A stretch of DNA of 64,000 bases from Bacteroidales bacterium (GTDB taxonomy: Bacteria > Bacteroidota > Bacteroidia > Bacteroidales > UBA932): the NCBI GenBank assembly GCA_012839605.1, contig DUNA01000006.1:11-64010 (forward strand), in the 5' to 3' direction. Shown one piece after another: positions 1-64,000 of the stretch. Every line of letters starts with the position of its first letter. Positions within the stretch are counted from its first letter, which is position 1. The position numbers and the translations under genes were made by a program. The notes below the pieces were generated by a model. That model worked only from the letters and a program-made list of their open reading frames with translations. It searched no databases and was not told where the DNA came from.

Positions 1-248
1 ACCTATTCGATTTTGTGCTTCTCTGTCTGATGTTCCCCGTTCCACCCGCAGGCCTTTTTTGCCAAAATCCAGATTACACCGGAGCGAAATCATAACACCT
101 ACCCGGGGCGACAACGTAGTTCTTTCTGAATATCCATTGTCGAAAAGACTTTTTTTATGTGTGCGGTTCCTGTAAAATATCTCTGATCTCAGGACCCACT
201 TTCCATCACGGAAGCTTTTCTGCACCCCGCCGTTAATAGTAACTAATG

Positions 249-2318
249 TTATCCCAACGATAAACCCCAATCGTTCTCAAGATAGAACATATTGTTGGCG
301 GATATCAGGATATAAGAAGTCAAAGTCCGTCCGTAAGTTTGGGTGTGTACGTCAGAAAAAGTCATGTTGGCATGTACTGCCAAACGCCACCATGGGAATA
401 CTTGTTGGCTTGTAGATGCATTCAAGGTGTACGAAGTATTTTTAGATACATTCACAGGTCTGGAAATAATGCTGTCCCCTGTGGCAGAGAGTTCTGAAAC
501 AAAATCGTACGTGTTTACGGCATGGGAAAACCTGGCCGTTACAGTATAACTTCGTGCCAACTGAGTTATGAATTGAACAGTATGAGTGATATAAGGTTTC
601 AGGTTTGGATTCCCCGTGGAATATTCATTGGCATAATCCCAGTGAATGTAAGGATCAAGCAAGTGTGGTGACGGCCTGTTAACCTTGCTGGCATAAGAAA
701 CGTTAACGAAATACCCTTTTTTCTGGTTGATGGCATACCTGGCATTGGCTGCCCACAAAATATCTGTTCCGGAATAATCAATTGTACTTCCGGTATATTT
801 GTTCAGTTGTTCAAAGTGTGCTCTTTCTGCACGGATACCTGCCGTAAAGGTAAATCTATCCCCGGCAGAACCCCGGTAGTTCAGGTATCCTGCCAAAATA
901 TCCTCTTGATAATGGATATTTTCACTTGCCGAGAGATCAAAATCCCACTCCGCTCCCAATTCAGTAAAGTGATTGTCTCGGTTTATATAGTACGTTTTAA
1001 GAAACTTGGCGCCTGTTTCAATGGAGTGCTTTTCAGACAGATTGAGGGTAAGATCTCCATAGGTATTCAACGCCTTCCTGTCAGAGTTAGCCTCCCTGCG
1101 CGTATGGTTCAATACATTATCATTAAGCGAGAACAATTCAACTTCATCTGTATTAGTCACCTTTAAGGATGACACTTCCGCTACCAGTAAAAAAGCCGAT
1201 CCTGTTTTTTTATTCAAAATTGCTTTGTAATTCACATAACCTGTTTTGTTGCCGGATGAAAAGCCTAATATCATATTGTTATAATAGCTCTCATCAACTA
1301 TTTTTTGCTCATTATAACCCGGAAACATATTATTTGTACTGAAAACACCAGCTATGGAATGTCTGTCATTAATCCTATAGTGTAAGGATTGTTCCGTGGT
1401 TAAGCTAAATCTCCAGGGACTGACATGGGTGATAAGCTGTTCCGTTTTTATATCCGGATTATCGCTTACAGTTTTTACTACCGAATTACTGATTGAATAT
1501 CCTGTACTTCCATAAACATAGGAAGAGAAACTCAATCCTTTATAGCGGTAACTTAACGTAGCGTTGATCTTTGGTGTAAATCGCTGCTTATCTGCGTCCA
1601 CAGAAGATTGTGCATAAAAACGACCGCCCCCTTCCGGTAATTTCTTCAGCGTTAACCTGATAATAGCAGAGAGGGAACTGCCTGAAAAAGCCACACCGGA
1701 AACCGGAATGACTTCTATACTGGTTATGTTCCCGGCCGGGATAGCTTCCAGGTACGCCTTCAAATCATCGCCCGAGAAGGTCAATTTCCGGTCATCCACA
1801 TATACTATTGCAGAAAGCCCGTTCACCTTTAAATCGGAAACTCCCGGCAGGTAATTCAAAACCTCTATGCTTGTCCTGTCTTTTGCCATCGGGCTGTTGA
1901 CCATGGAAACAATATAACCATCGGGACGGTACCTGATGGGTGTATCCCTTATAGTAATCTCCGTTAATTGCTGTACGTCTTCTTCCAAAATGACAGTAGG
2001 TGTTGTAAGATTTCCGCTTACCTGAATTTGTTCATTCCATTCCTTGTAACCGGTAAAACGCACATTCAACACGTAATGTCCGGCTTCGCTTTTCAACACA
2101 AAGGATCCCCTTTCGTTGGTAACTCCCCAGGCAACTACATTTGCCGAGTCTGTATCAAAAAAACGCAACACTACAGTTGCCCCGGACACAGGAATACCCA
2201 GGGAATCCGTGACTGTTCCCGAGATAATGTAAGACGACACATGTTCCTGGGACCATAAGGAGAAAAAAACAGGTAAGCAGAAAAGCACTAATATTCCTTT
2301 TTTCATACAAAACTTCAA
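249..2318 (-). CDS. Outer-membrane beta-barrel protein with N-terminal carboxypeptidase-regulatory-like domain (TonB-dependent-receptor-like, OMP_b-brl_3 type); 3' end probably frameshifted
   Basis: 689-aa ORF with signal peptide MKKGILVLFCLPVFFSLWSQ. 'ISGTVTDSLGIPVSGATVVLRF' is a CarbopepD_reg signature and 'SIEVLNYLPGV...VYVDDRKL...ITSIEVIPVSG' is plug-like. A long Y/S/N/T-rich strand region follows. Paralog of 2351..5023. Confidence 0.75.
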   Translation of the reverse strand: MKFCMKKGILVLFCLPVFFSLWSQEHVSSYIISGTVTDSLGIPVSGATVVLRFFDTDSANVVAWGVTNERGSFVLKSEAGHYVLNVRFTGYKEWNEQIQVSGNLTTPTVILEEDVQQLTEITIRDTPIRYRPDGYIVSMVNSPMAKDRTSIEVLNYLPGVSDLKVNGLSAIVYVDDRKLTFSGDDLKAYLEAIPAGNITSIEVIPVSGVAFSGSSLSAIIRLTLKKLPEGGGRFYAQSSVDADKQRFTPKINATLSYRYKGLSFSSYVYGSTGYSISNSVVKTVSDNPDIKTEQLITHVSPWRFSLTTEQSLHYRINDRHSIAGVFSTNNMFPGYNEQKIVDESYYNNMILGFSSGNKTGYVNYKAILNKKTGSAFLLVAEVSSLKVTNTDEVELFSLNDNVLNHTRREANSDRKALNTYGDLTLNLSEKHSIETGAKFLKTYYINRDNHFTELGAEWDFDLSASENIHYQEDILAGYLNYRGSAGDRFTFTAGIRAERAHFEQLNKYTGSTIDYSGTDILWAANARYAINQKKGYFVNVSYASKVNRPSPHLLDPYIHWDYANEYSTGNPNLKPYITHTVQFITQLARSYTVTARFSHAVNTYDFVSELSATGDSIISRPVNVSKNTSYTLNASTSQQVFPWWRLAVHANMTFSDVHTQTYGRTLTSYILISANNMFYLENDWGLSLG

Positions 2319-2350
2319 AGTAGCATTATTGTTATATTATTCTTTTTCAG

Positions 2351-5023
2351 CTATCTGATGCTGAACCGGACTTTAAGCAAAACAGAAAAGGGACGGAGCG
2401 TATAAGAGTAAATATAGGCGGTGACATCGGAATAGCTGGCCGTATTGAAATTTTTTGTGTTTAACAAATTGCGTGCTTCAAGTGTGTAATCGAACCGCTT
2501 GGTTTTATACCTTGTCTGAATATCCAGAAAGAACATGTTCCGGTCACCCGAGGTTATGGAGCTGTTATATGAGTGTTCGGCCGACAGGTTACAGGACCAC
2601 TTTTTGGTTATTATAAATTTTGCCGTTGCTTTTTGTGTAATCATCTGTATGGGATCCAGTTGCTGCGAACTGTTTTCAATCCGGCTATGGCTGTTATACC
2701 AGGTCCCACTATACTCTGCAACAACAGACTCGCCAATCCGTGACAAAATTTCCAAACCTGCGTTGTATGTCCTGTATGTAGTGTTCATAAGAGTTCCCTG
2801 CCGGAGGATATCCCTTAAAGAATAATTGTATCCGCCTTTCAGCGTTACAGTTGTAGCAATGGCATCAAAACGCTTTCCAAAACTGGCATTCGTCCGGACT
2901 CCCCGGGAAGTATTGTCAAAAGCGTAAGTAGTAAGCTGTGAGAGCGACCCTGAATATTCGGTTCCATATAACACATTGGAATGATTGACCCAGTACAAAG
3001 CATCCAGTGCCCCAAAAAGAGAAAGAATAGCATTGCCGTAGTTAAGGGTTACGGAACAGGAACTATAACGCGATTCACTTATGATCCCGGAACGGTTTTG
3101 GATGGTACGGTAATTGGTCATAATGTACCCTGTGTACATTTCATACAGTCCTCCGGTAATATGGGAAGTCATGGCATTAGCACTTATTTTCAGATTGTTG
3201 GAAAGTGTGGCGTTAACGTTAAGCCTGGGATCCAGGTACAGCCGGCTTATTTGCTGCAATACGGCGTTTTCCATGAAGTCCTTTAGAGTTATATCCCTGA
3301 AATTCAAAGAACAATGTAATCCCGCATCCCACCGGAATTTTCCCGAAGACCGAAATGTCACACCGGGTGAAAGGTGCAGATCCAGCTTATTCCACGAAAG
3401 ATGGTTTTGCAGGGAATCCGGAGCAGTGATGCTTTTGGTATTATCTTCCAGCGGGCTTAACATGGCAGTCATTCGTTCCTGCTGCCAGTTGGCATTGCCC
3501 CAAAGAGAAAACGTCCAGTCACGGACTTTTTTGTACAAACTGGCTGAATTGTTGGTAAAGAACCGTCGGCTGTCAAGTTCCTGAAAAGAGCCTCGGGCCG
3601 TTTGAACATCTGTTCCAAAAATGCCGGGATAAAGCAACGGTGTTACTTTCAAAGAAGAAGGACTATTGGAAAAATCGGTGATGGACGAACAGGAAAACCG
3701 CAAGGAGGAGAAGGGTTTTACCAGGTTAAATGTATTCCTGAGCCTGATGGCTGATGGAACGGAAAAATCTTGCAGGACTGTATCGGCAGACTGCAAAATC
3801 TGTCCGTGATCTATGTTCCGGCTTCCTTCCAATACAAGGTTATTTTTCAGGTACATTTTTTCTGTATTGGCCGTCAATTCAATTCCAAGATCCACCTGGC
3901 GGGTTTTCCTGGAGGCGCTGCTCTGTTCCCGGATGACCAGAGGCGAAGAATCCTTAATATAATAGGTGGTAACAGAGGATGCGTCGGAAAGTTGCCGGTC
4001 ATGCAGGTAGGCTCCATTGATGTTCAGCTGGTAATCATGTTTCAAAACATTCAGCGTGTTGACCGATACGGCATGTACATTATTATTCAGGTAGCGTTGC
4101 CGGTCAATGGCAGGAGCTCCCGGGGCCAGTATGCCCAACTGCGATACAGTTGCCTCAAGTCCACCGTAAAACGATTTTAATTCACCAGACACATCTTCAC
4201 CTGTATTGTTTGTTTTATAAGTGTTTAAGGTCTGAAACTTCCGGCCAAAAAAAATGGTTGTTACCTCCCCATTCCACATAATTGGTTTATAACCACCTCC
4301 TAATTGCACTACGGAATTGAACGTGCCTTTAGCACTCTCCTTAAGCTTTAGATTAATTGCCGGATCTGTTGAAAAATCGATATCTTTCAGTGCTTTTACA
4401 GGTTGGTGATTCTCTAATATCTGTACCGTTGCAATATCTTTTGCCTGGATATTTCTGGTCCCAATGCCATACCTGCCTTTTAGCAAATCAAGACCTTCTA
4501 CATAAAACTTGTTGATAGACTTGCCTAAATACCTGATCTCCCCACTTTCCCGTACTTCAATACCGGGCATTTTTTTTAACACATCACCTACAGAACGGTC
4601 AAGCGAATCAATAAAATTGGCAACATAGTAATTTACGGTATCACTACGACGCACTATGGGTTCTGCCTTTACAGTAACCTCACGAATGGTAAGCACCTGC
4701 TCTTCCACTTGTAAATCCACTGTTTGTGTCTTATTTTCTATGATTCTCATTTGCTCCTTTATGTTGAACCCGGTCACTTTAAGCATCATGCTATCAACTT
4801 TTGCATTACAGGAGAGTTTGTAACGGCCTTCTTCACCGGTTATCGTATAGGCATAAAAAGATTTGCCGTCTTTCGTTAGCAGCAGCACATTAACGTCCGG
4901 AACGGCTTTCCTGGCTTTACTGTCAGTAACTTTGCCACTAATGACTACCTGGCAACATAACTCCAAAGGTAACAGGAAAAAAAATAAGAAGATATAGTAC
5001 TTATACAACGGTGAAGATTTCAT
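2351..5023 (-). CDS. Outer-membrane beta-barrel protein with N-terminal carboxypeptidase-regulatory-like domain (TonB-dependent-receptor-like)
   Basis: 890-aa ORF with a signal peptide. 'ISGKVTDSKARKAVPDVNVLLL' is a CarbopepD_reg signature and 'VGDVLKKMPGIEVRESGEIRYLGKSINKFYVEG' is plug-like. The barrel-type terminal strand reads 'YTLRPFSVLLKVRFSIR'. Confidence 0.8.
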   Translation of the reverse strand: MKSSPLYKYYIFLFFFLLPLELCCQVVISGKVTDSKARKAVPDVNVLLLTKDGKSFYAYTITGEEGRYKLSCNAKVDSMMLKVTGFNIKEQMRIIENKTQTVDLQVEEQVLTIREVTVKAEPIVRRSDTVNYYVANFIDSLDRSVGDVLKKMPGIEVRESGEIRYLGKSINKFYVEGLDLLKGRYGIGTRNIQAKDIATVQILENHQPVKALKDIDFSTDPAINLKLKESAKGTFNSVVQLGGGYKPIMWNGEVTTIFFGRKFQTLNTYKTNNTGEDVSGELKSFYGGLEATVSQLGILAPGAPAIDRQRYLNNNVHAVSVNTLNVLKHDYQLNINGAYLHDRQLSDASSVTTYYIKDSSPLVIREQSSASRKTRQVDLGIELTANTEKMYLKNNLVLEGSRNIDHGQILQSADTVLQDFSVPSAIRLRNTFNLVKPFSSLRFSCSSITDFSNSPSSLKVTPLLYPGIFGTDVQTARGSFQELDSRRFFTNNSASLYKKVRDWTFSLWGNANWQQERMTAMLSPLEDNTKSITAPDSLQNHLSWNKLDLHLSPGVTFRSSGKFRWDAGLHCSLNFRDITLKDFMENAVLQQISRLYLDPRLNVNATLSNNLKISANAMTSHITGGLYEMYTGYIMTNYRTIQNRSGIISESRYSSCSVTLNYGNAILSLFGALDALYWVNHSNVLYGTEYSGSLSQLTTYAFDNTSRGVRTNASFGKRFDAIATTVTLKGGYNYSLRDILRQGTLMNTTYRTYNAGLEILSRIGESVVAEYSGTWYNSHSRIENSSQQLDPIQMITQKATAKFIITKKWSCNLSAEHSYNSSITSGDRNMFFLDIQTRYKTKRFDYTLEARNLLNTKNFNTASYSDVTAYIYSYTLRPFSVLLKVRFSIR

Positions 5024-5049
5024 AATCTAACTTGTTTAGTATATGATAA

Positions 5050-5955
5050 TTATTCCAGCTCCAAAGGAGGTATATAAGGTTTACGAAATGAAAGCCGCAT
5101 TTCTTCTGTAACAGGCACCATTTTTCCGGTTCTTCCATCGCGTGCAACAGGGGCTATTATTTTTCCGTGCTGTTCGAGCAAACCTATAGGATCATCCCAT
5201 ATTTTTCGCTGTAATTTCTGCAATTGCGCCCGGCTGATGATTTTTTCCCTGATGGCAGATGTTCCTGATAGTCCCTGTTTTTTTGTGTCATACATGAAAA
5301 TTAAGTTTTTTGTCTGACTGATTCCGGTGGCCCTCCACAGGAAAAGACCTTTGTTATCTTTTGCCTTGAGAATAAGCCCCGGCAATCCCTGAAATTTCCA
5401 AGGTCCTGCCTGAACAGGTATCTCAAGAGTGAACCAAACTTCGTAGGAACGGCCCCTGAAACAAGCGGTTGCTTTATAGCATTGGTGGGAAAGGATTGTA
5501 TCTGATTCACCCAGATTCAATTGCCAGTCAATATCAGGAACAGGTTCGTTGTAAATATATTCTGTGTTCACAATGGTTGTCCAGACGGTAAGCTGTCCTT
5601 TCCCGGGGTAATGGAAATAGTAATTTTCATAATGATCTTTTTCATTTGCTGCCATCCAGTTGCGCGGGTTTAAGCCGCCTTGTGTTTTACTAATTCTGGC
5701 CCTATACATGGTAGAATCTGTTTTGTCGGCTAAAAGACTGAAATAATGGATAAAATACGAACCAATATCCAATCGCTGCCGATCCGTATAACGCATATCG
5801 GAAAGAGTATCAATGGCAAATGTAAAGTCATACGTGACGGACAGGAAACTTGAATCTAGGATCGTCTTCTGTGTGACGTCACGGCAATCCGGATCCTGAG
5901 CCAGAGCATAGATTGCTGACAAACAGCAGTAAAATATGGTAAATGTCTTTTTCAT
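5050..5955 (-). CDS. GLPGLI family protein (TIGR01200-type), function unknown
   Basis: 301 aa with a signal peptide. Carries the name-giving motif 'PWKFQGLPGLILKA' and the C-terminal 'PYIPPLELE' shared with neighbouring paralogs. Its start overlaps the upstream stop by 1 nt (TAATG). Confidence 0.85.
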   Translation of the reverse strand: MKKTFTIFYCCLSAIYALAQDPDCRDVTQKTILDSSFLSVTYDFTFAIDTLSDMRYTDRQRLDIGSYFIHYFSLLADKTDSTMYRARISKTQGGLNPRNWMAANEKDHYENYYFHYPGKGQLTVWTTIVNTEYIYNEPVPDIDWQLNLGESDTILSHQCYKATACFRGRSYEVWFTLEIPVQAGPWKFQGLPGLILKAKDNKGLFLWRATGISQTKNLIFMYDTKKQGLSGTSAIREKIISRAQLQKLQRKIWDDPIGLLEQHGKIIAPVARDGRTGKMVPVTEEMRLSFRKPYIPPLELE

Positions 5956-6580
5956 TATTCCAGTTCCAAAGGAGGAATATAGGGAATCTTTACGTCTCCG
6001 GGTTTGGCTTCAATATATTCTCCGTTTTTATAAACGTAAAACTGTCTGTTCGCTGTTAGATAGAGAGAAACGGGGTCTTCCCAGAATTTTCGTTCGATTT
6101 TCTGAAAATCTTTTCTGGAAAGCGGATAGCTGCGCTTTTTCTCTATATCAAATATCAGTATTCTTCTTTCTTTTGGTCTGTATATTCCCATTACACGCCA
6201 TTCAAAAAGCCCTGAGCTTTCAGTTATCTGTAAAATAGTTCCCGGTAAGCCATTGAATTTCCATGGTCCGTAAGATATAGGAATGTCGGAAGTAAACCAG
6301 GCGGTATAATCTCTGCCTCTGAAACGAACAGTGGCTTTATTACAAGGATAACCTAAGATGGTTGTTGTATCATCTTGGATAATTCTCCATTCCATAACAG
6401 GCATTTCTTCTTCATAGACAAAATGGCTTATATAACCAACAGATACGGTTAGGATCCCCTTTTTCGGATAATTGTAATGACAATCGGCGTAGCTGATGGT
6501 TTCATTACTGCCCAGCCCCATTTCCTTAAATAGATTGTAAGCTTTGGTCGCCATAGCACGTACAGAATCGGCTTTCTTTA
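5955..6580 (-). pseudogene. C-terminal fragment of a GLPGLI family gene interrupted by the IS element
   Basis: Encodes '...KKADSVRAMATKAY...PWKFNGLPGTILQITE...PYIPPLELE' but lacks the signal peptide and N-terminal third. The tracked ORF start (GTG at 6602) lies inside the IS terminal repeat. Confidence 0.8.
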
Positions 6581-6668
6581 ATACTCCCCATCTTTCAACC
6601 ACCAGGTTAACTTTTTAAGTTTAGTTTTTACTTTTTTCGTTTTTTAATTTCTTCCTAATTTTTAATCT

Positions 6669-7526
6669 CTAAGCAGCATATTCATACCTGTAATTTGGGG
6701 TATAACGGTTCAGACTTTGATGGGTTCGTTGGTTATTGTAGTAGTAAAGATACTCTTTTAAGCCTTTCTGCAACTCTTTCCCATCTTCTGCCGGATTTAA
6801 ATAAACATATTCCCATTTAAGCGTTCTCCAAAATCTTTCTATATAAATGTTATCCAAAGCCCTTCCTCTTCCGTCCATACTGATAATGATATCCTCGTTT
6901 TTTAAATATTCCACCCATCCTGAACAGGTAAATTGGGATCCCTGGTCAGAATTAATAATTTCCGGTTTGCCATACAAAGCAATAGCCTCTTTTAATACCT
7001 CAAGCGAGTTTTGTGCGTCCAGTGTGTTGAATAATCCCCAACCAACTATATACCGGCTATATACATCGATAATGGCCGTCAGGTAAAGAAAACCGCGTTT
7101 CATAGGGATATATGTTAAATCTATACACCATACCTGATTACTGCGTGTTATTTCCAATCCTCTGAGCATATAGGGATGAATGTATTTGGCGATTCCCAAT
7201 TTACTCAGATTCTTTTGTGGATATATAGCCATGATTCCCATCTTTCGCAAAAGCCTGCGTACTCTTTTAGGACCGACCAATATGCCAAGCGTTTTAATAA
7301 AATCAACCATGCTCAACACACCCTTGTAAGGGTGGTCCAGAAATTCCTTATCCATATAACGCATCAACTCCAGATCTTCAGGATTTTCTGCTACCGGTTG
7401 ATAATATATGTTACTCCTGTTTACTCCCAAAAGCTCACATTGTCTGCGAACACTCACCTTATCCAGAGGATCTATGACTTTTTCGAGGGCTTCAGTATCC
7501 CCAATTGCTCTGAGACCCTTTTGCAA
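6669..7526 (-). CDS. IS3-family transposase OrfB (rve/DDE integrase core)
   Basis: Candidate DDE-context motifs are 'WCIDLTYIP', 'INSDQGSQFT' and 'ERFWRTLKWE'. The frame is -1 relative to orfA and stays open upstream of the tracked start through the A6 run. The two ORFs overlap by 55 nt. Confidence 0.9.
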   Translation of the reverse strand: MQKGLRAIGDTEALEKVIDPLDKVSVRRQCELLGVNRSNIYYQPVAENPEDLELMRYMDKEFLDHPYKGVLSMVDFIKTLGILVGPKRVRRLLRKMGIMAIYPQKNLSKLGIAKYIHPYMLRGLEITRSNQVWCIDLTYIPMKRGFLYLTAIIDVYSRYIVGWGLFNTLDAQNSLEVLKEAIALYGKPEIINSDQGSQFTCSGWVEYLKNEDIIISMDGRGRALDNIYIERFWRTLKWEYVYLNPAEDGKELQKGLKEYLYYYNNQRTHQSLNRYTPNYRYEYAA

Positions 7527-7780
7527 AAATCCACTTCTACCTCCAATCGGCCGATTTTTTCATATAAGGCCTTTTCACGTTTTATTACCTCTTCATCCGG
7601 AGCTTTGGTGGAAAAGATTTCTGAACCACGGGAAATGAATTCACGCTTCCAATTCGAAATCATTTGCGGATGCACTTCAAACCGTTTGGCCAGTTCGCTC
7701 AGTGTCTCCTGTTCTTTGATTGCCTCTATAGCCACTTGGGCTTTGAAGGCTGCACTGTGTTTCTTTCTTGTCTTTGACAT
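7472..7780 (-). CDS. IS3-family transposase OrfA (HTH, IS3/IS911-type)
   Basis: 102 aa. 'HSAAFKAQVAIEAIKEQETLSELAKRFEVHPQMISNWKREF' is a typical HTH_Tnp_1 domain, followed by a coiled-coil tail. Confidence 0.9.
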   Translation of the reverse strand: MSKTRKKHSAAFKAQVAIEAIKEQETLSELAKRFEVHPQMISNWKREFISRGSEIFSTKAPDEEVIKREKALYEKIGRLEVEVDFCKRVSEQLGILKPSKKS

Positions 7781-7840
7781 AATGGGTAAATTTAAGTGTT
7801 TTTGTTAAACTTACCCGGTGGTCTGAATTTACGGGAGTAT

Positions 7841-8080
7841 TATATTCTCCCCGTAGAGACTGTAATACCTGCTATATTTTTGTCCCACATCCAGCCGGTA
7901 TTTTTCGGAAAAAGGAGGATTTCCCAAAGTGTCTTTATGGAAAGTGTATAGATAATCCATTGTTAAAAGGCAGTCATCAATGGCTGTCATTCTGATAAAT
8001 TCTCTATTAACTCCACCAAGATCCTGTGCATAAACACTATTCGAAACGATTAAGAACAGAACTATCACTTTTGTTTTCAT
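7841..8080 (-). pseudogene. N-terminal fragment of the IS-interrupted GLPGLI family gene
   Basis: The signal peptide MKTKVIVLFLIVSNSVYAQ is followed by 'YLYTFHKDTL...YRLDVGQKYSRYYSLYGENI', which aligns with the N-termini of the paralogs at 8119..8985 and 5050..5955. The tracked ORF runs on into the IS and stops at 7829. Confidence 0.8.
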
Positions 8081-8118
8081 GTTTCAATACATTAGAATCG
8101 ACTTATGCAGACAAGTAT

Positions 8119-8985
8119 TTATTCCAATTCCCTGGCCGGAATATAAGGTCTCTTCCATTCTCCCGGACCAGCAGGTCTTTTAGTACCGTCGGGGTTCTTC
8201 AACGTAACATTGACTCTCTGACCGAGTGTCTGATACAGGAGAATTGGATCCTGCCAGGACATTTTTTGCAGTTTCAGATAGTCGGTTCTTGAACATTGTT
8301 GGGTACGTAATCCATCAAGCTTATACAGGATTCTGTTTGTTGGACGAAGGATAGCTGTGGCAGTCCATGTGAAGAGCTCTTCAGAATCTTGTGCCTTAAG
8401 GATCAGTCCAGGGAGACCGTTAAATTTCCAGGGTCCTGAAGAAATTGGAATTTCCTGCGTAAACCACACGTGGTATTCCCTTCCCCTGAAAACTGTAACA
8501 GCCTTAATACACTCGTAGCCAAGAATTTCTGTTTTCTCCTGCAGCAGATGCCACTCCATCCTGGGAACAGGTTCCTGATATACGTATTCCCTGTTGATAA
8601 CCCCGGATGAAACCATCAAGGTTCCTTTAGAAGGATAGTTGAAATAATAATCTTCGTAATTGATCTGAACGTCTTTTGCCAAATCTTTAAAAGGATTCAT
8701 TTGTCTTTCCGCGACTGCCCATGTAGAATCCACTTTTGCTCCGTTCAAACTGTAATATTTTGAGATTTGAGATCCAATTTCAAGGCAGTGTAAGTCGTGA
8801 AAACGGGTTTGGGTTACTGTGTCCTTATAAAAAGTATGTCTATAATTTACGGCATACCGGCAAGTATCAACAGGTACTTTGCTGGTTTTTTGCCTGAAAT
8901 AAGGATCATATACCTGTCCAAAACATTGAATTATGAACAAACTGAAAGACACGCATAAAAAGATTTTTCTCATTTTAATTAACAT
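8119..8985 (-). CDS. GLPGLI family protein
   Basis: 288 aa with a signal peptide, 'PWKFNGLPGLILKAQD' and a C-terminal 'PYIPARELE'. The start could instead be Met5 (8973). Confidence 0.85.
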   Translation of the reverse strand: MLIKMRKIFLCVSFSLFIIQCFGQVYDPYFRQKTSKVPVDTCRYAVNYRHTFYKDTVTQTRFHDLHCLEIGSQISKYYSLNGAKVDSTWAVAERQMNPFKDLAKDVQINYEDYYFNYPSKGTLMVSSGVINREYVYQEPVPRMEWHLLQEKTEILGYECIKAVTVFRGREYHVWFTQEIPISSGPWKFNGLPGLILKAQDSEELFTWTATAILRPTNRILYKLDGLRTQQCSRTDYLKLQKMSWQDPILLYQTLGQRVNVTLKNPDGTKRPAGPGEWKRPYIPARELE

Positions 8986-9012
8986 GAAAGTTTTAATAAA
9001 TAATATTCTAAG

Positions 9013-9047
9013 AAAAAACAGGGATAAAATTCAGTCCCTGTTTTTTT
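9013..9047 (-). terminator. Hairpin with flanking A/T runs immediately 3' of the RiPP precursor gene (possible intrinsic or bidirectional terminator)
   Basis: The plus strand reads 'AAAAAACAGGGA-taaaattcag-TCCCTGTTTTTTT'. On the minus strand the stem is followed by T6. It lies 8 nt after the precursor stop codon. Confidence 0.5.
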
Positions 9048-9054
9048 ATAAATC

Positions 9055-9279
9055 TTAAGGGTTTATTATCACTTCTTCAAGAAAGATAGTTAAATCCTCT
9101 AGTGGTACATCAGACCAAAGACCGTCTGCTTGATTTGCATAGCCATTATCTTGAGTTGAAGATCCACCATCATGTGCGTAGGCACATCCACAACCACAAG
9201 CGCCACCTCCAGTGATATGACTCATCTCTTTCTCATTAAGGCTATTTTTTTCAAGGTTATTTAATTTCAATGATTTCAT
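9055..9279 (-). CDS. GG-leader RiPP precursor peptide (GG-Bacteroidales rSAM-target type, TIGR04149-like)
   Basis: 74 aa. The leader 'MKSLKLNNLEKNSLNEKEMSHITGG' is followed by the Cys/Gly core 'GACGCGCAYAHDGG...'. The gene lies directly downstream of SPASM-domain genes. Confidence 0.75.
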   Translation of the reverse strand: MKSLKLNNLEKNSLNEKEMSHITGGGACGCGCAYAHDGGSSTQDNGYANQADGLWSDVPLEDLTIFLEEVIINP

Positions 9280-9491
9280 GACAACAAGAAATTATAAAAG
9301 CCTACTCGTTAGCTTTTCGGCATCCGCTCCGGATGATTTATACAGACCGGTTTCTGCATCACGATTACCTGCTCTCGGTTCTTGTGAAAAGAAGATATAA
9401 ATTTTATGCCTGTTTTCATTTTTACTTTGATATGTTTACAACCTTTGATCTGATGGAATAGGGTTTATCCGGCTGGCAAGACCGCGTAAAA

Positions 9492-10688
9492 CTATTTTAT
9501 TGTACATAAATTGTTTTTACCAAGAATCAATTCATATTGGCAGGGAGAAGGACAAAGCCACTGGTAAACACATCCGGAACAGGGCTCCTGGTCCCGGATT
9601 ACCCGCCAGGCAAAGTTTCTGTGTAATTCATTTTTAATTAAGTCATAAGGAGAATCCTGCATACATCCGATGGGTGGCTTGTTAACATTGGAATAAATCA
9701 ATCCGTCGGGTAACAAGACTAGTTTTCCAAAAAAATTAATATTAACTGCTTGGTGTGCGAATACAATCCTCTTGGATAGTCTTGTATTGGTAATATCTTC
9801 TTCATTCAAAAAAACAAACTGTTTGAAGAAAGCGTAATTATTATCGTAAATTGGGATATACCTGTACAGTTGTATTTTATATTGTGCTACCAGATGTTCC
9901 CAGTAATTGTACTCAGTCTGGCTCCTGATAAGGAAATTAAATTCAAAGGAATTTCGGGATTCGTCGGATGCGAGAAAATCATTCAACACTTTTAGTGAGG
10001 CTGGCTCGTATTCGCATATGAGGATAGTTGTTACATCGGGTTGTGTAAGAACGGAGGTTACATTATCTGACAGTTCCCGAACATGGCAATAATAAACAAC
10101 CGCTGGAGCCGTTGCTTTAAGTTTTTCCGTAAGAGATATTAAAAAATTTGTTGACTCAATATGTGAAAAAACAATATTGACCTTTTTAATATACCGGGAA
10201 TGTATATGACCAAGGAAGTTCAATATCTCTAAATCCTCAAGACAACTTTCGGAGTGGAACGGATAAAAGGTTTGTCGGTAATACAAAGGCCCTGAAAAAC
10301 GACCGCCGGCATATATGGTAAGGGTTGTCAAATACTTCAGGATGTCCTCGCCAAAGCTTTTTGAAGGACTATTTTCCAGTTTTTTTATATCATTCTGAAT
10401 AGAAAGAACGGGCGGAAGTGAATAAGCTTTTGCCGGATGTCTTGTAATGAATCCGTATTTTTTCCTGATTACCAGGTCAACAAATTCTGCTTCATCTGCT
10501 GTGAAATTCTCCGGTTCAATTTCAACAGAATACAGATTATCAACAAATAGTAAAGCAGAGCACAGGGATTTAAGTGAGGGCGTACAATTGAAGCCATCTT
10601 TTTCAAATGTTTTTGCATTATACAGTAACCCGGCACTAGCTTTCAGCCATAAAAAAGTGTCTGGGAGTAATGTTAAAACCTGTTTCAT
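9492..10688 (-). CDS. Pseudo-rSAM/SPASM protein of the GG-Bacteroidales peptide system (TIGR04150-like)
   Basis: 398 aa with no CX3CX2C motif. The C-terminal SPASM cysteine motif 'CSGCVYQWLCPSPC' is Cx2Cx5Cx3C. The start is 3 nt after the upstream stop, which suggests coupling. Confidence 0.65.
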   Translation of the reverse strand: MKQVLTLLPDTFLWLKASAGLLYNAKTFEKDGFNCTPSLKSLCSALLFVDNLYSVEIEPENFTADEAEFVDLVIRKKYGFITRHPAKAYSLPPVLSIQNDIKKLENSPSKSFGEDILKYLTTLTIYAGGRFSGPLYYRQTFYPFHSESCLEDLEILNFLGHIHSRYIKKVNIVFSHIESTNFLISLTEKLKATAPAVVYYCHVRELSDNVTSVLTQPDVTTILICEYEPASLKVLNDFLASDESRNSFEFNFLIRSQTEYNYWEHLVAQYKIQLYRYIPIYDNNYAFFKQFVFLNEEDITNTRLSKRIVFAHQAVNINFFGKLVLLPDGLIYSNVNKPPIGCMQDSPYDLIKNELHRNFAWRVIRDQEPCSGCVYQWLCPSPCQYELILGKNNLCTIK

Positions 10689-10691
10689 AAG

Positions 10692-11930
10692 TCATTCCAT
10701 TATAGCCTCTTTCATGATTTTTGCATACAAATAAGGGTGGTCTTTCAAGTAATCCATACAGGACACAGCATAGTATTTAAAAGCGGCATCTCCTGTATAT
10801 CCGGGACATACCGGAGCTTTGTTCTTATCAATACCAGGGATGAAATAAAGACACTGTGTACAACTTTTTTTTCTTTTACATAATTTACATTGAGCCTCCA
10901 TCTTTTCAAGATAGCTATTGTATTTATGAACAACGGAATCAAGATCCAATAATACGCTTTCTTCAGATATACTACCCAAAGCAAAAGAATGGTCTATTTT
11001 TTCACATTGCAAAATTTTACCATTTACTGTAACAAACATTTTTTTACCGAATGGTGTACACGTTCCGGTTGGTGTAACCGTAAAGTTTTCTTCATCTATA
11101 AACAGGCGGTTCAATTTCATATAAAATTGAGAAATATTAAATAAAACTCCCGGTTTATCGGTGTCATACATTCCTTTGAGAGAATCATTGACAGAGTGTA
11201 TGATGGCTTCCTTGAAAGTTGGACCTGTCTGGTAAAAGAATGCGTTTACCTTTTTTACAGATGGTATTAATTCATCGGGGATAGAGTCCATAGCATTAAT
11301 TTGCAGCACTATATTTTCAGCCTCTTCTGTTTTGCCTACATATATTTTAGCGTAAAACAGGTTAATATAAGCCAAAACATAATTTCTGTAATTCCCTGCC
11401 TTTTTACCAGCCTCCAGCCCCTTTTCATAACAGACCTCAGATTCAGGATAATTTCTGTTCCTAAGGTTGATGTCCCCCAAATACCCATACAGAAGCACCT
11501 GCAGAGTCTGGTTTTCTATGGCATGGGTCTTTATAACCTGTTCAGCTTCCCTCAAATGGACATATGGCAATGTGTCTATGGGATTGAGCCCATAACGGAC
11601 AATCCCCAGGTAGATCAGGGAGCGGGCAAGTTTTTCGGGATCTTTGCCGTTCCTGTACCATTCCGCTGCTAATGATATTATGGAATCGTCCGTGAAATCC
11701 ACATAAGATTTATCCCTGGCTATGGTCAGCAACAAATTGTAATAAGACTGCACTTCCCCGGGACACTCAGATACATCCATTTGTTCCAAACTATCCAGGA
11801 CAACCCGGGGCACGTGGCTGAGCAGGCTGTCCAGATTAGCCAGACGAGCTTGCATTACATGCTGCCTGATTGCCGTATTGCAGGAAACCAGCAGCAACAA
11901 GCCAAGCAGTATCCACAGGAATTTTTTCAT
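10692..11930 (-). CDS. Chimeric ORF: TPR-like lipoprotein N-terminus fused to the SPASM C-terminal domain of a radical-SAM peptide maturase (radical-SAM core absent)
   Basis: 412 aa. Residues 1 to ~270 carry the lipobox 'LLLLVSC' and a TPR-regulator-like helical region ('YYNLLLTIARDKSYVDFTDDSIISLAAEWY'). Residues ~285-412 read 'GTCTPFGKKMFVTVNGKILQC...CKLCKRKKSCTQC...VCPGY...HPYLYAKIMKEAIME', which is a SPASM motif set (Cx12Gx4C, Cx2Cx5Cx2C, C). No CX3CX2C is present. Confidence 0.7.
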   Translation of the reverse strand: MKKFLWILLGLLLLVSCNTAIRQHVMQARLANLDSLLSHVPRVVLDSLEQMDVSECPGEVQSYYNLLLTIARDKSYVDFTDDSIISLAAEWYRNGKDPEKLARSLIYLGIVRYGLNPIDTLPYVHLREAEQVIKTHAIENQTLQVLLYGYLGDINLRNRNYPESEVCYEKGLEAGKKAGNYRNYVLAYINLFYAKIYVGKTEEAENIVLQINAMDSIPDELIPSVKKVNAFFYQTGPTFKEAIIHSVNDSLKGMYDTDKPGVLFNISQFYMKLNRLFIDEENFTVTPTGTCTPFGKKMFVTVNGKILQCEKIDHSFALGSISEESVLLDLDSVVHKYNSYLEKMEAQCKLCKRKKSCTQCLYFIPGIDKNKAPVCPGYTGDAAFKYYAVSCMDYLKDHPYLYAKIMKEAIME

Positions 11931-11959
11931 GATTGTCCTGCTAAATTACAAAAATCGCT
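11915..11959. repeat. 45-bp direct repeat, copy A (5' UTR plus the first codons of the TPR-lipoprotein ORF)
   Basis: 'ACAGGAATTTTTTCATGATTGTCCTGCTAAATTACAAAAATCGCT' matches copy B at 43 of 45 positions. Confidence 0.9.
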
Positions 11960-12141
11960 TCAAAGAGAAAAGAGGTAGTATAACAAATGGACGAACCACA
12001 GGTTTGGCTTAATGCAAATGAATCTGACATTTATGAAGCGCCTCAGGCCTACAAACCCAAAGCAGAAATTCTACAGGCCATAGAGCCCCTTTGAAGACAA
12101 ATCCGTATGCTATAAAATTTTCATACCTTCACACAAAAACA

Positions 12142-12393
12142 ATGGACAACGATTTAACTATACTGCTTGAGACAACAGATAGGGTAATAGCAGAAGACAT
12201 TCAGGTTTTATTAGAAGACTCTCAGATTTATTCGTTGCTCGCTTCGGATAATCCGGCATCGTCTGTTTTAAGTATCTATCTCGGGTCTAATCCAATAGAA
12301 AACGTCAGCATTCAAGTAAACAAAAAAGATTATCAGAAAGCTGTTGAAATAATTAGTAACAGTGCATACAAGGATTTTTTAACAACTGTATAG
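12142..12393 (+). CDS. Small DUF2007-like (putative signal-transducing) protein
   Basis: 83 aa counted from the ATG at 12142; the tracked ORF starts at an upstream TTG. It has a two-half alpha/beta pattern ('TILLETTDRVIAEDIQVLLEDSQI' and 'IQVNKKDYQKAVEII'). Confidence 0.45.
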   Translation: MDNDLTILLETTDRVIAEDIQVLLEDSQIYSLLASDNPASSVLSIYLGSNPIENVSIQVNKKDYQKAVEIISNSAYKDFLTTV

Positions 12394-12406
12394 CAGAAAT
12401 GAAGGG

Positions 12407-13681
12407 TTAATCAAAATAATCCAGCAGCCACTTCCAGATAGGAATAACCTCAATAATGCGGCCATCTACTTCCAGAGTCTGTTCCTGATCTTTTGTTACA
12501 ATGATTAATCTTTTACAATCCAACACTTTAGTAATTTTTCTCAAAGCATCAACTTCCCGTTTGTACGTATCCGGGCTGCTGTCGAGCCTGTAACATACCT
12601 GAATGGCCAACGATGCTTCCGGAATATAAAAATCAACTTCGTGATTTTTGTGGTAATAAAAAACGGCATCTTCCCTGCCATATTTTCTGATCAGATTAAC
12701 TGCAACCAGGTTTTCAAGCAAGGCAGTATTGCCATCCAGCAAAAAAAGGTTGAGCAGTCCGTTATCCAGGAAGTAATATTTAGGATTGGTCTCTTTATTA
12801 ACTAGTTTGCCTGCAATATTTTGGATGGAAAGTAAGAGCCACGCATCTTTTGCATATTCCAGGTAGTTGATGATTGTATTTGTGGTTACTTTTGCTCCTG
12901 TTGAAGAAACAATATTCGCAACTCGGTTAAAAGACAAGGGTTGTCCAACGCTTTCTGCAATTTTTTTAAACATCACTCGTAATGCAAAGCTGTTAGAAAT
13001 AGTATTACGAGCTATTATATCGCCCAAAAAAACTTTTTGATATATACCGGATAGATAATTCCGTTTAACGGCAAAGTGAACTCCTTCCGGGAATCCTCCA
13101 AAAAAGAAATAATCCTGGAACTGCTTCATGAGTCTGGATTTTGTCTCTGTTGACATAGGCACTTTTTCGTTATAGCTGACTCCATTGGCAACTAAAAACT
13201 CTTTGAAACTATAGGGATACACTTCTACAGAAACAAACCTGCCTCCCAGTGTTGTTTGAATATCCGTGCTCAGCATTTTGGCATTGCTTCCTGTTATATA
13301 AACCTTATGCCCGGTATCGGCTAATCTGCGTGCAAATGTTTCCCAGCCTGCAACATTCTGAATTTCATCTAAAAATAAAACTGGTTTTTTACCATCAAGC
13401 TCTAAATGAATTTCCAGTAATAAGTTCAGATCGGTAGTTTCCATACCTATGAGACGTTCATCTTCAAAATTGACAAAGACAATCTGGTCCCATCCTGTGC
13501 CACTCCTCAGCAACTCCTGCATATGCTGATAAAGCAGGAATGATTTACCTGCCCTACGGATTCCTGTAAACACATAATTACCATACTCTTCAAATTGGAA
13601 TTCTCTTGGAATAACTCTGTATTTCGCAACCTCTTCGCGTGCATCGGCAAGCACTGTTTTTAATAGATCTTTGCTAATCAT
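12407..13681 (-). CDS. AAA+ ATPase (AAA_14 + DUF4143 architecture, COG1373-like)
   Basis: 424 aa with Walker A 'GIRRAGKSFLL' and Walker B 'VLFLDEIQNV'. The C-terminal 'EVDFYIP...' region is typical of DUF4143. Confidence 0.8.
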   Translation of the reverse strand: MISKDLLKTVLADAREEVAKYRVIPREFQFEEYGNYVFTGIRRAGKSFLLYQHMQELLRSGTGWDQIVFVNFEDERLIGMETTDLNLLLEIHLELDGKKPVLFLDEIQNVAGWETFARRLADTGHKVYITGSNAKMLSTDIQTTLGGRFVSVEVYPYSFKEFLVANGVSYNEKVPMSTETKSRLMKQFQDYFFFGGFPEGVHFAVKRNYLSGIYQKVFLGDIIARNTISNSFALRVMFKKIAESVGQPLSFNRVANIVSSTGAKVTTNTIINYLEYAKDAWLLLSIQNIAGKLVNKETNPKYYFLDNGLLNLFLLDGNTALLENLVAVNLIRKYGREDAVFYYHKNHEVDFYIPEASLAIQVCYRLDSSPDTYKREVDALRKITKVLDCKRLIIVTKDQEQTLEVDGRIIEVIPIWKWLLDYFD

Positions 13682-13837
13682 TGTGAATTTTGTTTTATCT
13701 ACTGAACAAAAATAGGTATTTTTTGTTTAATACACAAAACAGAATAGGCATACTTAATTGTAAGCCTTATAGGTATCTATAACGAACCTAGTTATTATAA
13801 GCGAATTGACTAATCGCTTTTATTATTATGACAGGAG

Positions 13838-13862
13838 AGCCTCACGCGAGTGGGGCTTTTTT
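13838..13862 (+). terminator. Orphan intrinsic terminator-like hairpin on the plus strand
   Basis: The 8-bp stem 'AGCCTCAC'/'GTGGGGCT' includes one G-U pair and closes a GCGA (GNRA) tetraloop, followed by a T-run. No plus-strand CDS lies upstream. Confidence 0.5.
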
Positions 13863-13893
13863 GCAATACACAGTTAGATAGAAACAAAAGCCA

Positions 13894-13938
13894 ACAGGAA
13901 TTTTCTCATGATTGTCCTGCTTAATTACAAAAATCGCT
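13894..13938. repeat. 45-bp direct repeat, copy B (promoter/5' stub of a TPR-lipoprotein-like gene)
   Basis: 'ACAGGAATTTTCTCATGATTGTCCTGCTTAATTACAAAAATCGCT'. On the minus strand it starts an 11-codon stub, 'MRKFLLAFVSI*'. Confidence 0.9.
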
Positions 13939-13989
13939 GAATTTGACTATTTTTGTTAATTCCATTTTAAAACACATATCCTACTTGTT

Positions 13990-15630
13990 ATGAAAAGAAT
14001 TGTTCTTGTTTTTTCTCTTCTCTTTCTTTCTTCTTTATGGTACAACAGTTTTGCCTGCACCGTTGTGGTAGCGGGCAAGAAAGCGACTGCTGACGGCAGT
14101 GTGTTGAATTCCCACACAGATTGTGGTCCCGATAACCGCGTACGCATTATCCCCGGACAAAAATTCAAAAAAGGAGCCATGGCTCCCGTATTTTGGGGTT
14201 TGCTGGACAATACACGTCCCACAGACGATTTTGGGGAAATCCTGGGATATATTCCTCAGGTAGAGCAGACGTATACGTATTTTCATTCTGCCTATTCCCA
14301 GATCAACGAGCACCAGCTGAGCATTGGGGAAAGTACTACCAACCAACGGCCGGAACTGGAGCTGACTAAAGGCGAAGGCGACCAGATCATGACCATAGAA
14401 CAGGCACAGGCCTTTGCACTGCAACGCTGCAAAACGGCCCGGGAAGCCCTGGACCTGATGACCCACCTGATGGAAACGTACGGTTTTCTGCCTTCCTGCG
14501 GAAAAGACCCCGAGCTGGTCACCCTGGCCGATCCCGACGAAGTCTGGATCCTGGAATTTTTTGCCGTAGGCAAAGGCTGGAAAAAAGATAGCGGAAAGCT
14601 TGGTTGCATTTGGGCTGCCCAACGCCTGCCCGATGACCACGTGGCCGTCATTTCCAACTGGAGTGTGATCAAAGAAATAGACCTTTCCAAACCGGAAGAA
14701 TTCAAAGCCTCTTCCAACTACATGAGCGTTGCCATTGAGAACGGATGGTACGATCCCAACGGAACCATGCCTTTTATCTGGAGCAATGCTTACGCAGGTA
14801 TTACGCCGAGGGAAGCCCACACCCACCGCCAATGGCTCTTCAACGCCTTGTACAACCCCGGCCTTCCGGAACTGCCTCCGCGCTGGACTAGCAATCCGTA
14901 CCAGAACCTGAATCAATACGGGCAGACGGTAGAACCCATAGCCATGTATCCCGTATCCTTCAAGCCGAACAAATTGTTCACCATTCAAGATATTATGGAA
15001 TTCCAGAGGAGCACGTTCACCGGCACCATTTACGACAAAGAGAACGATGCCGTATGGTACATACCCGGTCCCAACAACACCTTGGTAAAGAGCCCTCTGG
15101 CTACCCCCTTCCCCAGCGACAACTTGCAAAAACTGTTGAAAACCAACAGACGCCGTTTGGTGTCGCGTGTGGACGGCGAATACGGCTACTGTGCTCAATT
15201 GCGCAAAGACCTGCCTGACGGTATTGGAGGCATTTACTGGGTGTATGTGGACAACGCATACACCTCGCCCTACATTCCGTTTTTCACCGGCGTCACCAAA
15301 ACACCCGATGTGTATATGGAATACCACCCCGACCAATACTCAGACACGTCTGTGCGATGGGCTGTGGACGTAGTGGACAATTTGCTCAACCTGTGTTACC
15401 AGGAAGCCAAAAAAGACCTGGTACGCCTGCGGGAACCTATGGAACAATCATTCTTTGAGAAAAACAAAGAAATAGAACAACAATATCTGGCCCTGTACCG
15501 CAAGAACCCCAAAGCGGCCACCGAATTGCTGAACAACTACGCACAGGAATGCGCAGACACCATTATGGAAACGTACAGGGTTATACGAAATACGCTTTTT
15601 GAAAAATACACCAACAACAAATTGAGGTAA
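13990..15630 (+). CDS. C69-family peptidase (dipeptidase A-like), secreted
   Basis: 546 aa. The signal peptide is followed directly by the nucleophile context 'FACTVVVAGKKATADGSVLNSHTDC', the hallmark of peptidase C69. Confidence 0.8.
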   Translation: MKRIVLVFSLLFLSSLWYNSFACTVVVAGKKATADGSVLNSHTDCGPDNRVRIIPGQKFKKGAMAPVFWGLLDNTRPTDDFGEILGYIPQVEQTYTYFHSAYSQINEHQLSIGESTTNQRPELELTKGEGDQIMTIEQAQAFALQRCKTAREALDLMTHLMETYGFLPSCGKDPELVTLADPDEVWILEFFAVGKGWKKDSGKLGCIWAAQRLPDDHVAVISNWSVIKEIDLSKPEEFKASSNYMSVAIENGWYDPNGTMPFIWSNAYAGITPREAHTHRQWLFNALYNPGLPELPPRWTSNPYQNLNQYGQTVEPIAMYPVSFKPNKLFTIQDIMEFQRSTFTGTIYDKENDAVWYIPGPNNTLVKSPLATPFPSDNLQKLLKTNRRRLVSRVDGEYGYCAQLRKDLPDGIGGIYWVYVDNAYTSPYIPFFTGVTKTPDVYMEYHPDQYSDTSVRWAVDVVDNLLNLCYQEAKKDLVRLREPMEQSFFEKNKEIEQQYLALYRKNPKAATELLNNYAQECADTIMETYRVIRNTLFEKYTNNKLR

Positions 15631-15632
15631 TC

Positions 15633-16892
15633 ATGAGTTTGAACAGAAGAAGTTTTCTGAAAACGGCCGGTGGATTGGCGGCACTCACACTCGTTCCGCG
15701 CCGCGTTTTGGGAGGAAAAGGCTTCATAGCCCCCAGCGATCAGCTGACCAAAGGCATTATAGGTGTGGGAGGCATGGGGCGCGAACACATCAAATACGAA
15801 GGTACGCGACTGGTAGCCGTGTGTGATGTGGATACCAAACACATAGATGCCGCCGTGAAAATGGCGCCGGATCGCATAAAAACATACGAACACTTTATGG
15901 ATTTGATACAAGATCCCAACGTGGATATTGTTCATATTGCCACCCCACCGCATTGGCACGGCATCATGTCCGTAGAAGCGGCCAAAGCCGGCAAAGACAT
16001 CTGGTGTGAAAAACCCATGACACGTACCATAGGAGAAGGCAAACGTGTGATGGAAGCGGTCAAGAGAAACGGACGCATCTTCAGGCTGAACACCTGGTTC
16101 CGTTTTAAGGATACGTTCTACGGGCTGGGCACGACCGTTCAACCACTTAAAAAGCTGGTACAGAGCGGTCTATTGGGCTGGCCGTTGAAAGTGACCATAT
16201 CCCGCCATACAGGATTTGATTGGAAATTTTATTGGACAGGAAAAGAAAACTTGACTCCGGAACCGGTTCCGGCAAACCTCAATTACGACTTGTGGTTGGG
16301 ACCCGCTCCCTACAAACCGTACAACCCGCACCGCGTGCACACCACGTTCCGCGGTTATTGGGATTACGACGGCGGCGGATTGTGCGACATGGGACAGCAT
16401 TACATGGACCCCGTACAATACATCTTGGGCAAAGACAACGAAAGCCCCATCAGGGTAGACATAGATGCCCCGCAACAGCACCACGATGCCGTTGGCACCT
16501 GGCGCAGCATCACGTATACGTATGAGGACGGCTGCCAAATAGTACTTTGGGGTGACGATTACGGAGACCCCAATACGCCCTACATATCCGGTCCCAACGG
16601 AAACGTCTATCCCGGATTCCGTTGCGACATTCCCGACTGGCAACTGAAATTGGCCGATTTCCCGGAACCGGAACAACAAGAAACCGACTTCCTGGAATGT
16701 GTGCGTACACGAAGACCCTTTGCCCTCAACGAATCCAACGGTTTCCGAAGCGGCACCTTGGTAAACATCGGAGCCGTAGCTCTGCAGCTCAACCGTTCGT
16801 TGCGTTTTAACCCCCATACTTTGGAATTTATAGACGACCCTGCTGCTAACAAATTGTTGGATCAACCCATGCGAGGTCCTTGGAAAATCTAG
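15633..16892 (+). CDS. Gfo/Idh/MocA-family oxidoreductase with twin-arginine signal
   Basis: 419 aa with the Tat motif 'MSLNRRSFLKTAGGLAAL'. The Rossmann region reads 'KGIIGVGGMGREH...VAVCDVD' and 'EKP' falls within 'IWCEKPMT'. Confidence 0.85.
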   Translation: MSLNRRSFLKTAGGLAALTLVPRRVLGGKGFIAPSDQLTKGIIGVGGMGREHIKYEGTRLVAVCDVDTKHIDAAVKMAPDRIKTYEHFMDLIQDPNVDIVHIATPPHWHGIMSVEAAKAGKDIWCEKPMTRTIGEGKRVMEAVKRNGRIFRLNTWFRFKDTFYGLGTTVQPLKKLVQSGLLGWPLKVTISRHTGFDWKFYWTGKENLTPEPVPANLNYDLWLGPAPYKPYNPHRVHTTFRGYWDYDGGGLCDMGQHYMDPVQYILGKDNESPIRVDIDAPQQHHDAVGTWRSITYTYEDGCQIVLWGDDYGDPNTPYISGPNGNVYPGFRCDIPDWQLKLADFPEPEQQETDFLECVRTRRPFALNESNGFRSGTLVNIGAVALQLNRSLRFNPHTLEFIDDPAANKLLDQPMRGPWKI

Positions 16893-16896
16893 TGCA

Positions 16897-19800
16897 ATGA
16901 TTAAAAAAATCCTATATACAATAACTGTCGTCCTGTTCGCTAGTGTATCAACGCTCAACGGTCAGGATGCCCAAAGAACAACGGCCACCAAGATTGGTGA
17001 TGCCTTAAACCAATTGCCGGCCGGCAACAAAGCCCTTTTTGACCGATTGATGGAAGACGTGTTGTCTACCGGAAAAGAAGGTGTGTTGATGCTGGCAGAG
17101 CAAATAAAGAGCGATGGAACAACCCTTCCACAAGCCGAGTATGCTTTGAACGGCCTGGTACAATATGTAAGTGCGCCCGAAGTGTCGGATGAGCTGCGTG
17201 GTCGCGTAGCCCATGACTTTGCTTATGCGCTGGAAAATGCGGAAGACCCTGTTGTTCAAGCCTTTTTTATAAGACAACTGCAATTGTTGGGCAGAGAGGA
17301 AAGCTTGGATGTCTTATCGCCCTATTTGTTTACGAAAGATTTGGCCGTACCTGCCATTCAAGCCGTAACGGCTATTGGAGGAGAAAAAGCCGTGCAACTG
17401 CTGCTCAGTGCTCCTATTCAAGAACAAACATTGAGCGGACTGGCCCAATTGGGCTCTCCGTTGGCTGAAAAATTCCTACTTTCTATTATAAAGACAGGAG
17501 ACCCGGCCCTGCATTCGCAAGCCTATACAGCATTGTCGCATTGCGGAACCATGGCTTCTTATGATGTCATGGCACAAGCTCCCGATTACGAGTTCCTGCA
17601 TTATCTGGAACGCGTAGGTTCCATGGACCCGGGAAAAACAATACGAGCACTTAAAAAACGCATCAAACAAAACAACCCTCCGCAAGTGAGAAACCAGGCC
17701 CTTTCCTTGTTGCTGGCTATAGAAGGAGACAAAGTCTTCAATACGGTCTTAAAAGCCCTGAATGACAAAGACGGTGCGTACCGCAGAACGGCTTTGGAAG
17801 GAACAAGGCCTTTCTTGTCACCTGTTGTAAACGGTGCGTTGTTGAAAAGAATGAAACGTCTTTCAGAACCGGCCGTTATAGATGTGCTCGATTTCCTGGG
17901 CTCTCAAAAAAATCCGGCTTTGGCATGCTACATTGCCGATCCATGGCTTTTTCACACCAACCCTGAAGTGGCAGCTGCATCGGCTCGTGCCGTAAGGAAA
18001 TCGGGAGGACCGGAGAGCGTACAACTGCTGAGCGGTTTGTTGACAAACGAAAATACCTTGCAGACACAGGTAGCTTTAGAAAACTTGCTTTCCATGGAAG
18101 GAGACGTCGTGAAAGCCGTTGTGGACTGGTATCCCAAGGCTTCCGAACAAGGAAAAGCAGCTGCTCTTACGTTACTGGGAGCTCGCAAAGCCCGTGATTT
18201 TGAATACATTGCTATCAAAGAATTGAACAATTCCAGTCCCCTTGTGAGTATGGCTGCGGCACGGGCATTGGCCGGAGTGGCCAACCCCGACAACAAGACC
18301 ACTTATTTCAAATTGCTGGAAACGGCTGCCGCTGAAAAAGATGCAGAACCTACGTTTGTAGAAGCCTTGCAACAGGCCGTTACCGCAAGTTTGTACGCAA
18401 TGGATGCGGAACAGGCATACGATGTACTGCACCTGCAAATGCAACAAGCATCCCCCAATGCACAACACCTGTATTATGCACCTTTGGCCGCTACCGGCAC
18501 CAAACGAGCCATAGATTTGCTAAGCGACAAGTATCTGGAAAACAGAGATTATACGGCCTACATGCAGATGCTATCGGCCTGGAAAGCCCCGGGAGAGCAG
18601 AAGGTAATTTTCCTCAGAAGGGCTTTGGAACAAGCCGAGGCAGAAAAAGACGTCACAGCTTTGCTGGTACAGCTGAGAAACACAAGAGTTGTTCAAGCGG
18701 CCTTCGCCTCGGCCCCCTTCTTGAAAGACAGCCGAGCCGAGGTGCGCCTGCAAGCAGCGCTTACCATTTGCCGTTTGGCGGCACAAAACACCCATTTTTA
18801 CGGGGCTCCCATGGCAAGCTGGATGAAACAGGCAAGAAACGTACTGGAGCAGTCGAACTACCCTGATGCCACGTACGAAATAACAAATATTGACAAGTAC
18901 TTGGCTGCCCTGCCGAAGGATGCGGGATATGTGCGTATTTTCAATGAACAAGATTTGAACGGATGGCAAGCCTTGGTTGGCAACCCCATCTCTCGCAGCA
19001 AAATGACACCGGAAGCCTTGGCAGAGGCACAAGAGAAAGAAAACGAAAAAGCGTTCAGCCAATGGATTGTGGAAAACGGCAAGATCATCTTTTTAGGAAA
19101 AGGCGACAACCTGTGTACCGTAAAAGAATACGGCGATTTTGAAATGTTCATAGATTGGTTGCTGTATCCGGAAGGACCTGAAGCCGATGCAGGCATATAC
19201 TTGCGTGGCTCTCCCCAAGTGCAAATTTGGGATACGGCTCGCGTCCGCGTAGGTGCACAAGTTGGTTCCGGAGGACTGTACAACAATATTAAACACATGG
19301 CCGACCCTACACATGTGGCCGACAACCGCTTGGGTGACTGGAACAGTTTCTTTATCCGTATGCAAGGAGAACGCGTAACAGTGTATTTAAACGGAGAACT
19401 GGTAGTGGACAACGTAATCATGGAAAATTACTGGGATCGTTCTCAACCCATTTTTCCATACGGAGCCATTGAATTGCAAGCCCACGGTAGCAAAGTGGCT
19501 TACCGCGATATCTATGTACGTGAACTGGAACGCCCGGATCCCTACACCCTTTCACAGGAAGAAGAAACCCAAGGATATGAGATCCTGTTTGACGGCACTT
19601 CTTTGCACAAATGGGAGGGTAATACCACCGATTACCACGTACGCGACGGCCTGTTGGTAGTAGAACCTACGGAACAGGGATTTGGAGATTTATACACAGT
19701 AAAAGAATACGGTGATTTCATTTTTCGCTTTGAATTCAAACTTACTCCGGGTGCCAACAACGGGGTGGGCATACGAACTCCCGGAACGGGAGATGCCGCA

Positions 19801-20139
19801 TACGAAGGCATGGAAATTCAGATTTTAGACCACTTTGACCCCATTTATCAACCTTGGTTGTTGGATTACCAATACCACGGTTCTGTATACGGAGTCATTC
19901 CCGCACACAACCAACATGCATTAAAGCCTGTGGGAGAATGGAACTGTCAAGAAATCTATGCAAAAGGAAATACCATTCGCGTTACACTTAACGGGGAAGT
20001 CATCACAGAAGGAGATATATCTACAGGACCTATAGACGACAGGGAACATCCCGGATTGCAAAGAAAGTCCGGTAAGATTGGTTTCTTAGGTCACGGATCC
20101 AAATTGTGGTTCCGTAACATACGAATTAAAGAATTGTAG
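16897..20139 (+). CDS. HEAT-repeat protein with two C-terminal DUF1080 (3-keto-disaccharide-hydrolase-like) domains
   Basis: 1080 aa with a signal peptide and ~640 aa of Ala/Leu-rich HEAT-like helices. Two DUF1080 units follow: 'GYVRIFNEQDLNGWQ...VKEYGDFEMFIDW...IQIWD' and 'GYEILFDGTSLHKWEG...VKEYGDFIFRFEFKLTPGANNGVGIR...EIQILD'. Confidence 0.8.
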   Translation: MIKKILYTITVVLFASVSTLNGQDAQRTTATKIGDALNQLPAGNKALFDRLMEDVLSTGKEGVLMLAEQIKSDGTTLPQAEYALNGLVQYVSAPEVSDELRGRVAHDFAYALENAEDPVVQAFFIRQLQLLGREESLDVLSPYLFTKDLAVPAIQAVTAIGGEKAVQLLLSAPIQEQTLSGLAQLGSPLAEKFLLSIIKTGDPALHSQAYTALSHCGTMASYDVMAQAPDYEFLHYLERVGSMDPGKTIRALKKRIKQNNPPQVRNQALSLLLAIEGDKVFNTVLKALNDKDGAYRRTALEGTRPFLSPVVNGALLKRMKRLSEPAVIDVLDFLGSQKNPALACYIADPWLFHTNPEVAAASARAVRKSGGPESVQLLSGLLTNENTLQTQVALENLLSMEGDVVKAVVDWYPKASEQGKAAALTLLGARKARDFEYIAIKELNNSSPLVSMAAARALAGVANPDNKTTYFKLLETAAAEKDAEPTFVEALQQAVTASLYAMDAEQAYDVLHLQMQQASPNAQHLYYAPLAATGTKRAIDLLSDKYLENRDYTAYMQMLSAWKAPGEQKVIFLRRALEQAEAEKDVTALLVQLRNTRVVQAAFASAPFLKDSRAEVRLQAALTICRLAAQNTHFYGAPMASWMKQARNVLEQSNYPDATYEITNIDKYLAALPKDAGYVRIFNEQDLNGWQALVGNPISRSKMTPEALAEAQEKENEKAFSQWIVENGKIIFLGKGDNLCTVKEYGDFEMFIDWLLYPEGPEADAGIYLRGSPQVQIWDTARVRVGAQVGSGGLYNNIKHMADPTHVADNRLGDWNSFFIRMQGERVTVYLNGELVVDNVIMENYWDRSQPIFPYGAIELQAHGSKVAYRDIYVRELERPDPYTLSQEEETQGYEILFDGTSLHKWEGNTTDYHVRDGLLVVEPTEQGFGDLYTVKEYGDFIFRFEFKLTPGANNGVGIRTPGTGDAAYEGMEIQILDHFDPIYQPWLLDYQYHGSVYGVIPAHNQHALKPVGEWNCQEIYAKGNTIRVTLNGEVITEGDISTGPIDDREHPGLQRKSGKIGFLGHGSKLWFRNIRIKEL

Positions 20140-20163
20140 GCGTAACGCAGCTCTGTAGGGCAA

Positions 20164-20547
20164 TCACCTTTTTAGCAGGACGTATTCCCCGGTAAGGGAT
20201 TGACCGTCAAACAGAGGGTCGCCATCATAATATATCACGAGTGTGGTCGGGGTCAGAGAACGGATCTCGACCACGTCGTTTATAGTGGCACTTCCCACCA
20301 TTACTCGTATATGAATAAAAATGCCGTCTACCGTATAAGTGGGCGTATAATAAGGCGTTTCATCCGGTGCCGAATAGCCCAATGTTCCGTCTTCCTTAAA
20401 CGTAATGGTATATTTTGTATTGTCCTGATAAGCCCATGTCCCTATCAAATCTTCTTTTTTGAATATTTTTTGACAAGAAGTAAAGAGCGGTAAAAGTAAC
20501 GCAAGGGTCAACAGACCTGTAACAATTCGGGATCCTGTTTTTTTCAT
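20164..20547 (-). CDS. Small lipoprotein, lipocalin-like domain
   Basis: 127 aa with lipobox 'LFTSC'. 'LIGTWAYQDNTKYTITFKEDGTL' is a pattern typical of lipocalin-like small lipoproteins. Confidence 0.45.
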   Translation of the reverse strand: MKKTGSRIVTGLLTLALLLPLFTSCQKIFKKEDLIGTWAYQDNTKYTITFKEDGTLGYSAPDETPYYTPTYTVDGIFIHIRVMVGSATINDVVEIRSLTPTTLVIYYDGDPLFDGQSLTGEYVLLKR

Positions 20548-20570
20548 AGTTCTGCTATGCTATAAATTGT

Positions 20571-21407
20571 TTATTTGTTTTCAAAAACGGCTAGTATTGG
20601 GTAGTGGTCAGACACATAGGGGACACCGTAACTTTCTGTAATTGTGCGGAAAGATACAATTTTTGCCCCACGATAAAAAATATGATCTATAGGCGGTCCG
20701 TCATACGTCCCCCAAGCGTGGTACGTAGTCAGGCTGTCTGATACGGGTGCTTCCTCTCTGGCATCCAGCAACAGTGCCTTAAGAGGCTCATAAAGAGGGT
20801 TGTCTATAGGTGCATTGAAATCACCCGTAAGAAACACTCTTGCTGATTCCTTAGAAATTTCCTGTATTTTCTCTGCCAACAAACGGCCCGATTCCAACCG
20901 AGCCACCTTTCCCACATGGTCAAAATGCGTATTGAATACATACGATTCCGTGCCTGTTTTTTTGTCTTGCAACCGGCCCCATGTTACGACTCTCTTGCAA
21001 GCTGCGTCCCAGCCAAAAGAAGGCACATCGGGTGTGGTGCTTAACCAAAAAGTACCTTCATCCACAAGGTCGTATCTGTCTTTTAAATAAAAAACAGCAG
21101 AAAATTCACCCAAAGTATCTCCGTCGTCACGCGCTACACCTACCCTGTTGTATTGCGGTAAATGTTCCAACAAATAAGCAATCTGTTCATTGACCGGTTC
21201 CTGCAACCCTATGATGTCCGGTTGCAAGTGGTTTATCATATCAATGGAAGCCTTTTTGCGGAGGTTCCAATGGTTGTCTCCGTCATCTACTATCGACAAA
21301 CGGATGTTGTAAGATAGTACCTGAATTGTATCGGATCCGCTCTTACATGATGCAAAAGCAAACAACAGTATGGTAAAAGCCGTGAATAAAAAGATCTTGT
21401 TTTTCAT
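20571..21407 (-). CDS. Endonuclease/exonuclease/phosphatase (EEP) family lipoprotein
   Basis: Starts at the internal Met 'MKNKIFLFTAFTILLFAFASC'. EEP motifs present are 'VLSYNIR', 'DIIGLQE', 'NTHFDH', 'LTGDFN' and 'SDHYPI'. Confidence 0.85.
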   Translation of the reverse strand: MKNKIFLFTAFTILLFAFASCKSGSDTIQVLSYNIRLSIVDDGDNHWNLRKKASIDMINHLQPDIIGLQEPVNEQIAYLLEHLPQYNRVGVARDDGDTLGEFSAVFYLKDRYDLVDEGTFWLSTTPDVPSFGWDAACKRVVTWGRLQDKKTGTESYVFNTHFDHVGKVARLESGRLLAEKIQEISKESARVFLTGDFNAPIDNPLYEPLKALLLDAREEAPVSDSLTTYHAWGTYDGPPIDHIFYRGAKIVSFRTITESYGVPYVSDHYPILAVFENK

Positions 21408-21417
21408 AATTGTATAT

Positions 21418-24372
21418 TTATGCATGTCCTCCGTATTCGTTCTCTTCAGTGGGTTCCTCACCGTTTACCGTACCTGTGTTGTAACACTCTTCCGGTTTGG
21501 GTCCCGAGGCAAAAAACCCGCAGAAACCTCCCGTGTAACAAGATTTGGTATAATCTTGCACGCCCGTAACAGCTGCTGTATTGGAACAGTCCTTCAAAAC
21601 TCCTCTGTTGTAGATGTTCCCTTGTGTGGTTCCAACTACTCCTCCAACAAATTTGTATTGACCGCTTTGGGATAATCTTGTCACAGGACCCGCGTTGATG
21701 CACCGAGTCAAATTGCCTCCGTTGTTGGCTGCGCATATGCCTCCTATGGCAAAATAAGTTTCTTTCAATTCTTGTGCCGTACCTTGTACCGGACCTGTAT
21801 TGGTACAATATTTCAACTCTGCGTTCTTGACAACACCGGCAATGCCTCCTACTCTATGTGCACCTGTAACAGACGCATTGTTTTCTACTTGCTCCAAGAG
21901 TACACCGGCATCTGCATACGCCACAATACCTCCGGCTGTATTATTTCCAAAGACAGAACCTTCATTATTGCATTTTTTAACACCGTATAACGATCCTAAA
22001 GCTACATAATGCGTTACTATACCTGCGGCATTAAAGCCTGTGATATTGCCTTCGTTTGTACAGTTTTCCACAGTGTTTGCCGATTTAGCCACTATGCCGG
22101 CTGCCAATAATAGATATTCATCCAATCCGGACTCTTCCTCATCAGTTGCAACGCTTATATTTCCTGTATTGGTACAGCGGTTGATTTTGTCCTTAGTTAT
22201 GGCAACAATACCGGCTGCCCATTTTCCTGCCCGGACATCTGCGTGGTTTTCGCAATACGAAAACTGCACACCTCTTTCCGGGGCATTTCCGGCAATACCT
22301 CCTGCATTGCCTTTCAACGCATGCACAAAAGCTTCCTGCTTGTTTTCGCATTCCATAACCTCAACCGTTGATCCTTGAACGACTCCCGCAATACCTCCCA
22401 CAGAAGCATCTTTTTGATGAGATATTACCCCTCCCCTGTTTGTTAATTGTATCAAAGATGAACGTAATCCCAGAAGCATTCCCACAATACCTCCTGTTTG
22501 GTGGCCGCCTTGAACCAAAGCCGTGTTGCTGCAATTGTCCACATTGCATGAAGCATATATGCTTGAAGAAAAATATCCGACTATCCCTCCTGCCGTCGAT
22601 ACTCCCGTAACAGGCCCTTCGTTTTCGCAAGATGAGATTGTGGAGTTAAAACTTATTCCCACAATACCTGCTACACTTTCATTGTATTCTTCTTTCTCTG
22701 TAAAAAAAGTAATGTCACCTGTATTGGTACAACTGTTGATGGTACTTCTGTCCATTTGAACACCGGAAATGCCACCCACACTTTTTACTCCCCGCACTGC
22801 GGCGCTGTTTGTGCACTCTGTTATAGAAGATTCCGTCATAGAGGATCCACATATCCCCCCTACATACAGATTTCCTTGAACAGACGCTTGCGACGTGTTC
22901 TTGCAACGGGAAACAGAAGAACTATTGGACAGTTCCGCACAAATTCCTCCTGCGTGACCTACAGTAGCTTCTACTACTCCGTTGTTCGTACAGTCTTCTA
23001 TTTTGCTATGAAACATAAGCAGTCCGCTTATTCCACCTGCTAAATTCTCAGCAACAACCCTCCCTTCTGCCCTGTTTTCTGAATAACTGACCACATTTCC
23101 TTTGTTCAGCTTACCATAAAGTCTTCCCACAATACCTCCGGCCACTTGCATGCCGATTACCCGGCCTGCGTTAGAACAATGCTTCACAGACGAAGAGATG
23201 CTCCTCAAAATGATTCCGTCCACAAAGTCATAAACCAACAAAGTACCTGCTATTCCACCGGCATACGTTTTTGTTCCCGTTCCGTTGACTTTGACTGTTC
23301 CTTCAAAAGAACATCCGGACAGGACACCTCCCTCTAAGGTGCCGCAAATACCACCTACTGAAACGTCTTGGTTGCCGTCTGCGGCAACGGAAATCAAACA
23401 CGTTTCATCCAAAACCACATTGCGTACTTCTGCATCTTGAATGTGTCCAAAGAGTCCGACAGATGGCAAATCACTGTGTGTAATCGTCAAGTGGCTGATA
23501 CGGTATCCGTTCCCATCAAAAACTCCTTTTATACCATGTACACTGTCTTTGTTCATCACACCAATAGGAATCCAGTTTTCGACAGCCGACATATCTATAT
23601 CTGCTCTTAGATGCACTATGCTATCGACATCCATCCAAGGCGACAAGTCCAATCCTGCATTGGTATCGTCACGGAAGGCCACCAAGTCTTCCGGAATAGA
23701 CAAACCCACTGCTCGCTGAGTAATCGGTACCTGAACTATAGAATCTGCCGCCGTTTTGAAGGTGAGCAGAGCCGTTCTGGGTTGCGAAAGTTTTGATGCC
23801 TCGGCAAAAAAAGACAACACGTAAGATCCCGGGCCACCCTCTCTTTGCTCTGTAACAAGTCTGCACCAAGTCTGGTCCGATTCCACAAAAGACCAATTTG
23901 TCAAAGACCATACAGACAAATCAAAAGTCCCTTCTTTACACCAAATATCGGAGCTTGGAAAGGTAACTACCAAATCGCCTGTTGGGTCCGGTTCTTCCGG
24001 ATCTTCAGAACCGTCTCCGGCTTCTTGCACAACAGTGATAACCGTGTGAACAGCAGGAAAGGCTTTGGATTGAAGAGTGATTTTCTGCTGACGTTCTTTT
24101 TGTTTTGTATTCTTCTTAACCGATAAAACTAGGGATACCGGCTTAAAGGAAAGGTTGCTTTCATGAAGATTGGCAACACACCACGGTTCCGGAATAATGA
24201 CTTTCCAGCCTGTGTTTCCTTCCACCTGAACCGTTTCTACGCCACCGTCCTTTCCAATGGAGATTTCCTTGGGACTGCTCTTTATGTAAAACACATTTTC
24301 TTGTTTCAAACATCCCGACAGAAGCAAGGAAAAAAGCAGCACGGCTATATAAGAGCACCAAGATTGTCTCAT
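21418..24372 (-). CDS. Large surface lipoprotein: two BACON domains followed by ~25 GLUG-motif repeats
   Basis: Starts at 'MRQSWCSYIAVLLFSLLLSGC' (lipobox). The BACON-like modules are 'ISIGKDGGVETVQVEGNTGWKV...ITLQS...TVITVVQEA' and 'FDLSVWSLTNWSF...TALLTFK...VPITQRA'. After them, 'N.G.V.G...(A/V)GGI(A/C/V)G' units recur throughout. Confidence 0.8.
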   Translation of the reverse strand: MRQSWCSYIAVLLFSLLLSGCLKQENVFYIKSSPKEISIGKDGGVETVQVEGNTGWKVIIPEPWCVANLHESNLSFKPVSLVLSVKKNTKQKERQQKITLQSKAFPAVHTVITVVQEAGDGSEDPEEPDPTGDLVVTFPSSDIWCKEGTFDLSVWSLTNWSFVESDQTWCRLVTEQREGGPGSYVLSFFAEASKLSQPRTALLTFKTAADSIVQVPITQRAVGLSIPEDLVAFRDDTNAGLDLSPWMDVDSIVHLRADIDMSAVENWIPIGVMNKDSVHGIKGVFDGNGYRISHLTITHSDLPSVGLFGHIQDAEVRNVVLDETCLISVAADGNQDVSVGGICGTLEGGVLSGCSFEGTVKVNGTGTKTYAGGIAGTLLVYDFVDGIILRSISSSVKHCSNAGRVIGMQVAGGIVGRLYGKLNKGNVVSYSENRAEGRVVAENLAGGISGLLMFHSKIEDCTNNGVVEATVGHAGGICAELSNSSSVSRCKNTSQASVQGNLYVGGICGSSMTESSITECTNSAAVRGVKSVGGISGVQMDRSTINSCTNTGDITFFTEKEEYNESVAGIVGISFNSTISSCENEGPVTGVSTAGGIVGYFSSSIYASCNVDNCSNTALVQGGHQTGGIVGMLLGLRSSLIQLTNRGGVISHQKDASVGGIAGVVQGSTVEVMECENKQEAFVHALKGNAGGIAGNAPERGVQFSYCENHADVRAGKWAAGIVAITKDKINRCTNTGNISVATDEEESGLDEYLLLAAGIVAKSANTVENCTNEGNITGFNAAGIVTHYVALGSLYGVKKCNNEGSVFGNNTAGGIVAYADAGVLLEQVENNASVTGAHRVGGIAGVVKNAELKYCTNTGPVQGTAQELKETYFAIGGICAANNGGNLTRCINAGPVTRLSQSGQYKFVGGVVGTTQGNIYNRGVLKDCSNTAAVTGVQDYTKSCYTGGFCGFFASGPKPEECYNTGTVNGEEPTEENEYGGHA

Positions 24373-24439
24373 GATACAAAGATGCGTAAAACCTTTTAAT
24401 TGTTGCGTGGTAATATGAAAAAACTGTAATTTAGCAGAT

Positions 24440-27436
24440 ATGAAGAAACGGTGGCGTTTTGTATTGATTCTTTTGGCATCTGTTGCCTTATTCCTATTGG
24501 TACTATCTGTTGCGGTACAAGTCATGCTGGCTCCGCCACGCCTGACACGTCTTGTGAATAAGTACGCCAATCAGTTCCCGGCTGTCCAAATCTACGTAGA
24601 AGAAGCAAACATCAAAGCCCTCAGGTACTTTCCCAATGTGTCTGTAGTCTTAAAAAACGGATTTGTAGCAGAAAAATCAGAAGAAAGACTTGATACAATC
24701 CTGTCTTTTTACCAAGCACGAGCCTTGATACAACCGGCTGCTTTGCTCAAACGTCACATATCTATTCCTCGTTTGTTTTTAGAAAACGCAAAAGTACATA
24801 TCTATACAGACCCACAAGGGAACAGCAATTTGGATCTGTTTTCCTCCGACGAAGATACGCTTGACTTTCCATACCGTTTTTCCTTGGGCAGATTTACCAT
24901 CCGGGACACCTTGCTCTTTACGTATGATAACAGAGAAAACTCTCTCTATTACCATACAGGCATAGAAGATCTTTCCGTCCGTCTGTTCAGAAGGCAACCG
25001 GACATACCCCAAAGACACAGAGACAGCGGAATACTATATACAGGTTTTTATACAGGTGCACGTACCTTTACAAACACTTTGGTTACCGGTAAAGACACCC
25101 TATTTAACAACATCCCTTTTCATTTACGTGGACGTATTGCCATAGACAACGTTTTTGATCGTTTTTATTTTTCCGATTGCCAAGGTTTGATAGGGGAAGC
25201 TCCTTATTTGCTAAATGGCTTTCTGGGGCTGCACCAAGACAGTTTGGAGCTCAGAGGAACACTTGACATAGACACCGTATCTTTTACAGGTTTTGTGAGG
25301 GCGTACCCGGACCCACTGGTGCCCATTGAAAACGTGCCAGTAACTCATATACCCATCACGGTCCAATGTGCCATTGACGGAGCCTACTATTACGATACCG
25401 GAAAATGGCCGTCTTACCGCCTTGCTGTTTCCACAGGAAAAGGTCCTTTGGCGCTTCCGGAAGAAAACATCGCATTCACTTCTTTCCAAACGGCTATTAC
25501 AGCTACATACAATCCTGCAAACAAAGACTACGGGACTGTTCTTTTACACAAATTGCATGTAAAGAACCAAGCCCTTGAAGTCCAAGCACAAGGTTCCTTG
25601 GCCTCTTATACGGACGATCCGTTCTTGCAACTGACCGCCACCGGACAAGTACATGCAGAAGAATGGGCCGAATGTTTTAAAGATATGCCGGAACACCAAG
25701 CAGAAGGAACCGTTTCTCTTAGCATCCAAACAGAAGGCAAATGGCGTCATTTTAACGTAGATGGAATACACAACATCTTCTTATCCTCACATATAGAAAC
25801 TCCGGCTCTTAAAATCCATATACCAGATAAACAGTGGTTTTGGGAGTCTGACAGCACGTCGTTGCATCTGAACATCCATCCCGATGTCTTTCTTGCAGAT
25901 ACTACGGGAAGGTATCCGTTGGCCGGTTCTCTGACAGCAAAAAGAGTACATGTAGCCGCCGGCGACACCATCCGGCTGGATATGGAAGATGCGCACGCCC
26001 AACTGACTTTTGAATCTGCCGATTCCCTTACGAAAACACCGGAATTATACGCCCACATAGATGCCGGTTCTGCAAAGGGAACTATAGGAATGCATCAAAT
26101 AGTTGCCCAAGCATTGAACGTGAGTACAAACATCCGGCAAACACCCTCCCGCAGAAGCGGCACAAGAACCCGTAGAGATACGACCACACGGCGCAGTTCC
26201 TCAGCATCATCTGAAAGACGTGCTTTTGCCCGCACATTGCATGAGTTTTCACATGCAGACCTCCAATGGGATTTTGGTTTTGACAGAGAAACTCGTCAAT
26301 TGCTGCGCCAGTGGCAAGCAAACGGACGGCTTAAAACAAACGATTTGTCATGGAATGCTCCCGGCTTTCCTTTGTCTGCCCAGATGCACTCCGTTGACTT
26401 AGAGCTGAATGACAACACATTGAACATCCACCACGCAGCTGTAAAAGCAGGGCAATCTGATGTGACATTGAAAGGAAGATTGGATGGCATCCGCAGAGCC
26501 CTTGTAGGTAGAGCAAGACTTGGTCTTGATATACATATTCAAGGAGACACTTTGGAAGGCAACGAACTGATTGAAGCTTTTCGTTCCACAGAAATACGTT
26601 CAGAAAAAGAAGAAGCGGCAACGGAAGATCCTTTGCTGATTGTACCGGGGAATGTATCTCTGCGTGTCCTATTGGAAGTTTCTAATGCTTACTACCGCCA
26701 TCTTCATCTGAAAGACGTGAGCGGATCTTTGTTAGCAATAAACAGAAGGCTGCATATCAGAGACTTGCAGGGACAATCGGATATCGGCAATTTTCGTTTG
26801 GATGCTGTCTACGCCACTCCGGCCAAAGACAGCCTGATGGCGGGGATAGACCTGGAAATGGAAGACGTATTGCTGGAAGAAGTCACACAGCTTCTCCCCT
26901 CCATGGACACATTGTTTCCCATGATGCAGTCTTTCAGGGGACTTGTGGATTTGCAATTGGCTGCCACTACAAACTTAGACACCACCATGCACCTGGTCTT
27001 ACCTTCTCTGCAAGGGGCTTGTCGTATAAAAGGACACGGGCTTGTACTGCTGGATGGAGAAACGTTTTCAGAAATTTCCTCCAAATTGTTCTTTAAAAAG
27101 AAAGCTCTCAATTTGATTGACAGCATACAAGTAGAAGCCGTAGTATCCGACAGCCGCGTAGATGTTTTCCCTTTTATTATGCAAATGGATAGATACAGAG
27201 CAGCCATAGCCGGATCGCACCATATAGACAAAACGTTTCATTACCATATTTCTCTGCTGAAATCTCCGCTGCCTTTCCGCTTAGGCATTGATGTACAAGG
27301 AACTCCGGAAAAATACAAGATCGTCCCGGGGCGTTCCCTTTTCACAAATGAAAAACTGCCCGCCTTCTCATTCAGGATTGACACCATACGCATCAATTTG
27401 CGTGAATCCATAAAACGCTATTTTGATGACATGTAA
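24440..27436 (+). CDS. AsmA-family / TamB-like large envelope protein
   Basis: 998 aa with an N-terminal membrane anchor 'FVLILLASVALFLLVLSVAV'. A long beta-rich body follows. It lies next to kdsB, in an LPS context. Confidence 0.5.
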   Translation: MKKRWRFVLILLASVALFLLVLSVAVQVMLAPPRLTRLVNKYANQFPAVQIYVEEANIKALRYFPNVSVVLKNGFVAEKSEERLDTILSFYQARALIQPAALLKRHISIPRLFLENAKVHIYTDPQGNSNLDLFSSDEDTLDFPYRFSLGRFTIRDTLLFTYDNRENSLYYHTGIEDLSVRLFRRQPDIPQRHRDSGILYTGFYTGARTFTNTLVTGKDTLFNNIPFHLRGRIAIDNVFDRFYFSDCQGLIGEAPYLLNGFLGLHQDSLELRGTLDIDTVSFTGFVRAYPDPLVPIENVPVTHIPITVQCAIDGAYYYDTGKWPSYRLAVSTGKGPLALPEENIAFTSFQTAITATYNPANKDYGTVLLHKLHVKNQALEVQAQGSLASYTDDPFLQLTATGQVHAEEWAECFKDMPEHQAEGTVSLSIQTEGKWRHFNVDGIHNIFLSSHIETPALKIHIPDKQWFWESDSTSLHLNIHPDVFLADTTGRYPLAGSLTAKRVHVAAGDTIRLDMEDAHAQLTFESADSLTKTPELYAHIDAGSAKGTIGMHQIVAQALNVSTNIRQTPSRRSGTRTRRDTTTRRSSSASSERRAFARTLHEFSHADLQWDFGFDRETRQLLRQWQANGRLKTNDLSWNAPGFPLSAQMHSVDLELNDNTLNIHHAAVKAGQSDVTLKGRLDGIRRALVGRARLGLDIHIQGDTLEGNELIEAFRSTEIRSEKEEAATEDPLLIVPGNVSLRVLLEVSNAYYRHLHLKDVSGSLLAINRRLHIRDLQGQSDIGNFRLDAVYATPAKDSLMAGIDLEMEDVLLEEVTQLLPSMDTLFPMMQSFRGLVDLQLAATTNLDTTMHLVLPSLQGACRIKGHGLVLLDGETFSEISSKLFFKKKALNLIDSIQVEAVVSDSRVDVFPFIMQMDRYRAAIAGSHHIDKTFHYHISLLKSPLPFRLGIDVQGTPEKYKIVPGRSLFTNEKLPAFSFRIDTIRINLRESIKRYFDDM

Positions 27437-28199
27437 AGCAAACAAAATAGCCCTTATACCGGCTAGGTACCACGCCCAAAGATTTCCCGGGAAACTTTTA
27501 GAAAAACTGGGAGACAAATCTGTAATCCTCCAAACGTATTTGTCTGTCGTGAACACGCAACTGTTCAAAGAAGTAGCGGTAATAACAGACAGTCCTCTGA
27601 TATACAATGAAATAACGGCTCATAAGGGAGTAGCACTCATGAGCCAAAAAGACCACATCTGCGGTACGGACAGGATTGCAGAAGCCGTGGTGCATTACCC
27701 ATGGGCAGACATCGTAGTAAATGTACAAGGTGACGAACCTTTTACACAGGCAGCCCCTTTGCAAGCGCTGCTCCACGCTATGGAAGACCCTACGTCTGAG
27801 AGGCCTTCTGCCGCCTCGCTTATGACCCCCATCCATTCTATAAAAGAACTTCACAATCCCAACGTGGTAAAAGTTGTCACAGACAGGAAACACAATGCGC
27901 TCCTGTTCACAAGGTCTGCCTCTGCAGTAGAGAAAGCGGCAGGGGGCAGCGTGAGCGGCAACGTATTAGTTTTCAGACATATTGGTGTTTATGCATTTCG
28001 CAAAGAAGCTTTGCTTTCTTTTGCAAAACTGACTCCCGGTCCTTTGGAGGTTAGTGAAAAATTAGAAAATTTGCGCTTTCTAGAACACGGAATGCACATC
28101 AAGATGGTGGAAGTATGCAGCTATCCAAAAGGAATTGACACTCCGGAAGACCTGGAAATGGCTCGTAGGTGGCTTCTTCAAAACAACACTATGCAGTAG
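27423..28199 (+). CDS. kdsB: 3-deoxy-manno-octulosonate cytidylyltransferase (CMP-KDO synthetase)
   Basis: 258 aa with 'IALIPARYHAQRFPGK', 'GTDRIAEA' and 'VNVQGDEPF'. Confidence 0.9.
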   Translation: MMTCKANKIALIPARYHAQRFPGKLLEKLGDKSVILQTYLSVVNTQLFKEVAVITDSPLIYNEITAHKGVALMSQKDHICGTDRIAEAVVHYPWADIVVNVQGDEPFTQAAPLQALLHAMEDPTSERPSAASLMTPIHSIKELHNPNVVKVVTDRKHNALLFTRSASAVEKAAGGSVSGNVLVFRHIGVYAFRKEALLSFAKLTPGPLEVSEKLENLRFLEHGMHIKMVEVCSYPKGIDTPEDLEMARRWLLQNNTMQ

Positions 28200-30117
28200 G
28201 GCTTATGAAGACCCTTCTCACGTCTTCTACGCCTAAAATAGATTCCAGCCTGGAAATCATTTGGTTTAGTTCTTGCGCAGATCGTACTTCCAGATAAATA
28301 TCACATGTAAACAGTTCGTCTTTTGTAGTAACTGTCATGTTGTTGATATTCATCTTCCATTCTTCCGATATGACTTGAGATATTTCAAATGTAATGCCCT
28401 TCCTATCTACTCCAAACGTATGGATAATGGCCGGATAATAGGTCCTTTCATCGGCTTCTATATCAACATCCACAATTGTTTCTCCGTACTCCGTTGAAAG
28501 CTGAATGGCTAGTTCACAATTGCGTGTGTGTACATACACCTTGTCGCTGCCGTCTTGTGCTTCAAAGCCTAACAGTTCGTCTCCGGGAAGAGGAGAACAA
28601 CATTTGGCAAAAACGTATCGGGAAGGTATGATGGAAATGTTTTGTTTGCGCAACGCGCTACGAATACAAGACTTTGCCTTATAAGTGACAACAGCATCCA
28701 ACCAATCTTTATGAGGCATAATATCTTCCGACGTTCCTATTTCAACTCGATCGCCCCGTTTGAGGACGGTTTTGACAGAACAGAGCATTCCGTTTACACG
28801 TGCAAATAAGGCTTGGTTGCCAATTTCTGAATGGATTGCATAGGCAAAATCCAATGCCGATGCGTTGTTGGGGAGTAAAATCTGTTCGCCTTTTGGGGTA
28901 AATACACGAATGTCGTCTGAATACAGATTGGCTTTCACGCCTTCCAAGAAAAAACCGTCTTTTCCAAAATTGTCTCTGTACACCATGTCTTTCAGTGTTC
29001 CTCTAAACTCTTCTACCCACGCTCCCACACCTCCAATGCCTACGTTTTTATCACGTTTTACCACACATCCCCTTACAGCGGCCGTTTCCATACGAGTACT
29101 ACGTATATGCACTTCTGCCCACGTTCCGTGTTCTGTCATGAACATACAATGCAGCGCTTCGTATCCGTTGGCCTTTGGATTGTCTATGTAATTGTGAAAA
29201 CTGCCTACTTTTTCCAAATACAAATCTGTAAGCAAGGAGTAAATCTGTAAACATTGGTTTTTTTCAGAAACAGCACAAGAATTTCCCATATTGGGTTCAA
29301 ATACAATATTGAACACATAGATGCTTTCCAGGCGTCTAAAAGGAACTTGTTTCTGGTTCATATGTTTCCAAATGGAATAGACGCTGCGGATGTCTTGTGT
29401 CACTTGGGCATCAATTCCTTGTTCTTTCAAGAGTTTCTCTATAGGCGCCACAAAGCGGCTTCTGATGAGCTCTGTATCTTGCGCATAGCCTTCCAGAATG
29501 TTCCTGATTTTGTTGTATTCTTCCGGCGATCGAAAACGGAAACTCAGATTTTCCAATTCCGTCTTTACTCTATACAGTCCCAGACGGTTGGCCAAAGGAG
29601 CAAAGAAAAAATCTGTTTCTCCCGTAATTTTCATTTGTTTCCTCAAAGGCATGCTGGCAAGGGTACGCATATTGTGCAGCCTGTCAGCCAGTTTGATGAG
29701 CAACGCTCTGATGTCATACTGTATGGTCATCAACATCTTACGAATATTATCCACTTGCATGGATAACTCATACTCTTCTTTTTTCTCTTTCGTAAGACCT
29801 CCTACAAGAAAAGCGATATCATCCCCAAACAGTTCTTTTATTTCATCCAACGTGTGTGAAGTGTCTTCTACAACGTCGTGCAGAAGCGAAGCGATGATTG
29901 AATTGGTCCCCAGCCCAATTTCCTCATTTACAATACGGGCAACGGCTATGGGATGCAGAATATACGGTTCTCCATTCTTTCTTTTTTGATTTTCATGGGC
30001 TTTATATGCATATTCGTAGGCCCGTTTTATCCTTTCCAAATCCTGAGGGAGCCTGTTCTCTTCTGCGTTTTTCAGAAAAACATCACGCTCTTCTTGTACC
30101 AAGCGATTGTAATCCAT
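28189..30117 (-). CDS. RelA/SpoT-homolog (p)ppGpp synthetase/hydrolase
   Basis: 642 aa. The HD domain reads 'YILHPIAVARIV...LLHDVVEDT' and the synthetase region 'GYEALHCMF...EVHIRS'. The TGS domain reads 'IRVFTPKGEQILLPNNASALDFAYAIHSEIG', and an ACT-like C-terminus follows. Confidence 0.9.
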   Translation of the reverse strand: MDYNRLVQEERDVFLKNAEENRLPQDLERIKRAYEYAYKAHENQKRKNGEPYILHPIAVARIVNEEIGLGTNSIIASLLHDVVEDTSHTLDEIKELFGDDIAFLVGGLTKEKKEEYELSMQVDNIRKMLMTIQYDIRALLIKLADRLHNMRTLASMPLRKQMKITGETDFFFAPLANRLGLYRVKTELENLSFRFRSPEEYNKIRNILEGYAQDTELIRSRFVAPIEKLLKEQGIDAQVTQDIRSVYSIWKHMNQKQVPFRRLESIYVFNIVFEPNMGNSCAVSEKNQCLQIYSLLTDLYLEKVGSFHNYIDNPKANGYEALHCMFMTEHGTWAEVHIRSTRMETAAVRGCVVKRDKNVGIGGVGAWVEEFRGTLKDMVYRDNFGKDGFFLEGVKANLYSDDIRVFTPKGEQILLPNNASALDFAYAIHSEIGNQALFARVNGMLCSVKTVLKRGDRVEIGTSEDIMPHKDWLDAVVTYKAKSCIRSALRKQNISIIPSRYVFAKCCSPLPGDELLGFEAQDGSDKVYVHTRNCELAIQLSTEYGETIVDVDIEADERTYYPAIIHTFGVDRKGITFEISQVISEEWKMNINNMTVTTKDELFTCDIYLEVRSAQELNQMISRLESILGVEDVRRVFISPTA

Positions 30118-30141
30118 ATAACAAATGTAATCATTTTAAAG

Positions 30142-30149
30142 TATATTTG
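30142..30149 (+). promoter_or_regulatory. Bacteroidetes -7 promoter element (TAnnTTTG) upstream of the SOD gene
   Basis: 'TATATTTG' sits 25 nt upstream of the ATG at 30174. Confidence 0.5.
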
Positions 30150-30173
30150 CCTACAAATAAAAAACAATCTATT

Positions 30174-30764
30174 ATGACACATCAATTACCTTCATTGCCT
30201 TTTATGGCAACAGACCTGGCACCCGTCTTAAGTGAATCCTCCTTAGGTTTTCACCACGGCAAACACCACCAGGCTTACGTTAACAATTTGAACAACTTGA
30301 TACCGGGTACTGAGTTTGAAAATATGTCTTTAACAGACATTGTGAAAAAAGCACCTGCCGGTCCCATTTTTAACAACGCCGCTCAAGTGTTTAACCACAC
30401 CTTCTATTTTTACCAATTCAAACCTTCCGGACAAGCAAAAAAGCGTCCCGAAGGAGCGTTGTTGCAAGCCATAGAAAAACAGTTTGAAAGTTTTGAAAAA
30501 TTCGTGGAAGAATTTTCATCGGCAGCCGCCACTGTTTTCGGTTCCGGATGGGCTTGGCTGGTTGTGGAAAAAGATGGTTCTTTAGCCATAACAAAAGAAT
30601 CCAATGCAGGCTGTCCCCTAACACAAGACCAAAAGCCTTTGCTCACGTGTGACGTATGGGAACATGCTTACTATCTTGACTACCAAAACAGGCGTCCCGA
30701 CTACATAAAAGCCTTCTGGGACATTGTAGATTGGGCTGTTGTAGAAGAGCGTTTTGCAGAATAA
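30174..30764 (+). CDS. sodB: Fe/Mn superoxide dismutase
   Basis: 196 aa from the internal ATG, with 'HHGKHHQAYVNNLN' and 'DVWEHAYYLDYQNRRPDY'. The upstream extension of the ORF overlaps the relA/spoT gene. Confidence 0.92.
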   Translation: MTHQLPSLPFMATDLAPVLSESSLGFHHGKHHQAYVNNLNNLIPGTEFENMSLTDIVKKAPAGPIFNNAAQVFNHTFYFYQFKPSGQAKKRPEGALLQAIEKQFESFEKFVEEFSSAAATVFGSGWAWLVVEKDGSLAITKESNAGCPLTQDQKPLLTCDVWEHAYYLDYQNRRPDYIKAFWDIVDWAVVEERFAE

Positions 30765-30781
30765 CGCATACCTGCAAAAAT

Positions 30782-30815
30782 AAAGAAGGCTCCTGTTCGG
30801 GAGCCTTCTTTGTTT
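30782..30815. terminator. Bidirectional hairpin terminator between the convergent SOD and peroxiredoxin genes
   Basis: A perfect 12-bp stem 'AAAGAAGGCTCC'/'GGAGCCTTCTTT' closes a 6-nt loop, with T-rich sequence on both sides. Confidence 0.65.
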
Positions 30816-30832
30816 AACAACCTGTCAAAAGG

Positions 30833-31546
30833 TTATTTTTTGATTTTTTTCCATACCTCTTCTTCCGGCAGCGGTCTGGTACAGAAGTACCAATCGTGGC
30901 ACGTCATATCTTCTCCGCCTGTCATTCTTTCCTCGGCAAGACCACAGGAACCGGCCGGAGGAACGATTACGTCATCACCGGGATGCCAGTCTGCGGGCAT
31001 AGCTGCACCATAAGCATCGGCTGCTTGCAAAGCAACAACTACACGATACAGTTCGTTAAAGTTACGACCCAAGCTGAGCGGATAATAAATGATGGTTCTG
31101 ATAATTCCTTTGGGATCAATAAAGAAAACAGCCCTTACAGCCTGTGTTTCACTTTCTCCCGGTTGTACCATTCCGTATTTGTTGGCTACATTCATAGAGA
31201 TGTCCTCAATCAAAGGGAATTTTACTTCTACGTTTTTCATTCCCTTGAATTCTATCTTCTCTTTAATAGACCTCAACCAAGCAATGTGACTGAACAATCC
31301 GTCAATAGACAAGCCCACCAATTTGCAATTGACTTCAGCAAACTTTTCTTCCATTACGGCAAAAGTCATAAATTCCGAAGTACAAACGGGTGTAAAGTCT
31401 GCCGGATGGCTAAACAAAATTACCCAGTTCCCCTCGTAATCTTGGGGAAAGTTCATAGGACCTTGTGTGGTCACAGCTTTAAATTCCGGTGCCGGATCTC
31501 CAATACGCGGCATAGATACATTTTTTTCCATTTCTTTCATTTCCAT
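30833..31546 (-). CDS. Peroxiredoxin (Prx6/1-Cys-like AhpC/TSA family)
   Basis: Contains 'IGDPAPEF' and the peroxidatic Cys context 'FSHPADFTPVCTSE'. The start was chosen at 'MEMKEMEKNVSMPRIG'; the ORF's 49-aa upstream extension was rejected. Confidence 0.85.
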   Translation of the reverse strand: MEMKEMEKNVSMPRIGDPAPEFKAVTTQGPMNFPQDYEGNWVILFSHPADFTPVCTSEFMTFAVMEEKFAEVNCKLVGLSIDGLFSHIAWLRSIKEKIEFKGMKNVEVKFPLIEDISMNVANKYGMVQPGESETQAVRAVFFIDPKGIIRTIIYYPLSLGRNFNELYRVVVALQAADAYGAAMPADWHPGDDVIVPPAGSCGLAEERMTGGEDMTCHDWYFCTRPLPEEEVWKKIKK

Positions 31547-31575
31547 GACAATAAATTTATACGATATATAAAATA

Positions 31576-31589
31576 TTTGTGTACACAAA
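31576..31589. promoter_or_regulatory. Perfect 14-bp palindrome (candidate operator) in the peroxiredoxin / DUF134-operon divergent region
   Basis: 'TTTGTGTACACAAA' overlaps a minus-strand TAnnTTTG element ('TATCTTTG', 31586-31593) placed for the peroxiredoxin gene. Confidence 0.45.
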
Positions 31590-31624
31590 GATACATGAAT
31601 TTTTGTTATTAAACAAAAGTTCAT

Positions 31625-31632
31625 TATATTTG
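31625..31632 (+). promoter_or_regulatory. Bacteroidetes -7 promoter element upstream of the DUF134 operon
   Basis: 'TATATTTG' sits 22 nt upstream of the ATG at 31654. Confidence 0.5.
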
Positions 31633-31653
31633 TTTTAAACATATACTCATAAT

Positions 31654-32073
31654 ATGGCACGTCCAAAGAAATTAAGAAAACTGAAAAACCCACCCATTGT
31701 AAAGGGCTTCAGCCCCATTGGTAAGGCAACCGGAAAAGGACAAGAACCTATTTTGATCAACTACGACGAATACGAAGCCTTGCGTCTTGCCGACTACAAC
31801 ATGAGCAACCATTTACAAGCATCTGTGAAAATGCAAATCTCGCGAGCCACCTTTACTCGTATTTATGCCCATGCCAGACGCAAATTAGCTACAGCTCTTG
31901 TAGAAGGAAGACCGATTCTCTTTCAAGGAGGTCCCGTGTACTTTGACAGCCAATGGCACTATTGCAGGCAATGCCCCTGTTATTTTAATCATCTTGAGAA
32001 AGACGAAAAAACAATCGCTTGTCCGCTTTGCCTTTCTACCGATATCACATCTTGTAAAGAAAAAATTTTTTAA
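31654..32073 (+). CDS. DUF134 (UPF0251, COG1342) putative DNA-binding protein with C-terminal Cys cluster
   Basis: 139 aa. The N-terminus 'MARPKKLRKLKNPPIVKGFSP' and 'EYEALRLADY...ISRATFTRIY' are typical of DUF134. The tail reads 'CRQCPC...CPLC...C'. Confidence 0.8.
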   Translation: MARPKKLRKLKNPPIVKGFSPIGKATGKGQEPILINYDEYEALRLADYNMSNHLQASVKMQISRATFTRIYAHARRKLATALVEGRPILFQGGPVYFDSQWHYCRQCPCYFNHLEKDEKTIACPLCLSTDITSCKEKIF

Positions 32074-32083
32074 AAACAATATT

Positions 32084-32410
32084 ATGAAAATTGCTATTAC
32101 TTCTTCAGGAAACAGCCCCGACTCTGTTATGGACAGTCGTTTTGGGCGTTGTATGTATTTTGTTTTTTACGACACAAAAACGGGTGCTATGGAATTTGTT
32201 CCCAACCCCAATAAAGACGCCATTGAGGGTGCGGGCCCCGCTTCTGTACAGCTTGTCGCCTCTAAAGGAGTGGACAAAGTAATTTCCGGAGAATTTGGAA
32301 ACAAAGTGAAGGCTCTTTTTGACAGCCTGAAGGTACAGTTGATTATTCCGGAAAATCCCAGTTTGACCATCAATCAAATTGTGGACAAGTTTGTTAAACA
32401 ACAAAAATAA
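32084..32410 (+). CDS. NifX/NifB-C-terminal-like Fe-Mo-cluster-binding domain protein (COG1433)
   Basis: 108 aa from 'MKIAITSS', with 'SRFGRCMYFVFYD' and 'GAGPASVQLVASKGVDKVISGEFG'. Confidence 0.75.
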   Translation: MKIAITSSGNSPDSVMDSRFGRCMYFVFYDTKTGAMEFVPNPNKDAIEGAGPASVQLVASKGVDKVISGEFGNKVKALFDSLKVQLIIPENPSLTINQIVDKFVKQQK

Positions 32411-32419
32411 GGTACAGTT

Positions 32420-32755
32420 ATGAGAAAATTTGCCATTCCTCTGGAAAGCGGACGTTTGTGCTCCCATTTTGGACATTGCAAACAATTCGCGCTCATTGAT
32501 GTAAAAGAAAACACCATCACGTCACAAGAATTCCTCACCCCTCCTCCGCATGAACCGGGTCTGCTGCCCGCTTGGCTGGCAGAAAAAGGAGTAACACACA
32601 TTATTGCGGCAGGAATTGGACAAAGAGCCATCAATTTATTTACCCAACATAACATTGAAGTATGTGTGGGTGCTGAAAGCGATCTGCCGGAAAATATCGT
32701 TCGCAATTACTTGGACAAGACACTGGAAACGAACGACAATCTTTGTGACCACTAA
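32420..32755 (+). CDS. NifX/NifB-C-terminal-like Fe-Mo-cluster-binding domain protein (second copy)
   Basis: 111 aa with 'SHFGHCKQFALIDV' and 'GVTHIIAAGIGQRAINLF'. Confidence 0.75.
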   Translation: MRKFAIPLESGRLCSHFGHCKQFALIDVKENTITSQEFLTPPPHEPGLLPAWLAEKGVTHIIAAGIGQRAINLFTQHNIEVCVGAESDLPENIVRNYLDKTLETNDNLCDH

Positions 32756-32767
32756 TATTTGACGACT

Positions 32768-33625
32768 ATGAAAATTGCAATTGCCAGTGGCAAAGGCGGT
32801 ACAGGAAAAACATTTGTAGCCACCAACTTGTTTTACGTGGCCGCAAAAGAAGGAAGACAAGTTACTCTTACAGATTGCGACGCAGAAGAACCTAACGTAT
32901 CGGTTTTTATTCAAGGAAAAACAATCGAAGAGAAATTGGTGTCGCAAAACTTGGCCGTCATTGATCCGCAGCTGTGTATTTACTGCGGAAAATGTAGGGA
33001 CTGGTGTGAATACAATGCCATTGTTTGTTTGGAAGAACAACGCAAGATCTATTTATTGGACGACCTGTGTCACGATTGCGGAGCTTGTCTGGTAGCCTGT
33101 CCTGTAGGAGCCATCACAGAAAAAGAACGTCGTTTGGGTGTCATTACCACAGCCATAACTAAGAAAAACAATGTACTTATAGAAGCCCGAGCAGATGTAG
33201 GCGTATACTCCTCTGTTCCCGTCATCAAAGCAGCTTTGGCCAAATCCGGTCATCCACCCTTGCTTTTATTAGATGCACCACCGGGTATATCTTGTCCGTT
33301 TATAGCCACAGTGGCTCCGGCAGATTTCGTTATCCTGGTAACAGAACCCACTCCTTTTGGATTGAATGATTTGTCTCTTTCTGTCCAGACATTGGAGCAA
33401 TTGAACAAACCTTTTGGTGTTGTAGTAAATCGCGACGGACTGGGAGATGAAAAGGTATACCATTGGTTGGAAGAAAAAGGCATACCGTTACTTATGAAGA
33501 TTCCTTTTGATAAGAAAATTGCAGAAATATACGCCAGAGGCCATTTGCCGGCTGCAGAAGATGAAACATACAAAAAACACTTTGTAGAAATCCTCCAAAA
33601 AGTAGAAGAGCTATGCGAAAAATAA
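32768..33625 (+). CDS. MinD/ParA-superfamily P-loop ATPase with inserted 4Fe-4S ferredoxin domain (COG1149)
   Basis: Carries a deviant Walker A 'IASGKGGTGKT'. Two Cys clusters are present, 'CIYCGKCRDWC' and 'CHDCGACLVACP'. A TTG at 32759 is an alternative start. Confidence 0.85.
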   Translation: MKIAIASGKGGTGKTFVATNLFYVAAKEGRQVTLTDCDAEEPNVSVFIQGKTIEEKLVSQNLAVIDPQLCIYCGKCRDWCEYNAIVCLEEQRKIYLLDDLCHDCGACLVACPVGAITEKERRLGVITTAITKKNNVLIEARADVGVYSSVPVIKAALAKSGHPPLLLLDAPPGISCPFIATVAPADFVILVTEPTPFGLNDLSLSVQTLEQLNKPFGVVVNRDGLGDEKVYHWLEEKGIPLLMKIPFDKKIAEIYARGHLPAAEDETYKKHFVEILQKVEELCEK

Positions 33626-34497
33626 AACAAATATCTGTATTGAGTGGTAAAGGCGGTACCGGAAAAACTTCATTGGTAGCTGCGTTTGCCACCTTAGCCC
33701 AAGATCCTGTAATAGCCGACTGCGATGTAGATGCAGCCAATTTGTATTTGGTACTCCATCCGGAGAATTACAAAGAAGATGCATTTGTGTCCGGACATTC
33801 TGCCGTTATAGACTACGATTTGTGTACGCATTGCGGCCTTTGTATGACATACTGCAGGTTCGATGCTATAGACAGGAAACAGGAAGAAGGTTTTCCAAAA
33901 GGAAAAATCACCATTGATGAAATCAATTGCGACGGGTGCCGATTGTGCTCGCGTATATGCCCGGAAGAAGCCATTATCATGGTTCCGGAAGACAGGAGCC
34001 GTTGGTTTATTGGGAATTACAGAAACGGCAACATGGTCCATGCCCGTCTGGCTCCGGGGGAAGAAAATTCAGGGAAGTTGGTAAGCAAAGTCAGAGAGTT
34101 GGCCAAAGAAACAGCAGAAGAAGCCGGTACGGATTTGATCATCATTGACGGACCACCGGGAACGGGGTGTTCAGCCATAGCATCTCTTACAGGTACAGAT
34201 AAAGTATTGATAGTAACCGAACCTACAGAGAGCGGCCTGCATGATTTAAAGCGCATTGCTGAATTGGCCGGAAAGTTTAAAGTAGAGCGGTATGTAGTCA
34301 TCAACAAATACGATTTGAATCAGAAGATGACAGAAGCCATTAAAGAATGGTGCAAACAGGAAAACATCCCCATTCCGGCTCTCATACCTTTTGATCCGGA
34401 AATAGTCCATGCCATGGTACAATGCAAAAGCATCACAGAGTGGGCTCCGGAATCTTCTGTATCAAAAATCATTAAAGAGTTGTACGAATATCTTTAA
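33613..34497 (+). CDS. MinD/ParA-superfamily P-loop ATPase with inserted 4Fe-4S ferredoxin domain (second copy)
   Basis: 294 aa with 'LSGKGGTGKTS', 'CTHCGLCMTYC' and 'CDGCRLCSRICP'. It overlaps the upstream gene by 13 nt. Confidence 0.85.
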   Translation: MRKIKQISVLSGKGGTGKTSLVAAFATLAQDPVIADCDVDAANLYLVLHPENYKEDAFVSGHSAVIDYDLCTHCGLCMTYCRFDAIDRKQEEGFPKGKITIDEINCDGCRLCSRICPEEAIIMVPEDRSRWFIGNYRNGNMVHARLAPGEENSGKLVSKVRELAKETAEEAGTDLIIIDGPPGTGCSAIASLTGTDKVLIVTEPTESGLHDLKRIAELAGKFKVERYVVINKYDLNQKMTEAIKEWCKQENIPIPALIPFDPEIVHAMVQCKSITEWAPESSVSKIIKELYEYL

Positions 34498-34510
34498 AAA
34501 GAAGACGACT

Positions 34511-34547
34511 AAAAAAAAGAGGACGACACCATATCGTCCTCTTTTTT
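34511..34547. terminator. Bidirectional intrinsic terminator between the MinD-like gene and the tRNA
   Basis: 'AAAAAAAA-GAGGACGA-caccata-TCGTCCTC-TTTTTT', an 8-bp stem flanked by A8 and T6. Confidence 0.75.
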
Positions 34548-34551
34548 GTTG

Positions 34552-34624
<73 letters not shown>

Positions 34625-34651
34625 ATCAAGAATTACAAATATACAAAATTT

Positions 34652-36037
34652 TTATACAACTCCACCATGCATCCTGATAAATCTTTTTCCATCCATCGTT
34701 TTTTGCTCTCCGTTCATCAAATTTTTAGTGGTAACCTGCCCCTCTTCCATTTCTTTTGCTCCTATGATGACCACATGATTCGTTCCCCTTCTGGATGCAT
34801 AATCAAACTGTTTTTTCAACTTGGCCGCTTGCGGATACAATTCACAAGAAATGCCTACTTTTCTTAAACGTTTTATATAATCAAGCGCAGCTGCAGCTTC
34901 TTTGTCTCCCATATTGAAAAAAATCATTTTTGGAGCATCCAAAATGTTTTCAGGAAATTTGTCCAAACAGAGCAACACGTCGTAAATTCTTTCTGCTCCA
35001 AACGAAATACCCACTCCCGACATGTTTTTCAATCCAAACACGCCTGTCAAATCGTCGTACCTGCCTCCGCCACATATACTGCCTATGGTGTAGTCCAATG
35101 CTTTCACCTCAAAAATGGCTCCTGTATAATAATCCAATCCACGAGCCAATCTCAAATCCAATTCTACTTCCTGCTCTGTACCCGTTTTTTCAATTTTGTT
35201 GAACAGCCACGTAAGTTCTTCCGTTCCTTTTAAGCCAATATCAGATTTTGCATCTTCAAAAAGCTTCCTCAAGAAGGCTATTTTTGATGTGTTTATTCCC
35301 TTGAAGAGCAACAACGGTTCCAACTTGGACAATCCTTCCGATGTAATGCCTTTTTCCAGCAATTCCTTACGGACACCTTCCAACCCTGTTTTATCAAATT
35401 TATCCATGGCAACCGTTATGTCCACCAGTCTTTCCGGATATCCCATAACTTGTGCTATTCCGGCCAACACCTTTCTGTTGTTAATACGTATGAGCACCCT
35501 CAAATCCAATTTGTTGAAAACGGCATCCATCAACTGAACCATTTCCAGCTCATTGAACAAAGAGTCAGACCCGATAACGTCTGCATCGCATTGGTAAAAC
35601 TCCCGGTAACGTCCTCTTTGCGGTCTGTCTGCCCGCCAAACAGGCTGAATCTGGTACCGTTTAAAAGGGAAGATCAATTCGTTTTGGTGCTGTACAACAA
35701 AACGGGCAAAAGGAACGGTAAGGTCGTAACGTAAGCCTTTTTCACATACTTGTAAAGAAAGCGCATTCGAATCTATCAAAGCCGGATTGTCAGGAATTTT
35801 CCCTGCCAAAGGAGCCAAGCTTTCTCCGGAGTTCAAAATCTTAAACAGCAAACGGTCTCCTTCCTCACCGTATTTTCCCAACAAAGTGGATAAGTTTTCC
35901 ATTGCCGGCGTTTCAATGGGAGCGTACCCGAATATTTTGAAAACGTTCCGGATGGTATCAAATATGTAATTCCTACGGGAAGCTTCTATGGGTGTGAAAT
36001 CCCGCGTTCCTTTAGGAATAGAAGGTTTTTGTGCCAT
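34652..36037 (-). CDS. hisS: Histidine--tRNA ligase
   Basis: 461 aa with 'PKGTRDF', 'FKRYQIQPVWRADRPQRGRYREFYQCD' and 'GGGRYD'. Confidence 0.93.
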   Translation of the reverse strand: MAQKPSIPKGTRDFTPIEASRRNYIFDTIRNVFKIFGYAPIETPAMENLSTLLGKYGEEGDRLLFKILNSGESLAPLAGKIPDNPALIDSNALSLQVCEKGLRYDLTVPFARFVVQHQNELIFPFKRYQIQPVWRADRPQRGRYREFYQCDADVIGSDSLFNELEMVQLMDAVFNKLDLRVLIRINNRKVLAGIAQVMGYPERLVDITVAMDKFDKTGLEGVRKELLEKGITSEGLSKLEPLLLFKGINTSKIAFLRKLFEDAKSDIGLKGTEELTWLFNKIEKTGTEQEVELDLRLARGLDYYTGAIFEVKALDYTIGSICGGGRYDDLTGVFGLKNMSGVGISFGAERIYDVLLCLDKFPENILDAPKMIFFNMGDKEAAAALDYIKRLRKVGISCELYPQAAKLKKQFDYASRRGTNHVVIIGAKEMEEGQVTTKNLMNGEQKTMDGKRFIRMHGGVV

Positions 36038-36065
36038 GGTCTTAGGATTTATTCTTACAAATTTA

Positions 36066-37457
36066 CTATAAAATCCCGATTTTCAGAAATTCCAAAATAG
36101 ACTTCGCCGCCTTTCTACCGGCCCCCATGGCCAAAATTACCGTTGCGGCTCCTGTCACCACATCTCCACCTGCAAAGACACCTTCACGCGAAGTCACGCC
36201 GTTTTCATCGGCTACTATTCCGTTGTATCTGTTCATCTCCAAACCGGGAGTAGTTCTTCCAATAAGTGGGTTGGAATCGGTACCAAGAGCTATGATCACC
36301 ACGTCACATGAAATGTCAAACGTGGAATCGGGGATTTCCACCGGCCTGCGTCTGCCGCTTTCATCCGGTTCTCCCAATTCCATTTGAACACATTGCAAAC
36401 CGGTAACCCAACCTCTCTCATTTCCTAACACAGCCGTCGGGTTTGTAAGCAATTGAAATACCACTCCTTCTTCTTTGGCATGGTGTACCTCTTCAATTCG
36501 GGCCGGCATTTCTTTTTCTGTTCTCCTGTAGGCTACCACTACTTCTGCCCCCAAACGCAACGCAGTACGTGCCGCGTCCATGGCCACATTGCCTCCGCCC
36601 ACTACTACCACTTTCCTACCCACGTATATGGGCGTTTCCGATTCCGGATCATACGCTGCCATCAAATTGCTGCGCGTCAAAAATTCATTGGCCGATACAA
36701 CTCCGTTCAAGTTTTCTCCGGGGATGTTCAAAAATTTGGGCAATCCCGCTCCCGATCCAATAAATACAGCATGAAAACCTTCTTCAAACAATTGGTCAAC
36801 TGTAACGGTGCGGCCCACCACCACGTTGGTTTCTATAGTGACTCCCATCTTCTGCAACTGGCCTATTTCATACTCAACGACATCTTCCTTAGGCAAACGG
36901 AATTCAGGAATTCCATACACCAACACTCCGCCGGGTTTATGTAACGCTTCAAAAACAGTTACGTCGCAACCGGCCCTGGCCAAGTCTGTAGCACAAGCCA
37001 ATCCGGCCGGTCCCGATCCGACGACGGCTACCTTTTTCCCATTGGACGGTACCTTTTCTGATGTGGAAAATTGGTTTTCTTTAGCCCAGTCAGCCACATA
37101 ACGCTCCAATTTCCCAATAGAAATAGGCTCGTGTTTGATGCCCATGATACAAGCTCCCTCACACTGTACTTCTTGCGGACATACCCGTCCGCATACAGCC
37201 GGTAAGGAGGAATCGGCGGCAATGATGGTAGCGGCAGATTCCATATTTCCTTCCACAATGGCTTTGATAAACTGCGGAATTTGAATACTTACGGGACAAC
37301 CGGCCACACAACGCGGATTCTTGCATTGAATACAACGGGCTGCCTCTAGAACGGCTTCTTCTGTATTGTATCCGTAACTTACTTCTTCAAAATTTTTCAC
37401 CCGTTCTGCCGGATCCTGACTTCTTACAGGAATTCTGTTTGCTTGTATTTTAGCCAT
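36066..37457 (-). CDS. GltD-like NADPH-dependent oxidoreductase, large subunit (NfnB/SudA-type)
   Basis: 463 aa. The N-terminal Fe-S Cys clusters read 'RCIQCKNPRCVAGCPV' and '...CGRVCP..C..AC'. Two dinucleotide folds are present, 'VAVVGSGPAGLACA' and 'VVVVGGGNVAMDAA'. Confidence 0.8.
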   Translation of the reverse strand: MAKIQANRIPVRSQDPAERVKNFEEVSYGYNTEEAVLEAARCIQCKNPRCVAGCPVSIQIPQFIKAIVEGNMESAATIIAADSSLPAVCGRVCPQEVQCEGACIMGIKHEPISIGKLERYVADWAKENQFSTSEKVPSNGKKVAVVGSGPAGLACATDLARAGCDVTVFEALHKPGGVLVYGIPEFRLPKEDVVEYEIGQLQKMGVTIETNVVVGRTVTVDQLFEEGFHAVFIGSGAGLPKFLNIPGENLNGVVSANEFLTRSNLMAAYDPESETPIYVGRKVVVVGGGNVAMDAARTALRLGAEVVVAYRRTEKEMPARIEEVHHAKEEGVVFQLLTNPTAVLGNERGWVTGLQCVQMELGEPDESGRRRPVEIPDSTFDISCDVVIIALGTDSNPLIGRTTPGLEMNRYNGIVADENGVTSREGVFAGGDVVTGAATVILAMGAGRKAAKSILEFLKIGIL

Positions 37458-38307
37458 TTTTCAATCCAATTCTACATTTATGATCTGCATCTGCCTCTTG
37501 TGTTTTGTACATGCCTTGACGCCGCATGGCTTCGTCAAAGTTTACTTGATACGCGTCAAATTCCGGACCGTCCACACAGGCAAATTTCGTTTGACCTCCT
37601 ACCGTAACACGACATGCTCCGCACATGCCCGTACCGTCTACCATCAATGTGTTCAAACTCACAGTCAACGGCAAGTCGTACTCTTTGGCTGACAACGTAA
37701 CAAACTTCATCATAATCATAGGCCCTATGGCAACGGCTTGATCGTACGTGTGCCCGGCATCCAGCAATTCTTTCATTTTCTCTGTAACCAAACCCTTAAA
37801 ACCATACGAACCGTCGTCTGTACACACATACACTTCTTTGGCTACTTGGCGCATCTCTTCCTCCATAATGACCAAATCCTTCGTTTTGGCTCCTATAATG
37901 ACCTCTACGTGTGCTCCTTTTTCATGCAAATATTTCACCTGCGGATAGACAGGTGCCGTTCCCAACCCTCCGGCTATAAATAAATACTTCTTTTGTTTCA
38001 ATGCCTCATCTTCTTCGTGAATAAATGCCGAAGGCACTCCCAGCGGGCCGGCAAAATCAACAAATGCATCGCCTTCTTCCAAGGCACAAATTCTGCGGGA
38101 AGAAGCACCTACCTGCTGAGTTACTATAGTCACCGAACCTGCCAGGGGATTGTAATCACATATAGTCAATGGAATTCTTTCTCCCACTTCACTTACTCGT
38201 ACAATTAAAAATTGTCCCGGTTTGGCAGAAGAGGCAATACGCGGGGCCAGCACCTCCATCAAACAAATATCGGGTGCCAAAAAACGTTTTTTCAAAATGT
38301 CATACAT
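37450..38307 (-). CDS. Ferredoxin-NADP reductase-like FAD/NAD-binding small subunit (NfnA/SudB-type)
   Basis: 285 aa with 'PGQFLIVRV...ERIPLTI' and 'LFIAGGLGTAPV'. The C-terminal 2Fe-2S motif is 'DGTGMCGACRV...FACVDGP'. It overlaps the downstream partner by 8 nt. Confidence 0.8.
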   Translation of the reverse strand: MYDILKKRFLAPDICLMEVLAPRIASSAKPGQFLIVRVSEVGERIPLTICDYNPLAGSVTIVTQQVGASSRRICALEEGDAFVDFAGPLGVPSAFIHEEDEALKQKKYLFIAGGLGTAPVYPQVKYLHEKGAHVEVIIGAKTKDLVIMEEEMRQVAKEVYVCTDDGSYGFKGLVTEKMKELLDAGHTYDQAVAIGPMIMMKFVTLSAKEYDLPLTVSLNTLMVDGTGMCGACRVTVGGQTKFACVDGPEFDAYQVNFDEAMRRQGMYKTQEADADHKCRIGLKNG

Positions 38308-38359
38308 AACCTAAGGCTTAAAAGATGGGCAAAGATATAAAAAAGCCCTGTACTAAAGG

Positions 38360-40906
38360 TTACGGCAAGCGTTCAAACGTATAGCCTTTTTGCTTTAAGG
38401 TGTCTATGATTTCTTCCAAACGGTTATACAACTTGTCTGTACGGCTGTCTTCCGTTCCCGGATGGATGAGTACCAATGCACCGTTGAGTCCTTCCTTTGA
38501 TTCCACATGCATCAGCTGCCGGACCAATTCCTCTGTGCTTCTATAAGACGGCATATCGGGTGTGGTATAATCTGCTCTTGTAAGAATACCGGACGTAGGT
38601 GCCACCACTTCCAACCCCATAGTTGCCCCTACGCGCACCGTCTCTGTGTTGTAATGTTCGTAAGAAGGCATAAACCACCGGACACCGGCCGGATGTACTC
38701 CCGCTTTTTCCAGCGCTTTCATATTGTCCGCTATATCGCGACGCAAACTGTCCGGAGTCACCAATGATTTTTCTCTGTCTCCATGCCATGGTGCATACAG
38801 CAAATGCCTGTGTCCGTGCGGTCCTACAAAATGACCGTCCTTTACAATATCTTGAACCAGACGCCTCCATTTCCTGTTTTCCAAACAATTCCCCGTTAAG
38901 AAAAAAGACGCCTTTACCTGCTGTTTTTTCAATGTTTTCAAGACAGTGCGTCCTCCTTCAAAAAGTTCATCGGCCGTAAACACCAGATACAAGCTCTTTG
39001 CATGAGGATCCATCTTGACGACGGCTCCCATTGCGTCACGCACCGCACGCACTTGTTTTCCCTCGGCTTGCCATCTTAACTCCTGTTCTTTTCCTTCCCA
39101 TTCTTTGGCGGCCATATAATACGTCAATGCGGCCGTTCCGTCCATAGTAGGTTCGTTCGTTGCATAATCCCAATCGTGGTCGTGATAAAAAGCATCGCCC
39201 TTGTTAAATTCTGCATAAGAAACGGCTGCATCTGCCCAAGAAATGTACTGGCTGTGCTGTTCCATATTTTTCCTCCATTGCGGGCCGTCTATCAAACCGC
39301 CCGGTGAACTTTCACCCAACACTTTCAGGTACGATGAATGGTGGTCCAAAGGGTAATTGCCTCCTTGCGGAAAGTCAATAACCATGGAAATTCCCCACGG
39401 ATTGCAACCGAACAACCAATCCCTCAAAGAGGCTTCCATTTCTCTGTATGTTTCGTCACCGGTCAATTTGTGGTACAAATGGGCTTGCGTGATGGCGGCC
39501 GTCAACAAATTGTTCGAACACCAAATCAAAGGAACGCCGTTGTAAAACGCACATTCTTCTCCTCTTAGCCGTATGTGTTCCAATCCTTGGCGCATGAAAT
39601 CCATATACTTTTCCGACACATGCGTCCCCGATTGCGCCAAATAATAATGGCCCAAATTGATGAACGGATAAAATTGATAATGACGCGCTCGTCCCAATTC
39701 CATCCATGGCGTCACTTCTTCCAGGCGGCCCCAATAATCGGCCTTTTCCAGCCATTCTTCTCCTTCTCCCAGGTGGTAAAACACAGCGGCCGCCAATTCC
39801 ACATCGTCCACGTAATTGTCTTCTTCATAAAAATACGGCGATCGCACACAACACGTTTGCGTATTCCCCGGCATTTCTTCTGCAAAGGCGTAAGCCGGAA
39901 GCGCTTTGGCACCCAGTTCCTCGGCAAAATCGCGGTCTATGTCTTTGAAAAGAGCTGCACCCATTTTAAAAGCCGAGGCAAACTTTCCGGCAGAGGAAGC
40001 CACCCCCGTAGATCTGTTTATATACGGTCCCAAGCCTTGCGGCCTCCCGGAAATGTAATAAACCGGTCTTCCTCCGTCAGGTCCCCAACCGTAATCGGCC
40101 CTGTCGCCTACGGGCAACCGGTGCCCTATGTGGTCCCTGTCGTCTGCAATCTGATTGAACATCACCCGCTCTTCCGGGTTCATTTTCAACATCCACTCCA
40201 AGCCCCAACGCACCTCGTCCAAAATATCGGGAATGCCGTTGGCCCCGGGGCGTCCCAAAGCATCGTGTTGGTCTGCAAAAATGCTTTTGTCCGCTGTTTG
40301 CGTGTAGGCAAACATCATCTGAAACGTAGCGTTTGCACTCGTAGGCAGGTATTGCAAATAATCAGCGGCATCGTGCCAGCCTCCGCGTACATCTATTTTC
40401 TCACCGGAACGTTCCGGGTGCAACACAATATATGCGTCGTTCTGGTGGCATAAGGTATCCAGGAAAGGATTGTAGCCGCACCGTTGTTGGCGCATATAGC
40501 GGAGTAGAAAATCTGTCGTACCCTCGTAGACTTTCGTATTGATACCAAAAGCCGGAGATTCAATGGTACCGCCGTCAGACAACCGAGCCACCACTTTGTA
40601 TCCGCCGGGTTCTTTCAGATTGGTAAATGTCAGTCTGTACGCTTTGGCCATGCCCCAATGCTCCGCACGTGCCTCTTGTACCTGTTGGCCGGGAACAGTC
40701 CCCTTGTACACAGCTTCTCCCGTTCGAACATCTACAATGGAGAAACCATCTACAGCTACCTCTTTTTGAGAAATAAGAACGGCTGTTTTTATGTCTTCAG
40801 GCAGGTACCCCGCTTGATTGATGCGTATCCAAGCAGTTGTGTCCGCAGCATGAAGAGCCGTCAAAGAAATAAGAAAACAAGCTATACTTGCAAAAAAGTG
40901 TCTCAT
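38360..40906 (-). CDS. Glycoside hydrolase family 9 (with N-terminal Ig-like module) fused to a C-terminal polysaccharide-deacetylase (NodB/CE4-like) domain
   Basis: Starts at 'MRHFFASIACFLISLTALHA'. 'IRINQAGYLPEDIKTAVLIS' is a CelD_N-like module. The GH9 motifs include 'RGGWHDAADYLQY'. The C-terminal ~230 aa contain 'LVFTADE...FFLTG...HGHRH...LIHPG', a deacetylase-like pattern. Confidence 0.75.
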   Translation of the reverse strand: MRHFFASIACFLISLTALHAADTTAWIRINQAGYLPEDIKTAVLISQKEVAVDGFSIVDVRTGEAVYKGTVPGQQVQEARAEHWGMAKAYRLTFTNLKEPGGYKVVARLSDGGTIESPAFGINTKVYEGTTDFLLRYMRQQRCGYNPFLDTLCHQNDAYIVLHPERSGEKIDVRGGWHDAADYLQYLPTSANATFQMMFAYTQTADKSIFADQHDALGRPGANGIPDILDEVRWGLEWMLKMNPEERVMFNQIADDRDHIGHRLPVGDRADYGWGPDGGRPVYYISGRPQGLGPYINRSTGVASSAGKFASAFKMGAALFKDIDRDFAEELGAKALPAYAFAEEMPGNTQTCCVRSPYFYEEDNYVDDVELAAAVFYHLGEGEEWLEKADYWGRLEEVTPWMELGRARHYQFYPFINLGHYYLAQSGTHVSEKYMDFMRQGLEHIRLRGEECAFYNGVPLIWCSNNLLTAAITQAHLYHKLTGDETYREMEASLRDWLFGCNPWGISMVIDFPQGGNYPLDHHSSYLKVLGESSPGGLIDGPQWRKNMEQHSQYISWADAAVSYAEFNKGDAFYHDHDWDYATNEPTMDGTAALTYYMAAKEWEGKEQELRWQAEGKQVRAVRDAMGAVVKMDPHAKSLYLVFTADELFEGGRTVLKTLKKQQVKASFFLTGNCLENRKWRRLVQDIVKDGHFVGPHGHRHLLYAPWHGDREKSLVTPDSLRRDIADNMKALEKAGVHPAGVRWFMPSYEHYNTETVRVGATMGLEVVAPTSGILTRADYTTPDMPSYRSTEELVRQLMHVESKEGLNGALVLIHPGTEDSRTDKLYNRLEEIIDTLKQKGYTFERLP

Positions 40907-40953
40907 AATACTAGATTTTACTTCTTTACAAATATAGCCGTTTCTATCACACC

Positions 40954-43320
40954 TTAGAGTGTAAATCGTAATCCGCCGTACACTCTGATGCCCATCAACG
41001 GTCCCCAAATGACACTGGCATTGAAATGGGGAGAAAAAGGATCGTCGGCAGAAATGATGGGATTGGGCTGTTTGTAATTCAACAAATTTTCACCTCCTAC
41101 GTAGATTTCCCATTTGTTTATTTTTCTGGTGACTTGTGCAAAGAACATAGGGAACACCGGTGAATAGGCGTCTTCTTCCGTTGCCGCAAAAGAAGGAATT
41201 CTAGCCGGCCCGTTCAATTGTCCCGTAACATCAAATACCCAATTTTCAGAAGGTGTGGTATACTGCAAATTCAACACCCCTTTGTATTTGCTTGTCAACG
41301 GTCTGTCCACCAATCCTTGTCCTTTCAAGTCTACTTTTGATTGGTTGTAACGGAAAGTAGCCAGCAACGTAAATCCACGGAACAAATCTGCAGTAAAATC
41401 TGCTTGGTACGTATTGGTATAGGAGCGGCCCTCCAAATTGTAAAACAACACGGCAGGCACCGGCGCATTAAACATAAACTCTTGGTCTGCAATCATTTGA
41501 TTCTTAAAATCCGTTCGGAAGTATTCTACGCTAAAAGTAGAGGGTTCTTCGTAACCAAACGGCAAATCAAACGTCAAGTTGACGCCGTATGTCCAAGCTT
41601 CTTCCATTTGCGGCGTACCTTCAAACAGAAGCCGCCTTCCCGTAGAAAGCGAACCTATGTTGTCTGTAATTACATATGGGGAACGGAAACCACGGCCTGC
41701 CGAAGCCCGCAACACCATTTCTTCCGTAAAATTGTAACGTACGTTGGCACCCGGCGTAAAGAGCCATCCAAAAACCGTATTGTAATCTGCCCTTGCTCCG
41801 GCTATGAAAACCAATTTGTCATCTACCTGCAACGTATATTCTCCAAAGCCTCCAAATGCATGTTCTTTACGTCCCAGGTCATAGAATTCTTCTCCGCCGC
41901 CGGCCCATCTGTCCCATAACGTCTGATCCAAGTGTTCCAAGTGAGCTGACAGACCCAAAGAAATTTTATGGTATTTTCCTATGCTGGACAAAAACATGGC
42001 GTTTGCAAAAAATTCTTGCTGAAAAGCATTGAATTCTTTCAATCCAAAATACGTGTTTTGTTCGTGCAAGTTGTAGTCCAGCACTATTGCAATATTCGGA
42101 TCCACGTGGTTGTCGTCGTGGTCGTGATCGCCGTGATCGTCGTGATCGTCGTCATCATGGTCGTCGCCATCGTGGTCGTGGTCGTGATCGTGGTCGTGGT
42201 CGTGATCGTGATCGTGCGCTACGAGTGGAATGCCTATTTTCAAATAAGCATTCAGACCTTTGTTGAGAATACGAGATCCCCAACGTGTCTGTTCCGGAGC
42301 CTGTCCCGGCATCACCCAAACGGCGTTCGTTTGACCTCCTTTGCGGTCTTCATACAATCCTCTGAAACCAAAACGTACTTGAGCACCTGATTGGTGTTCA
42401 TACAACCACCTGTTGGCCAGCTGATAACGATTGGTCAGCGGTTCGTCTAAAAACCCATCGTTGTTGCCATCGTGCGGCAACAAGTCTGCCGACACGTGTG
42501 CCAAAGTAATCGTACTCCAGTGGTCGTTCAGTTGCAGAGCCGAGGCGATGTTGGCCTCTGTACGTAACGCGTCGTTCAAAAACAAGTTTAGATAAAACGG
42601 CAACTGAGCAGTGGGTTTGCGGTATTCCATATTGATTTGGCCGGTAACCGCCTCGTACCCGTTTACTACAGAACCTGTTCCTTTGGCAATTTGGATGCTT
42701 TCCAACCATTGTCCGGGAACGAATGAAAAGCCAAAAGGTACTTGTACACCGCGCATGGCCGGTCTGTTTTCTTCTAACATTTGCGTATAATTGCCGCTCA
42801 ATCCCAACAAACGTATTTGACGTGCTCCTGTTACGGCATCTGCATATCCCACTGTTACACTGGCCGAGTTTTCAAAACTCTCTGCCAAATTGCAACAAGC
42901 CATTTTGCAAAGGCCGGCCGCCGTAATCACTTCTGTTTTTATAGGTGTAAACTTGGAAATCAAGTTGCCTTTCTGACGTCCCAAGATATGTACCGTTTCC
43001 AAAGCACCTGCATCTTCGTGTAAGATAAATTCTATATTATGGGAAGGTTCATGTACGTGTATCGTGTCCGGGGCAAAGCCCATATATGCAGCCACCAGCA
43101 AATGTGATTTGCCGGCAGCAATCCGAAAGCCTCCGTTTTCATCTGTATAAACGACTTCCTTGACAGTGCCACCCGGCGTTTCAGGCGCCCAAAACACAGC
43201 TGCAGCCGCAGCCGGTTCCAAACGGCCTCTATCACCGGCTATAAATACCTTTCCGGTAAATTGTTGTGCATAAGAAAAAAGAGGAAAAAAGATTAAAAAA
43301 TAAAAGATTGTCTTTTTCAT
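40954..43320 (-). CDS. TonB-dependent receptor with N-terminal CarbopepD_reg domain and a His/Asp-rich insert
   Basis: 788 aa with a signal peptide. 'FTGKVFIAGDRGRLEPAAAAAVFW' is CarbopepD_reg-like and the plug reads 'IQIAKGTGSVVNGYEAVTGQINMEY'. The insert is 'HDHDHDHDHDHDHDHDGDDHDDDDHDDHGDHDHDDNH'. The terminal strand reads 'GIRVYGGLRFTL'. Confidence 0.85.
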   Translation of the reverse strand: MKKTIFYFLIFFPLFSYAQQFTGKVFIAGDRGRLEPAAAAAVFWAPETPGGTVKEVVYTDENGGFRIAAGKSHLLVAAYMGFAPDTIHVHEPSHNIEFILHEDAGALETVHILGRQKGNLISKFTPIKTEVITAAGLCKMACCNLAESFENSASVTVGYADAVTGARQIRLLGLSGNYTQMLEENRPAMRGVQVPFGFSFVPGQWLESIQIAKGTGSVVNGYEAVTGQINMEYRKPTAQLPFYLNLFLNDALRTEANIASALQLNDHWSTITLAHVSADLLPHDGNNDGFLDEPLTNRYQLANRWLYEHQSGAQVRFGFRGLYEDRKGGQTNAVWVMPGQAPEQTRWGSRILNKGLNAYLKIGIPLVAHDHDHDHDHDHDHDHDGDDHDDDDHDDHGDHDHDDNHVDPNIAIVLDYNLHEQNTYFGLKEFNAFQQEFFANAMFLSSIGKYHKISLGLSAHLEHLDQTLWDRWAGGGEEFYDLGRKEHAFGGFGEYTLQVDDKLVFIAGARADYNTVFGWLFTPGANVRYNFTEEMVLRASAGRGFRSPYVITDNIGSLSTGRRLLFEGTPQMEEAWTYGVNLTFDLPFGYEEPSTFSVEYFRTDFKNQMIADQEFMFNAPVPAVLFYNLEGRSYTNTYQADFTADLFRGFTLLATFRYNQSKVDLKGQGLVDRPLTSKYKGVLNLQYTTPSENWVFDVTGQLNGPARIPSFAATEEDAYSPVFPMFFAQVTRKINKWEIYVGGENLLNYKQPNPIISADDPFSPHFNASVIWGPLMGIRVYGGLRFTL
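42104..42217. repeat. Imperfect hexanucleotide (GTGGTC/GTGATC) coding microsatellite encoding the HD-rich loop
   Basis: Runs of 'cgtggtcgtggtcgtgatcgtggtcgtggtcgtgatcgtgatcgtg' on the plus strand correspond to (His-Asp)n on the minus strand. Confidence 0.85.
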
Positions 43321-43379
43321 AAAACTTTGCGTGTTGTAATGAATGAATTTATTGTTTTACAAAGGGGGAAAACAATCAT

Positions 43380-43802
43380 TCATAAACGCAAAGGAGCAAA
43401 ATCATTATCTACATAAGACGAAGGTATCCGGTGTCCCGTTCGGAACATCTTTTCTAAGAACAAAGAGCCTGGTGTTGGTTCGGATACTTTAGCCATAACA
43501 GCCTGAAACAAATCAGGCGGTGTAATGGTCTTAACCAACTTGGGCGTATGCGATTCGCTGCCTTTTAAAGACAGATCGTGGATAGAGAAAACTTGCGTAT
43601 TGCAACAATCTTTGTCATGGTCATCGTGGTTCTCTTGGTCGTACGTGTGATCATGGATATGTCCGCAATCACCTCCGCCATAAAGCAGCAGCACGTGAGG
43701 TGTTTTTTCATGTGCACAATAATGCACAGAAAACCCCATGGCGGCTGTAAGAAACACAGCCGTAACCAAAAAACCGGATAGAATACGTAGGGTTTTTCTC
43801 AT
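43380..43802 (-). CDS. HYC_CC_PP family small membrane protein (metal-uptake associated), His/Asp-rich
   Basis: Starts at the ATG 'MRKTLRILSGFLVTAVFLTAAMGF' (the tracked ORF begins at an upstream TTG), which includes a TM helix. The name-giving motifs appear in order: 'HYC' (SVHYCAHE), 'CC' (KDCCNTQ) and 'PP' (ITPPDLF). It also contains 'HIHDHTYDQENHDDHD'. Confidence 0.65.
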   Translation of the reverse strand: MRKTLRILSGFLVTAVFLTAAMGFSVHYCAHEKTPHVLLLYGGGDCGHIHDHTYDQENHDDHDKDCCNTQVFSIHDLSLKGSESHTPKLVKTITPPDLFQAVMAKVSEPTPGSLFLEKMFRTGHRIPSSYVDNDFAPLRL

Positions 43803-43852
43803 TCTTGTCTGCAAATATAGTTATTTTTGTAAATCACAAGAACAATGCCATT

Positions 43853-45595
43853 ATGAAAGAATTTCTCAAAATCCTAGCCGCTGTTTTGTTAGGTACAATA
43901 CTAACAGGCATCCTCGGCTTTTTTCTGATACTGGGAGCTGTTTCCAATTTAATCCGCATAGGGTCAGATGCTTCTGTTGCTTCCATTCCGGATAAATCTA
44001 TCTTATACGTATCGTTTGAAGAAGGTATATCCACACAAGATTCCGACCTCCCTGTCCTTGCTTTTTTACCTAAAGAATTGGGAATAGTCCAAGGAGGTAC
44101 AAGTTTCTTTGGCATGGCACAAGCCATCAGAGAAGCTGCTCACGACCCTTCCGTGCGCTTGATTTACATGGACCCACAAGCGCTGAATGCCCAAATGTCA
44201 CATATAGAAGAAATCAGAAATGCTTTGTTGTATTTCCGCCAAAGCGGCAAACCCGTAATCAGTTATGCGGGAGTGTATTCACAACAAGCTTACTACCTGG
44301 CTACGGCTGCAGATAAAATTGCCATACACCCTTCCGGAAATATTATGTTGCAAGGATTCAGTTTGACATTGAATTATTATAAAGACTTTTTTGACCGTTT
44401 TGGTATAAACGTGCAATGGGTACGGCACGGCAATTACAAAACAGGAGGAGAAATGTATACGCAAGCATACATGAGCAAAGAAGATGAAAAACAACTTTCT
44501 TCTTATATGGATGGAGCTTGGAACCATTGGGAAAAAGGCATGGAAGCCATGCGCCATTTGGAACAAGGAACAATCAACGGCTTGTGCAACAACTCTTTCC
44601 TCTTTTCTGCACCGCAGGCAAACAGTTCAGGATTGGCAGATGAGATCTGGCATAGAGATGAAATGATGTCTTATCTATCAAATGTCTATGAAGGCATTCC
44701 GGAACACAGAATACCTTTTGTCCCCTTAAAGAAATACATACGTTATGTAAATTATAACAAGACCAAGAAAAAATTCGTAAAAGAAAAAATTGCCACTATA
44801 TACTTAAAAGGGGAAATCATGCCGGGTGACAACAAGGCAGTAGTTTCTTCAGAGCCTTTTGCAGAGCAACTGGGTCGTTACCGTCGCGACAGTACGGTGA
44901 AAGCCGTAGTTGTAAGAATAGAAAGTCCCGGAGGCGACCCCATGGCATCGGATATACTGGCTCGAGAAATAGAATTGACTAAAAAAGTCAAACCCGTTAT
45001 TGTTTCTATGGGAGATGTGGCAGCTTCCGGTGGGTATTGGATAAGCTCCGGAGCCACTGAAATCTTTACGGAACCCTTTACCATGACGGGGTCTATTGGG
45101 GTGTACAGCTTGTATTTTAACGTGGAAGATGCCATGAATCGCCTGCTGAACATTCATCCTCAAACCATACAAACGCATCCGTACGGTAGTTTTCAATCTT
45201 TTTATCACAAAAAAAGCCCTGCAGCCTTAGACATAATCCAAGAATCTGTAAATCATACATATCAACAATTTATTGAAACAGTATCCAGAAACAGAAATTT
45301 GAATCTGTCTGAAGTGGAAGCGTTGGCTCACGGACGTATTTGGTTGGGGTCCCAGGCCGTGGAAAACGGCTTGGCAGATCATATTGGAGGCCTTACTCAA
45401 GCCATTGACCGGGCCGCATCTATAGCCGGCATCACACAATATAGATTGGTTTCCTACCCCAAACCCATGACCCTCTCACAATGGATTGGAGTTAAGGGGG
45501 AATACACGGGAGTGCCATCGTGGGTTACTACTCTTCTGAAAGAGCGGGGTGTGAGGGCTCGCCTTCCTTTTGACGAAGAAGCATTATTGTGGTAG
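43853..45595 (+). CDS. sppA: Signal peptide peptidase SppA, 67K type
   Basis: Starts at 'MKEFLKILAAVLLGTILTG' (TM helix). Two S49 domains are present, with 'VVRIESPGGDPMASD' and 'GDVAASGGYWISSGA'. Confidence 0.88.
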   Translation: MKEFLKILAAVLLGTILTGILGFFLILGAVSNLIRIGSDASVASIPDKSILYVSFEEGISTQDSDLPVLAFLPKELGIVQGGTSFFGMAQAIREAAHDPSVRLIYMDPQALNAQMSHIEEIRNALLYFRQSGKPVISYAGVYSQQAYYLATAADKIAIHPSGNIMLQGFSLTLNYYKDFFDRFGINVQWVRHGNYKTGGEMYTQAYMSKEDEKQLSSYMDGAWNHWEKGMEAMRHLEQGTINGLCNNSFLFSAPQANSSGLADEIWHRDEMMSYLSNVYEGIPEHRIPFVPLKKYIRYVNYNKTKKKFVKEKIATIYLKGEIMPGDNKAVVSSEPFAEQLGRYRRDSTVKAVVVRIESPGGDPMASDILAREIELTKKVKPVIVSMGDVAASGGYWISSGATEIFTEPFTMTGSIGVYSLYFNVEDAMNRLLNIHPQTIQTHPYGSFQSFYHKKSPAALDIIQESVNHTYQQFIETVSRNRNLNLSEVEALAHGRIWLGSQAVENGLADHIGGLTQAIDRAASIAGITQYRLVSYPKPMTLSQWIGVKGEYTGVPSWVTTLLKERGVRARLPFDEEALLW

Positions 45596-46862
45596 TGTGC
45601 TGCGTTACCTTAAAACGTTCGTCAATACGCAAGCCTACCACCCAAGCAATGTCGTTGCCCGAACAAAGCAATTGTACGTTCTCTTTGTCGTAAAGCGGTA
45701 TTTTTTCATCGATAAGAAAATCACTGATTTTCTTATACCCTTTCATGCCCAAAGGCATAAATCTGTCTCCCGGGCGAGGAGAACGTACTGTCAACGGATA
45801 TTCCAGTTTGTCTGCATCCAAAGCTACTGTTTTTTCGTCCGTGGGGATAGAAAAATCAGCCCTTCGTTCTATTTGTTCATACTCTATCTGCTTCTTCAAT
45901 TCAGAAACAGCCAGATCTCGTATGACTATACGATTTCTGTCAATCCATAGCGCATAGCCGGGAGATAAAAACTTTGTCCCGCTCTGCCCGGTCAACGATT
46001 GCGCTATCTGTACTGTTTGATTGGGGTGGAAGCCATAAGGAGACAGCAAGGCATGTATCCAAAAAAGGGTATGACCGTCCCGCAGCAGACAGGGAATGGA
46101 GAAACCGTCTTCACAAGCACATTCCTGTCGTTTTTTCTCTGTCAAATCATCCAATACCAAAGAAGCCTGCAACAAGTGTTCTGCATTTTTCCCCATACGC
46201 AAAACAACTCCGGGAGCCATTTGTTCCAACACCGGCATCACCTGGTGCCTGATTTTGTTTCTTGCAAACGTTGTTTCCAAATTGGTAGCATCTATCCTGT
46301 AGGCGATGCCGTTTTCTTCCGCGTACGACTGAATGGCGGCAGCAGGAATGTCCAACAACGGGCGGATGACCATCCCTCTTTTTGCTCTCATGCTGCAAAG
46401 TCCTTTCAACCCCGTTCCTCGCATCATGTTTAACAGCAACGTTTCTGCCCTGTCGTTGGCATTGTGTGCTACGACTATATGCGTCAAGCCTTCCGATTGG
46501 CACAGCTCCTCAAACCACGCATACCTAAGATCTCGGGCAGCCATTTCTATGGAAATACCTCGCTTACGGGCTACAGCCGCTGCGTCTACCTTCTTTATTC
46601 GTATAGGAAATCCATACTCTTTTGCTTTCTCTTCCACCAACGCTTGATCTGCTTCGCTGTCATCTCCCCGTAAAGAAAAGTTCATGTGAGCCACAACCAA
46701 CAAAGGACATATCTGCCTTCCTGTCTCTGTTTGTACCCATTTGGCAAACAAATGGAGCATGACCATAGAATCAGACCCCCCGCTAACGGCTAGCAGAAGA
46801 CCGTTATCCTCATAGTTCAGCAGTACTTCTGCCGATTTTCTAAATATTCTTTCAATCGGCAT
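45528..46862 (-). CDS. tilS: tRNA(Ile)-lysidine synthetase
   Basis: PP-loop motif 'LLAVSGGSDSMVMLHL'. The ATG at 46862 is preferred over the tracked TTG at 46871. Confidence 0.88.
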   Translation of the reverse strand: MPIERIFRKSAEVLLNYEDNGLLLAVSGGSDSMVMLHLFAKWVQTETGRQICPLLVVAHMNFSLRGDDSEADQALVEEKAKEYGFPIRIKKVDAAAVARKRGISIEMAARDLRYAWFEELCQSEGLTHIVVAHNANDRAETLLLNMMRGTGLKGLCSMRAKRGMVIRPLLDIPAAAIQSYAEENGIAYRIDATNLETTFARNKIRHQVMPVLEQMAPGVVLRMGKNAEHLLQASLVLDDLTEKKRQECACEDGFSIPCLLRDGHTLFWIHALLSPYGFHPNQTVQIAQSLTGQSGTKFLSPGYALWIDRNRIVIRDLAVSELKKQIEYEQIERRADFSIPTDEKTVALDADKLEYPLTVRSPRPGDRFMPLGMKGYKKISDFLIDEKIPLYDKENVQLLCSGNDIAWVVGLRIDERFKVTQHTTTIMLLRQKEGEPSHPALSEE

Positions 46863-46871
46863 GTATTCCAA

Positions 46872-47921
46872 TTATTTATTAGACAACGTATAGGAAAAAC
46901 CTATGGACAATATTTCTCGAAATTGGACACGCGGGGCTTTGTTTCCGTACTTGTCTGCAATTTTTATGTTGTCATCGTATATCAGGTTTGTCCTGATGTT
47001 GGCGTTCATAAATTTATTGATTTGCATAGAAATAGACAAATCCCAATATACTTGAATGTTTTGTGGTTTGTTCAAATAATCAGAGAAAAGAATGAGTTCC
47101 GTATCTACTTTTACGTTCTTGAAAATCTCTTTGTCAAATTTTGTCCTCAACTGAGCTCCAAATTCCACACGAATCTTTTCATCCGGTTTGTTCCCGTAAT
47201 TTTCTCTTAATTCAGGCAAGGAAACTATTACGAGTCCTCCCGTGAGCGGTGCAAACGTAACGGAAAGCCAAGGCCACGGATTGTAATCCATACCTAAAGC
47301 CAGCATCGTATTCATGGGTGCGGCAAATTGTGAAACAAGTGTTGTATCTTTTGCCGTATACTTGTATCCTTTAGCCCATTGCGTCTTCACCCCTAACGCT
47401 GCTGACATGTACAACCTTTCTGTAGCTTTGTATCCCAATTTTGAATCGAAGATCAACCTGTCGTCCGTTTTCTTCATAATGTCGCCGATTGTTTTGACAA
47501 AACCGTAACCGGCCTGCAAACGGTTTTGAAAAATCAAATCGTTCTTGTCGTAATTGGCCTTAGCATCTATATATCCTCCCAATGATACAGAACTGTTTCC
47601 TCCGGCTGCCCAATTGGCAAGAGCCGTTTGGGAAAAGTTGAGCTGAGACAACAACGTGTTTGTCCAAAAAGTAGGTTTTTTGGGAGGAGGCATAGCAGCC
47701 AATGCCGCTTGACGGCTCTCTTCCACAAAACGGGCAATCAGTATAGAGTCCTCTATAGCCCTTTGGCGTGCTGAATCTACTTGCGCCACCAACTTGGTGT
47801 ACATTCTTGCCAATTCCTCGTACGTTGGAATTTCTACCGTGTCCGGCTCCCTGTTTTCTTGAGCTTGCAATACTCCAAAGGATAATACGACTGCAAATAA
47901 TGCTACAACAATTCGTTTCAT
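46872..47921 (-). CDS. DUF3078 domain outer-membrane protein
   Basis: 349 aa with a signal peptide. 'WTNTLLSQLNFSQTALANWAAGGNSSVSLGGYIDAKANYDK' is typical of DUF3078. Confidence 0.7.
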   Translation of the reverse strand: MKRIVVALFAVVLSFGVLQAQENREPDTVEIPTYEELARMYTKLVAQVDSARQRAIEDSILIARFVEESRQAALAAMPPPKKPTFWTNTLLSQLNFSQTALANWAAGGNSSVSLGGYIDAKANYDKNDLIFQNRLQAGYGFVKTIGDIMKKTDDRLIFDSKLGYKATERLYMSAALGVKTQWAKGYKYTAKDTTLVSQFAAPMNTMLALGMDYNPWPWLSVTFAPLTGGLVIVSLPELRENYGNKPDEKIRVEFGAQLRTKFDKEIFKNVKVDTELILFSDYLNKPQNIQVYWDLSISMQINKFMNANIRTNLIYDDNIKIADKYGNKAPRVQFREILSIGFSYTLSNK

Positions 47922-47945
47922 ATGTTTCGTATTCTTAAAATCTTC

Positions 47946-49418
47946 TTAATAAGCTCTTGCAAAAACAACTCTTTGTGTTGAAGGTTTGCCCGTTACCATA
48001 CATCTTCCCGGTACGGGATTGTCCCATTCCGGAATCAACCGAATAGTTGCTTTTGTTTCTTCTTTGATTTTTGCTTCCGTTTCTGCCGTTCCATCCCAAT
48101 GGCACAGGAAAAAGCCTCCGTCTTCTATGCGTACCTTGAAGTCTTCGTAACTGTCTATTTCAAACGTGTTTTTCTCTTTGAAGTCCAAAGCTTTTTTGTA
48201 TATATTTTCCTGTACGTCTTTCATGATTTGCACCACTTTGTCTTCTATGCCTTCCAGCGGATGAATCTCTTTTTTCAACGTATCTCGGAAAGCCAGCTCT
48301 ACTGTTTTGTTGGCCAAATCTCTAGGACCAACGGCAATACGCAAAGGAACGCCTTTTACTTCCCATTCCGTGAACTTAAACCCGGAACGCACATTGTCTC
48401 TGTCGTCCAGTTTTACACGCAAACCTTTGGCCAAAAGCTTAGCCTTTAAATCATCCAAATGCGCCAATACGGACTCCCTTTCTTCCTCTCCTCTGTAGAT
48501 AGGAACCAACACTACTTGTATAGGTGCCAAGACCGGTGGAATGACTAAGCCGTTGTTGTCTGAATGCGCCATAACCATAGCTCCCATCAGACGTGTGGAA
48601 ACACCCCAGCTGGTCGCCCAAACGTATTCCAGCTTGCCTTCTTTGTTCGTAAATTGTACATCAAAAGCCTTGGCGAAATTTTGCCCAAGGAAATGCGAAG
48701 TGCCCGCTTGCAGGGCTCTTCCGTCTTGCATAAGAGCCTCTATACAAAGCGTTTCTACTGCTCCTGCAAACCGTTCAGATGGTGTTTTGGCGCCCACCCA
48801 TACGGGAAGTGCCAATACCTCTTTGGCAAACTCTGCATACACTTCTACCATTTGACGTGTTTCTTCTATGGCTTCCTGCTCTGTTGCATGAGCCGTATGT
48901 CCTTCTTGCCACAGAAATTCCGCTGTACGTAAAAAAAGTCGGGTACGCATTTCCCAACGAACGACGTTTGCCCATTGATTGATCAATATGGGTAAATCTC
49001 TATAAGAAGTAATCCAGTTTCTATACGTATTCCAAATGATTGTTTCACTAGTAGGTCTTACAATCAATTCTTCTTCCAGTTTGGCTTCGGGATCGACTAT
49101 CAGCCCTTTCCCATCCGGGTCTGCTTTCAGCCTGTGGTGCGTGACCACAGCGCACTCCTTAGCAAATCCTTCTACGTGTTCTGCCTCTTTACTCAGAAAT
49201 GATTTTGGTATGAATAATGGGAAATAGGCGTTCACATGCCCCGTCTCTTTAAACCGTCTGTCCAGTTCTGCCTGCATTTTTTCCCAAATGGCATAGCCGT
49301 ATGGTTTGATGACCATACAGCCTCTGACAGCAGAGTTTTCTGCCAGATCAGACTTTATTACCAGGTTGTTATACCATTCCGAATAATTTTCTTCCTTGTT
49401 TCTTATTTCTTTAGCCAT
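47946..49418 (-). CDS. proS: Proline--tRNA ligase (archaeal/eukaryotic type)
   Basis: 490 aa with '[34 protein letters not shown]' and '[16 protein letters not shown]'. The C-terminus reads '...VVFARAY'. Confidence 0.93.
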
Positions 49419-49471
49419 TTATCCCTCTATTTTTATTTGGTACAATATTTGCTTTTTATAGGGTAACAGAT

Positions 49472-49479
49472 TATATTTG
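49472..49479 (+). promoter_or_regulatory. Candidate -7 promoter element (TAnnTTTG) for the repeat-lipoprotein / FadL-like pair
   Basis: 'TATATTTG' sits 49 nt upstream of the ATG at 49528. An AGGAGG lies at 49516-49521. Confidence 0.35.
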
Positions 49480-49527
49480 GGTACAAAAGTACATAAATTG
49501 AAACAATTTAATAACAGGAGGTGTATA

Positions 49528-50844
49528 ATGAAACGGTTTTTCCACATATGGATAGTATTCGCCGGATTGATCGCCGTTTCCTGCGGAACAGGGTACCAAT
49601 CAACTTCTTCTGCATATGATGACGCCGCATATTTCCGGCCGGGTGTGACAGCACGTGTGCAATTGCTTGCTACAGCTCAGGAAGCTGAAGCGTTAAAAAA
49701 CAAAACACTGGAACAAGCAGCCAAAGAAGGCACACGCGTAGAAACTATATATACTGACCCCGATGGCAGTGTAGATATAGATGTTAAATCAGGAACCACT
49801 TACCTGATTATGAGCTCACAAGACGACTCATACGAGCGAAAACTGGAAATGTTCAGTGATGAACCGCAAGAGGATTTTTCCCTTACCATCAACATGAGTT
49901 TCACTTATGATGACTGGTATTACCCCGGATGGTACGATCCCTGGTACAATTTCAGATTTGGTTACAGTTCTCACCATTACTGGATGTATCACTGGTACTA
50001 CCCCTGGAGATACCATGCTCACTGGCATAGTCCGTACTGGTATTCGCCGTACTGGTACTCGCACTATTGGTACTCACCTTACTGGTATGCAGATTTCCAT
50101 TATCCTTACTACTATGGATATCCTCATTATGGATACAACAACAGGTACTACTTTACCGGTCGTGATTCCAAAGACAGAAATTTTGTAAGCAGACAAAACA
50201 CTACGCGTCGCATCAGCCCGGGAAGCACGCAAATTACACCTGCTGCAAGTTCTCGCTCCGGTGGATCTTACAGAAGGGTGTCTCCGCAAATCAATCAAGT
50301 GTCGGGTGACAGAAGAACGGAAACAAGTACTGCTACTGAAAATACGGGATACAGAAGAGTGGGCAGAACTTCAGAAAGTACAGGAAATATCTCAGGTAAA
50401 GAAGCTGTTTACAGAGCACCGTCTGAAAATACGTATTACAGGAGATCGTCCAACAGTACAGAAGGTACAAGAACGAATACAGGTTCCGATGTGCGTACAA
50501 CAAACAGGACTACTACAACAAACCCGGGTAGCAGCCGTAGTTTTTACAGAGACGGACAACGCTCTTCCACTACTGCTGTAAAAAGCAATTACTCCAACCA
50601 GAGCAGCAGAACATCCAATTATAGGAGTACCGGTACTACGAGTTCCGGAAGTATGAGTACCGGAACACGCTCTTCATCCTACTCAGGAAGTACGTCAGGA
50701 ACTACTTCAAGAAGCACCGGAAGCAGCGTAAGCACCGGAAGCAGTGGAAGCAGCGGAAGCAGTGGAAGCAGCGGAAGCAGCGGAAGTAGCGGAAGCAGCG
50801 GAACCGCAAGGTCCGGATCTAGCGGTTCCTACCGCAGAAGGTAA
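49528..50844 (+). CDS. Lipoprotein with Trp/Tyr-rich pentapeptide repeats and a long Ser/Thr/Arg/Gly-rich disordered tail (no recognised family)
   Basis: Starts at 'MKRFFHIWIVFAGLIAVSC' (lipobox). The aromatic block reads 'DDWYYPGWYDPWYNF...HWHSPYWYSPYWYSHYWYSPYWY...YPYYYGYPHYGY'. The tail contains 'GSSGSSGSSGSSGSSGSSGSSG' and ends 'SYRRR'. Confidence 0.7.
   Translation: MKRFFHIWIVFAGLIAVSCGTGYQSTSSAYDDAAYFRPGVTARVQLLATAQEAEALKNKTLEQAAKEGTRVETIYTDPDGSVDIDVKSGTTYLIMSSQDDSYERKLEMFSDEPQEDFSLTINMSFTYDDWYYPGWYDPWYNFRFGYSSHHYWMYHWYYPWRYHAHWHSPYWYSPYWYSHYWYSPYWYADFHYPYYYGYPHYGYNNRYYFTGRDSKDRNFVSRQNTTRRISPGSTQITPAASSRSGGSYRRVSPQINQVSGDRRTETSTATENTGYRRVGRTSESTGNISGKEAVYRAPSENTYYRRSSNSTEGTRTNTGSDVRTTNRTTTTNPGSSRSFYRDGQRSSTTAVKSNYSNQSSRTSNYRSTGTTSSGSMSTGTRSSSYSGSTSGTTSRSTGSSVSTGSSGSSGSSGSSGSSGSSGSSGTARSGSSGSYRRR
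50029..50088 (+). repeat. Four tandem 15-bp units encoding S(P/H)YWY
   Basis: The units are 'agtccgtactggtat tcgccgtactggtac tcgcactattggtac tcaccttactggtat'. Confidence 0.9.
50737..50799 (+). repeat. Seven tandem 9-bp units (GGAAGCAGY) encoding (GSS)n
   Basis: The sequence 'ggaagcagtggaagcagcggaagcagtggaagcagcggaagcagcggaagtagcggaagcagc' was read directly. Confidence 0.9.
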
Positions 50845-50858
50845 CCAAATGAAATACA

Positions 50859-52385
50859 ATGAAGAAATACCTGATTTTACTTGCATGGATTGTTCCTTAT
50901 ACGCTTTTTGGACAAAATGCTTGGGACGCCTACCGTTACTCACATATCAGCTACCAAGGATCGGCACGTTCCTTGGCATTAGGAAATGCTGTTACGGCAC
51001 TTGGGGGTGATTTCACCTCTATAAGTATGAATCCGGCAGCTGCCGGCCTGTACCATTATTCAGAATTTTCTTTTACTCCGGCTTTTACCACCCGATTTTC
51101 TCAGGTAGATTATTTCAACCAACCTGCTAACGACAAATATACAAGGCTGGGAGTATCCGAATTTGGTTACGTGGGCAGCTGGAATTTATCCGGGAAAAGA
51201 CAAGGGCCCATTACCCTTTCTTTTGCTGCCGGGTATAATAAAGTACAAGACTTCACTCACCAAACTTCCGTCCTATTAAACGGGTCCACTACAAGCTGGC
51301 TTTCCTCTGCAGCTACACTGACAGACGGAATCTCTTTTGAAAAACTGGAACATAAAGACGGATACAACCCCTACTATGATTCGGGAGCTCCTTGGCGATC
51401 CGTTTTGGCATGGAACACGTATCTGTTGGATTTGATTCCGGATACACACAATCAGTACATAGGAGGAACAGAAAATATTGACCACGACAATCAAGAAATA
51501 TACGTTGGAGGACTTTTGGACCAACGTTTTCTTAGGGAGTCTAAAGGCAGTATGGGTGATTATGTGTTTGCGCTGGGATCCAATTTCAACGACCGCATTT
51601 TTGTAGGAGCAAGTTTTGCATTTCGTAACATTCACTACCGTACGTTTGAAAAATATGTGGAAACGGCACAAAATCCTCAAGAATTCCAAACCGGATTCAG
51701 GGATTTTTCACATACGTACCAACAGACGACCACAGGATCAGGTTTTCATATGAAAGTAGGAATCATAGCCCTGCCCTTGAACAACCTACGCATAGGTGCA
51801 GCTTTTACTACACCTACCTGGACCACGCTTACCGATGAATGGCAAGAGCGTATGACAGCCCGGTTTGTAGACGGATACGAACACGAAGACAGCCCATACG
51901 GCAGGTACTCTTACAAAGTACAAACCCCTTGGAGATACAGCGTAGGTGCAACATACCTTTTAGGAAATACAGGCCTTATATCCGTAGACTACGAAGGAGT
52001 TGACTACAGAAACATGAATATGTCCGCCCTTTACGACAAAATGGAATTTGCCAAAGAAAACGATGACATCCGCTTAGGCAGTCCCGATTACCGTTTTGGC
52101 ATATCTCATATAATCAGAGCCGGAGCTGAATTTAGAATTGGCACCTTTTCGCTTAGAGGGGGTTACAGTTATTACAGCGCCGGTGAAGAACTATTGAACG
52201 ATTCTCATAGGGTATCAGGGGGGTTGGGCATAAGAGGAAAACGAAGCTTTGCAGATGTGGGTGTTTCATACAGACTTAAAGAAAACGAATATTTCAGTCT
52301 CTACGACATAGCAGATACTCCGGCACCCGGTATGAATACGTTAACACGCTTACGAGTTGCTTTTACAGTAGGGTTCCGTTTTTAA
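50859..52385 (+). CDS. FadL/OMPP1-like outer-membrane beta-barrel protein (putative)
   Basis: 508 aa with a signal peptide. The N-terminal 'GSARSLALGNAVTALGGDFTSISMNPAAAGL' resembles the FadL-type hatch motif. The sequence ends in the aromatic strand 'LRVAFTVGFRF'. Confidence 0.55.
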   Translation: MKKYLILLAWIVPYTLFGQNAWDAYRYSHISYQGSARSLALGNAVTALGGDFTSISMNPAAAGLYHYSEFSFTPAFTTRFSQVDYFNQPANDKYTRLGVSEFGYVGSWNLSGKRQGPITLSFAAGYNKVQDFTHQTSVLLNGSTTSWLSSAATLTDGISFEKLEHKDGYNPYYDSGAPWRSVLAWNTYLLDLIPDTHNQYIGGTENIDHDNQEIYVGGLLDQRFLRESKGSMGDYVFALGSNFNDRIFVGASFAFRNIHYRTFEKYVETAQNPQEFQTGFRDFSHTYQQTTTGSGFHMKVGIIALPLNNLRIGAAFTTPTWTTLTDEWQERMTARFVDGYEHEDSPYGRYSYKVQTPWRYSVGATYLLGNTGLISVDYEGVDYRNMNMSALYDKMEFAKENDDIRLGSPDYRFGISHIIRAGAEFRIGTFSLRGGYSYYSAGEELLNDSHRVSGGLGIRGKRSFADVGVSYRLKENEYFSLYDIADTPAPGMNTLTRLRVAFTVGFRF

Positions 52386-53008
52386 AACATGCCTGTGCAA
52401 AGCACTTTCCACGCCTCGGGGCCTTCATTCATGACCAAATCCAAGATACTCAATCCGGGTACAAAACCCATTTTGTCTGAAAACACCTGGTAATAAGGTT
52501 TGTTGTTTTCCGGTGGAAGCCGGTATCTGTAATCCTTTTTCCCGTATTGCAATTCAAACGTTTGAGTGGTTGTTATGGAAATGTTGGCTTGCAACGCTTC
52601 CAAACACCATGCAAGTATGGATGTGTTGTATTCAAAAAGAGAAAGAGGCTGTGTAAGCGTATAAAACTGCCTTATTTCGTCTTTGTAATATTCGTAAAAA
52701 GGAGAAGAACCGTAAGCAGATTCGATGGCCAACCAATGAATACGCTGCCAATCTTGCGACAAGTCCAACAAGACATCGCCAATACGTGTTTTTACGCCAC
52801 GTTTGCGTTTTATGGGAACGATAAGCACCTGTTTGCCGTTGGCTCCGCATAGGTAACACCTGTTGCGCACCGTTTGTTTTATATAATGCTCATGTTGCTC
52901 AACAATCCATTGGCCCTCCGGATACAATAAAGAAAAAAAAGATATAGGAGGCCAATACGCTATAGGGAACCAAGCTTTTTTACGGTCATTCATGGTCTTC
53001 CGAATCAA
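52382..53008 (-). CDS. WbqC-family protein
   Basis: 208 aa. 'YWPPISFFSLL...EQHEHYIKQTVRNRCYLCGANGKQVLIVPI' is WbqC-like. The start is uncertain (Met6 at 52993 is an alternative), and it overlaps the lpxA 3' end. Confidence 0.7.
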   Translation of the reverse strand: MIRKTMNDRKKAWFPIAYWPPISFFSLLYPEGQWIVEQHEHYIKQTVRNRCYLCGANGKQVLIVPIKRKRGVKTRIGDVLLDLSQDWQRIHWLAIESAYGSSPFYEYYKDEIRQFYTLTQPLSLFEYNTSILAWCLEALQANISITTTQTFELQYGKKDYRYRLPPENNKPYYQVFSDKMGFVPGLSILDLVMNEGPEAWKVLCTGMF

Positions 53009-53792
53009 ATCTATGCGGAATGATACCGCGCTTTGAGGACCTTATAAAAGACAGGATGATATCTCTTTCCTCAGAGGGTTCAATCACCTCTTCCACTTTA
53101 CGACAAGCATCGCTTACATTCAATCCTACCTGGTATATGATTCTATATACATCGCGTATCCTGTTAATCTGTTCCGGTGTAAATCCACTTCTCCTCAGCC
53201 CTATGAGATTGATTCCGCCGTAACTGAGCGGATGACGCCCTGCCAACACAAAGGGCGGCACGTCTTTTCTTATAAGCGAACCTCCCGCCACCATAGAGTA
53301 CATCCCAATTTTTGAAAATTGATGCGCCACAGATGCTCCTCCAACAATGGCGTGTTCATCTATAATCGTTTCTCCTGCCAGGCCTACGTACGATGTAAGA
53401 ATGACTCCTTTCTTTATATGGCAATCGTGCGCAATGTGTACATAGCTCATAATCAGGCAATTATCCTCAATTATCGTGGTTCCTTTTCCACTGGCACGCG
53501 TACCTCTGTTTATAGTAGCGTACTCACGTATAGTCACATGATTCCCAATTTCTACGTACGATTTTTCTCCGGCAAATTTTAAATCTTGAGGAATGGCACC
53601 TATTACTGCACCCGGAAAAATATGTCCGTGAGAACCTATACGCACGTAATCCATAATACATACATTGGGTCCTATAACCGTTCCTTCCCCTATTTCCACA
53701 TGTTCCGCAATAGTGGTAAAAGGACCTACTTGTACTCCTTTGCCCAATTTGGCTCCCGGATGTATTACCGTGTACTGTTCATTTGTTTTCAT
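52986..53792 (-). CDS. lpxA: Acyl-ACP--UDP-N-acetylglucosamine O-acyltransferase
   Basis: 268 aa with left-handed beta-helix hexapeptide repeats and 'GAIPQDLKFAGE'. It sits in an lpxD-lpxC-lpxA context. Confidence 0.9.
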   Translation of the reverse strand: MKTNEQYTVIHPGAKLGKGVQVGPFTTIAEHVEIGEGTVIGPNVCIMDYVRIGSHGHIFPGAVIGAIPQDLKFAGEKSYVEIGNHVTIREYATINRGTRASGKGTTIIEDNCLIMSYVHIAHDCHIKKGVILTSYVGLAGETIIDEHAIVGGASVAHQFSKIGMYSMVAGGSLIRKDVPPFVLAGRHPLSYGGINLIGLRRSGFTPEQINRIRDVYRIIYQVGLNVSDACRKVEEVIEPSEERDIILSFIRSSKRGIIPHRFDSEDHE

Positions 53793-54696
53793 GACTTTCT
53801 ATATGATTTCTTATCATCTGCGCAACGGCAACATTGGCTTTATGCCCCGGTTTATAGGCTTGCACAGAAGCCTTCAATCTTTTGCCTACCAAATACAAAT
53901 CTCCCAGCAAATCTACTGTTTTGTGCCTGACGCATTCGTTGGGATACCTGGGTCCTTCTTTGTTCAAATAACCGGCACTCCATTGCTCAACGGAATAGTC
54001 GTACAACCGGGTCAGCCATTCCTTATCCGCATCACTAACAAAACCGTCCGCAATGACAAGTGCGTTGTCTAAATCTCCGCCCTGTATCAACCCTTTTTTT
54101 AAAAGAGGTACCAGTTCGTCTAAAAAAACAAATGTCCTGGCCGGCGCCAATTCTTTTATAAAGTGGATGTCTTCATCATAAAAAAACACCTGTTTTCCTA
54201 TCTTTCTGGGCTTAAAATCTATCTCTACAGACAAAGAAAATCTATTGGATGGAAGTACTTTGATTGCAGTTCCCGTAGCGGCATCTTCATAGATCAAAGG
54301 GGAGGTTATTTGTGCATACTCTCTGCCTTTCTCCTGTTTTATAACGCCTGCCTCTTGTATGGCTTGTGCAAAAAACAGGGCGCTTCCATCCAACACCGGT
54401 ACTTCCGGTCCGTTTATACGTATATGCACATTGTCTATACCCATCCCGTAGAGCGCAGCCAGAAGATGTTCCGTAGTAGCCACTCCCACTCCATGTAAAG
54501 AAATGGTCGTATTTCTTTGCGTACAGGATACAAGAGAAGACAACGCCGGAATGAAGGGATTCTCCGGTAAGTCTGTGCGCTCAAAACAAATCCCATATCC
54601 CTCTTCTGCCGGCAACAAGTCTACTGTAACAAATTGCCCGGTATGCAAACCTTTGCCTTCCACACGTATTTCTCTCCTAAGGGTTTGTTGTCTCAT
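53779..54696 (-). CDS. lpxC: UDP-3-O-acyl-N-acetylglucosamine deacetylase (stand-alone, no FabZ domain)
   Basis: 305 aa with 'GKGLHTGQ', '[17 protein letters not shown]', '[11 protein letters not shown]' and '[14 protein letters not shown]'. It ends 14 nt inside the lpxA start. Confidence 0.9.
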
Positions 54697-55682
54697 TCTT
54701 CTTTTTCACCCGATTTTTTAAACAACGCATACGCCCTCATGTAGGTTTTATGATCTATGGCCGGCATACCTACAACAGCTGAATCTTCTTCTTTCACAGA
54801 GCCAATGACGCCTGCTTGTGCTCCTACACGTGTTCCGGGCGCAATGTTCAGATGGCCTGCAAAACCGGCCTGTCCTCCTACCATACAACGGTCGCCCAAC
54901 GTAGTGGAGCCTGAAATTCCCGACTGCGCAGCAATTACGGTATGAGCACCTATTTCTACGTTATGTGCAACCTGAATGAGGTTGTCTAATTTCACTCCTT
55001 CCCGAATGATGGTAGATCCCATGGTGGCTCTGTCAACAACCGTATTGGCACCTATTTCCACATGGTCTTCTACAACCACATTTCCTGTTTGTGGTATTTT
55101 AAGATACGCGCCTTCTTTTGTGGGCGCGAAGCCAAATCCATCCGAACCGATTACGGCATTGGCGTGTATGATGCAATGGTTGCCAATAACGCACCCGTCG
55201 TAAACTTTAACACCGGGGTACAATATAGTTCCCGCCCCAATATGCACACGTTCTCCAATGTATACGTGGGGATAAATCTGAGCCCCGTTACCAATTACGG
55301 CTCGTTTGCCTATGTAAGAGTTGGTGCCTATGTATACATTCTTTCCTATTTGTGCCTTACGAGAAATAGTGTGCGGGTATTCCCTTCCTTTTTTCTTCTT
55401 ATCGCTTGCAAACATGGCCATCACCTGAGCAAAAGCAACATATGCATCTTCTACCTGAATCAAGGTGGCCTTTACTTCCTTCTTTGGAACAAACACTTTG
55501 TTTACAAGAACAATAGAAGCCTTTGTTTTGTACAGGTATTTTTCATATTTCATGTTGGCCAGGAAACAGGCTGTTCCCGGCTTTCCATATTCAATACGCG
55601 CAACACTTGTTGCTACTACATGAGGATTTCCTACTACTTCCCCATTCAGTTGTTCCGCGATCATCCGGGCTGTGAGTTCCAT
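54693..55682 (-). CDS. lpxD: UDP-3-O-acylglucosamine N-acyltransferase
   Basis: 329 aa. The N-terminus reads '[12 protein letters not shown]', followed by a long hexapeptide-repeat region. It overlaps lpxC by 4 nt. Confidence 0.9.
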
Positions 55683-55753
55683 GAGATTTTGTATGATACT
55701 GATTTACGACAAATTTCGTTCCAATAATGATATATTGCAAATTCCAAAATAAA

Positions 55754-55785
55754 TTTGTTAAAAATCAGTAAAATACTTACATTTG
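55754..55785 (+). promoter_or_regulatory. Candidate Bacteroidetes promoter for nusA-infB (-33 TTTG / -7 TAnnTTTG)
   Basis: 'TTTG' at 55754-55757 and 'TACATTTG' at 55778-55785 are separated by a 20-nt spacer. Confidence 0.55.
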
Positions 55786-55807
55786 CAGCCGCTTAGGAAC
55801 ATGTGAA

Positions 55808-55830
55808 AGAGGACCCAGGTCCTCTTTTTT
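55808..55830 (+). terminator. Intrinsic-terminator hairpin inside the nusA 5' leader (candidate attenuator)
   Basis: 'AGAGGAC-ccag-GTCCTCT' followed by TTTTT lies between the predicted promoter and the nusA ATG at 55855. Confidence 0.6.
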
Positions 55831-55854
55831 ATTACACAATAAAAAAAACCAAAA

Positions 55855-57099
55855 ATGGAAGGTTTAAATCTGATCAGTACATTCGCGGAATTCAAGGAAT
55901 TAAAAAACATAGATCGCCCTACTATGATGAGCGTTCTGGAAGATGTTTTTCGTTCCCAATTGACTAAGATGTATGGAAGTACAGATAACTTTGACATAAT
56001 CATCAATATTGACAAAGGAGACTTTGAAATCTGGAGAAGCAGAGAGGTTGTGGAAGAGGTGGAAGATCCCAATACTCAAATCTCGCTTGCAGAAGTTTCA
56101 AAAATTGATGATTCCTACGAAGTAGGAGAATCGTATGCAGATGAGGTTAAGCTCTCGGAATTTGGCCGTCGCGGCATCCTTACGCTCAGACAAAATTTGG
56201 CCGGAAGGATTATGGATATTGAAAAGGCTAATGTTTATGCCAAATACAAAGAGCGCGTAGATGAAATTTTGGTAGGAGAAGTGTACCAAGTCTGGAAAAA
56301 AGAAGTCCTCGTTTTAGACGAAGAAGGAAACGAACTCATCTTGCCCAAAACAGAACAAATACCTACCGATTACTTCAGAAAAGGAGATACGGTAAGAGCT
56401 GTTGTGTTGTCCGTAGAAATGAGAAACAACATTCCCATCATTACGCTCTCCCGTACTTCTCCAAAATTCTTGGAAAGACTTTTTGAACAAGACGTGCCGG
56501 AAATTTACGACGGATTGATTACCATCAAAAAAATTGTTCGTATTCCGGGAGAAAGGGCAAAGGTAGCCGTAGAGTCGTACGACGACCGCATTGACCCCGT
56601 TGGTGCCTGCGTTGGAGTAAAAGGTTCTCGTATTCATGGAATTGTCAGAGAATTAAGAAATGAAAATATAGATATCATCAACTGGACAACAAACCCGCAA
56701 TTGCTCATTCAAAGGGCATTGAGTCCCGCAAAAATTACGTCCATCAGGATTAACGAAGAAGAAAAGCGCGTGGGTGTATATTTGAAGCCAAGTGAAGTAT
56801 CTTTGGCCATAGGCAAAGGCGGGTCCAATATCAAATTGGCCGGTATGCTCATTGGATACGAAATTGACGTATTCAGAGAAGTAGATGAAGACGAAGAAGA
56901 CGTCATGCTGGACGAATTCAACGATGAAATTGACCAGTGGATTATAGATGCTCTTAAGCAAATTGGCTGCGACACGGCAAAAAGTGTACTGGCCATTCCC
57001 ATTCCGGAATTGATTAGAAGAGCAGATTTAGAAGAAGAAACAGCGGCAGATGTTGTACGCATCCTCCGCTCAGAATTTGAAAACGATACAACAGAATAA
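55855..57099 (+). CDS. nusA: Transcription termination/antitermination factor NusA
   Basis: 414 aa with an S1 domain '[14 protein letters not shown]'. The KH domains read '[27 protein letters not shown]' and '[22 protein letters not shown]'. Confidence 0.93.
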
Positions 57100-57115
57100 G
57101 ACTAAGGAATCATAT

Positions 57116-60025
57116 ATGTCGGAAAAGCAAGGTATTCGCATAAGCAGAGTTGTCAAGCAATTTAATATTGGGATTGGAACACTTACCGATTTTCTTAAAG
57201 AGAACGGTATAGACGTAGATCCATCTCCCAATAGCAAGATTTCACCGGATGCTTATGCTCTTGTTGAAAAAGAATTCAACAAAGAGTTGAAGCTTAAGGA
57301 AGAATCTAGAAAAATCATCTTGAAAGTGAAAGATGTCGTTCAAGATGACACTTCTGCTACACCTGCGTCGACTCCGGAACCGAAGGCGGAACCGAAAGCG
57401 GCCCCCAAAACGGAACTGAAAGCCGAGCCCAAGCCTGAGCCCAAGCCCGAGCCCAAACCGGAACCAAAACCGGAATCCAAACCGGAACCAAAGACGGCGC
57501 CGAAAGCGGCCCCCAAAACGGAACCAAAAGCCGAGCCCAAGCCTGAGCCCAAGCCCGAGCCCAAACCGGAACCAAAAAAACAAGAGCCGAAACAGAAAAA
57601 GGAAGCTGAGCCTGCAAGCAAAGAAAAACCAACTGCCAAAACAAAAGAGGCAGAAGCCGGCCCCGTAGTATTAGGGAAAATTGACCTCACTCAATTTGAC
57701 AAAGCCGCTGCAACAAAAGAAAAGACTGCTGAAGAAAGTCCAAAAGAAGAAAAACCGGAAAAAAAGGCAAAAACAGCAGCCAAACCAAAAGCAGCAGCCA
57801 AACCAAAAGAAAAGAAACCGGTCAAAAAGGCAAAAACAACAACTGTTTCTGAACCAAAACCTGTCCATATTCATACAGAGGTAGAAAAATTAGCCGGTCC
57901 CAAAATTACCGGCCAAATAGATTTGTCCCAGTTTGACAGAAAAAAACAGACGGAGCAAAAAGAAAAGCCAAAACAAGAAAGGCAAAAAACAAAACGGGAA
58001 CGTATTCAAAAACCTCAGAGAGAGCGTGTGGATGTCAGCAAAGTCTCTACAAGACGCACAGATGGTGCAAGAAGCAAAGGTCGTGGAAAAGAACGTTTCA
58101 AACCCATTCATCCCGAAGTGGACCAAGATGCCATCCAAAAACAAATCAAAGAAACGTATGCACGAATGACTGAAGGCAGAGGCAGAACTAGAGGAGCCGC
58201 CAGACACCGTCGTGAAAAACGTGAAATTGTGAGCCAAAGAATGGCACAGGAGATGGAACGCAAAGAAATGGAAAGCACCGTTCTGAATGTTACCGAATTT
58301 GTTACAGTCAACGAATTGGCTACGCTCATGGATGTGCCTGTCGTTAAAGTCATAGACGCTTGTATGAACTTGGGCTTAATGGTATCCATCAACCAGCGTT
58401 TGGATGCAGAAGCCATGGTTCTTGTAGCTGAAGAATTTGGCTTTGAAGTAGAATTTGTGACGGCAGATCTGCAAGAAACCCTTCAAGAAGAACAGGACAA
58501 TCCCGCAGATATGCGTGAAAGACCTCCCATTGTCACCGTCATGGGACACGTTGACCACGGAAAAACCTCTTTGCTAGACTACATCCGTGATTCCAATGTC
58601 ATTGCCGGAGAAGCCGGAGGCATCACACAACATATAGGTGCGTACAGCGTTCGTTTGGAAAGCGGTCGCCTGATTACTTTCTTAGACACTCCGGGTCACG
58701 AAGCCTTTACGGCCATGCGGGCGCGAGGAGCCAAAGTAACAGACTTGGCCATTATCATCATAGCAGCAGACGATGCCATCATGCCGCAAACGGTAGAAGC
58801 CATCAACCATGCTTCTGCAGCCGGTGTGCCTATGGTTTTTGCCATCAATAAAATTGACAAACAAGGAGCCAACCCGGAAAAGATTCGAGAACAATTGGCC
58901 AATATGAACATCTTGGTAGAAGAATGGGGAGGCAAGTACCAATGTCAAGAAATTTCCGCAAAGAAAGGAACGAACATAGACAAGCTCCTTGAAAAAATAC
59001 TTTTGGAAGCCGATTTGTTAGAGCTGAAAGCCAATCCCAAAAGACGTGCCAGCGGAACAGTCATTGAATCTTCTCTTGACAAAGGACGTGGTTATCTGGC
59101 TACCATTTTAGTACAAAACGGAACCTTGGAACAAGGCGATATTTTGTTGAGCGGATGTTGTACAGGCCGCGTAAGGGCTATGTTTAACGAACGCGGTCAA
59201 AGGGTCACTGAAGCCGGTCCCTCCCACCCCGTATCTGTATTGGGTCTAAACGGTGCTCCTGCAGCAGGGGAACTGTTCAACGCCATGGAAGACGAAAAAG
59301 AAGCGCGTGATATTGCAGCCAAAAGAGAGCAGTTGATTCGTATTCAAGGAATAAGCACACAAAAACACATTACCCTTGAAGAAATAGGCCGCCGTATAGC
59401 AGTAGGCAATTTCCAAGAGCTGAACATCATTGTTAAAGCGGACGTAGACGGTTCTATAGAAGCTCTTTCAGATTCTCTCATAAAATTGAGTACAGAAGAA
59501 ATTCAAGTGAACGTCATCCATAAAGCAGTGGGAGGCATCTCTGAATCAGATGTGTTGCTTGCCACTGCCTCGAATGCCATCATCATAGGGTTTCAAGTCC
59601 GTCCGTCTGCATCTACCAGGAAATTGGCGGAAAAAGAAGAAATTGAGATCCGTCTTTACTCTGTCATTTATGACGCCATAGAAGATGTTACCAAAGGAAT
59701 TGAAGGCATGTTGGCGCCCATGGAAAAAGAAGAGATTACGGCTACTGTGGAAGTTCGTGAGATTTTCAAAATTTCACGCATTGGTACCATTGCAGGTTGT
59801 ATGGTGAAAGAAGGAAAAATCACAAGAAACGCCAAAGTACGAATCATCAGAGACAGCATTGTTGTCTATACCGGCACATTGGGATCGCTCAAACGTTTTA
59901 AAGACGATGTCAGAGAAGTGCAAACCGGATACGACTGCGGATTGAACATTGATGGATACAACGACATCAAAGTAGGTGATATCGTAGAAGCCTATAAGAT
60001 TGTTGAAGTAAAGAGGACTTTGTAA
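57116..60025 (+). CDS. infB: Translation initiation factor IF-2
   Basis: Starts at '[12 protein letters not shown]'. A Lys/Pro/Glu-rich repeat linker precedes the G domain, which has '[16 protein letters not shown]', 'DTPGHEAF' and 'NKID'. Confidence 0.93.
57392..57577 (+). repeat. Two 78-bp near-identical copies with 108-bp period (plus internal 12-bp EPKP units) inside infB
   Basis: The copies at 57392-57469 and 57500-57577 differ at 2 positions. They encode 'PKAAPKTE(L/P)[17 protein letters not shown]'. Confidence 0.85.
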
Positions 60026-61227
60026 CCTTTTCGTATAAGGTAGACAAGTGCCAACAGAATGACCACAAAAAGCTGCGTCCTCAGGCGCGTGTGTATGTTG
60101 TTGCGCGTAATCACCAATTCAGAATCTTCCTGCGTAAGTTTTTTCCACTTCTTCAGAGTAGGGATATCTCTGAAACCATATTTAGCTACAACTACTCCCT
60201 CTTTGAGAACCATCAACCCGGGTGAAGATCTTATCATAGTCAAAAGCAAAGTCCTATCTGCCCTATATATGGGTATTTCTATCCCCTTGGCTCTCATGAT
60301 GGGTTCCAATTCTTGAGCAGAAAGACCGCTTATGGCATATACGGGAAGATGTTGTGACTGCCTTTCTTCTACCAACGCTTTTAGCTCATTCAACACCTTA
60401 TCCGTTATATGATAATCAGAAGAAAACAGCAACAAAAGGGATGTTTCTTTCTCCTGCAGAAGCGAATCTGTCATAAGGAGGCCCGCTGAATCGAATACAG
60501 AAAAATCTGTTATTTTATGGCGCACGCCCGTTTTGATTTCTTTTGTGTGTGAAGCCACAAAAGTCCAACTGCTATCGGGCAGGTTTTCCGGTTCAAACAC
60601 CTCTTGTTTTCCGTCCTTACTATATATCAATTCTGTTTTAAACAAAAACTCGGGTCGAGTCCGTGCTTCTTCCAATAAAAAGGCTATATCGTTACCTACT
60701 TTAAATCCTCTGAAATCTACAAGGGGAAGATGGCGGTAACTGTATATAGAAACTGCCACGACTACTGCAGCAAAGAAAGCACAAACAGGCCACTCTGCTC
60801 CCGGCGGAGCTACAGGGGGCGTTCTTTTTCTTTGAACAAACAACAGAATGGCAAAAGGCAAAAACAGAAGGTTTTTAAAAAACGTTTGCCAGTTGGTCAA
60901 TGTGACAGCCTCGCCAAAACATCCGCAATCGCTAACGGGATTAAAAAGTGCCAAATACAATGTGAGTAAGGTAAAAAACACCATAAACAACAACACTCCC
61001 CAGGCCGTCCATTGCTTCCTAAAATCCAATAAGAGCATAATCCCAAGCAAAAACTCTACGGCAGACAAACCAATAGAGCCTGTCAATGCCAACGGATCCA
61101 GAAAAGACACGTGAAAGGCATGAAAATATTCTGTTAAAATAAGAGAAAACCCTACCGGGTCCACTGCCTTCACGATGCCTGAAAACACAAAAAGAAAACC
61201 TAAAACAATACGGGCTGTTTTTCTCAT
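59992..61227 (-). CDS. DoxX/MauE-like membrane protein with C-terminal thioredoxin-fold-like domain
   Basis: 411 aa. The N-terminus has 4 TM helices and '[13 protein letters not shown]', a MauE/DoxX-type motif. A soluble ~200-aa domain follows, then a terminal TM helix. It overlaps the infB 3' end by 34 nt (convergent). Confidence 0.55.
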
Positions 61228-61892
61228 GAAAGATACGGTTTGATGCGTTCAAATATCTCTTGCCACTCTGCCATCTTGCCTTGATTGTCTTTGCATGATA
61301 TCAAATGGAAAGAGGGGTCTAAAGTGGCTTGTTCCAAATATACTTCCCTAACTTGTTGCTGAAATTCTACAGAAGCTTCGTGGATGTCTTCTTTTCCTTC
61401 CAAGTAGTGTCTGTCGTCACCGGTACGTGCCGCTACCAAATTGTTTTTTACGAAGTCAAGCGGTACGTCCAAAAACAAATTGATATCCGGTTTGGGAATT
61501 CCAAAAAAATCGTACTCCATCTGCAGTATAAATTCCCGCAAACGGTTCCTTTCCTCTTGACCGGCCAACTTGGCACACTGAAAAGCCACATTGGAATACA
61601 CATACCTATCCAATAGGACTATTTTGTCTTCTTGCAGCCATTGTGTAATCTGTGCGGCCTTTTCGAACCTGTTTCCGGCAAACAAAAGCGCTACCAGATA
61701 AGGATCCACGGCGTCGTTATCCCCGCTTTCCCCACGTAGAAAACGTCCTATAAGTGTACCGTATACAGGGGTGTCGTATTGTGGAAAATGCAGATACCTA
61801 AACGGTCTGCCTTGTTCTGTAAAATATGTTTGCATGGCTTTGAGCTGGGTTGATTTGCCGGCTCCGTCCAAACCTTCCAAAACTAATAACAT
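61224..61892 (-). CDS. tmk: dTMP (thymidylate) kinase
   Basis: 222 aa with P-loop 'LEGLDGAGKSTQ' and 'DRYVYSNVAFQ'. Confidence 0.85.
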   Translation of the reverse strand: MLLVLEGLDGAGKSTQLKAMQTYFTEQGRPFRYLHFPQYDTPVYGTLIGRFLRGESGDNDAVDPYLVALLFAGNRFEKAAQITQWLQEDKIVLLDRYVYSNVAFQCAKLAGQEERNRLREFILQMEYDFFGIPKPDINLFLDVPLDFVKNNLVAARTGDDRHYLEGKEDIHEASVEFQQQVREVYLEQATLDPSFHLISCKDNQGKMAEWQEIFERIKPYLS

Positions 61893-61944
61893 GATACAAA
61901 ATTACAAAAAAAACATGTCTGTGTTTTTTTTTTACTTTTGTTTT

Positions 61945-62739
61945 ATGAAAATATCTTTCCCGGCCGTTATGGGGATTGTCAATTTGACACCCGATTCTTT
62001 TTATGCAGGCTCTCGTGCCGCCCATGCCGCAGATGCTTTGGAACGTATAGAACGCATGGTATTGGAAGGAGCAGATATTGTAGATATAGGTGCTTGCTCC
62101 ACTCGTCCCGGCGCTCTAAGGGCTTCTGAAAAAGAAGAATGGCAAAGGCTGGAACCAGTTTTGAAAAGCTTAAGAAAGCATTTTCCCCATGTTGTTTTTT
62201 CTATAGATACTTTTAGATCGGGCATTGTAGAAAAAGCATACGAACTCATCGGGTCGTTCTGGGTTAACGACATCATGGCCGGTAGTGCAGATACAAATAT
62301 GGTCCCTTTGGTTGCTCGTTTGCAACTTCCCTGGATAGCCATGCATCAAGAACCTTTTGAAGGTACGCAAGGCGTGGCTCGTTTTTTTGCAGAAACAATC
62401 CGGACAGCCACAGAATGGGGTGTCAAGCAAGTGTTCTTAGACCCCGGATTTGGTTTTAATAAAGACACAAATCAAAATTTCATGGTACTAAACGCGCTGC
62501 CAAGCTTGGTGCCGACAGACAGCAGCGGAACGCCTGCGGCACCGCTGCTCGTAGGTATTTCCAGAAAACGGATGACGTACAAACCGCTGCACACCACCCC
62601 GGAGAACGCACTCGTTGCTACCTCGGCCCTTCACCTTCATTTGCTTTTTAAGGGAGTATCGGTTTTGCGTGTGCACGATGTAAAACCTGCCAAAGAAATA
62701 GTCGTCCTCTACAAAAAAATGAGTATATTTGAGAAATAA
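61945..62739 (+). CDS. folP: Dihydropteroate synthase
   Basis: Starts at 'MKISFPAVMGIVNLTPDSFYAGS', with 'DIVDIGACSTRPGA' and 'DPGFGF'. The upstream ORF extension overlaps tmk and was rejected. Confidence 0.88.
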   Translation: MKISFPAVMGIVNLTPDSFYAGSRAAHAADALERIERMVLEGADIVDIGACSTRPGALRASEKEEWQRLEPVLKSLRKHFPHVVFSIDTFRSGIVEKAYELIGSFWVNDIMAGSADTNMVPLVARLQLPWIAMHQEPFEGTQGVARFFAETIRTATEWGVKQVFLDPGFGFNKDTNQNFMVLNALPSLVPTDSSGTPAAPLLVGISRKRMTYKPLHTTPENALVATSALHLHLLFKGVSVLRVHDVKPAKEIVVLYKKMSIFEK

Positions 62740-62752
62740 AACATACATTATT

Positions 62753-64000
62753 ATGGAATTTAACCCCCTGCTGGCCATTTCTCCCATTGACGGAAGATAT
62801 TATAAGCATACGGCCCCTTTGAACCAATATTTCTCGGAATTTGCACTTATAAAATACCGCCTTCAAGTTGAGGTGGAATATTTCATTGCTTTGTGCAAGC
62901 TGCCTCTTCCTCAGTTAAAAGATGTGGATTCACGTTGGTATCCCATCTTGCGCAACATTTACAGAAATTTCTCCATCACAGACGCCAAAGTGATTAAAGC
63001 GCAAGAAAAAGTAACAAACCACGATGTCAAAGCAGTAGAGTATTTTTTGAAAAACAAAATGAAAGCTCTGGGTTTGAACAAATACTCAGAATTCATCCAT
63101 TTTGGGCTCACATCACAAGATATCAACAATACAGCCGTTCCCTTGAGCGTCAAGCATGCCATTGAAAAAGAATACCTTCCCATTCTTCAAGAACTCATAG
63201 CTTTGCTTACAGAGAAAGGAAACGAATGGGGTTCCGTTTCCATGTTGGCACATACACATGGACAACCGGCTTCTCCCACGCGAATGGGCAAAGAGCTTTT
63301 GGTATTTAAAGCAAGACTTGAAGAACAACTCAAGTTGCTGGAGCAAATACCGTTTGCCGGCAAATTTGGAGGCTCAACAGGCAATTTCAATGCGCACAAC
63401 ATAGCCTATCCTCAAATTGATTGGCATAAATTTGCAGAGAAATTTTTAAATAAAACATTACGCCTCCAACGTTCTTTCCCTACCACACAAATAGAACATT
63501 ACGACCATTTGGCGGCTCTTTGCCACAACTTGATAAGAATCAACACAATATGCCTTGATTTGGCCAAAGACATGTGGTCTTATATTTCCATGAATTATTT
63601 CAAACAACAGATAAAAGACCAGGAGATTGGTTCTTCTGCCATGCCTCATAAAATCAACCCCATAGACTTTGAAAACGCAGAAGGGAATTTGGGTGTGGCC
63701 AATGCACTGTTTGATCACATGGCTTGCAAACTGCCCATATCCAGACTTCAAAGAGATTTGACAGATTCTACCGTTTCTCGCAATCTTGGAGTGCCCATGG
63801 CGCATACTCTACTTGCTTTTAAAGCATTGCTAAAAGGCTTTGGCAAATTGTTCATCAACCGGGAAGCCATAGATAAAGACTTGGAAGACAATTGGGCTGT
63901 CATTTCAGAAGCCATTCAAACCATCCTCAGGAGAGAACATTACCCGCAACCCTACGAAACGCTCAAAGAATTGACGCGTACCAATTTGCATATTGACAAA
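62753..64000 (+). CDS. purB: Adenylosuccinate lyase (3'-truncated by the window edge)
   Basis: This ORF is not in the supplied track because it runs off the end. My own translation from the ATG at 62753 gives 'MELNPLLAISPIDGRY...HFGLTSQDINNTA...AHTHGQPASPT...GSSAMPHKINP...'. Confidence 0.9.
   Translation, partial: MEFNPLLAISPIDGRYYKHTAPLNQYFSEFALIKYRLQVEVEYFIALCKLPLPQLKDVDSRWYPILRNIYRNFSITDAKVIKAQEKVTNHDVKAVEYFLKNKMKALGLNKYSEFIHFGLTSQDINNTAVPLSVKHAIEKEYLPILQELIALLTEKGNEWGSVSMLAHTHGQPASPTRMGKELLVFKARLEEQLKLLEQIPFAGKFGGSTGNFNAHNIAYPQIDWHKFAEKFLNKTLRLQRSFPTTQIEHYDHLAALCHNLIRINTICLDLAKDMWSYISMNYFKQQIKDQEIGSSAMPHKINPIDFENAEGNLGVANALFDHMACKLPISRLQRDLTDSTVSRNLGVPMAHTLLAFKALLKGFGKLFINREAIDKDLEDNWAVISEAIQTILRREHYPQPYETLKELTRTNLHIDK

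What the first reader, a model, noticed from the sequence alone, without database searches (positions are those of the whole stretch)
9055..9279. GG-leader precursor with a C-G-C-G-C core and an unusually long acidic tail
The leader 'MKSLKLNNLEKNSLNEKEMSHITGG' fits my recollection of the GG-Bacteroidales rSAM-target family (TIGR04149). It has the KLKLN..L..L...EM..I.GG pattern and a double-glycine cleavage motif. The 49-residue core begins 'GACGCGCAYAHDGGSSTQDNGYANQADGLW', with three cysteines in strict alternation with Gly/Ala. It ends in 'SDVPLEDLTIFLEEVIINP', an acidic-hydrophobic tail. To my knowledge the mature product of this RiPP class has not been characterised. No C39-peptidase/ABC exporter for GG cleavage is visible in the window.
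Basis: partly seen in the sequence, partly recalled or inferred. Interest (0 to 1): 0.65.

Follow-up and report, generated by a model that had tools for sequence, protein, structure and literature searches.

The report
Stranded RiPP precursor in a deleted cluster
The small gene is a genuine member of a known but chemically unstudied family of modified peptides from Bacteroidales, but in this genome a 20.8-kb deletion has removed the enzyme core and the exporter it needs, so this copy is probably a recent leftover rather than a working product.

Summary
It passes the curated TIGR04149 model (48.9 bits, cutoff 25), and the gene next to it passes TIGR04150 (279 bits, cutoff 250).

The features called special are mostly family traits. 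CxCxC, Y34, GGSS, N45, A48-N49 and S56 are near-invariant across hundreds of relatives. Only the tail from residue 57 varies. The core is shorter than the family median (49 aa against 53-55). The tail is, however, among the most acidic in the family.

The main result is about the locus. The ORF where the radical SAM maturase should be (10692..11930) is an in-frame chimera. Residues 1-276 come from a TPR/LuxR regulator and residues 277-412 come from the SPASM end of the maturase. The two are joined at a 5-bp microhomology. Strains with 99.5% identical DNA carry the full maturase, a C39-peptidase/ABC exporter, a HlyD-like adaptor and two further peptide sub-clusters, about 20.8 kb in all, in that position. 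An independent assembly carries the same junction, so the deletion is real.

Nothing left in the window has a CxxxCxxC motif or an exporter. An IS3 insertion and a second small deletion lie downstream. The family is known; this copy is a stranded one.

The parts
9055..9279 (-). TIGR04149-family RiPP precursor gene (74 aa plus stop)
   Evidence: Translation. TIGR04149 scores 48.9 bits against a cutoff of 25. It is the only hit in the window to the family HMM. The identical peptide is on 224 public contigs.
9205..9279 (-). Leader, residues 1-25, ending in G24-G25 (the predicted C39 cleavage site)
   Evidence: G24 is 99% and G25 95% conserved in 149 representatives. K5, L6, L14 and M19 are 83-91% conserved.
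9112..9204 (-). Conserved post-GG scaffold, residues 26-56 (CGCGC-Y-GGSST-DN-AN-G-S), the presumed site of modification
   Evidence: C28, C30, C32, Y34, G38, G39, S40, S41, N45, A48, N49, G53 and S56 are 82-100% conserved. Most of the 150 listed hits of the profile search match profile positions 1-56 only.
9058..9111 (-). Variable acidic-hydrophobic tail, residues 57-74 (DVPLEDLTIFLEEVIINP)
   Evidence: Column conservation is 33% or less from residue 57 on. The tail is conserved only in close relatives P0122 and P0124 and in the paralogue pre2. Net charge is at the acidic extreme of the family.
9011..9047 (-). Terminator-like hairpin just after the stop codon (A-run, CAGGGA, 10-nt loop, TCCCTG, T-run)
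   Evidence: Read directly from the sequence. The scan missed it because it allows loops of 3-8 nt only.
9492..10688 (-). TIGR04150 pseudo-rSAM protein (398 aa), intact
   Evidence: TIGR04150 scores 279.3 bits against 250. It is 99.7% identical to the allele in intact loci. It has no CxxxCxxC. The AlphaFold model (pLDDT 88.4) matches SuiB, CteB, SkfB and anSME.
10692..11930 (-). Chimeric in-frame ORF (412 aa): 5' part of a TPR/LuxR regulator gene fused to the 3' third of the TIGR04148 maturase gene
   Evidence: No database protein covers both halves. TIGR04148 scores only 152 bits against 300 and only over profile positions 271-410. It has no CxxxCxxC.
11108..11930 (-). Regulator-derived part (residues 1 to about 276: lipoprotein-type signal and TPR region; the transmembrane segment and LuxR HTH are lost)
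   Evidence: 94% identical to residues 1-276 of the 533-aa protein P0001. Window 11959..11103 aligns to L006 2943..3799.
11103..11107 (-). Deletion junction: 5-bp exact microhomology GCCTG (8 of 9 over 11103..11111)
   Evidence: Three-way base-by-base comparison. The identical junction is present in the independent contig L016.
10692..11102 (-). Maturase-derived remnant (SPASM end, equal to residues 296-431 of intact P0013)
   Evidence: Window 11111..7845 aligns to L001 10877..14143 at 99.5%. The junction corresponds to P0013 residue 296, and the CxxxCxxC motif at residue 44 is lost.
8119..8985 (-). GLPGLI-family (TIGR01200) exported protein directly downstream of the precursor
   Evidence: TIGR01200 scores 178 bits. 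A signal peptide is visible. It is 99.7% identical to the gene in intact loci.
6578..7844 (-). IS3-family insertion sequence that splits the next GLPGLI gene (fragments at 7845..8080 and 5955..6577)
   Evidence: IS3 transposase scores 234 bits. The insertion maps to L001 14140-14143. The ends carry imperfect inverted repeats. Boundaries are approximate.
5955..5967 (-). Junction of a second difference from intact relatives: L001 14766..16115 (second precursor plus a 291-aa GLPGLI gene) is absent
   Evidence: blastn of the window against L001. The second precursor is recovered from L001-L004 only.
249..5955 (-). Retained downstream genes: GLPGLI (5050..5955), CarboxypepD_reg-like 890-aa protein (2351..5023) and an outer-membrane beta-barrel protein (249..2318)
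   Evidence: Family hits. They are 98-99% identical to L001.

Best explanation
The ORF is a true precursor of the TIGR04149 family of radical-SAM-modified peptides from Bacteroidales.

In intact strains of the same organism (an uncultured Bacteroidales bacterium seen in anaerobic-digester metagenomes) the locus reads: PCAT exporter, HlyD-like adaptor, DUF3244 protein, TIGR04148 radical SAM/SPASM maturase, TIGR04150 pseudo-rSAM partner, precursor, GLPGLI proteins, beta-barrel outer-membrane proteins.

The inferred pathway is as follows. The leader (residues 1-25) docks the peptide on the maturase and its pseudo-rSAM partner. The radical SAM enzyme cross-links the three invariant cysteines (C28, C30, C32), most probably as thioethers to residues of the invariant GGSS..N..AN stretch. 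The C39 domain of the exporter then cuts after G25, and the exporter with its adaptor secretes the product. The variable tail gives each peptide its individuality.

In this window a single deletion of about 20.8 kb, mediated by microhomology, joined codon 276 of an upstream TPR/LuxR regulator gene to codon 296 of the maturase gene. It removed the regulator's DNA-binding domain, two neighbouring peptide sub-clusters, the exporter, the adaptor, the DUF3244 gene and the entire radical SAM domain of the maturase. The precursor, still 100% identical to the working allele, is therefore stranded. Nothing encoded nearby can modify, cleave or export it.

Shown here: family membership, the chimera, the deletion and its reality, and the loss of the catalytic motif and the exporter. 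Inferred: the chemistry, the leader docking and the loss of function.
For: Membership: TIGR04149 48.9 bits against 25 and TIGR04150 279.3 against 250.

Chimera: the first two-thirds of the 412-aa ORF match 531-533-aa TPR/LuxR regulators at up to 94% identity, the last third matches 415-431-aa radical SAM proteins at up to 94%, and no hit spans both.

Intact loci: L001-L005 and L010-L015 carry PCAT, HlyD, DUF3244 and the full maturase directly upstream of the same TIGR04150 and precursor genes. The intact maturase P0013 scores 515 bits on TIGR04148 against a cutoff of 300.

DNA mapping: window 11959..11103 equals the regulator region of L006 at 95%, and window 11111..7845 equals L001 at 99.5%. 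L006 and L001 overlap over 838 bp at 100%, which gives a deletion of about 20.8 kb. The junction has 5 bp of microhomology and is in frame.

Independent confirmation: the Logan contig L016 (run SRR32869333) differs from the window by one residue, carries the identical junction and also runs into the IS element.

Loss of function: neither the chimera nor the pseudo-rSAM protein has CxxxCxxC. No PCAT, HlyD or radical SAM N-terminus is found anywhere in the window.

The canonical layout is strongly conserved: 67 of 69 assessable TIGR04150 loci from other species have an rSAM-like ORF directly upstream. Of all 81 rSAM-like ORFs in the 80 loci, 72 have CxxxCxxC.

Chemistry lead: the closest scored families for the intact maturase are CcpM, the lachnocin maturase, RumMC and PapB, and the closest solved structure is CteB. 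The three Cys and the GGSS..N..AN positions are near-invariant.
Against: Only 64 kb of the genome is visible, so a second TIGR04148/PCAT locus elsewhere could act on this peptide. Several Bacteroidales genomes do carry two or three such loci (L035/L044; L054/L061; L037/L051/L060).

The pseudo-rSAM gene, the precursor, the GLPGLI genes and the outer-membrane genes show no decay (99-100% identity). That fits a very recent deletion, but it fits continued use equally well.

The reference for the deleted stretch is a composite of two metagenome contigs from different samples. They overlap at 100% over 838 bp, and L007, from the same sample as L001, shows the same left half.

The thioether chemistry is inferred from relatives that all score below their own family cutoffs. 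No experiment on this class was found.
Confidence: 0.85

Rival explanations
1. The deletion is real, but the precursor is still matured and exported in trans by a paralogous TIGR04148/TIGR04150/PCAT locus elsewhere in the same genome. On this reading the gene is still a working product gene.
For: Multiple TIGR04150 loci per genome occur in other Bacteroidales (L035 and L044 in Bacteroides bouchesdurhonensis; L054 and L061; L037, L051 and L060). The precursor and the retained genes are undamaged. In intact relatives one PCAT appears to serve three GG-leader sub-clusters, so sharing of machinery is normal here.
Against: In the intact relatives all three sub-clusters and the only PCAT seen lie inside the stretch that is deleted here. 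Nothing of the kind is present in the 64 kb. The paralogous maturase of sub-cluster B is only about 30% identical over the SPASM region, so cross-recognition is not assured.
Confidence: 0.12
2. The chimeric ORF is an assembly artefact that joins two unrelated regions of a metagenome, and the real genome has an intact locus.
For: The window appears to come from a metagenome-derived assembly. The exact chimeric protein is not on record as a called gene.
Against: The two parents share only 5 exact bases at the junction, far below any assembler k-mer. An independent assembly of a different run, L016, has the same junction, one amino-acid difference elsewhere and the same IS insertion downstream.
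Confidence: 0.03
3. The peptide acts without radical SAM modification, for example as an unmodified double-glycine bacteriocin or signal peptide. On this reading, loss of the maturase does not matter.
For: It has a double-glycine leader. In intact relatives a membrane-anchored TPR/LuxR regulator sits next to the sub-clusters, which would suit a signalling role.
Against: The three Cys and the GGSS..N..AN positions are 90-100% conserved next to a maturase that is present in 67 of 69 loci, which argues that modification is essential. The exporter/peptidase needed for any GG-leader peptide is also deleted.
Confidence: 0.04

Closest known systems
TIGR04149 / TIGR04148 / TIGR04150 cassette of Bacteroidota (the 'GG' rSAM-target peptide, its radical SAM/SPASM maturase and the pseudo-rSAM partner). 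It was defined bioinformatically and has been described in Bacteroides fragilis 3_1_12 and B. uniformis ATCC 8492 (PMC4573289) and in Bacteroidales BGC3-5 (PMC10352776).
   Same: The precursor and the pseudo-rSAM pass the curated models. Intact alleles of the same locus have the full maturase (515 bits) and, like the B. uniformis cluster, a C39/ABC exporter and a HlyD-type protein.
   Different: In the window the maturase is reduced to its last 136 residues fused to a regulator fragment, and the exporter is gone. This lineage also places the precursor after the enzymes and follows it with GLPGLI and beta-barrel genes. That layout holds for 21 of 97 precursors, whereas 34 of 97 sit just upstream of the rSAM gene.
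Ranthipeptides / SCIFF peptides and their maturase CteB (PDB 5WGG/5WHY); PapB
   Same: CteB is the closest solved structure to the intact maturase (E=1e-12) and is among the top fold matches of the pseudo-rSAM model. The substrate is Cys-rich, with Ser/Thr/Asp/Asn available as acceptors.
   Different: The family scores are far below the cutoffs (SCIFF maturase 69.7 against 425; PapB 109.7 against 340). The CxCxC spacing and the GGSS..N..AN motif differ from SCIFF and freyrasin-type precursors (that comparison rests on my own knowledge of those families). No cross-link has been shown.
Sactipeptide and Cys-rich peptide maturases RumMC, CcpM (TIGR04068) and the lachnocin maturase (NF038170)
   Same: These are the next-best scoring families for the intact maturase after TIGR04148 (176, 170 and 112 bits) and for the remnant in the window.
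   Different: All score well below their cutoffs (500, 550 and 720). They are Firmicutes systems without a pseudo-rSAM partner.
SuiB (streptide Lys-Trp cross-linking rSAM/SPASM enzyme, PDB 5V1Q)
   Same: It is the best structural match of the TIGR04150 model (E=9e-11), with an N-terminal peptide-binding-type module, a partial barrel and a Cys-rich C-terminus.
   Different: TIGR04150 lacks the CxxxCxxC motif, shares only 12-13% identity, and reaches a TM-score of only about 0.45.

Membership tests
TIGR04149 rSAM-modified RiPP precursor | Score at or above the curated cutoff of the TIGR04149 model | tested here: met
   48.9 bits against a cutoff of 25, E=4.3e-13, residues 1-36 on profile positions 4-39 of 43.
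TIGR04149 rSAM-modified RiPP precursor | N-terminal leader ending in a double glycine | tested here: met
   ...HITGG at residues 21-25. G24 and G25 are 99% and 95% conserved in 149 relatives.
TIGR04149 rSAM-modified RiPP precursor | Cys-rich segment just after the GG | tested here: met
   CGCGC at residues 28-32. CxCxC is present in 78 of 95 and in 138 of 149 relatives.
TIGR04149/04148/04150 cassette | Adjacent TIGR04150 pseudo-rSAM gene | tested here: met
   9492..10688 scores 279.3 bits against a cutoff of 250.
TIGR04149/04148/04150 cassette | Adjacent complete TIGR04148 radical SAM/SPASM maturase with CxxxCxxC | tested here: not met
   In the window the score is 152.3 bits against a cutoff of 300, covering profile positions 271-410 only, with no CxxxCxxC. 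The feature is met in the intact allele P0013, which scores 515.4 bits and has C44NLKCKYC.
Double-glycine peptide export system | C39-peptidase ABC transporter (PCAT) and membrane-fusion protein in the locus | tested here: not met
   tblastn finds no match in the 64 kb. Both are present in intact relatives: a 736-aa PCAT with Peptidase_C39, ABC_membrane and ABC_tran domains, and a 422-aa HlyD/AprE-like protein.
Sactipeptide / ranthipeptide | Maturase belongs to a characterised thioether-forming rSAM family | tested here: inconclusive
   The intact allele's best non-TIGR04148 hits (CcpM, lachnocin, RumMC, PapB, SCIFF) are all below their cutoffs. The nearest PDB entry is CteB at E=1e-12.
Sactipeptide / ranthipeptide | Cys sulfur to acceptor-carbon thioether bridges in the mature peptide | not testable with these tools
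   This needs mass spectrometry or NMR of the product. No published product was found.

The most novel reading that the evidence does not exclude
In this sub-type of the family the invariant cross-linked scaffold carries a hypervariable tail, often ending in a hydrophobic stretch plus proline. That tail would be read by the exported GLPGLI protein(s) and the CarboxypepD_reg-type beta-barrel encoded just downstream of each precursor, forming a polymorphic peptide-receptor (or toxin-immunity) system. The deletion lineage, which keeps the precursor, the pseudo-rSAM, the GLPGLI genes and the barrels but loses production and export, would then be a natural 'receiver or immune only' cheater rather than mere debris.
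Probability: 0.1. Interest if true: 0.7.

Novelty: new member of a known kind. Interest (0 to 1): 0.3.

Why it matters
This window is not the place to look for the product. Any attempt to detect or express this RiPP should use the intact allele (locus L001 or L010), which has the same precursor with its maturase, partner and exporter.

The comparison also gives a sharper description of a large and still uncharacterised RiPP family, with at least 786 clusters at 50% identity. The part after the GG is more conserved than the leader: C-x-C-x-C-x-Y, GGSS, N, AN, G..S. Only the last 20-30 residues vary. That pattern points to where the radical SAM chemistry probably acts and to what probably carries specificity.

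The natural deletion variant is a small, clean example of how such clusters are lost in the wild: one microhomology deletion plus an IS insertion.

Tried and rejected
1. Is the TPR-plus-SPASM protein a conserved architecture, perhaps like the 'lipoprotein plus SPASM-only protein' described in B. fragilis 3_1_12 (PMC4573289)? Rejected. None of the 155 homologues covers both halves.

2. Is the junction an assembly artefact? Rejected.

3. Is there a second precursor, maturase or exporter elsewhere in the window? None was found.

4. Does the pseudo-rSAM protein have a sequence relative in the PDB? Nothing significant. Fold comparison was needed instead.

5. Has anyone characterised the product? 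Five searches and four papers consulted gave only bioinformatic mentions.

6. The sigma-70 promoter scan near the precursor gave counts no better than shuffles, and the tool does not model Bacteroidota promoters. I make no promoter claim.

7. Two technical slips were corrected. The first blastn ran against L005 rather than L001 because my script overwrote a multi-record file; it was redone. The first leader regex was too strict and returned nothing; it was fixed.

8. The sample of 149 representatives is chosen by profile score, so it is enriched for the motifs it is used to measure. For that reason I also report the sample of 95 precursors, which was selected through the TIGR04150 gene.

Full report
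**1. The observation**

The ORF at 9055..9279 lies on the minus strand. It scores 48.9 bits on NCBIfam TIGR04149 against a cutoff of 25, with E=4.3e-13. It has no Pfam hit.

A family HMM run over all 1403 stop-to-stop segments of the window finds only this ORF, at E=5e-18; the next best segment scores 0.31. The identical peptide is encoded on 224 public contigs. Sources name its relatives 'TIGR04149 family rSAM-modified RiPP' or 'natural product precursor'.

**2. What is and is not special about the peptide**

I collected two samples of relatives.

- The first sample was selected through the neighbouring enzyme rather than the peptide. It comprises 80 loci from species-representative genomes that encode a TIGR04150 protein. 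These loci held 97 precursor-like ORFs, 95 of them unique.
- The second sample came from a profile search of 1.84 billion representative proteins. It gave 786 clusters at E<=0.001 and 153 at E<=1e-10.

CxCxC occurs in 78 of 95 sequences in the first sample and 138 of 149 in the second. CGCGC is simply the commonest version.

Measured against the window peptide, the following positions are 82-100% conserved in the 149 representatives: G24, G25, C28, C30, C32, Y34, G38, G39, S40, S41, N45, A48, N49, G53 and S56. From residue 57 on, no column exceeds 33%. Most of the listed profile hits align to positions 1-56 only. That sample is biased towards the profile, but the enzyme-selected sample shows the same picture.

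The family therefore has a conserved leader, an even more conserved post-GG scaffold, and a hypervariable tail.

The window's core (49 aa) is at the 32nd-33rd percentile, and its tail (25 aa after the AN) is shorter than the median of 29-30. 'Unusually long' is wrong. 'Acidic' is right. Net charge -6 is the most acidic of 53 tails in the first sample, and only 3 of 127 reach it in the second.

The tail motif (VPLE...LEEVIINP) recurs only in close relatives. These are P0122 at 82% identity, P0124 at 62%, and the paralogue pre2, which ends ...VVLEEIVIPG.

**3. The locus**

Immediately upstream on the same strand, 9492..10688 is a TIGR04150 pseudo-rSAM protein (279.3 bits against 250).

The next ORF, 10692..11930 (412 aa), sits where the TIGR04148 maturase should be. 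It matches that model only over profile positions 271-410 and scores 152 bits against a cutoff of 300. It begins with a lipoprotein-type signal and a TPR-like region.

A homology search shows it is a chimera. About the first two-thirds match 531-533-aa TPR plus LuxR (GerE) regulators at up to 94% identity. The last third matches 415-431-aa radical SAM proteins at up to 94%. None of the 155 hits spans both parts.

**4. Intact relatives and the deletion**

Contigs that carry the intact 431-aa maturase P0013 (L001-L005) show this order:

- C39-peptidase ABC exporter (736 aa)
- HlyD/AprE-like adaptor (422 aa)
- DUF3244 protein (118 aa)
- maturase
- TIGR04150
- the identical 74-aa precursor
- two GLPGLI genes
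- a second precursor
- two more GLPGLI genes
- an 890-aa CarboxypepD_reg protein and a beta-barrel

P0013 scores 515 bits on TIGR04148.

Contigs that carry the intact regulator P0001 (L006-L009) show it next to the same peptidase C69 and GFO/IDH genes that flank the locus in the window. After it come two further GG-leader sub-clusters: one with a VKOR-thioredoxin protein, and one with a 484-aa rSAM and a 421-aa TIGR04150-like protein. L006 and L001 overlap over 838 bp at 100% identity.

Window 11959..11103 aligns to the regulator region at 95%, and window 11111..7845 aligns to L001 at 99.5%. It follows that about 20.8 kb is missing from the window.

At the junction the parents read AACCGCCTG and AACAGCCTG. 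The window reads ...AACCGCCTG|TTTATAGATG..., which is 5 bp of exact microhomology, in frame. The fusion joins regulator residue 276 to maturase residue 296. The CxxxCxxC motif at residue 44 of the maturase is lost.

**5. Is the deletion real?**

Seven of the eight contigs shown that encode exactly the same TIGR04150 protein are intact upstream. These are L010-L015, and L017, whose upstream fragment reads as maturase throughout.

The eighth, L016, is a Logan assembly of run SRR32869333. It contains the exact 61-nt junction, differs from the window by one amino acid elsewhere, and ends inside the same IS insertion.

With only 5 bp shared at the junction, an assembler artefact is implausible. The deletion marks a real lineage.

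**6. Consequences**

Neither the chimera nor the pseudo-rSAM protein has a CxxxCxxC motif. tblastn with all 24 proteins of the intact island finds no exporter, adaptor, DUF3244 protein, VKOR protein or radical SAM N-terminus anywhere in the 64 kb.

Across other species the layout with the rSAM gene directly upstream of TIGR04150 holds in 67 of 69 assessable loci. Of all 81 rSAM-like ORFs in the 80 loci, 72 have CxxxCxxC. The window is a clear outlier.

The retained genes are 99-100% identical to the intact alleles. The loss is therefore recent, and the precursor shows no decay.

Two further lesions lie downstream. An IS3 element at about 6578..7844 splits a GLPGLI gene. In addition, 1.35 kb holding the second precursor and a GLPGLI gene is absent.

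**7. How the intact system most likely works (inferred)**

The pseudo-rSAM model is confident (pLDDT 88.4). Its best structural matches are RiPP rSAM/SPASM enzymes: SuiB, CteB, SkfB and anSME. It keeps invariant C370, C373 and C379 and near-invariant C395 at its C-terminus. It looks like a catalytically dead paralogue that may still bind the leader or an auxiliary cluster.

The intact maturase is closest to CteB among solved structures. Among curated families it is closest to CcpM, the lachnocin maturase, RumMC and PapB, all below their cutoffs.

The most economical model has four steps:

- leader-guided binding;
- radical cross-linking of C28, C30 and C32, probably as thioethers to the GGSS..N..AN stretch;
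- cleavage after G25 by the C39 domain;
- export by the PCAT with its adaptor.

None of this chemistry has been shown. PMC10352776 states that no function has been assigned experimentally to pseudo-rSAM proteins, and I found no paper describing a product.

**8. Verdict**

The 'distinctive' features are family hallmarks, apart from the tail's acidity.

The window's copy is a precursor stranded by a recent 20.8-kb deletion. Rescue in trans from an unseen locus cannot be excluded (about 0.12).

The family is known and is annotated automatically, so novelty is low. Interest is modest. It rests on the sharper family signature, on the natural knockout, and on an uncorrected association between Pro-ended tails and downstream GLPGLI genes (11 of 21 against 3 of 76).

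Noticed in passing
window 8119..8985, 5050..6602 and 249..5023; L001 13003..21296; L006 7126..10688: In this lineage every GG-leader peptide is followed by exported GLPGLI (TIGR01200) protein gene(s) and a CarboxypepD_reg-type beta-barrel. Across 80 TIGR04150 loci, 21 of 97 precursors have a GLPGLI gene immediately downstream. A tail ending in Pro is linked to that layout (11 of 21 against 3 of 76; Fisher p about 9e-7, not corrected for phylogeny). I found no paper linking GLPGLI proteins to RiPP clusters.
   Followed up: partly
window 6578..7844: An IS3-family element (orfB at 6669..7526, likely orfA at 7472..7780) with imperfect terminal inverted repeats is inserted in the 285-aa GLPGLI gene. 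The insertion site corresponds to L001 14140-14143. The independent contig L016 ends inside the same insertion.
   Followed up: partly
window 5955..5967 (junction); L001 14766..16115: A 1.35-kb stretch holding a second TIGR04149 precursor (MKSLKLNNLEKSSLNEKEMKHVIGGTVCGCGCCYAGQGGSSTDDNGAANFAGGLHSPGCENEPYVVLEEIVIPG) and a 291-aa GLPGLI gene is absent from the window. The breakpoints lie in about 13 bp shared by paralogous GLPGLI gene ends. The flanking segment 5955..6577 is only 94% identical to L001, which suggests recombination between paralogues.
   Followed up: partly
window 11915..11960 and 13894..13940, enclosing 11960..13893: A direct repeat of about 46 bp (two mismatches) includes the regulator's start codon. 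It flanks a 1.9-kb segment that is absent from L006 and carries an AAA_14/DUF4143 ATPase gene (12407..13681) and a 100-aa ORF (12091..12393). This looks like an insertion with an unusually long target duplication.
   Followed up: no
L006 2972..14573 joined to L001 1..12933: Intact relatives carry an island of three GG-leader sub-clusters that appear to share one PCAT. (A) TPR/LuxR regulator, 118-aa DUF3244-like protein, VKOR-thioredoxin fusion (524 aa) and a 74-aa five-Cys peptide with no family hit. (B) A second TPR/LuxR regulator, a 66-aa CGCIC peptide (TIGR04149 22.5 bits, just under the cutoff), a 484-aa rSAM and a 421-aa TIGR04150-like protein (183 bits, under the cutoff). (C) The cluster studied here.
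   Followed up: partly
P0001 (533 aa); window 11108..11930: The regulator has a lipoprotein-type signal (LLLVSC), a TPR region, an apparent transmembrane segment (AYIIFSVILLAIVIVSIIGLFYW) and a C-terminal GerE/LuxR HTH. This is a membrane-anchored one-component design that could sense an exported peptide. In the chimera the signal and the TPR part would carry the SPASM fragment out of the cytoplasm.
   Followed up: no
window 9492..10688 (model mb9dee35b959a): The TIGR04150 pseudo-rSAM keeps the fold of RiPP rSAM/SPASM enzymes. It retains invariant C370, C373 and C379 and near-invariant C395, but has no CxxxCxxC. It may still hold an auxiliary Fe-S cluster or bind the leader through its N-terminal strand-helix module.
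   Followed up: partly
window 9143..9487 against L001 14776..15123: The roughly 208 nt upstream of precursor 1 and of precursor 2 are duplicated together with the leaders (84% identity over 348 nt). Each precursor therefore carries its own conserved 5' region, and each precursor 1 copy is followed by a hairpin terminator. I did not test for a structured RNA or a Bacteroidota-type promoter.
   Followed up: no
L018 (JBAZIG010000061.1) and L019 (JAHDNZ010000073.1): The two closest species-representative loci (84% and 81% TIGR04150 identity, with near-identical precursors) sit in MAGs labelled Candidatus Paceibacterota and Bacillota. These short contigs are probably Bacteroidales DNA that was mis-binned.
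   Followed up: no

What the first reader, a model, noticed from the sequence alone, without database searches (positions are those of the whole stretch)
9492..11930. RiPP maturase pair without any radical-SAM core: pseudo-rSAM plus a TPR-lipoprotein::SPASM chimera
In the canonical GG-Bacteroidales system, a true rSAM/SPASM maturase (TIGR04148) pairs with a pseudo-rSAM (TIGR04150). Here the downstream gene, 9492..10688, looks like the pseudo-rSAM. It has a SPASM 'CSGCVYQWLCPSPC' motif and no CX3CX2C.

The upstream ORF, 10692..11930, keeps only a complete SPASM tail (residues ~285-412). That tail reads 'CTPFGKKMFVTVNGKILQC', 'CKLCKRKKSCTQC', 'VCPGY' and ends '...IMKEAIME'. Its first ~270 residues are a lipoprotein signal (LLLLVSC) followed by TPR-regulator-like helices ('YYNLLLTIARDKSYVDF..'). 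These resemble the N-termini of Bacteroidetes TPR/LuxR-type regulators.

Neither ORF has a CX3CX2C motif. There are two explanations:
(a) A deletion or recombination fused two genes and killed the maturase. This fits the IS hit and the frameshift nearby.
(b) This is an undescribed architecture in which a membrane-anchored TPR domain carries a stand-alone SPASM module.

The junction lies somewhere in nt ~11075-11240.
Basis: partly seen in the sequence, partly recalled or inferred. Interest (0 to 1): 0.75.

Follow-up and report, generated by a model that had tools for sequence, protein, structure and literature searches.

The report
Deletion scar fusing regulator to maturase
The odd "TPR lipoprotein + SPASM" gene is not a new enzyme type: it is the in-frame scar of a recent ~21-kb deletion that joined the front of a regulator gene to the tail of a radical-SAM peptide maturase and disabled a known Bacteroidales peptide-antibiotic cluster.

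Summary
The 412-aa ORF (11930..10692, minus strand) has a lipoprotein-type signal, TPR helices and a complete SPASM tail. Neither it nor the adjacent TIGR04150 pseudo-rSAM (10688..9492) has a CX3CX2C motif.

It is a recombination scar, not a new architecture.
- Residues 1-276 are the N-terminal half of a 533-aa TPR/TM-helix/LuxR regulator. Its DNA is 98.5% identical to the intact gene in Bacteroidales UBA5433.
- Residues 277-412 are the last third of a 431-aa TIGR04148 maturase. Its DNA is 99.9% identical to intact genes on many digester-metagenome contigs.
- The two join at window 11103-11111 in a 5-9 nt microhomology (AACnGCCTG).
- Overlapping reference contigs carry both parent genes in the same orientation, 20,821 bp apart. 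That interval holds the rSAM core, a second rSAM/pseudo-rSAM pair, a VKOR-thioredoxin gene, the C39-ABC exporter and HlyD. None of these is in the window.

No full-length homologue appears among 5.8 billion protein clusters. One other assembly (Logan SRR32869333) carries the same junction, so it is a real but rare allele. An IS3 insertion and a second short-repeat deletion lie nearby in the same locus. Interest is low.

The parts
10692..11930 (-). Chimeric 412-aa ORF: an in-frame fusion of regulator codons 1-276 to about the last 136 codons of the maturase (residues 296-431)
   Evidence: There is no full-length homologue, and TIGR04148 matches only over profile positions 271-410.
11103..11930 (-). 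Regulator-derived part: lipoprotein-type signal (LLVSC) plus about two-thirds of the TPR domain. The TM helix and LuxR/GerE HTH are missing.
   Evidence: 94% aa identity to P0001 residues 1-276. DNA is 95.1% identical to ctgA and 98.5% to UBA5433, with 100% over the 546 nt next to the junction. In P0001 the TM helix lies at 366-388 and GerE is present.
10692..11111 (-). Maturase-derived part: complete SPASM tail of a TIGR04148 rSAM maturase, without the rSAM core
   Evidence: Identical to P0013 residues 296-431 except for one residue. DNA is 99.94-99.96% identical to L027-L036, and those alignments stop at 11111.
11103..11111 (.). Deletion junction with microhomology AACnGCCTG (GCCTG exact)
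   Evidence: Three-way DNA comparison of the window with L007 and L001. Both alignments overlap on these 9 nt.
9492..10688 (-). Intact TIGR04150 pseudo-rSAM partner gene (398 aa)
   Evidence: 279 bits against a cut-off of 250. The exact protein is on 15 public contigs.
9055..9279 (-). TIGR04149 GG-leader RiPP precursor (74 aa, ...ITGGGACGCGC...)
   Evidence: 48.9 bits against a cut-off of 25
8119..8985 (-). GLPGLI-family protein (288 aa), a conserved cluster member
   Evidence: TIGR01200, 178 bits. Syntenic with L001.
6578..7844 (-). IS3-family insertion (1267 bp) that splits a GLPGLI gene into 8080..7829 and 6602..5955. The target-site duplication is TCT or TTCT.
   Evidence: L023, which is 99.94% identical to the window across the element, has its genes called as HTH_Tnp_1 plus rve.
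5955..5967 (.). Crossover point of a second deletion of 1.35 kb, which removed the second precursor and a GLPGLI gene. It lies in a 13-nt repeat, GGAACTGGAATAA.
2351..5955 (-). Distal cluster genes kept intact: GLPGLI (301 aa) and a CarboxypepD_reg outer-membrane-type protein (890 aa)
   Evidence: 100% identical to L002 and L022

Best explanation
The 412-aa ORF is the scar of one recent illegitimate-recombination event inside a large GG-leader RiPP supercluster of an uncultured anaerobic-digester Bacteroidales bacterium related to UBA5433.

Codon 276 of a TPR/TM-helix/LuxR one-component regulator gene was joined, in frame, to about codon 296 of the TIGR04148 radical-SAM/SPASM maturase gene. 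The join lies in a 5-9 nt microhomology.

Measured against intact relatives, 20,821 bp are missing. The lost genes are:
- the regulator's TM helix and HTH;
- a DUF3244-like gene;
- a VKOR-thioredoxin gene;
- one precursor;
- a GLPGLI gene and an outer-membrane-type gene;
- a second regulator;
- a second rSAM/pseudo-rSAM pair;
- another outer-membrane-type gene and another GLPGLI gene;
- the C39-peptidase ABC exporter and HlyD;
- another DUF3244 gene;
- the whole radical-SAM core (CNLKCKYC) of the maturase.

Inferred, not shown:
- The fusion is probably still transcribed from the regulator's start.
- Its product cannot cleave SAM.
- Its N-terminal export signal would send the SPASM cysteines out of the cytoplasm, where Fe-S clusters are not inserted. 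It would therefore be a non-functional remnant.
- The surviving pseudo-rSAM and precursor are orphaned, unless another maturase and exporter elsewhere in the genome serve them.
For: 1. Split homology. All 155 hits cover either residues 1-276 (533-aa TPR+GerE proteins, best 94%) or residues 263-412 (about 415-431-aa PF04055 proteins, best 94%). None covers both.

2. Parent genes are intact in close relatives.
- UBA5433 continues as an intact regulator past the junction. It is 100% identical to the window over the 546 nt before it.
- Ten contigs that carry exactly the window's pseudo-rSAM protein were shown. Nine match the window at 99.94-99.96% only as far as position 11111, and in all nine an upstream ORF is called in the maturase position: a complete 416- or 431-aa PF04055 gene in eight, and a 373-aa fragment cut by the contig end in L035.
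- P0013 scores 515 bits on TIGR04148 and has CNLKCKYC.

3. Junction. The window has ...AACCGCCTG|TTTATAGATG... The regulator reads ...AACCGCCTGGATAGC... and the maturase reads ...AACAGCCTGTTTATAG....

4. Ancestral layout. Contig Ga0265293_10005752 (L007 plus L019), L018 and L001 overlap at 99.7-99.99%. Together they place both parents in the same orientation, 20,821 bp apart.

5. None of the deleted genes has a copy elsewhere in the 64-kb window; only paralogue-level matches to cluster genes the window retains were found.

6. The same junction, with 3 SNPs, is in the Logan assembly SRR32869333_2854 (L034), which also runs into the IS.

7. The same locus carries two further lesions: an IS3 insertion with a target-site duplication and a 1.35-kb deletion at a 13-nt repeat.
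Against: - The ancestral layout is read from relatives, not from the window's own lineage.
- Right of the junction the window is only 90-95% identical to the reference contig that documents the full layout. Left of it the identity is 99.5-100%. The event could therefore have been the import of a truncated island fragment rather than an internal deletion.
- An 81-87% relative (L016) has a regulator directly upstream of the maturase. A different ancestral layout, and a much smaller deletion of about 1.8 kb, cannot be formally excluded.
- Non-function of the fusion product is inferred, not tested.
- Read support could not be examined.
Confidence: 0.88

Rival explanations
1. The scar is the same but arose differently. 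A truncated piece of the RiPP island from a donor strain was integrated by homology-facilitated illegitimate recombination. One end was anchored by homology to the left, and the other end joined at the GCCTG microhomology inside the recipient's regulator gene. No internal deletion of a complete resident cluster took place.
For: - Divergence steps abruptly at the junction. Left of it the window is 99.5-100% identical to L001, L002 and L027-L036. Right of it the window is 90-95% identical to the contig of that same reference population.
- All three SNPs between the window and L034 lie in the regulator part.
- The island has lower GC (0.37-0.42) than the flank (about 0.50).
Against: - The same pattern would appear if the boundary of an older imported tract lay anywhere inside the 20.8 kb that was later deleted, so the step is not diagnostic.
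- The regulator part is 98.5% identical to UBA5433, so it may simply belong to a different allele class.
- The outcome for the ORF is identical either way.
Confidence: 0.15
2. Assembly or library artefact: the contig wrongly joins two loci, and no such gene exists in any cell.
For: - The window appears to come from a metagenome-type organism.
- The exact 412-aa protein is not on record in the public collection.
- Identity levels differ on the two sides of the junction.
Against: - A separately assembled contig (Logan SRR32869333_2854, L034, 3507 nt) carries the identical junction with 3 SNPs nearby and runs into the same IS.
- The shared sequence at the join is only 5-9 nt, far shorter than typical assembler k-mers (established knowledge of assemblers, not tested here).
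- The join is in frame and co-linear with the reference gene order.
Confidence: 0.03
3. Genuine new architecture: a membrane-anchored TPR domain carrying a stand-alone SPASM module that acts with the pseudo-rSAM on the precursor.
For: - The fusion is in frame.
- The SPASM cysteines are complete.
- The allele occurs in two assemblies.
Against: - No homologue with this architecture exists among 5.8 billion clusters.
- Both halves are 98.5-99.9% identical to halves of intact genes, so there has been no time for adaptation.
- The break falls inside the regulator's TPR region, not at a domain boundary.
- No radical-SAM core is left in either ORF, and the exporter is gone.
- The export signal would place the SPASM domain outside the cytoplasm (inference).
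Confidence: 0.02

Closest known systems
GG-leader Bacteroidetes RiPP cassette: TIGR04149 precursor, TIGR04148 rSAM/SPASM maturase, TIGR04150 pseudo-rSAM, C39-ABC exporter and HlyD. NCBIfam names this set. It is reported in Bacteroides genomes in PMC4573289.
   Same: - The precursor (48.9 bits) and the pseudo-rSAM (279 bits) are bona fide members.
- The tail of the 412-aa ORF is the C-terminal third of a TIGR04148 protein.
- Gene order matches intact relatives.
   Different: - The radical-SAM core, exporter and HlyD are deleted.
- The maturase tail is fused to a regulator fragment.
- The cassette is a degraded remnant.
TPR/TM-helix/LuxR (GerE, PF00196) one-component regulators encoded at the head of these clusters (P0001, 533 aa)
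   Same: The first 276 residues, including the lipoprotein-type signal and TPR helices, are 94% identical to P0001 and 97% identical to the UBA5433 gene.
   Different: It lacks the rest of the TPR region, the TM helix (366-388) and the GerE HTH, so it cannot signal to DNA.
Fusion pseudogenes made by microhomology-mediated (RecA-independent) deletion, a general and well-known class of bacterial genome decay
   Same: - Short imperfect repeat at the breakpoint.
- Loss of all intervening genes.
- Other lesions nearby (an IS3 insertion and a deletion at a 13-nt repeat).
   Different: Nothing unusual, except that the join happens to be in frame and so looks like a multidomain protein.

Membership tests
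TIGR04148 radical SAM peptide maturase (GG_samocin_CFB), tested on the 412-aa ORF | Full-length HMM match at or above the curated cut-off (300 bits) | tested here: not met
   152.3 bits, covering only profile positions 271-410 of 411. The intact relative P0013 scores 515.4 bits over positions 3-410.
TIGR04148 radical SAM peptide maturase (GG_samocin_CFB), tested on the 412-aa ORF | CX3CX2C radical-SAM cluster motif and a PF04055 domain | tested here: not met
   No CX3CX2C and no PF04055 hit. P0013 has CNLKCKYC at residue 44.
TIGR04148 radical SAM peptide maturase (GG_samocin_CFB), tested on the 412-aa ORF | C-terminal SPASM domain with its cysteines | tested here: met
   TIGR04085 and PF13186 hits at residues 291-360. 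Cysteines at 291, 309, 348, 351, 357, 360, 375 and 391.
TIGR04150 pseudo-rSAM, tested on the 398-aa ORF | HMM match at or above the cut-off (250 bits), no CX3CX2C, and position next to the TIGR04148 and TIGR04149 genes | tested here: met
   279.3 bits, full length. No CX3CX2C. The neighbourhood is as in L001.
TIGR04149 rSAM-modified RiPP precursor, tested on the 74-aa ORF | HMM match at or above the cut-off (25 bits) with a GG leader-cleavage motif | tested here: met
   48.9 bits, with ...HITGGGACGC...
LuxR/GerE-type TPR regulator, tested on the 412-aa ORF | C-terminal GerE (PF00196) helix-turn-helix | tested here: not met
   No PF00196 hit. The alignment to P0001 stops at residue 276 of 533.
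IS3 family, tested on the element at 6578-7844 | Overlapping orfA (HTH) and orfB (rve/DDE), terminal inverted repeats, and a 3-4 bp target-site duplication | tested here: met
   - The two ORFs are at 7780..7472 and 7526..6669.
- The near-identical copy in L023 has HTH_Tnp_1 and rve called.
- The inverted repeats read TAATACTCCC, and TCT or TTCT is duplicated relative to the empty site.

The most novel reading that the evidence does not exclude
The in-frame fusion is kept and expressed, and it has a side activity. For example, it could be an exported, lipid-anchored TPR fragment that binds the cluster's signalling peptide but cannot signal, acting as a decoy or dominant-negative sensor. Alternatively, its transcription from the regulator's promoter could keep the orphan pseudo-rSAM and precursor expressed so that a maturase elsewhere in the genome can act on them.
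Probability: 0.04. Interest if true: 0.45.

Novelty: already known. Interest (0 to 1): 0.12.

Why it matters
The main value is as a caution. An in-frame deletion scar can pass for a new multidomain RiPP enzyme, and comparison with close relatives exposes it within a few steps. The window's cluster should be annotated as a degraded TIGR04148/04149/04150 locus, with the 412-aa ORF marked as a fusion pseudogene. It should not be used as a seed for a new family.

A secondary point is population-level. The intact allele was seen on at least 9 contigs and the deleted allele on one contig plus the window. Together with the IS3 insertion and the second deletion, this shows a large bacteriocin-type supercluster being lost stepwise in a digester Bacteroidales population.

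Tried and rejected
- Exact-sequence look-ups of the chimeric protein and of the neighbouring C69 peptidase found nothing on record.
I reached the upstream reference sequence with a metagenome scan using the 843-aa protein instead.
- I looked elsewhere in the 64-kb window for the deleted genes, which would have indicated a rearrangement rather than a loss. blastn and tblastn found only paralogue-level matches to retained genes.
- I tested whether the 1.35-kb deletion produced a hybrid GLPGLI-285/291 gene. It did not. The crossover is at the shared 13-nt end (GGAACTGGAATAA), and the 3' end of the 285-like gene is simply a divergent allele.
- PADLOC models gave nothing for either RiPP ORF.
- I did not run structure prediction, fold search or the large representative-protein search. 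The sequence-level evidence was already decisive.
Full report
**Observation.**
On the minus strand the window encodes a 412-aa ORF (11930..10692), a 398-aa ORF (10688..9492) and a 74-aa ORF (9279..9055). Downstream lie GLPGLI-family genes, an IS element and an 890-aa outer-membrane-type gene. NCBIfam calls the 398-aa protein a TIGR04150 pseudo-rSAM (279 bits, cut-off 250). It calls the 74-aa protein a TIGR04149 GG-leader precursor (48.9 bits, cut-off 25).

The 412-aa protein matches the TIGR04148 maturase model only over profile positions 271-410 of 411 (152 bits, cut-off 300). It also gives weak SPASM hits at residues 291-360 and a weak TPR_12 hit at 147-207, with no PF04055 hit. A regex search finds no CX3CX2C in either large ORF.

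**What the 412-aa ORF is made of.**
A search of 5.8 billion protein clusters returned 155 hits, and they fall into two non-overlapping sets.
- One set covers query residues 1 to about 276. These are proteins of about 530 aa with TPR and GerE/LuxR domains. The best is P0001 at 94% identity.
- The other set covers residues from about 263 to 412. These are PF04055 radical-SAM proteins of about 415-431 aa. The best is P0013 at 94% over the aligned stretch and one mismatch after the junction.

No hit covers both halves. BLASTP puts the switch at residue 276/277. The regulator aligns over 1-276 (...YMKLNRL). The maturase aligns from P0013 residue 296 onwards (LFIDEENF...). P0013 itself is a full TIGR04148 member (515 bits) with CNLKCKYC at residue 44.

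**The junction at DNA level.**
- Window 7845-11111 matches the intact maturase locus L001 at 99.5%.
- Window 11103-11959 matches the regulator locus L007 at 95.1%.
- The two alignments share 9 nt.

The window reads ...GAAATTGAACCGCCTG|TTTATAGATGAAG... The regulator reads ...GAACCGCCTGGATAGCGC... The maturase reads ...TATAACAGCCTGTTTATAGATG.... The crossover therefore lies in GCCTG, which is exact, or in AACnGCCTG with one mismatch. This is the usual signature of illegitimate recombination, and it is much shorter than the k-mer overlaps typical assemblers need to join sequences (established knowledge of assemblers, not tested here).

**Ancestral layout.**
A metagenome scan with the 843-aa protein of L002 returned L019. 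L019 lies on the same 20,452-nt contig as L007 (Ga0265293_10005752). The scan also returned L018. The pieces overlap as follows: that contig against L018 at 99.7% over 11.3 kb, and L018 against L001 at 99.99% over 12.8 kb. The 33-kb composite carries, all on one strand:
- regulator A (533 aa)
- a 118-aa DUF3244-like gene
- a VKOR-thioredoxin gene (524 aa)
- a precursor
- a GLPGLI gene
- an 879-aa outer-membrane-type gene
- regulator B
- a second TIGR04148 maturase (484 aa, 397 bits)
- a second pseudo-rSAM (421 aa)
- an 843-aa outer-membrane-type gene
- a GLPGLI gene
- the C39-peptidase ABC exporter (736 aa)
- HlyD (422 aa)
- a DUF3244 gene
- the 431-aa maturase
- the 398-aa pseudo-rSAM
- a precursor, then GLPGLI genes, a further precursor and the 890-aa gene

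On this composite the two breakpoints are 20,821 bp apart. blastn and tblastn with the intervening genes find no copy of them elsewhere in the 64-kb window; only paralogue-level matches to cluster genes the window retains were found.

**How recent and how real.**
- The regulator half is 98.5% identical at DNA level to the gene in Bacteroidales bacterium UBA5433 (L013). It is 100% identical over the 546 nt next to the junction. UBA5433 then continues as an intact regulator (...KLNRLDSAVIYGEACLN...).
- The window's exact pseudo-rSAM protein occurs on 15 public contigs, mostly from anaerobic-digester samples. Of the ten shown, nine match the window at 99.94-99.96% only up to position 11111. In all nine an upstream ORF is called in the maturase position: a complete 416- or 431-aa PF04055 gene in eight, and a 373-aa fragment cut by the contig end in L035.
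- The tenth, L034 (Logan assembly SRR32869333_2854, 3507 nt), matches window 11290-7784 end to end with three SNPs. It crosses the junction and runs 60 nt into the IS.

The deletion allele is therefore real, rare and young. The exact 412-aa protein is not on record anywhere.

**Likely consequence (inferred).**
The parent regulator has four parts:
- a lipoprotein-type signal (LLVSC);
- a TPR region;
- one TM helix at 366-388;
- a C-terminal GerE HTH.

This is the layout of a membrane-spanning one-component sensor with an extracytoplasmic TPR domain. The fusion keeps the signal and about two-thirds of the TPR region and then continues into the SPASM tail.

It has no radical-SAM core, so it cannot cleave SAM. 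Its export signal would send the SPASM cysteines across the membrane unfolded, where Fe-S clusters are not inserted. It also lacks the HTH, so it cannot regulate. The exporter, HlyD and every radical-SAM core of the supercluster are gone, and the remaining pseudo-rSAM and precursor are orphaned within this window. Whether a maturase or exporter exists elsewhere in the genome could not be tested.

**Other lesions in the same locus.**
- A 1267-bp IS3-family element (6578-7844) with inverted repeats and a TCT or TTCT target duplication splits a GLPGLI gene.
- A 1.35-kb segment of the reference, holding a second precursor and a GLPGLI gene, is missing. The crossover lies in a 13-nt repeat, GGAACTGGAATAA, at the ends of two paralogues.
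- Contigs L023-L025 carry these lesions but do not reach the junction.

**Rivals.**
- An assembly artefact is unlikely, given L034 and the very short shared sequence at the join.
- A genuine new architecture fails on three counts. No orthologue exists. Both halves are near-identical to intact genes. The break lies inside a domain.
- One variant of the main explanation remains open. Divergence steps at the junction: the window is 99.5-100% identical to the reference population on the left, but only 90-95% identical to that same population on the right. This could reflect the import of a truncated island fragment by homology-facilitated illegitimate recombination. The same pattern arises if an older import boundary lay inside the segment that was later deleted.
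- An 81-87% relative (L016) has a regulator directly upstream of the maturase. A smaller deletion from a different ancestral layout cannot be formally excluded. The closest relatives of both halves argue for the 20.8-kb layout.

**Comparison with known systems.**
The locus belongs to the known TIGR04149/TIGR04148/TIGR04150 cassette with a C39-ABC exporter and HlyD, as reported for Bacteroides genomes (PMC4573289). The 412-aa ORF fails the defining tests for TIGR04148 (score and CX3CX2C) and for a LuxR regulator (HTH).

**Verdict.**
This is a fusion pseudogene in a decaying, already-described kind of RiPP cluster. Interest is low.

Noticed in passing
window 6578-7844: IS3-family element (orfA 7780..7472, orfB 7526..6669) with terminal inverted repeats TAATACTCCC and a TCT or TTCT target duplication. 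It splits a GLPGLI gene into 8080..7829 and 6602..5955. The same insertion allele occurs in other digester metagenomes (L023, L024, L034).
   Followed up: yes
window 5955-5967: A second deletion of 1.35 kb relative to the L001 and L022 references removed a second TIGR04149-type precursor and a 291-aa GLPGLI gene. The crossover lies in a 13-nt repeat (GGAACTGGAATAA) at the stop codons of two paralogues. The last 180 nt or so of the retained gene are a divergent allele (75-94% identity).
   Followed up: yes
window 11915-11959 and 13894-13938, bracketing 11960-13893: A 45-bp direct repeat brackets a 1.93-kb segment. The repeat holds the regulator's start codon and 29 nt upstream of it. The segment carries a DUF2007 gene (12091..12393, + strand) and an AAA_14/DUF4143 ATPase (12407..13681, - strand). 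The ATPase matches the PADLOC candidate defence family PDC-S01 at 329 bits. The segment is absent from contig Ga0265293_10005752 and present in UBA5433. How it was inserted is unexplained.
   Followed up: partly
window 1-20000, with the step at 11103-11111: Divergence from the reference population changes abruptly at the junction, from 99.5-100% on the left to 90-95% on the right. The cluster side has GC 0.37-0.42 against about 0.50 for the C69-peptidase/GFO-oxidoreductase flank from 14000. This suggests that the RiPP island is exchanged between Bacteroidales lineages.
   Followed up: partly
L007, L018, L019 and L001 (composite reference, about 33 kb): The intact supercluster is built of modules. 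Three precursor-associated units were seen. One has a VKOR-thioredoxin fusion in place of rSAM enzymes. The other two have TIGR04148 plus pseudo-rSAM pairs. Each unit sits with a TPR/TM-helix/LuxR regulator or a DUF3244 gene, GLPGLI genes and a CarboxypepD_reg outer-membrane-type gene. The recurring link between GLPGLI genes, outer-membrane-type genes and GG-leader precursors has no assigned function.
   Followed up: no
L014, L016, L017 (genome-contig hits): Short contigs that carry this Bacteroidales-type cluster are filed in MAGs titled Methanolobus sp., Bacillota bacterium and Candidatus Paceibacterota. They are probably binning errors. L014 matches the window over the same stretches and at the same identity (95.1%) as the Bacteroidales regulator locus L007.
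   Followed up: no
L016 17-2630: In an 81-87% identical relative, the TPR/LuxR regulator lies directly upstream of the 431-aa maturase, 154 bp away. The position of the regulator in this cluster family therefore varies.
   Followed up: partly

What the first reader, a model, noticed from the sequence alone, without database searches (positions are those of the whole stretch)
31654..34497. DUF134 - 2x NifX-like - 2x MinD/ferredoxin ATPase cluster: conserved anaerobe module of unknown function
Five co-directional genes with short gaps or overlaps encode three kinds of protein. One is a UPF0251/DUF134 putative DNA-binding protein with an extra C-terminal Cys cluster. Two are small NifX/NifB-C-terminal-type cluster-binding proteins (COG1433). 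Two are P-loop MinD-family ATPases, each with an inserted 2x[4Fe-4S] ferredoxin domain (COG1149). This organism shows no nitrogenase genes in the window, so the NifX-like proteins are unlikely to serve FeMo-co. The composition is a scaffold/carrier plus a redox-active ATPase pair plus a regulator. That suggests an assembly or insertion machine for an unidentified metallocluster or cofactor. It sits next to peroxide and superoxide defence genes. As far as I know, no biochemical function has been assigned to this cluster type.
Basis: partly seen in the sequence, partly recalled or inferred. Interest (0 to 1): 0.6.

Follow-up and report, generated by a model that had tools for sequence, protein, structure and literature searches.

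The report
Minimal orange-protein (ORP) operon, DUF134-regulated
The five genes are a real, widely conserved operon. It is a stripped-down Bacteroidales version of the published but functionally unsolved "orange protein" iron-sulfur ATPase complex of anaerobes, headed by its own DNA-binding regulator and paired with a peroxide-defence gene, so it is a known kind of system rather than a new one.

Summary
Five co-directional genes (31654-34497) encode a DUF134 helix-turn-helix protein with a conserved Cys tail, two NifX-fold proteins, and two MinD-type ATPases that each carry two CxxCxxCxxxC motifs.

The claim that this cluster type is undescribed does not hold. [quoted passage not shown]
- Gene 2 matches the D. 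gigas orange protein (PDB 2WFB).
- Gene 3 is a free-standing copy of the MrpORP "Di-Nase" domain, with its CxHFGHC and CDH motifs.
- Genes 4 and 5 are one-to-one orthologues of the two ATPases next to the ORP gene in a Desulfovibrio locus, in the same order.

The gene order recurs in 80 Bacteroidales loci. A 1-Cys peroxiredoxin lies next to the DUF134 gene in about 35 of them. Two TGAAC-N4-GTTCA-like sites flank a conserved Bacteroidota-type promoter in front of the operon.

The genome has no nitrogenase or MinC hit, and it does have SUF and Mrp.

Most likely function (inferred): ATP- and ferredoxin-coupled handling of an Fe-S or metal-sulfide cluster, under a Cys-sensing repressor. The physiological role remains unknown, as it does in Desulfovibrio.

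This scan has already reported the same cluster type and operator many times on other DNA. I rate it a new member of a known kind, of modest interest.

The parts
30833..31546 (-). 1-Cys peroxiredoxin (237 aa from the ATG at 31546), transcribed divergently from the operon. It is a conserved neighbour of the DUF134 gene.
   Evidence: PF00578 E 4e-30 plus 1-cysPrx_C. The start was placed from conservation of the TTTCCAT block in 11 relatives. A Prx lies next to DUF134 in about 35 of 80 Bacteroidales loci: divergent in about 31, and co-directional with a 5-nt gap in L020 and L024.
31547..31653 (.). 107-bp divergent control region. It holds a Prx -7 box on the minus strand (31586-31593, CAAAGATA, which reads TAnnTTTG when reverse-complemented). 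It also holds the operon's -33 TTTG (31602-31605) and -7 box TATATTTG (31625-31632).
   Evidence: Sequence. The -7 box columns are invariant in 18 loci that share about 50% protein identity. That the boxes match the Bacteroidota TTTG/TAnnTTTG promoter consensus is established knowledge, not tested here.
31610..31623 (.). Operator-like palindrome, site 1: TAAACAAAAGTTCA (TGAAC-N4-GTTCA with 1 mismatch). It lies in the promoter spacer, between the two divergent -7 boxes.
   Evidence: The block CAAATGTTCA is conserved in relatives.
31636..31649 (.). Operator-like palindrome, site 2: TAAACATATACTCA. It is degenerate here (3 mismatches); relatives have TGAACAAATGCTCA. It lies directly after the -7 box, over the expected transcription start.
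31654..32073 (+). g1: DUF134/UPF0251 protein. It has a sigma-70-region-4-like helix-turn-helix core (residues about 33-91) and a C-terminal Cys module (C104-x2-C107-x-C109 ... C123-x2-C126). It is the putative repressor and sensor of the operon.
   Evidence: PF02001 E 6e-22. Cys residues are invariant. The AF2 core has pLDDT 83-96. Foldseek matches ECF sigma region 4 and the DeoR DNA-binding domain at rmsd 0.8-0.9 A.
32084..32410 (+). g2: orange-protein-type NifX-fold protein (Orp8-like). It has the RFGR motif and no Cys/His ligand motif.
   Evidence: PF02579. PDB 2WFB (D. gigas ORP) E 9e-10 over the full length; 1RDU E 5e-12. Its best partner in the Desulfovibrio sp. X2 locus is the ORP gene.
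32420..32755 (+). g3: free-standing 'Di-Nase' NifX-fold protein of the MrpORP C-terminal type. It carries C14-S-H16-F-G-H19-C20, H44 and a C-terminal C109-D-H111.
   Evidence: NF041136 MrpORP positions 266-365, E 5.7e-38. The motifs are invariant or nearly so in 16 sequences. The same motifs are named as putative cluster ligands in PMC6345978. Its best partner in Desulfovibrio sp. X2 is the HFGHC-type gene.
32768..33625 (+). g4: A-type MinD/SIMIBI ATPase (285 aa). A 2x[4Fe-4S] ferredoxin domain is inserted after switch I, and there is an extra invariant Cys in D-x-PPGISC-P.
   Evidence: Orthologue of the X2 302-aa ATPase: 39% identity, E 3e-67, against 31%, E 6e-33 to the other paralogue. AF2 pLDDT 87.9. 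Foldseek matches MinD, FleN, ATPase-type HypB, NifH and Cfd1.
33613..34497 (+). g5: B-type MinD/SIMIBI ATPase (294 aa) with a 2x[4Fe-4S] insert. It overlaps g4 by 13 nt.
   Evidence: Orthologue of the X2 315-aa ATPase: 43% identity, E 6e-87, against 32%, E 4e-42 to the other paralogue. It is 31% identical to g4.
34551..34624 (-). tRNA-Met gene on the opposite strand. It marks the downstream end of the operon.
   Evidence: ARAGORN.

Best explanation
The locus is a single five-gene operon that encodes a minimal Orange Protein (ORP) type complex together with its own regulator.

Shown:
- g4 and g5 are an ancient paralogue pair of MinD/NifH-class (SIMIBI) ATPases. Each carries a two-[4Fe-4S] ferredoxin domain inserted next to the nucleotide switch region. 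They are orthologous one-to-one to the two ATPases beside the orange-protein gene in Desulfovibrio.
- g2 is an orange-protein-type NifX-fold carrier.
- g3 is the Cys/His-motif 'Di-Nase' NifX-fold domain. In D. vulgaris this domain is fused to the Fe-S carrier MrpORP.
- g1 is a sigma-region-4-like helix-turn-helix protein with five invariant Cys.
- The promoter in front of g1 is flanked by two conserved TGAAC-N4-GTTCA-like palindromes.

Inferred:
- g4 and g5 form a heterodimer. ATP binding and hydrolysis gates electron flow through its ferredoxin domains, as in nitrogenase Fe protein and related ATPases.
- This drives the building, holding, reduction or hand-over of an Fe-S or heterometal-sulfide cluster carried on the two NifX-fold proteins.
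- The system is an accessory to the housekeeping SUF and Mrp machinery and works at low redox potential.
- DUF134 binds the palindromes as a repressor of the operon, and probably of the divergent peroxiredoxin promoter. Its Cys module senses redox state, metal or cluster availability. In this it plays the part that the Fe-S-containing sigma-54 activator OrpR plays in Desulfovibrio.
For: Identity of the proteins:
- Pfam and NCBIfam hits.
- g2 matches D. gigas ORP, PDB 2WFB, E 9e-10.
- g3 matches MrpORP profile positions 266-365, E 5.7e-38. Its CxHFGHC and CDH motifs are conserved and are the motifs proposed as cluster ligands in PMC6345978.
- Best-match pairing (queries from the window only) with the Desulfovibrio sp. 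X2 orp locus, which is anchored by an ORP 74% identical to D. gigas ORP. g4 and g5 are only 31% identical to each other.

Co-conservation:
- The same gene order occurs in 80 Bacteroidales loci.

Published biochemistry of the homologues:
- Orp3, Orp4 and Orp8 co-purify with Fe-S absorbance, and MrpORP transfers Fe-S to them.
- orp genes are expressed only at low redox potential.

ATPase class:
- Deviant Walker A and conserved motifs.
- Confident model that matches MinD, NifH, ATPase-type HypB and Cfd1.

Regulator:
- HTH fold and invariant Cys residues.
- Conserved promoter with flanking palindromes.
- A Prx lies next to DUF134 in about 35 of 80 loci.

Genome context:
- No nitrogenase and no MinC.
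- SufBD and a separate Mrp are present.
Against: - No experiment anywhere assigns a physiological function to the ORP complex.
- The only phenotype reported in Desulfovibrio is a morphology or cell-division defect.
- The Mrp-Di-Nase fusion and the sigma-54 regulator OrpR of the reference system are absent here.
- The heterodimer, ATP-gated electron transfer and the nature of the cargo cluster are inferences from domain content.
- The operator sites in this genome are degenerate (1 and 3 mismatches), and the motif is not enriched elsewhere in the genome.
- The DUF134 model is only moderately confident overall (pLDDT 67.5), and its Foldseek E-values are weak (0.06) because the domain is small.
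Confidence: 0.6

Rival explanations
1. Cell-division or positioning system. The two MinD-like ATPases position the division septum or the chromosome, as first proposed for the Desulfovibrio ORP complex. The Fe-S and NifX-fold parts would only make this positioning redox-dependent.
For: The Desulfovibrio authors describe the orp genes as 'putatively involved in cell division' and in positioning the septum. MrpORP localises to a cell pole. The closest solved folds to g4 are MinD, FleN, FlhG and Soj.
Against: - No MinC was detected in this genome.
- The ATPases are always coupled to NifX-fold cluster carriers. In larger relatives they are also coupled to DUF5320, CGGC, DsrE-like and ferritin-like genes, which points to metal-sulfur chemistry.
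- NifH, ATPase-type HypB and Cfd1 score almost as well as MinD.
- The published division link rests on a regulator mutant's morphology.
Confidence: 0.12
2. Storage or detoxification of inorganic metal-sulfide species. The NifX-fold proteins would sequester thioferrate-like Fe-S polymers (as IssA does) or thiomolybdate/thiotungstate-copper clusters (as D. gigas ORP does) in sulfide-rich habitats. The ATPases would load or unload them.
For: - D. gigas ORP binds a non-covalent S2MoS2CuS2MoS2 cluster.
- IssA, of the same Pfam family, stores thioferrate (both cited in PMC6345978).
- g2 has no Cys/His ligand motif, as expected for non-covalent anion binding.
- The genome has MoeA, so molybdenum is used.
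- A ferritin-like gene sits in the extended clusters.
Against: - g2 lacks the cationic tail described for IssA (sequence).
- No ModA-type molybdate-binding protein was found.
- The Mo-Cu cluster may be a purification or in-vitro product.
- This reading overlaps the main explanation rather than excluding it.
Confidence: 0.15
3. Remnant or accessory of nitrogenase cofactor biosynthesis (NifX/NafY/NifB-C-terminal role in FeMo-co trafficking).
For: Both small proteins belong to PF02579, 'dinitrogenase iron-molybdenum cofactor'.
Against: - No nitrogenase component 1 (PF00148) was found in the genome.
- The cluster is found across non-diazotrophic Bacteroidales.
- The best structural relatives are ORP, TM1290 and TM1816-type proteins, not NifX.
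Confidence: 0.02

Closest known systems
Orange Protein (ORP) complex and orp operons of Desulfovibrio vulgaris Hildenborough (Orp3/DVU2103, Orp4/DVU2104, Orp5, Orp8/DVU2108, Orp9 = MrpORP/DVU2109; Fievet 2011; PMC6345978; PMC8359166)
   Same: - An ORP-type NifX-fold protein.
- Two paralogous MinD-like ATPases, each with two [4Fe-4S] motifs, encoded side by side.
- A Di-Nase-type NifX-fold domain with CxHFGHC and CDH motifs.
- One-to-one orthology of the two ATPases with a Desulfovibrio orp locus.
   Different: - One operon instead of two divergent ones.
- The regulator is a DUF134 HTH protein on a Bacteroidota-type promoter, not the sigma-54 activator OrpR with IHF.
- The Di-Nase domain is free-standing, and Mrp is encoded elsewhere in the genome.
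- No Orp5 equivalent was recognised.
- A peroxiredoxin is a conserved neighbour.
Orange protein of Megalodesulfovibrio (Desulfovibrio) gigas, PDB 2WFB
   Same: g2 aligns over its full length (E 9e-10). It shares the same fold family and the same lack of Cys ligands.
   Different: Only about 26-30% identity. Whether g2 binds a Mo-Cu sulfide cluster is unknown.
MrpORP (NF041136), an Mrp/NBP35 Fe-S carrier with a C-terminal Di-Nase domain
   Same: g3 matches the C-terminal 100 residues at E 5.7e-38 and has both Cys/His motifs.
   Different: g3 has no P-loop domain. The whole-protein cut-off of 450 bits is not met, so it is not an MrpORP equivalog. Desulfovibrio sp. X2 likewise has a free-standing version.
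SIMIBI-class redox and metallochaperone ATPases: nitrogenase Fe protein NifH, ATPase-type HypB, Cfd1/Nbp35
   Same: Same fold and deviant Walker A. An Fe-S centre is placed next to the nucleotide switch region, which suggests nucleotide-gated electron or cluster transfer.
   Different: The clusters sit in an inserted ferredoxin domain rather than bridging the dimer. No solved structure has this insert.
OrpR (DVU2106), the Fe-S redox-sensing sigma-54 activator of the orp operons
   Same: A dedicated regulator encoded in the cluster, with a Cys-based sensing module. In Desulfovibrio it ties orp expression to low redox potential.
   Different: An unrelated protein family with the opposite logic: OrpR is an activator at a sigma-54 promoter, whereas DUF134 is a presumed repressor overlapping a -33/-7 promoter.

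Membership tests
ORP (orange protein) complex gene cluster | Orange-protein-type PF02579 protein homologous to D. gigas ORP | tested here: met
   g2 against 2WFB: E 9e-10, residues 2-105 against 6-109. Its best match in the Desulfovibrio sp. X2 locus is the ORP gene.
ORP (orange protein) complex gene cluster | Two adjacent paralogous MinD-like ATPases, each with two [4Fe-4S] ferredoxin motifs (Orp3/Orp4) | tested here: met
   In searches from the window proteins, each has its best match in the corresponding X2 ATPase: 39% and 43% identity, E 3e-67 and 6e-87, against 31-32% for the cross pairs. The gene order is the same.
ORP (orange protein) complex gene cluster | Mrp/NBP35-Di-Nase fusion protein (MrpORP/Orp9) | tested here: not met
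   Only the Di-Nase part is present, as g3 (131 bits against a cut-off of 450). A separate Mrp lies on another contig. The Desulfovibrio sp. X2 cluster also lacks the fusion, so this feature is not universal.
ORP (orange protein) complex gene cluster | Control by sigma-54, OrpR and IHF | tested here: not met
   There is no sigma-54 activator ORF in or beside the operon. Instead there is a conserved TTTG/TAnnTTTG-type promoter with a DUF134 gene.
ORP (orange protein) complex gene cluster | Small [2Fe-2S] protein Orp5 | not tested
The Cys tail of g1 was not compared with it.
ORP (orange protein) complex gene cluster | The proteins form a physical complex that carries Fe-S clusters | not testable with these tools
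   Shown only for D. vulgaris (PMC6345978).
ORP (orange protein) complex gene cluster | Restricted to anaerobes, with a patchy distribution | tested here: inconclusive
   A g5 orthologue at E <= 1e-50 was found in 8 of 301 sampled genomes of the phylum. The relatives' record titles point to anaerobic digesters and sediments. Lifestyles could not be checked.
DUF134 / UPF0251 (PF02001) DNA-binding regulators | Match to PF02001 and a helix-turn-helix fold | tested here: met
   E 6e-22. The model core matches sigma-70 region 4 and the DeoR DNA-binding domain at rmsd 0.8-0.9 A.
DUF134 / UPF0251 (PF02001) DNA-binding regulators | Conserved palindromic site on its own promoter | tested here: met
   TGAAC-N4-GTTCA-like blocks flank the invariant -7 box in 18 loci. 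In the window they lie at 31610-31623 and 31636-31649. Actual binding cannot be tested here.
MinD/ParA (SIMIBI) ATPases | Deviant Walker A KGGxGK[ST] and the MinD-like fold | tested here: met
   SGKGGTGKT is invariant. Foldseek matches MinD at E 5e-12.
Min cell-division system | Partner proteins MinC and MinE | tested here: not met
   No MinC_C hit in the genome, which is 92.5% complete. MinE was not searched.
NifX/NafY FeMo-cofactor carriers | Works with nitrogenase NifDK | tested here: not met
   PF00148 is absent from the genome.

The most novel reading that the evidence does not exclude
In Bacteroidales the ORP module may be part of an oxidative-stress circuit. On this reading, DUF134 uses its five-Cys module as a redox or Fe-S sensor and jointly controls a 1-Cys peroxiredoxin and the ORP operon from one shared control region. 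The ORP complex would then salvage or re-reduce oxygen-damaged Fe-S clusters. That would give the long-unsolved ORP complex a concrete physiological role.
Probability: 0.2. Interest if true: 0.6.

Novelty: new member of a known kind. Interest (0 to 1): 0.3.

Why it matters
The ORP complex is one of the more widespread gene sets of anaerobes whose function is still unassigned. More than 7,900 close homologues of one ATPase alone were scored.

This copy adds no new kind of system, but it is useful in three ways.
- It is a minimal set. A 1.65-Mb genome keeps just the regulator, two NifX-fold proteins and the ATPase pair, which suggests these five are a self-sufficient unit.
- It shows that the ATPase pair is an ancient A/B heterodimer type, conserved between phyla.
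- The conserved peroxiredoxin neighbour and the shared control region give a simple, testable link to redox stress.

Tried and rejected
- **Nitrogenase link:** rejected. There is no PF00148 hit in the genome.
- **Min-system reading:** weakened. There is no MinC hit.
- **Other operator copies:** the pattern -7 box plus TGAAC-N4-GYTCA with up to 2 mismatches gave 18 hits against 19 for the reversed control. In the window, the bare palindrome is at chance level apart from the operon site. There is therefore no evidence for a wider regulon.
- **Motif parsing:** I first read the conserved upstream block as TGTTCA-N12-TGAACA or as a direct repeat. After seeing earlier scan notes I re-read it as two 14-bp palindromes, and the search supports this.
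- **The second DUF134 paralogue:** it has no such site upstream. A tRNA-Pro gene abuts it instead.
- **Prx-DUF134 operons of L020 and L024:** they lack TGAAC-N4-GTTCA and carry a different perfect palindrome.
- **Literature:** searches for DUF134, UPF0251 and COG1342 found nothing on this family. The hits were DUF134x prefixes. The key paper, Fievet 2011 (PMC3133258), is not held.
- **PDB:** a sequence search with DUF134 found nothing.
- **Tools lost:** A g2 orthologue alignment failed on a frame error and was not repeated.


Full report
**1. What is there**

ORF listing and profile searches confirm five + strand genes.
- g1, 31654-32073: DUF134/UPF0251, PF02001 E 6e-22.
- g2, 32084-32410: PF02579, E 5.6e-14.
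- g3, 32420-32755: PF02579, E 2e-18.
- g4: the ORF runs from TTG 32759. Orthologues are 285 aa and begin MKIAIASGKGG, so ATG 32768 is the likely start. It ends at 33625.
- g5, 33613-34497.

The gaps are 10, 9 and 12 nt, and g4 and g5 overlap by 13 nt. Terminator-like sites inside the block do not exceed shuffled expectation. A tRNA-Met on the other strand (34551-34624) closes the unit.

Upstream lie a 1-Cys peroxiredoxin (minus strand, 30833-31546) and an Fe/Mn SOD. The window comes from a 1.65-Mb, 91-contig, 92.5%-complete genome. Its nearest relatives are uncultured Bacteroidales from digesters and sediments, judged from record titles.

**2. What it is**

The NCBIfam scan gave the key lead. 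g3 matches positions 266-365 of the 'MrpORP' model at E 5.7e-38. [quoted passage not shown] That complex consists of:
- Orp3 and Orp4, MinD-like, each with two [4Fe-4S] motifs;
- Orp5;
- Orp8, the orange protein, of the PF02579 family;
- Orp9.

It is encoded by two divergent sigma-54 operons under OrpR (PMC6345978, PMC8359166, PMC3897727).

The links to the window's genes are as follows.
- g2 aligns over its full length with the crystallised D. gigas orange protein (2WFB, E 9e-10).
- g3 carries C-S-H-F-G-H-C near its N-terminus and C-D-H at its C-terminus. These are the two motifs that PMC6345978 singles out in the Di-Nase domain. They are invariant or nearly so in 16 sequences.

To compare the ATPases directly, I took the D. 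gigas ORP sequence printed and found an ORP that is 74% identical in Desulfovibrio sp. X2. I then fetched its locus (L089). Its layout is: sigma-54 PAS activators, two small ORFs, ORP, a 302-aa ATPase, a 315-aa ATPase, an HFGHC-type NifX-fold gene.

Pairwise BLASTP gives a clean one-to-one pattern (window proteins as queries).

| Window gene | Best partner in X2 | Identity, E | Other X2 paralogue |
|---|---|---|---|
| g4 | 302-aa ATPase | 39%, 3e-67 | 31%, 6e-33 |
| g5 | 315-aa ATPase | 43%, 6e-87 | 32%, 4e-42 |
| g2 | ORP | 4e-10 | |
| g3 | HFGHC-type gene | 9e-16 | |

g4 and g5 are only 31% identical to each other. The A/B duplication is therefore older than the split, or the transfer, between the two phyla, and the A-then-B gene order is kept. 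The module is thus the ORP core, not an undescribed cluster type.

**3. Conservation**

A scan of one genome per species with a g4 alignment returned 513 confirmed loci, and the best 80 were fetched. I ran tblastn with the window's proteins against those 80.
- ATPase A and ATPase B are adjacent in all 80.
- The order DUF134, ORP, Di-Nase, A, B holds wherever the flank is long enough.
- The closest relatives (76-90% identity) share the whole RelA, SOD, Prx, five genes, HisRS block.

Larger genomes insert further genes between the core genes. In L032 these are DUF5320 (twice), a DsrE-like lipoprotein, an ARMT1/DUF89-like protein and a CGGC-domain protein, with a ferritin-like gene next to Prx. 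The window has the bare core.

In an even sample of the phylum, a g5 orthologue (E <= 1e-50) occurs in only 8 of 301 genomes. The system is therefore patchy and accessory.

**4. The regulator and its site**

The DUF134 C-terminal module C-x2-C-x-C...C-x2-C is invariant in 20 orthologues.

An AlphaFold model has a confident core (residues 33-91, pLDDT 83-96). Foldseek matches this core to ECF sigma region 4 and to the B. subtilis DeoR DNA-binding domain on its operator (rmsd 0.8-0.9 A over about 48 residues, probability 1.0, E about 0.06).

I aligned the DNA upstream of DUF134 in 11 close and then 18 more distant loci. Both alignments show:
- an invariant TAnnTTTG box (window 31625-31632), with TTTG 19 nt upstream (31602-31605), which is the Bacteroidota -7/-33 promoter form;
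- two conserved blocks flanking the box.

After reading earlier notes of this scan, I recognised the two blocks as TGAAC-N4-GTTCA-type palindromes.
- Site 1 is TAAACAAAAGTTCA (31610-31623, 1 mismatch).
- Site 2 is TAAACATATACTCA (31636-31649, 3 mismatches). Relatives have TGAACAAATGCTCA at this position.

Site 1 lies between the operon's -7 box and a conserved minus-strand -7 box for the peroxiredoxin (31586-31593). One bound protein could therefore affect both promoters; this is an inference.

The motif is not enriched elsewhere in the genome.

**5. The peroxiredoxin link**

A Prx lies directly next to DUF134 in about 35 of the 80 loci. It is divergent in about 31. In L020 and L024 it lies in the same orientation with a 5-nt gap. 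In those two loci the Prx-DUF134 pair is preceded by a different perfect palindrome, ATAGTTTTGAGTA-NN-TACTCAAAACTAT, placed just before a -7 box. Several Prolixibacteraceae loci have a second DUF134-ORP pair beside the Prx.

This recurring neighbourhood is the main thing the present window adds to what the literature says. It suggests, but does not show, that the module is tied to oxidative stress. That would fit the Desulfovibrio finding that orp transcription is switched off when the redox potential rises.

**6. How it probably works**

Shown:
- domain content;
- motifs;
- orthology;
- synteny;
- the promoter and palindrome architecture.

Taken from published work on the homologues:
- Orp3, Orp4 and Orp8 co-purify and carry Fe-S.
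- The Di-Nase domain binds an Fe-S cluster.
- ORP can hold a Mo-Cu sulfide cluster.
- Mrp-type carriers can load the complex.

Inferred: g4 and g5 form a SIMIBI heterodimer. The model has pLDDT 87.9, and its nearest folds are MinD, FleN, ATPase-type HypB, NifH and Cfd1. The ferredoxin domains are inserted right after the DCDxE/D switch-I segment, and an extra invariant Cys follows Walker B. This would couple the nucleotide state to electron or cluster transfer to the two NifX-fold carriers.

The genome has SufBD and a separate Mrp, so the module is an accessory, not the general Fe-S machinery.

I put the identity as an ORP-type operon at about 0.9, and the cluster-handling mechanism at about 0.45. 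The combined statement gets 0.6.

**7. Rivals**

- Cell division is the published suggestion. Here it lacks MinC, and it does not explain the obligatory NifX-fold partners.
- Metal-sulfide storage or detoxification, on the model of IssA or thiomolybdate binding, is compatible with g2's ligand-free sequence. It overlaps the main reading.
- A nitrogenase role is excluded by the absence of NifDK.

**8. Novelty**

The cluster type is published, and this scan has already reported it, with the DUF134 operator, on many other genomes. The DUF134-led Bacteroidales form, the unfused Di-Nase protein and the Prx pairing do not appear in the papers I could search. They are variations in accessory parts. 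My verdict is a new member of a known kind, with interest 0.3.

**9. Limits**

- The Python machine was lost, so there are no trees and no statistics beyond.
- Fievet 2011 is not held, so I could not check what Orp5 and Orp7 are.

Noticed in passing
own genome contig C31, locus L007 833-2668 (minus strand): There is a second DUF134 paralogue, about 38% identical to g1, which keeps four of the Cys residues. It sits in a same-strand array: secreted Fe/Mn SOD, tRNA-Pro(UGG), DUF134, MntP manganese exporter. Its ATG overlaps the 3' end of the tRNA. In five genomes of the same genus, tRNA-Pro(UGG) lies directly upstream of the DUF134 paralogue. In the one neighbourhood examined in detail (L112), SOD is also upstream and the downstream gene is a uracil-DNA-glycosylase-like gene, not MntP. 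Both DUF134 genes of this genome therefore lie beside oxidative-stress genes.
   Followed up: partly
L020 2370-2440 and L024 2410-2470: In two Prolixibacteraceae loci the peroxiredoxin and DUF134 genes are co-directional with a 5-nt gap. They are preceded by a perfect palindrome, ATAGTTTTGAGTA-NN-TACTCAAAACTAT, directly before a TAnnTTTG box. This differs from the TGAAC-N4-GTTCA sites and may be a specificity variant of the DUF134 operator or the site of another regulator.
   Followed up: partly
L032 740-9035 (Prolixibacteraceae chromosome): This is an extended version of the cluster. It contains Prx, a ferritin-like protein, a DUF134 with a longer tail carrying two extra CxxC pairs, ORP, two DUF5320 mini-proteins, Di-Nase, a DsrE-like lipoprotein, an ARMT1/DUF89-like protein, a CGGC-domain protein, ATPase A and ATPase B. 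A glyoxalase-like gene and a radical-SAM gene follow.
   Followed up: partly
L021, L023, L028, L041, L071, L088: The DUF134 + ORP gene pair is duplicated, and the extra copy lies on the other side of the peroxiredoxin gene. This suggests the pair is a mobile or independently selected sub-module.
   Followed up: no
window 36066-38307 (minus strand): Two overlapping genes look by eye like an NfnAB/sulfide-dehydrogenase-type pair: a GltD-like NADPH oxidoreductase of 463 aa and a PyrK-like FAD/[2Fe-2S] subunit of 285 aa. They could be a source of reduced ferredoxin close to the ORP operon. No profile search was run on them.
   Followed up: no
L089 (Desulfovibrio sp. X2) 3689-12491: The reference orp locus has two PAS/sigma-54 activator genes back to back. 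Before ORP it has a 168-aa ORF with a weak NifX-like hit and a Gly/Arg-rich tail. Just downstream of the cluster it has a beta-lactamase-fold + rhodanese gene.
   Followed up: no
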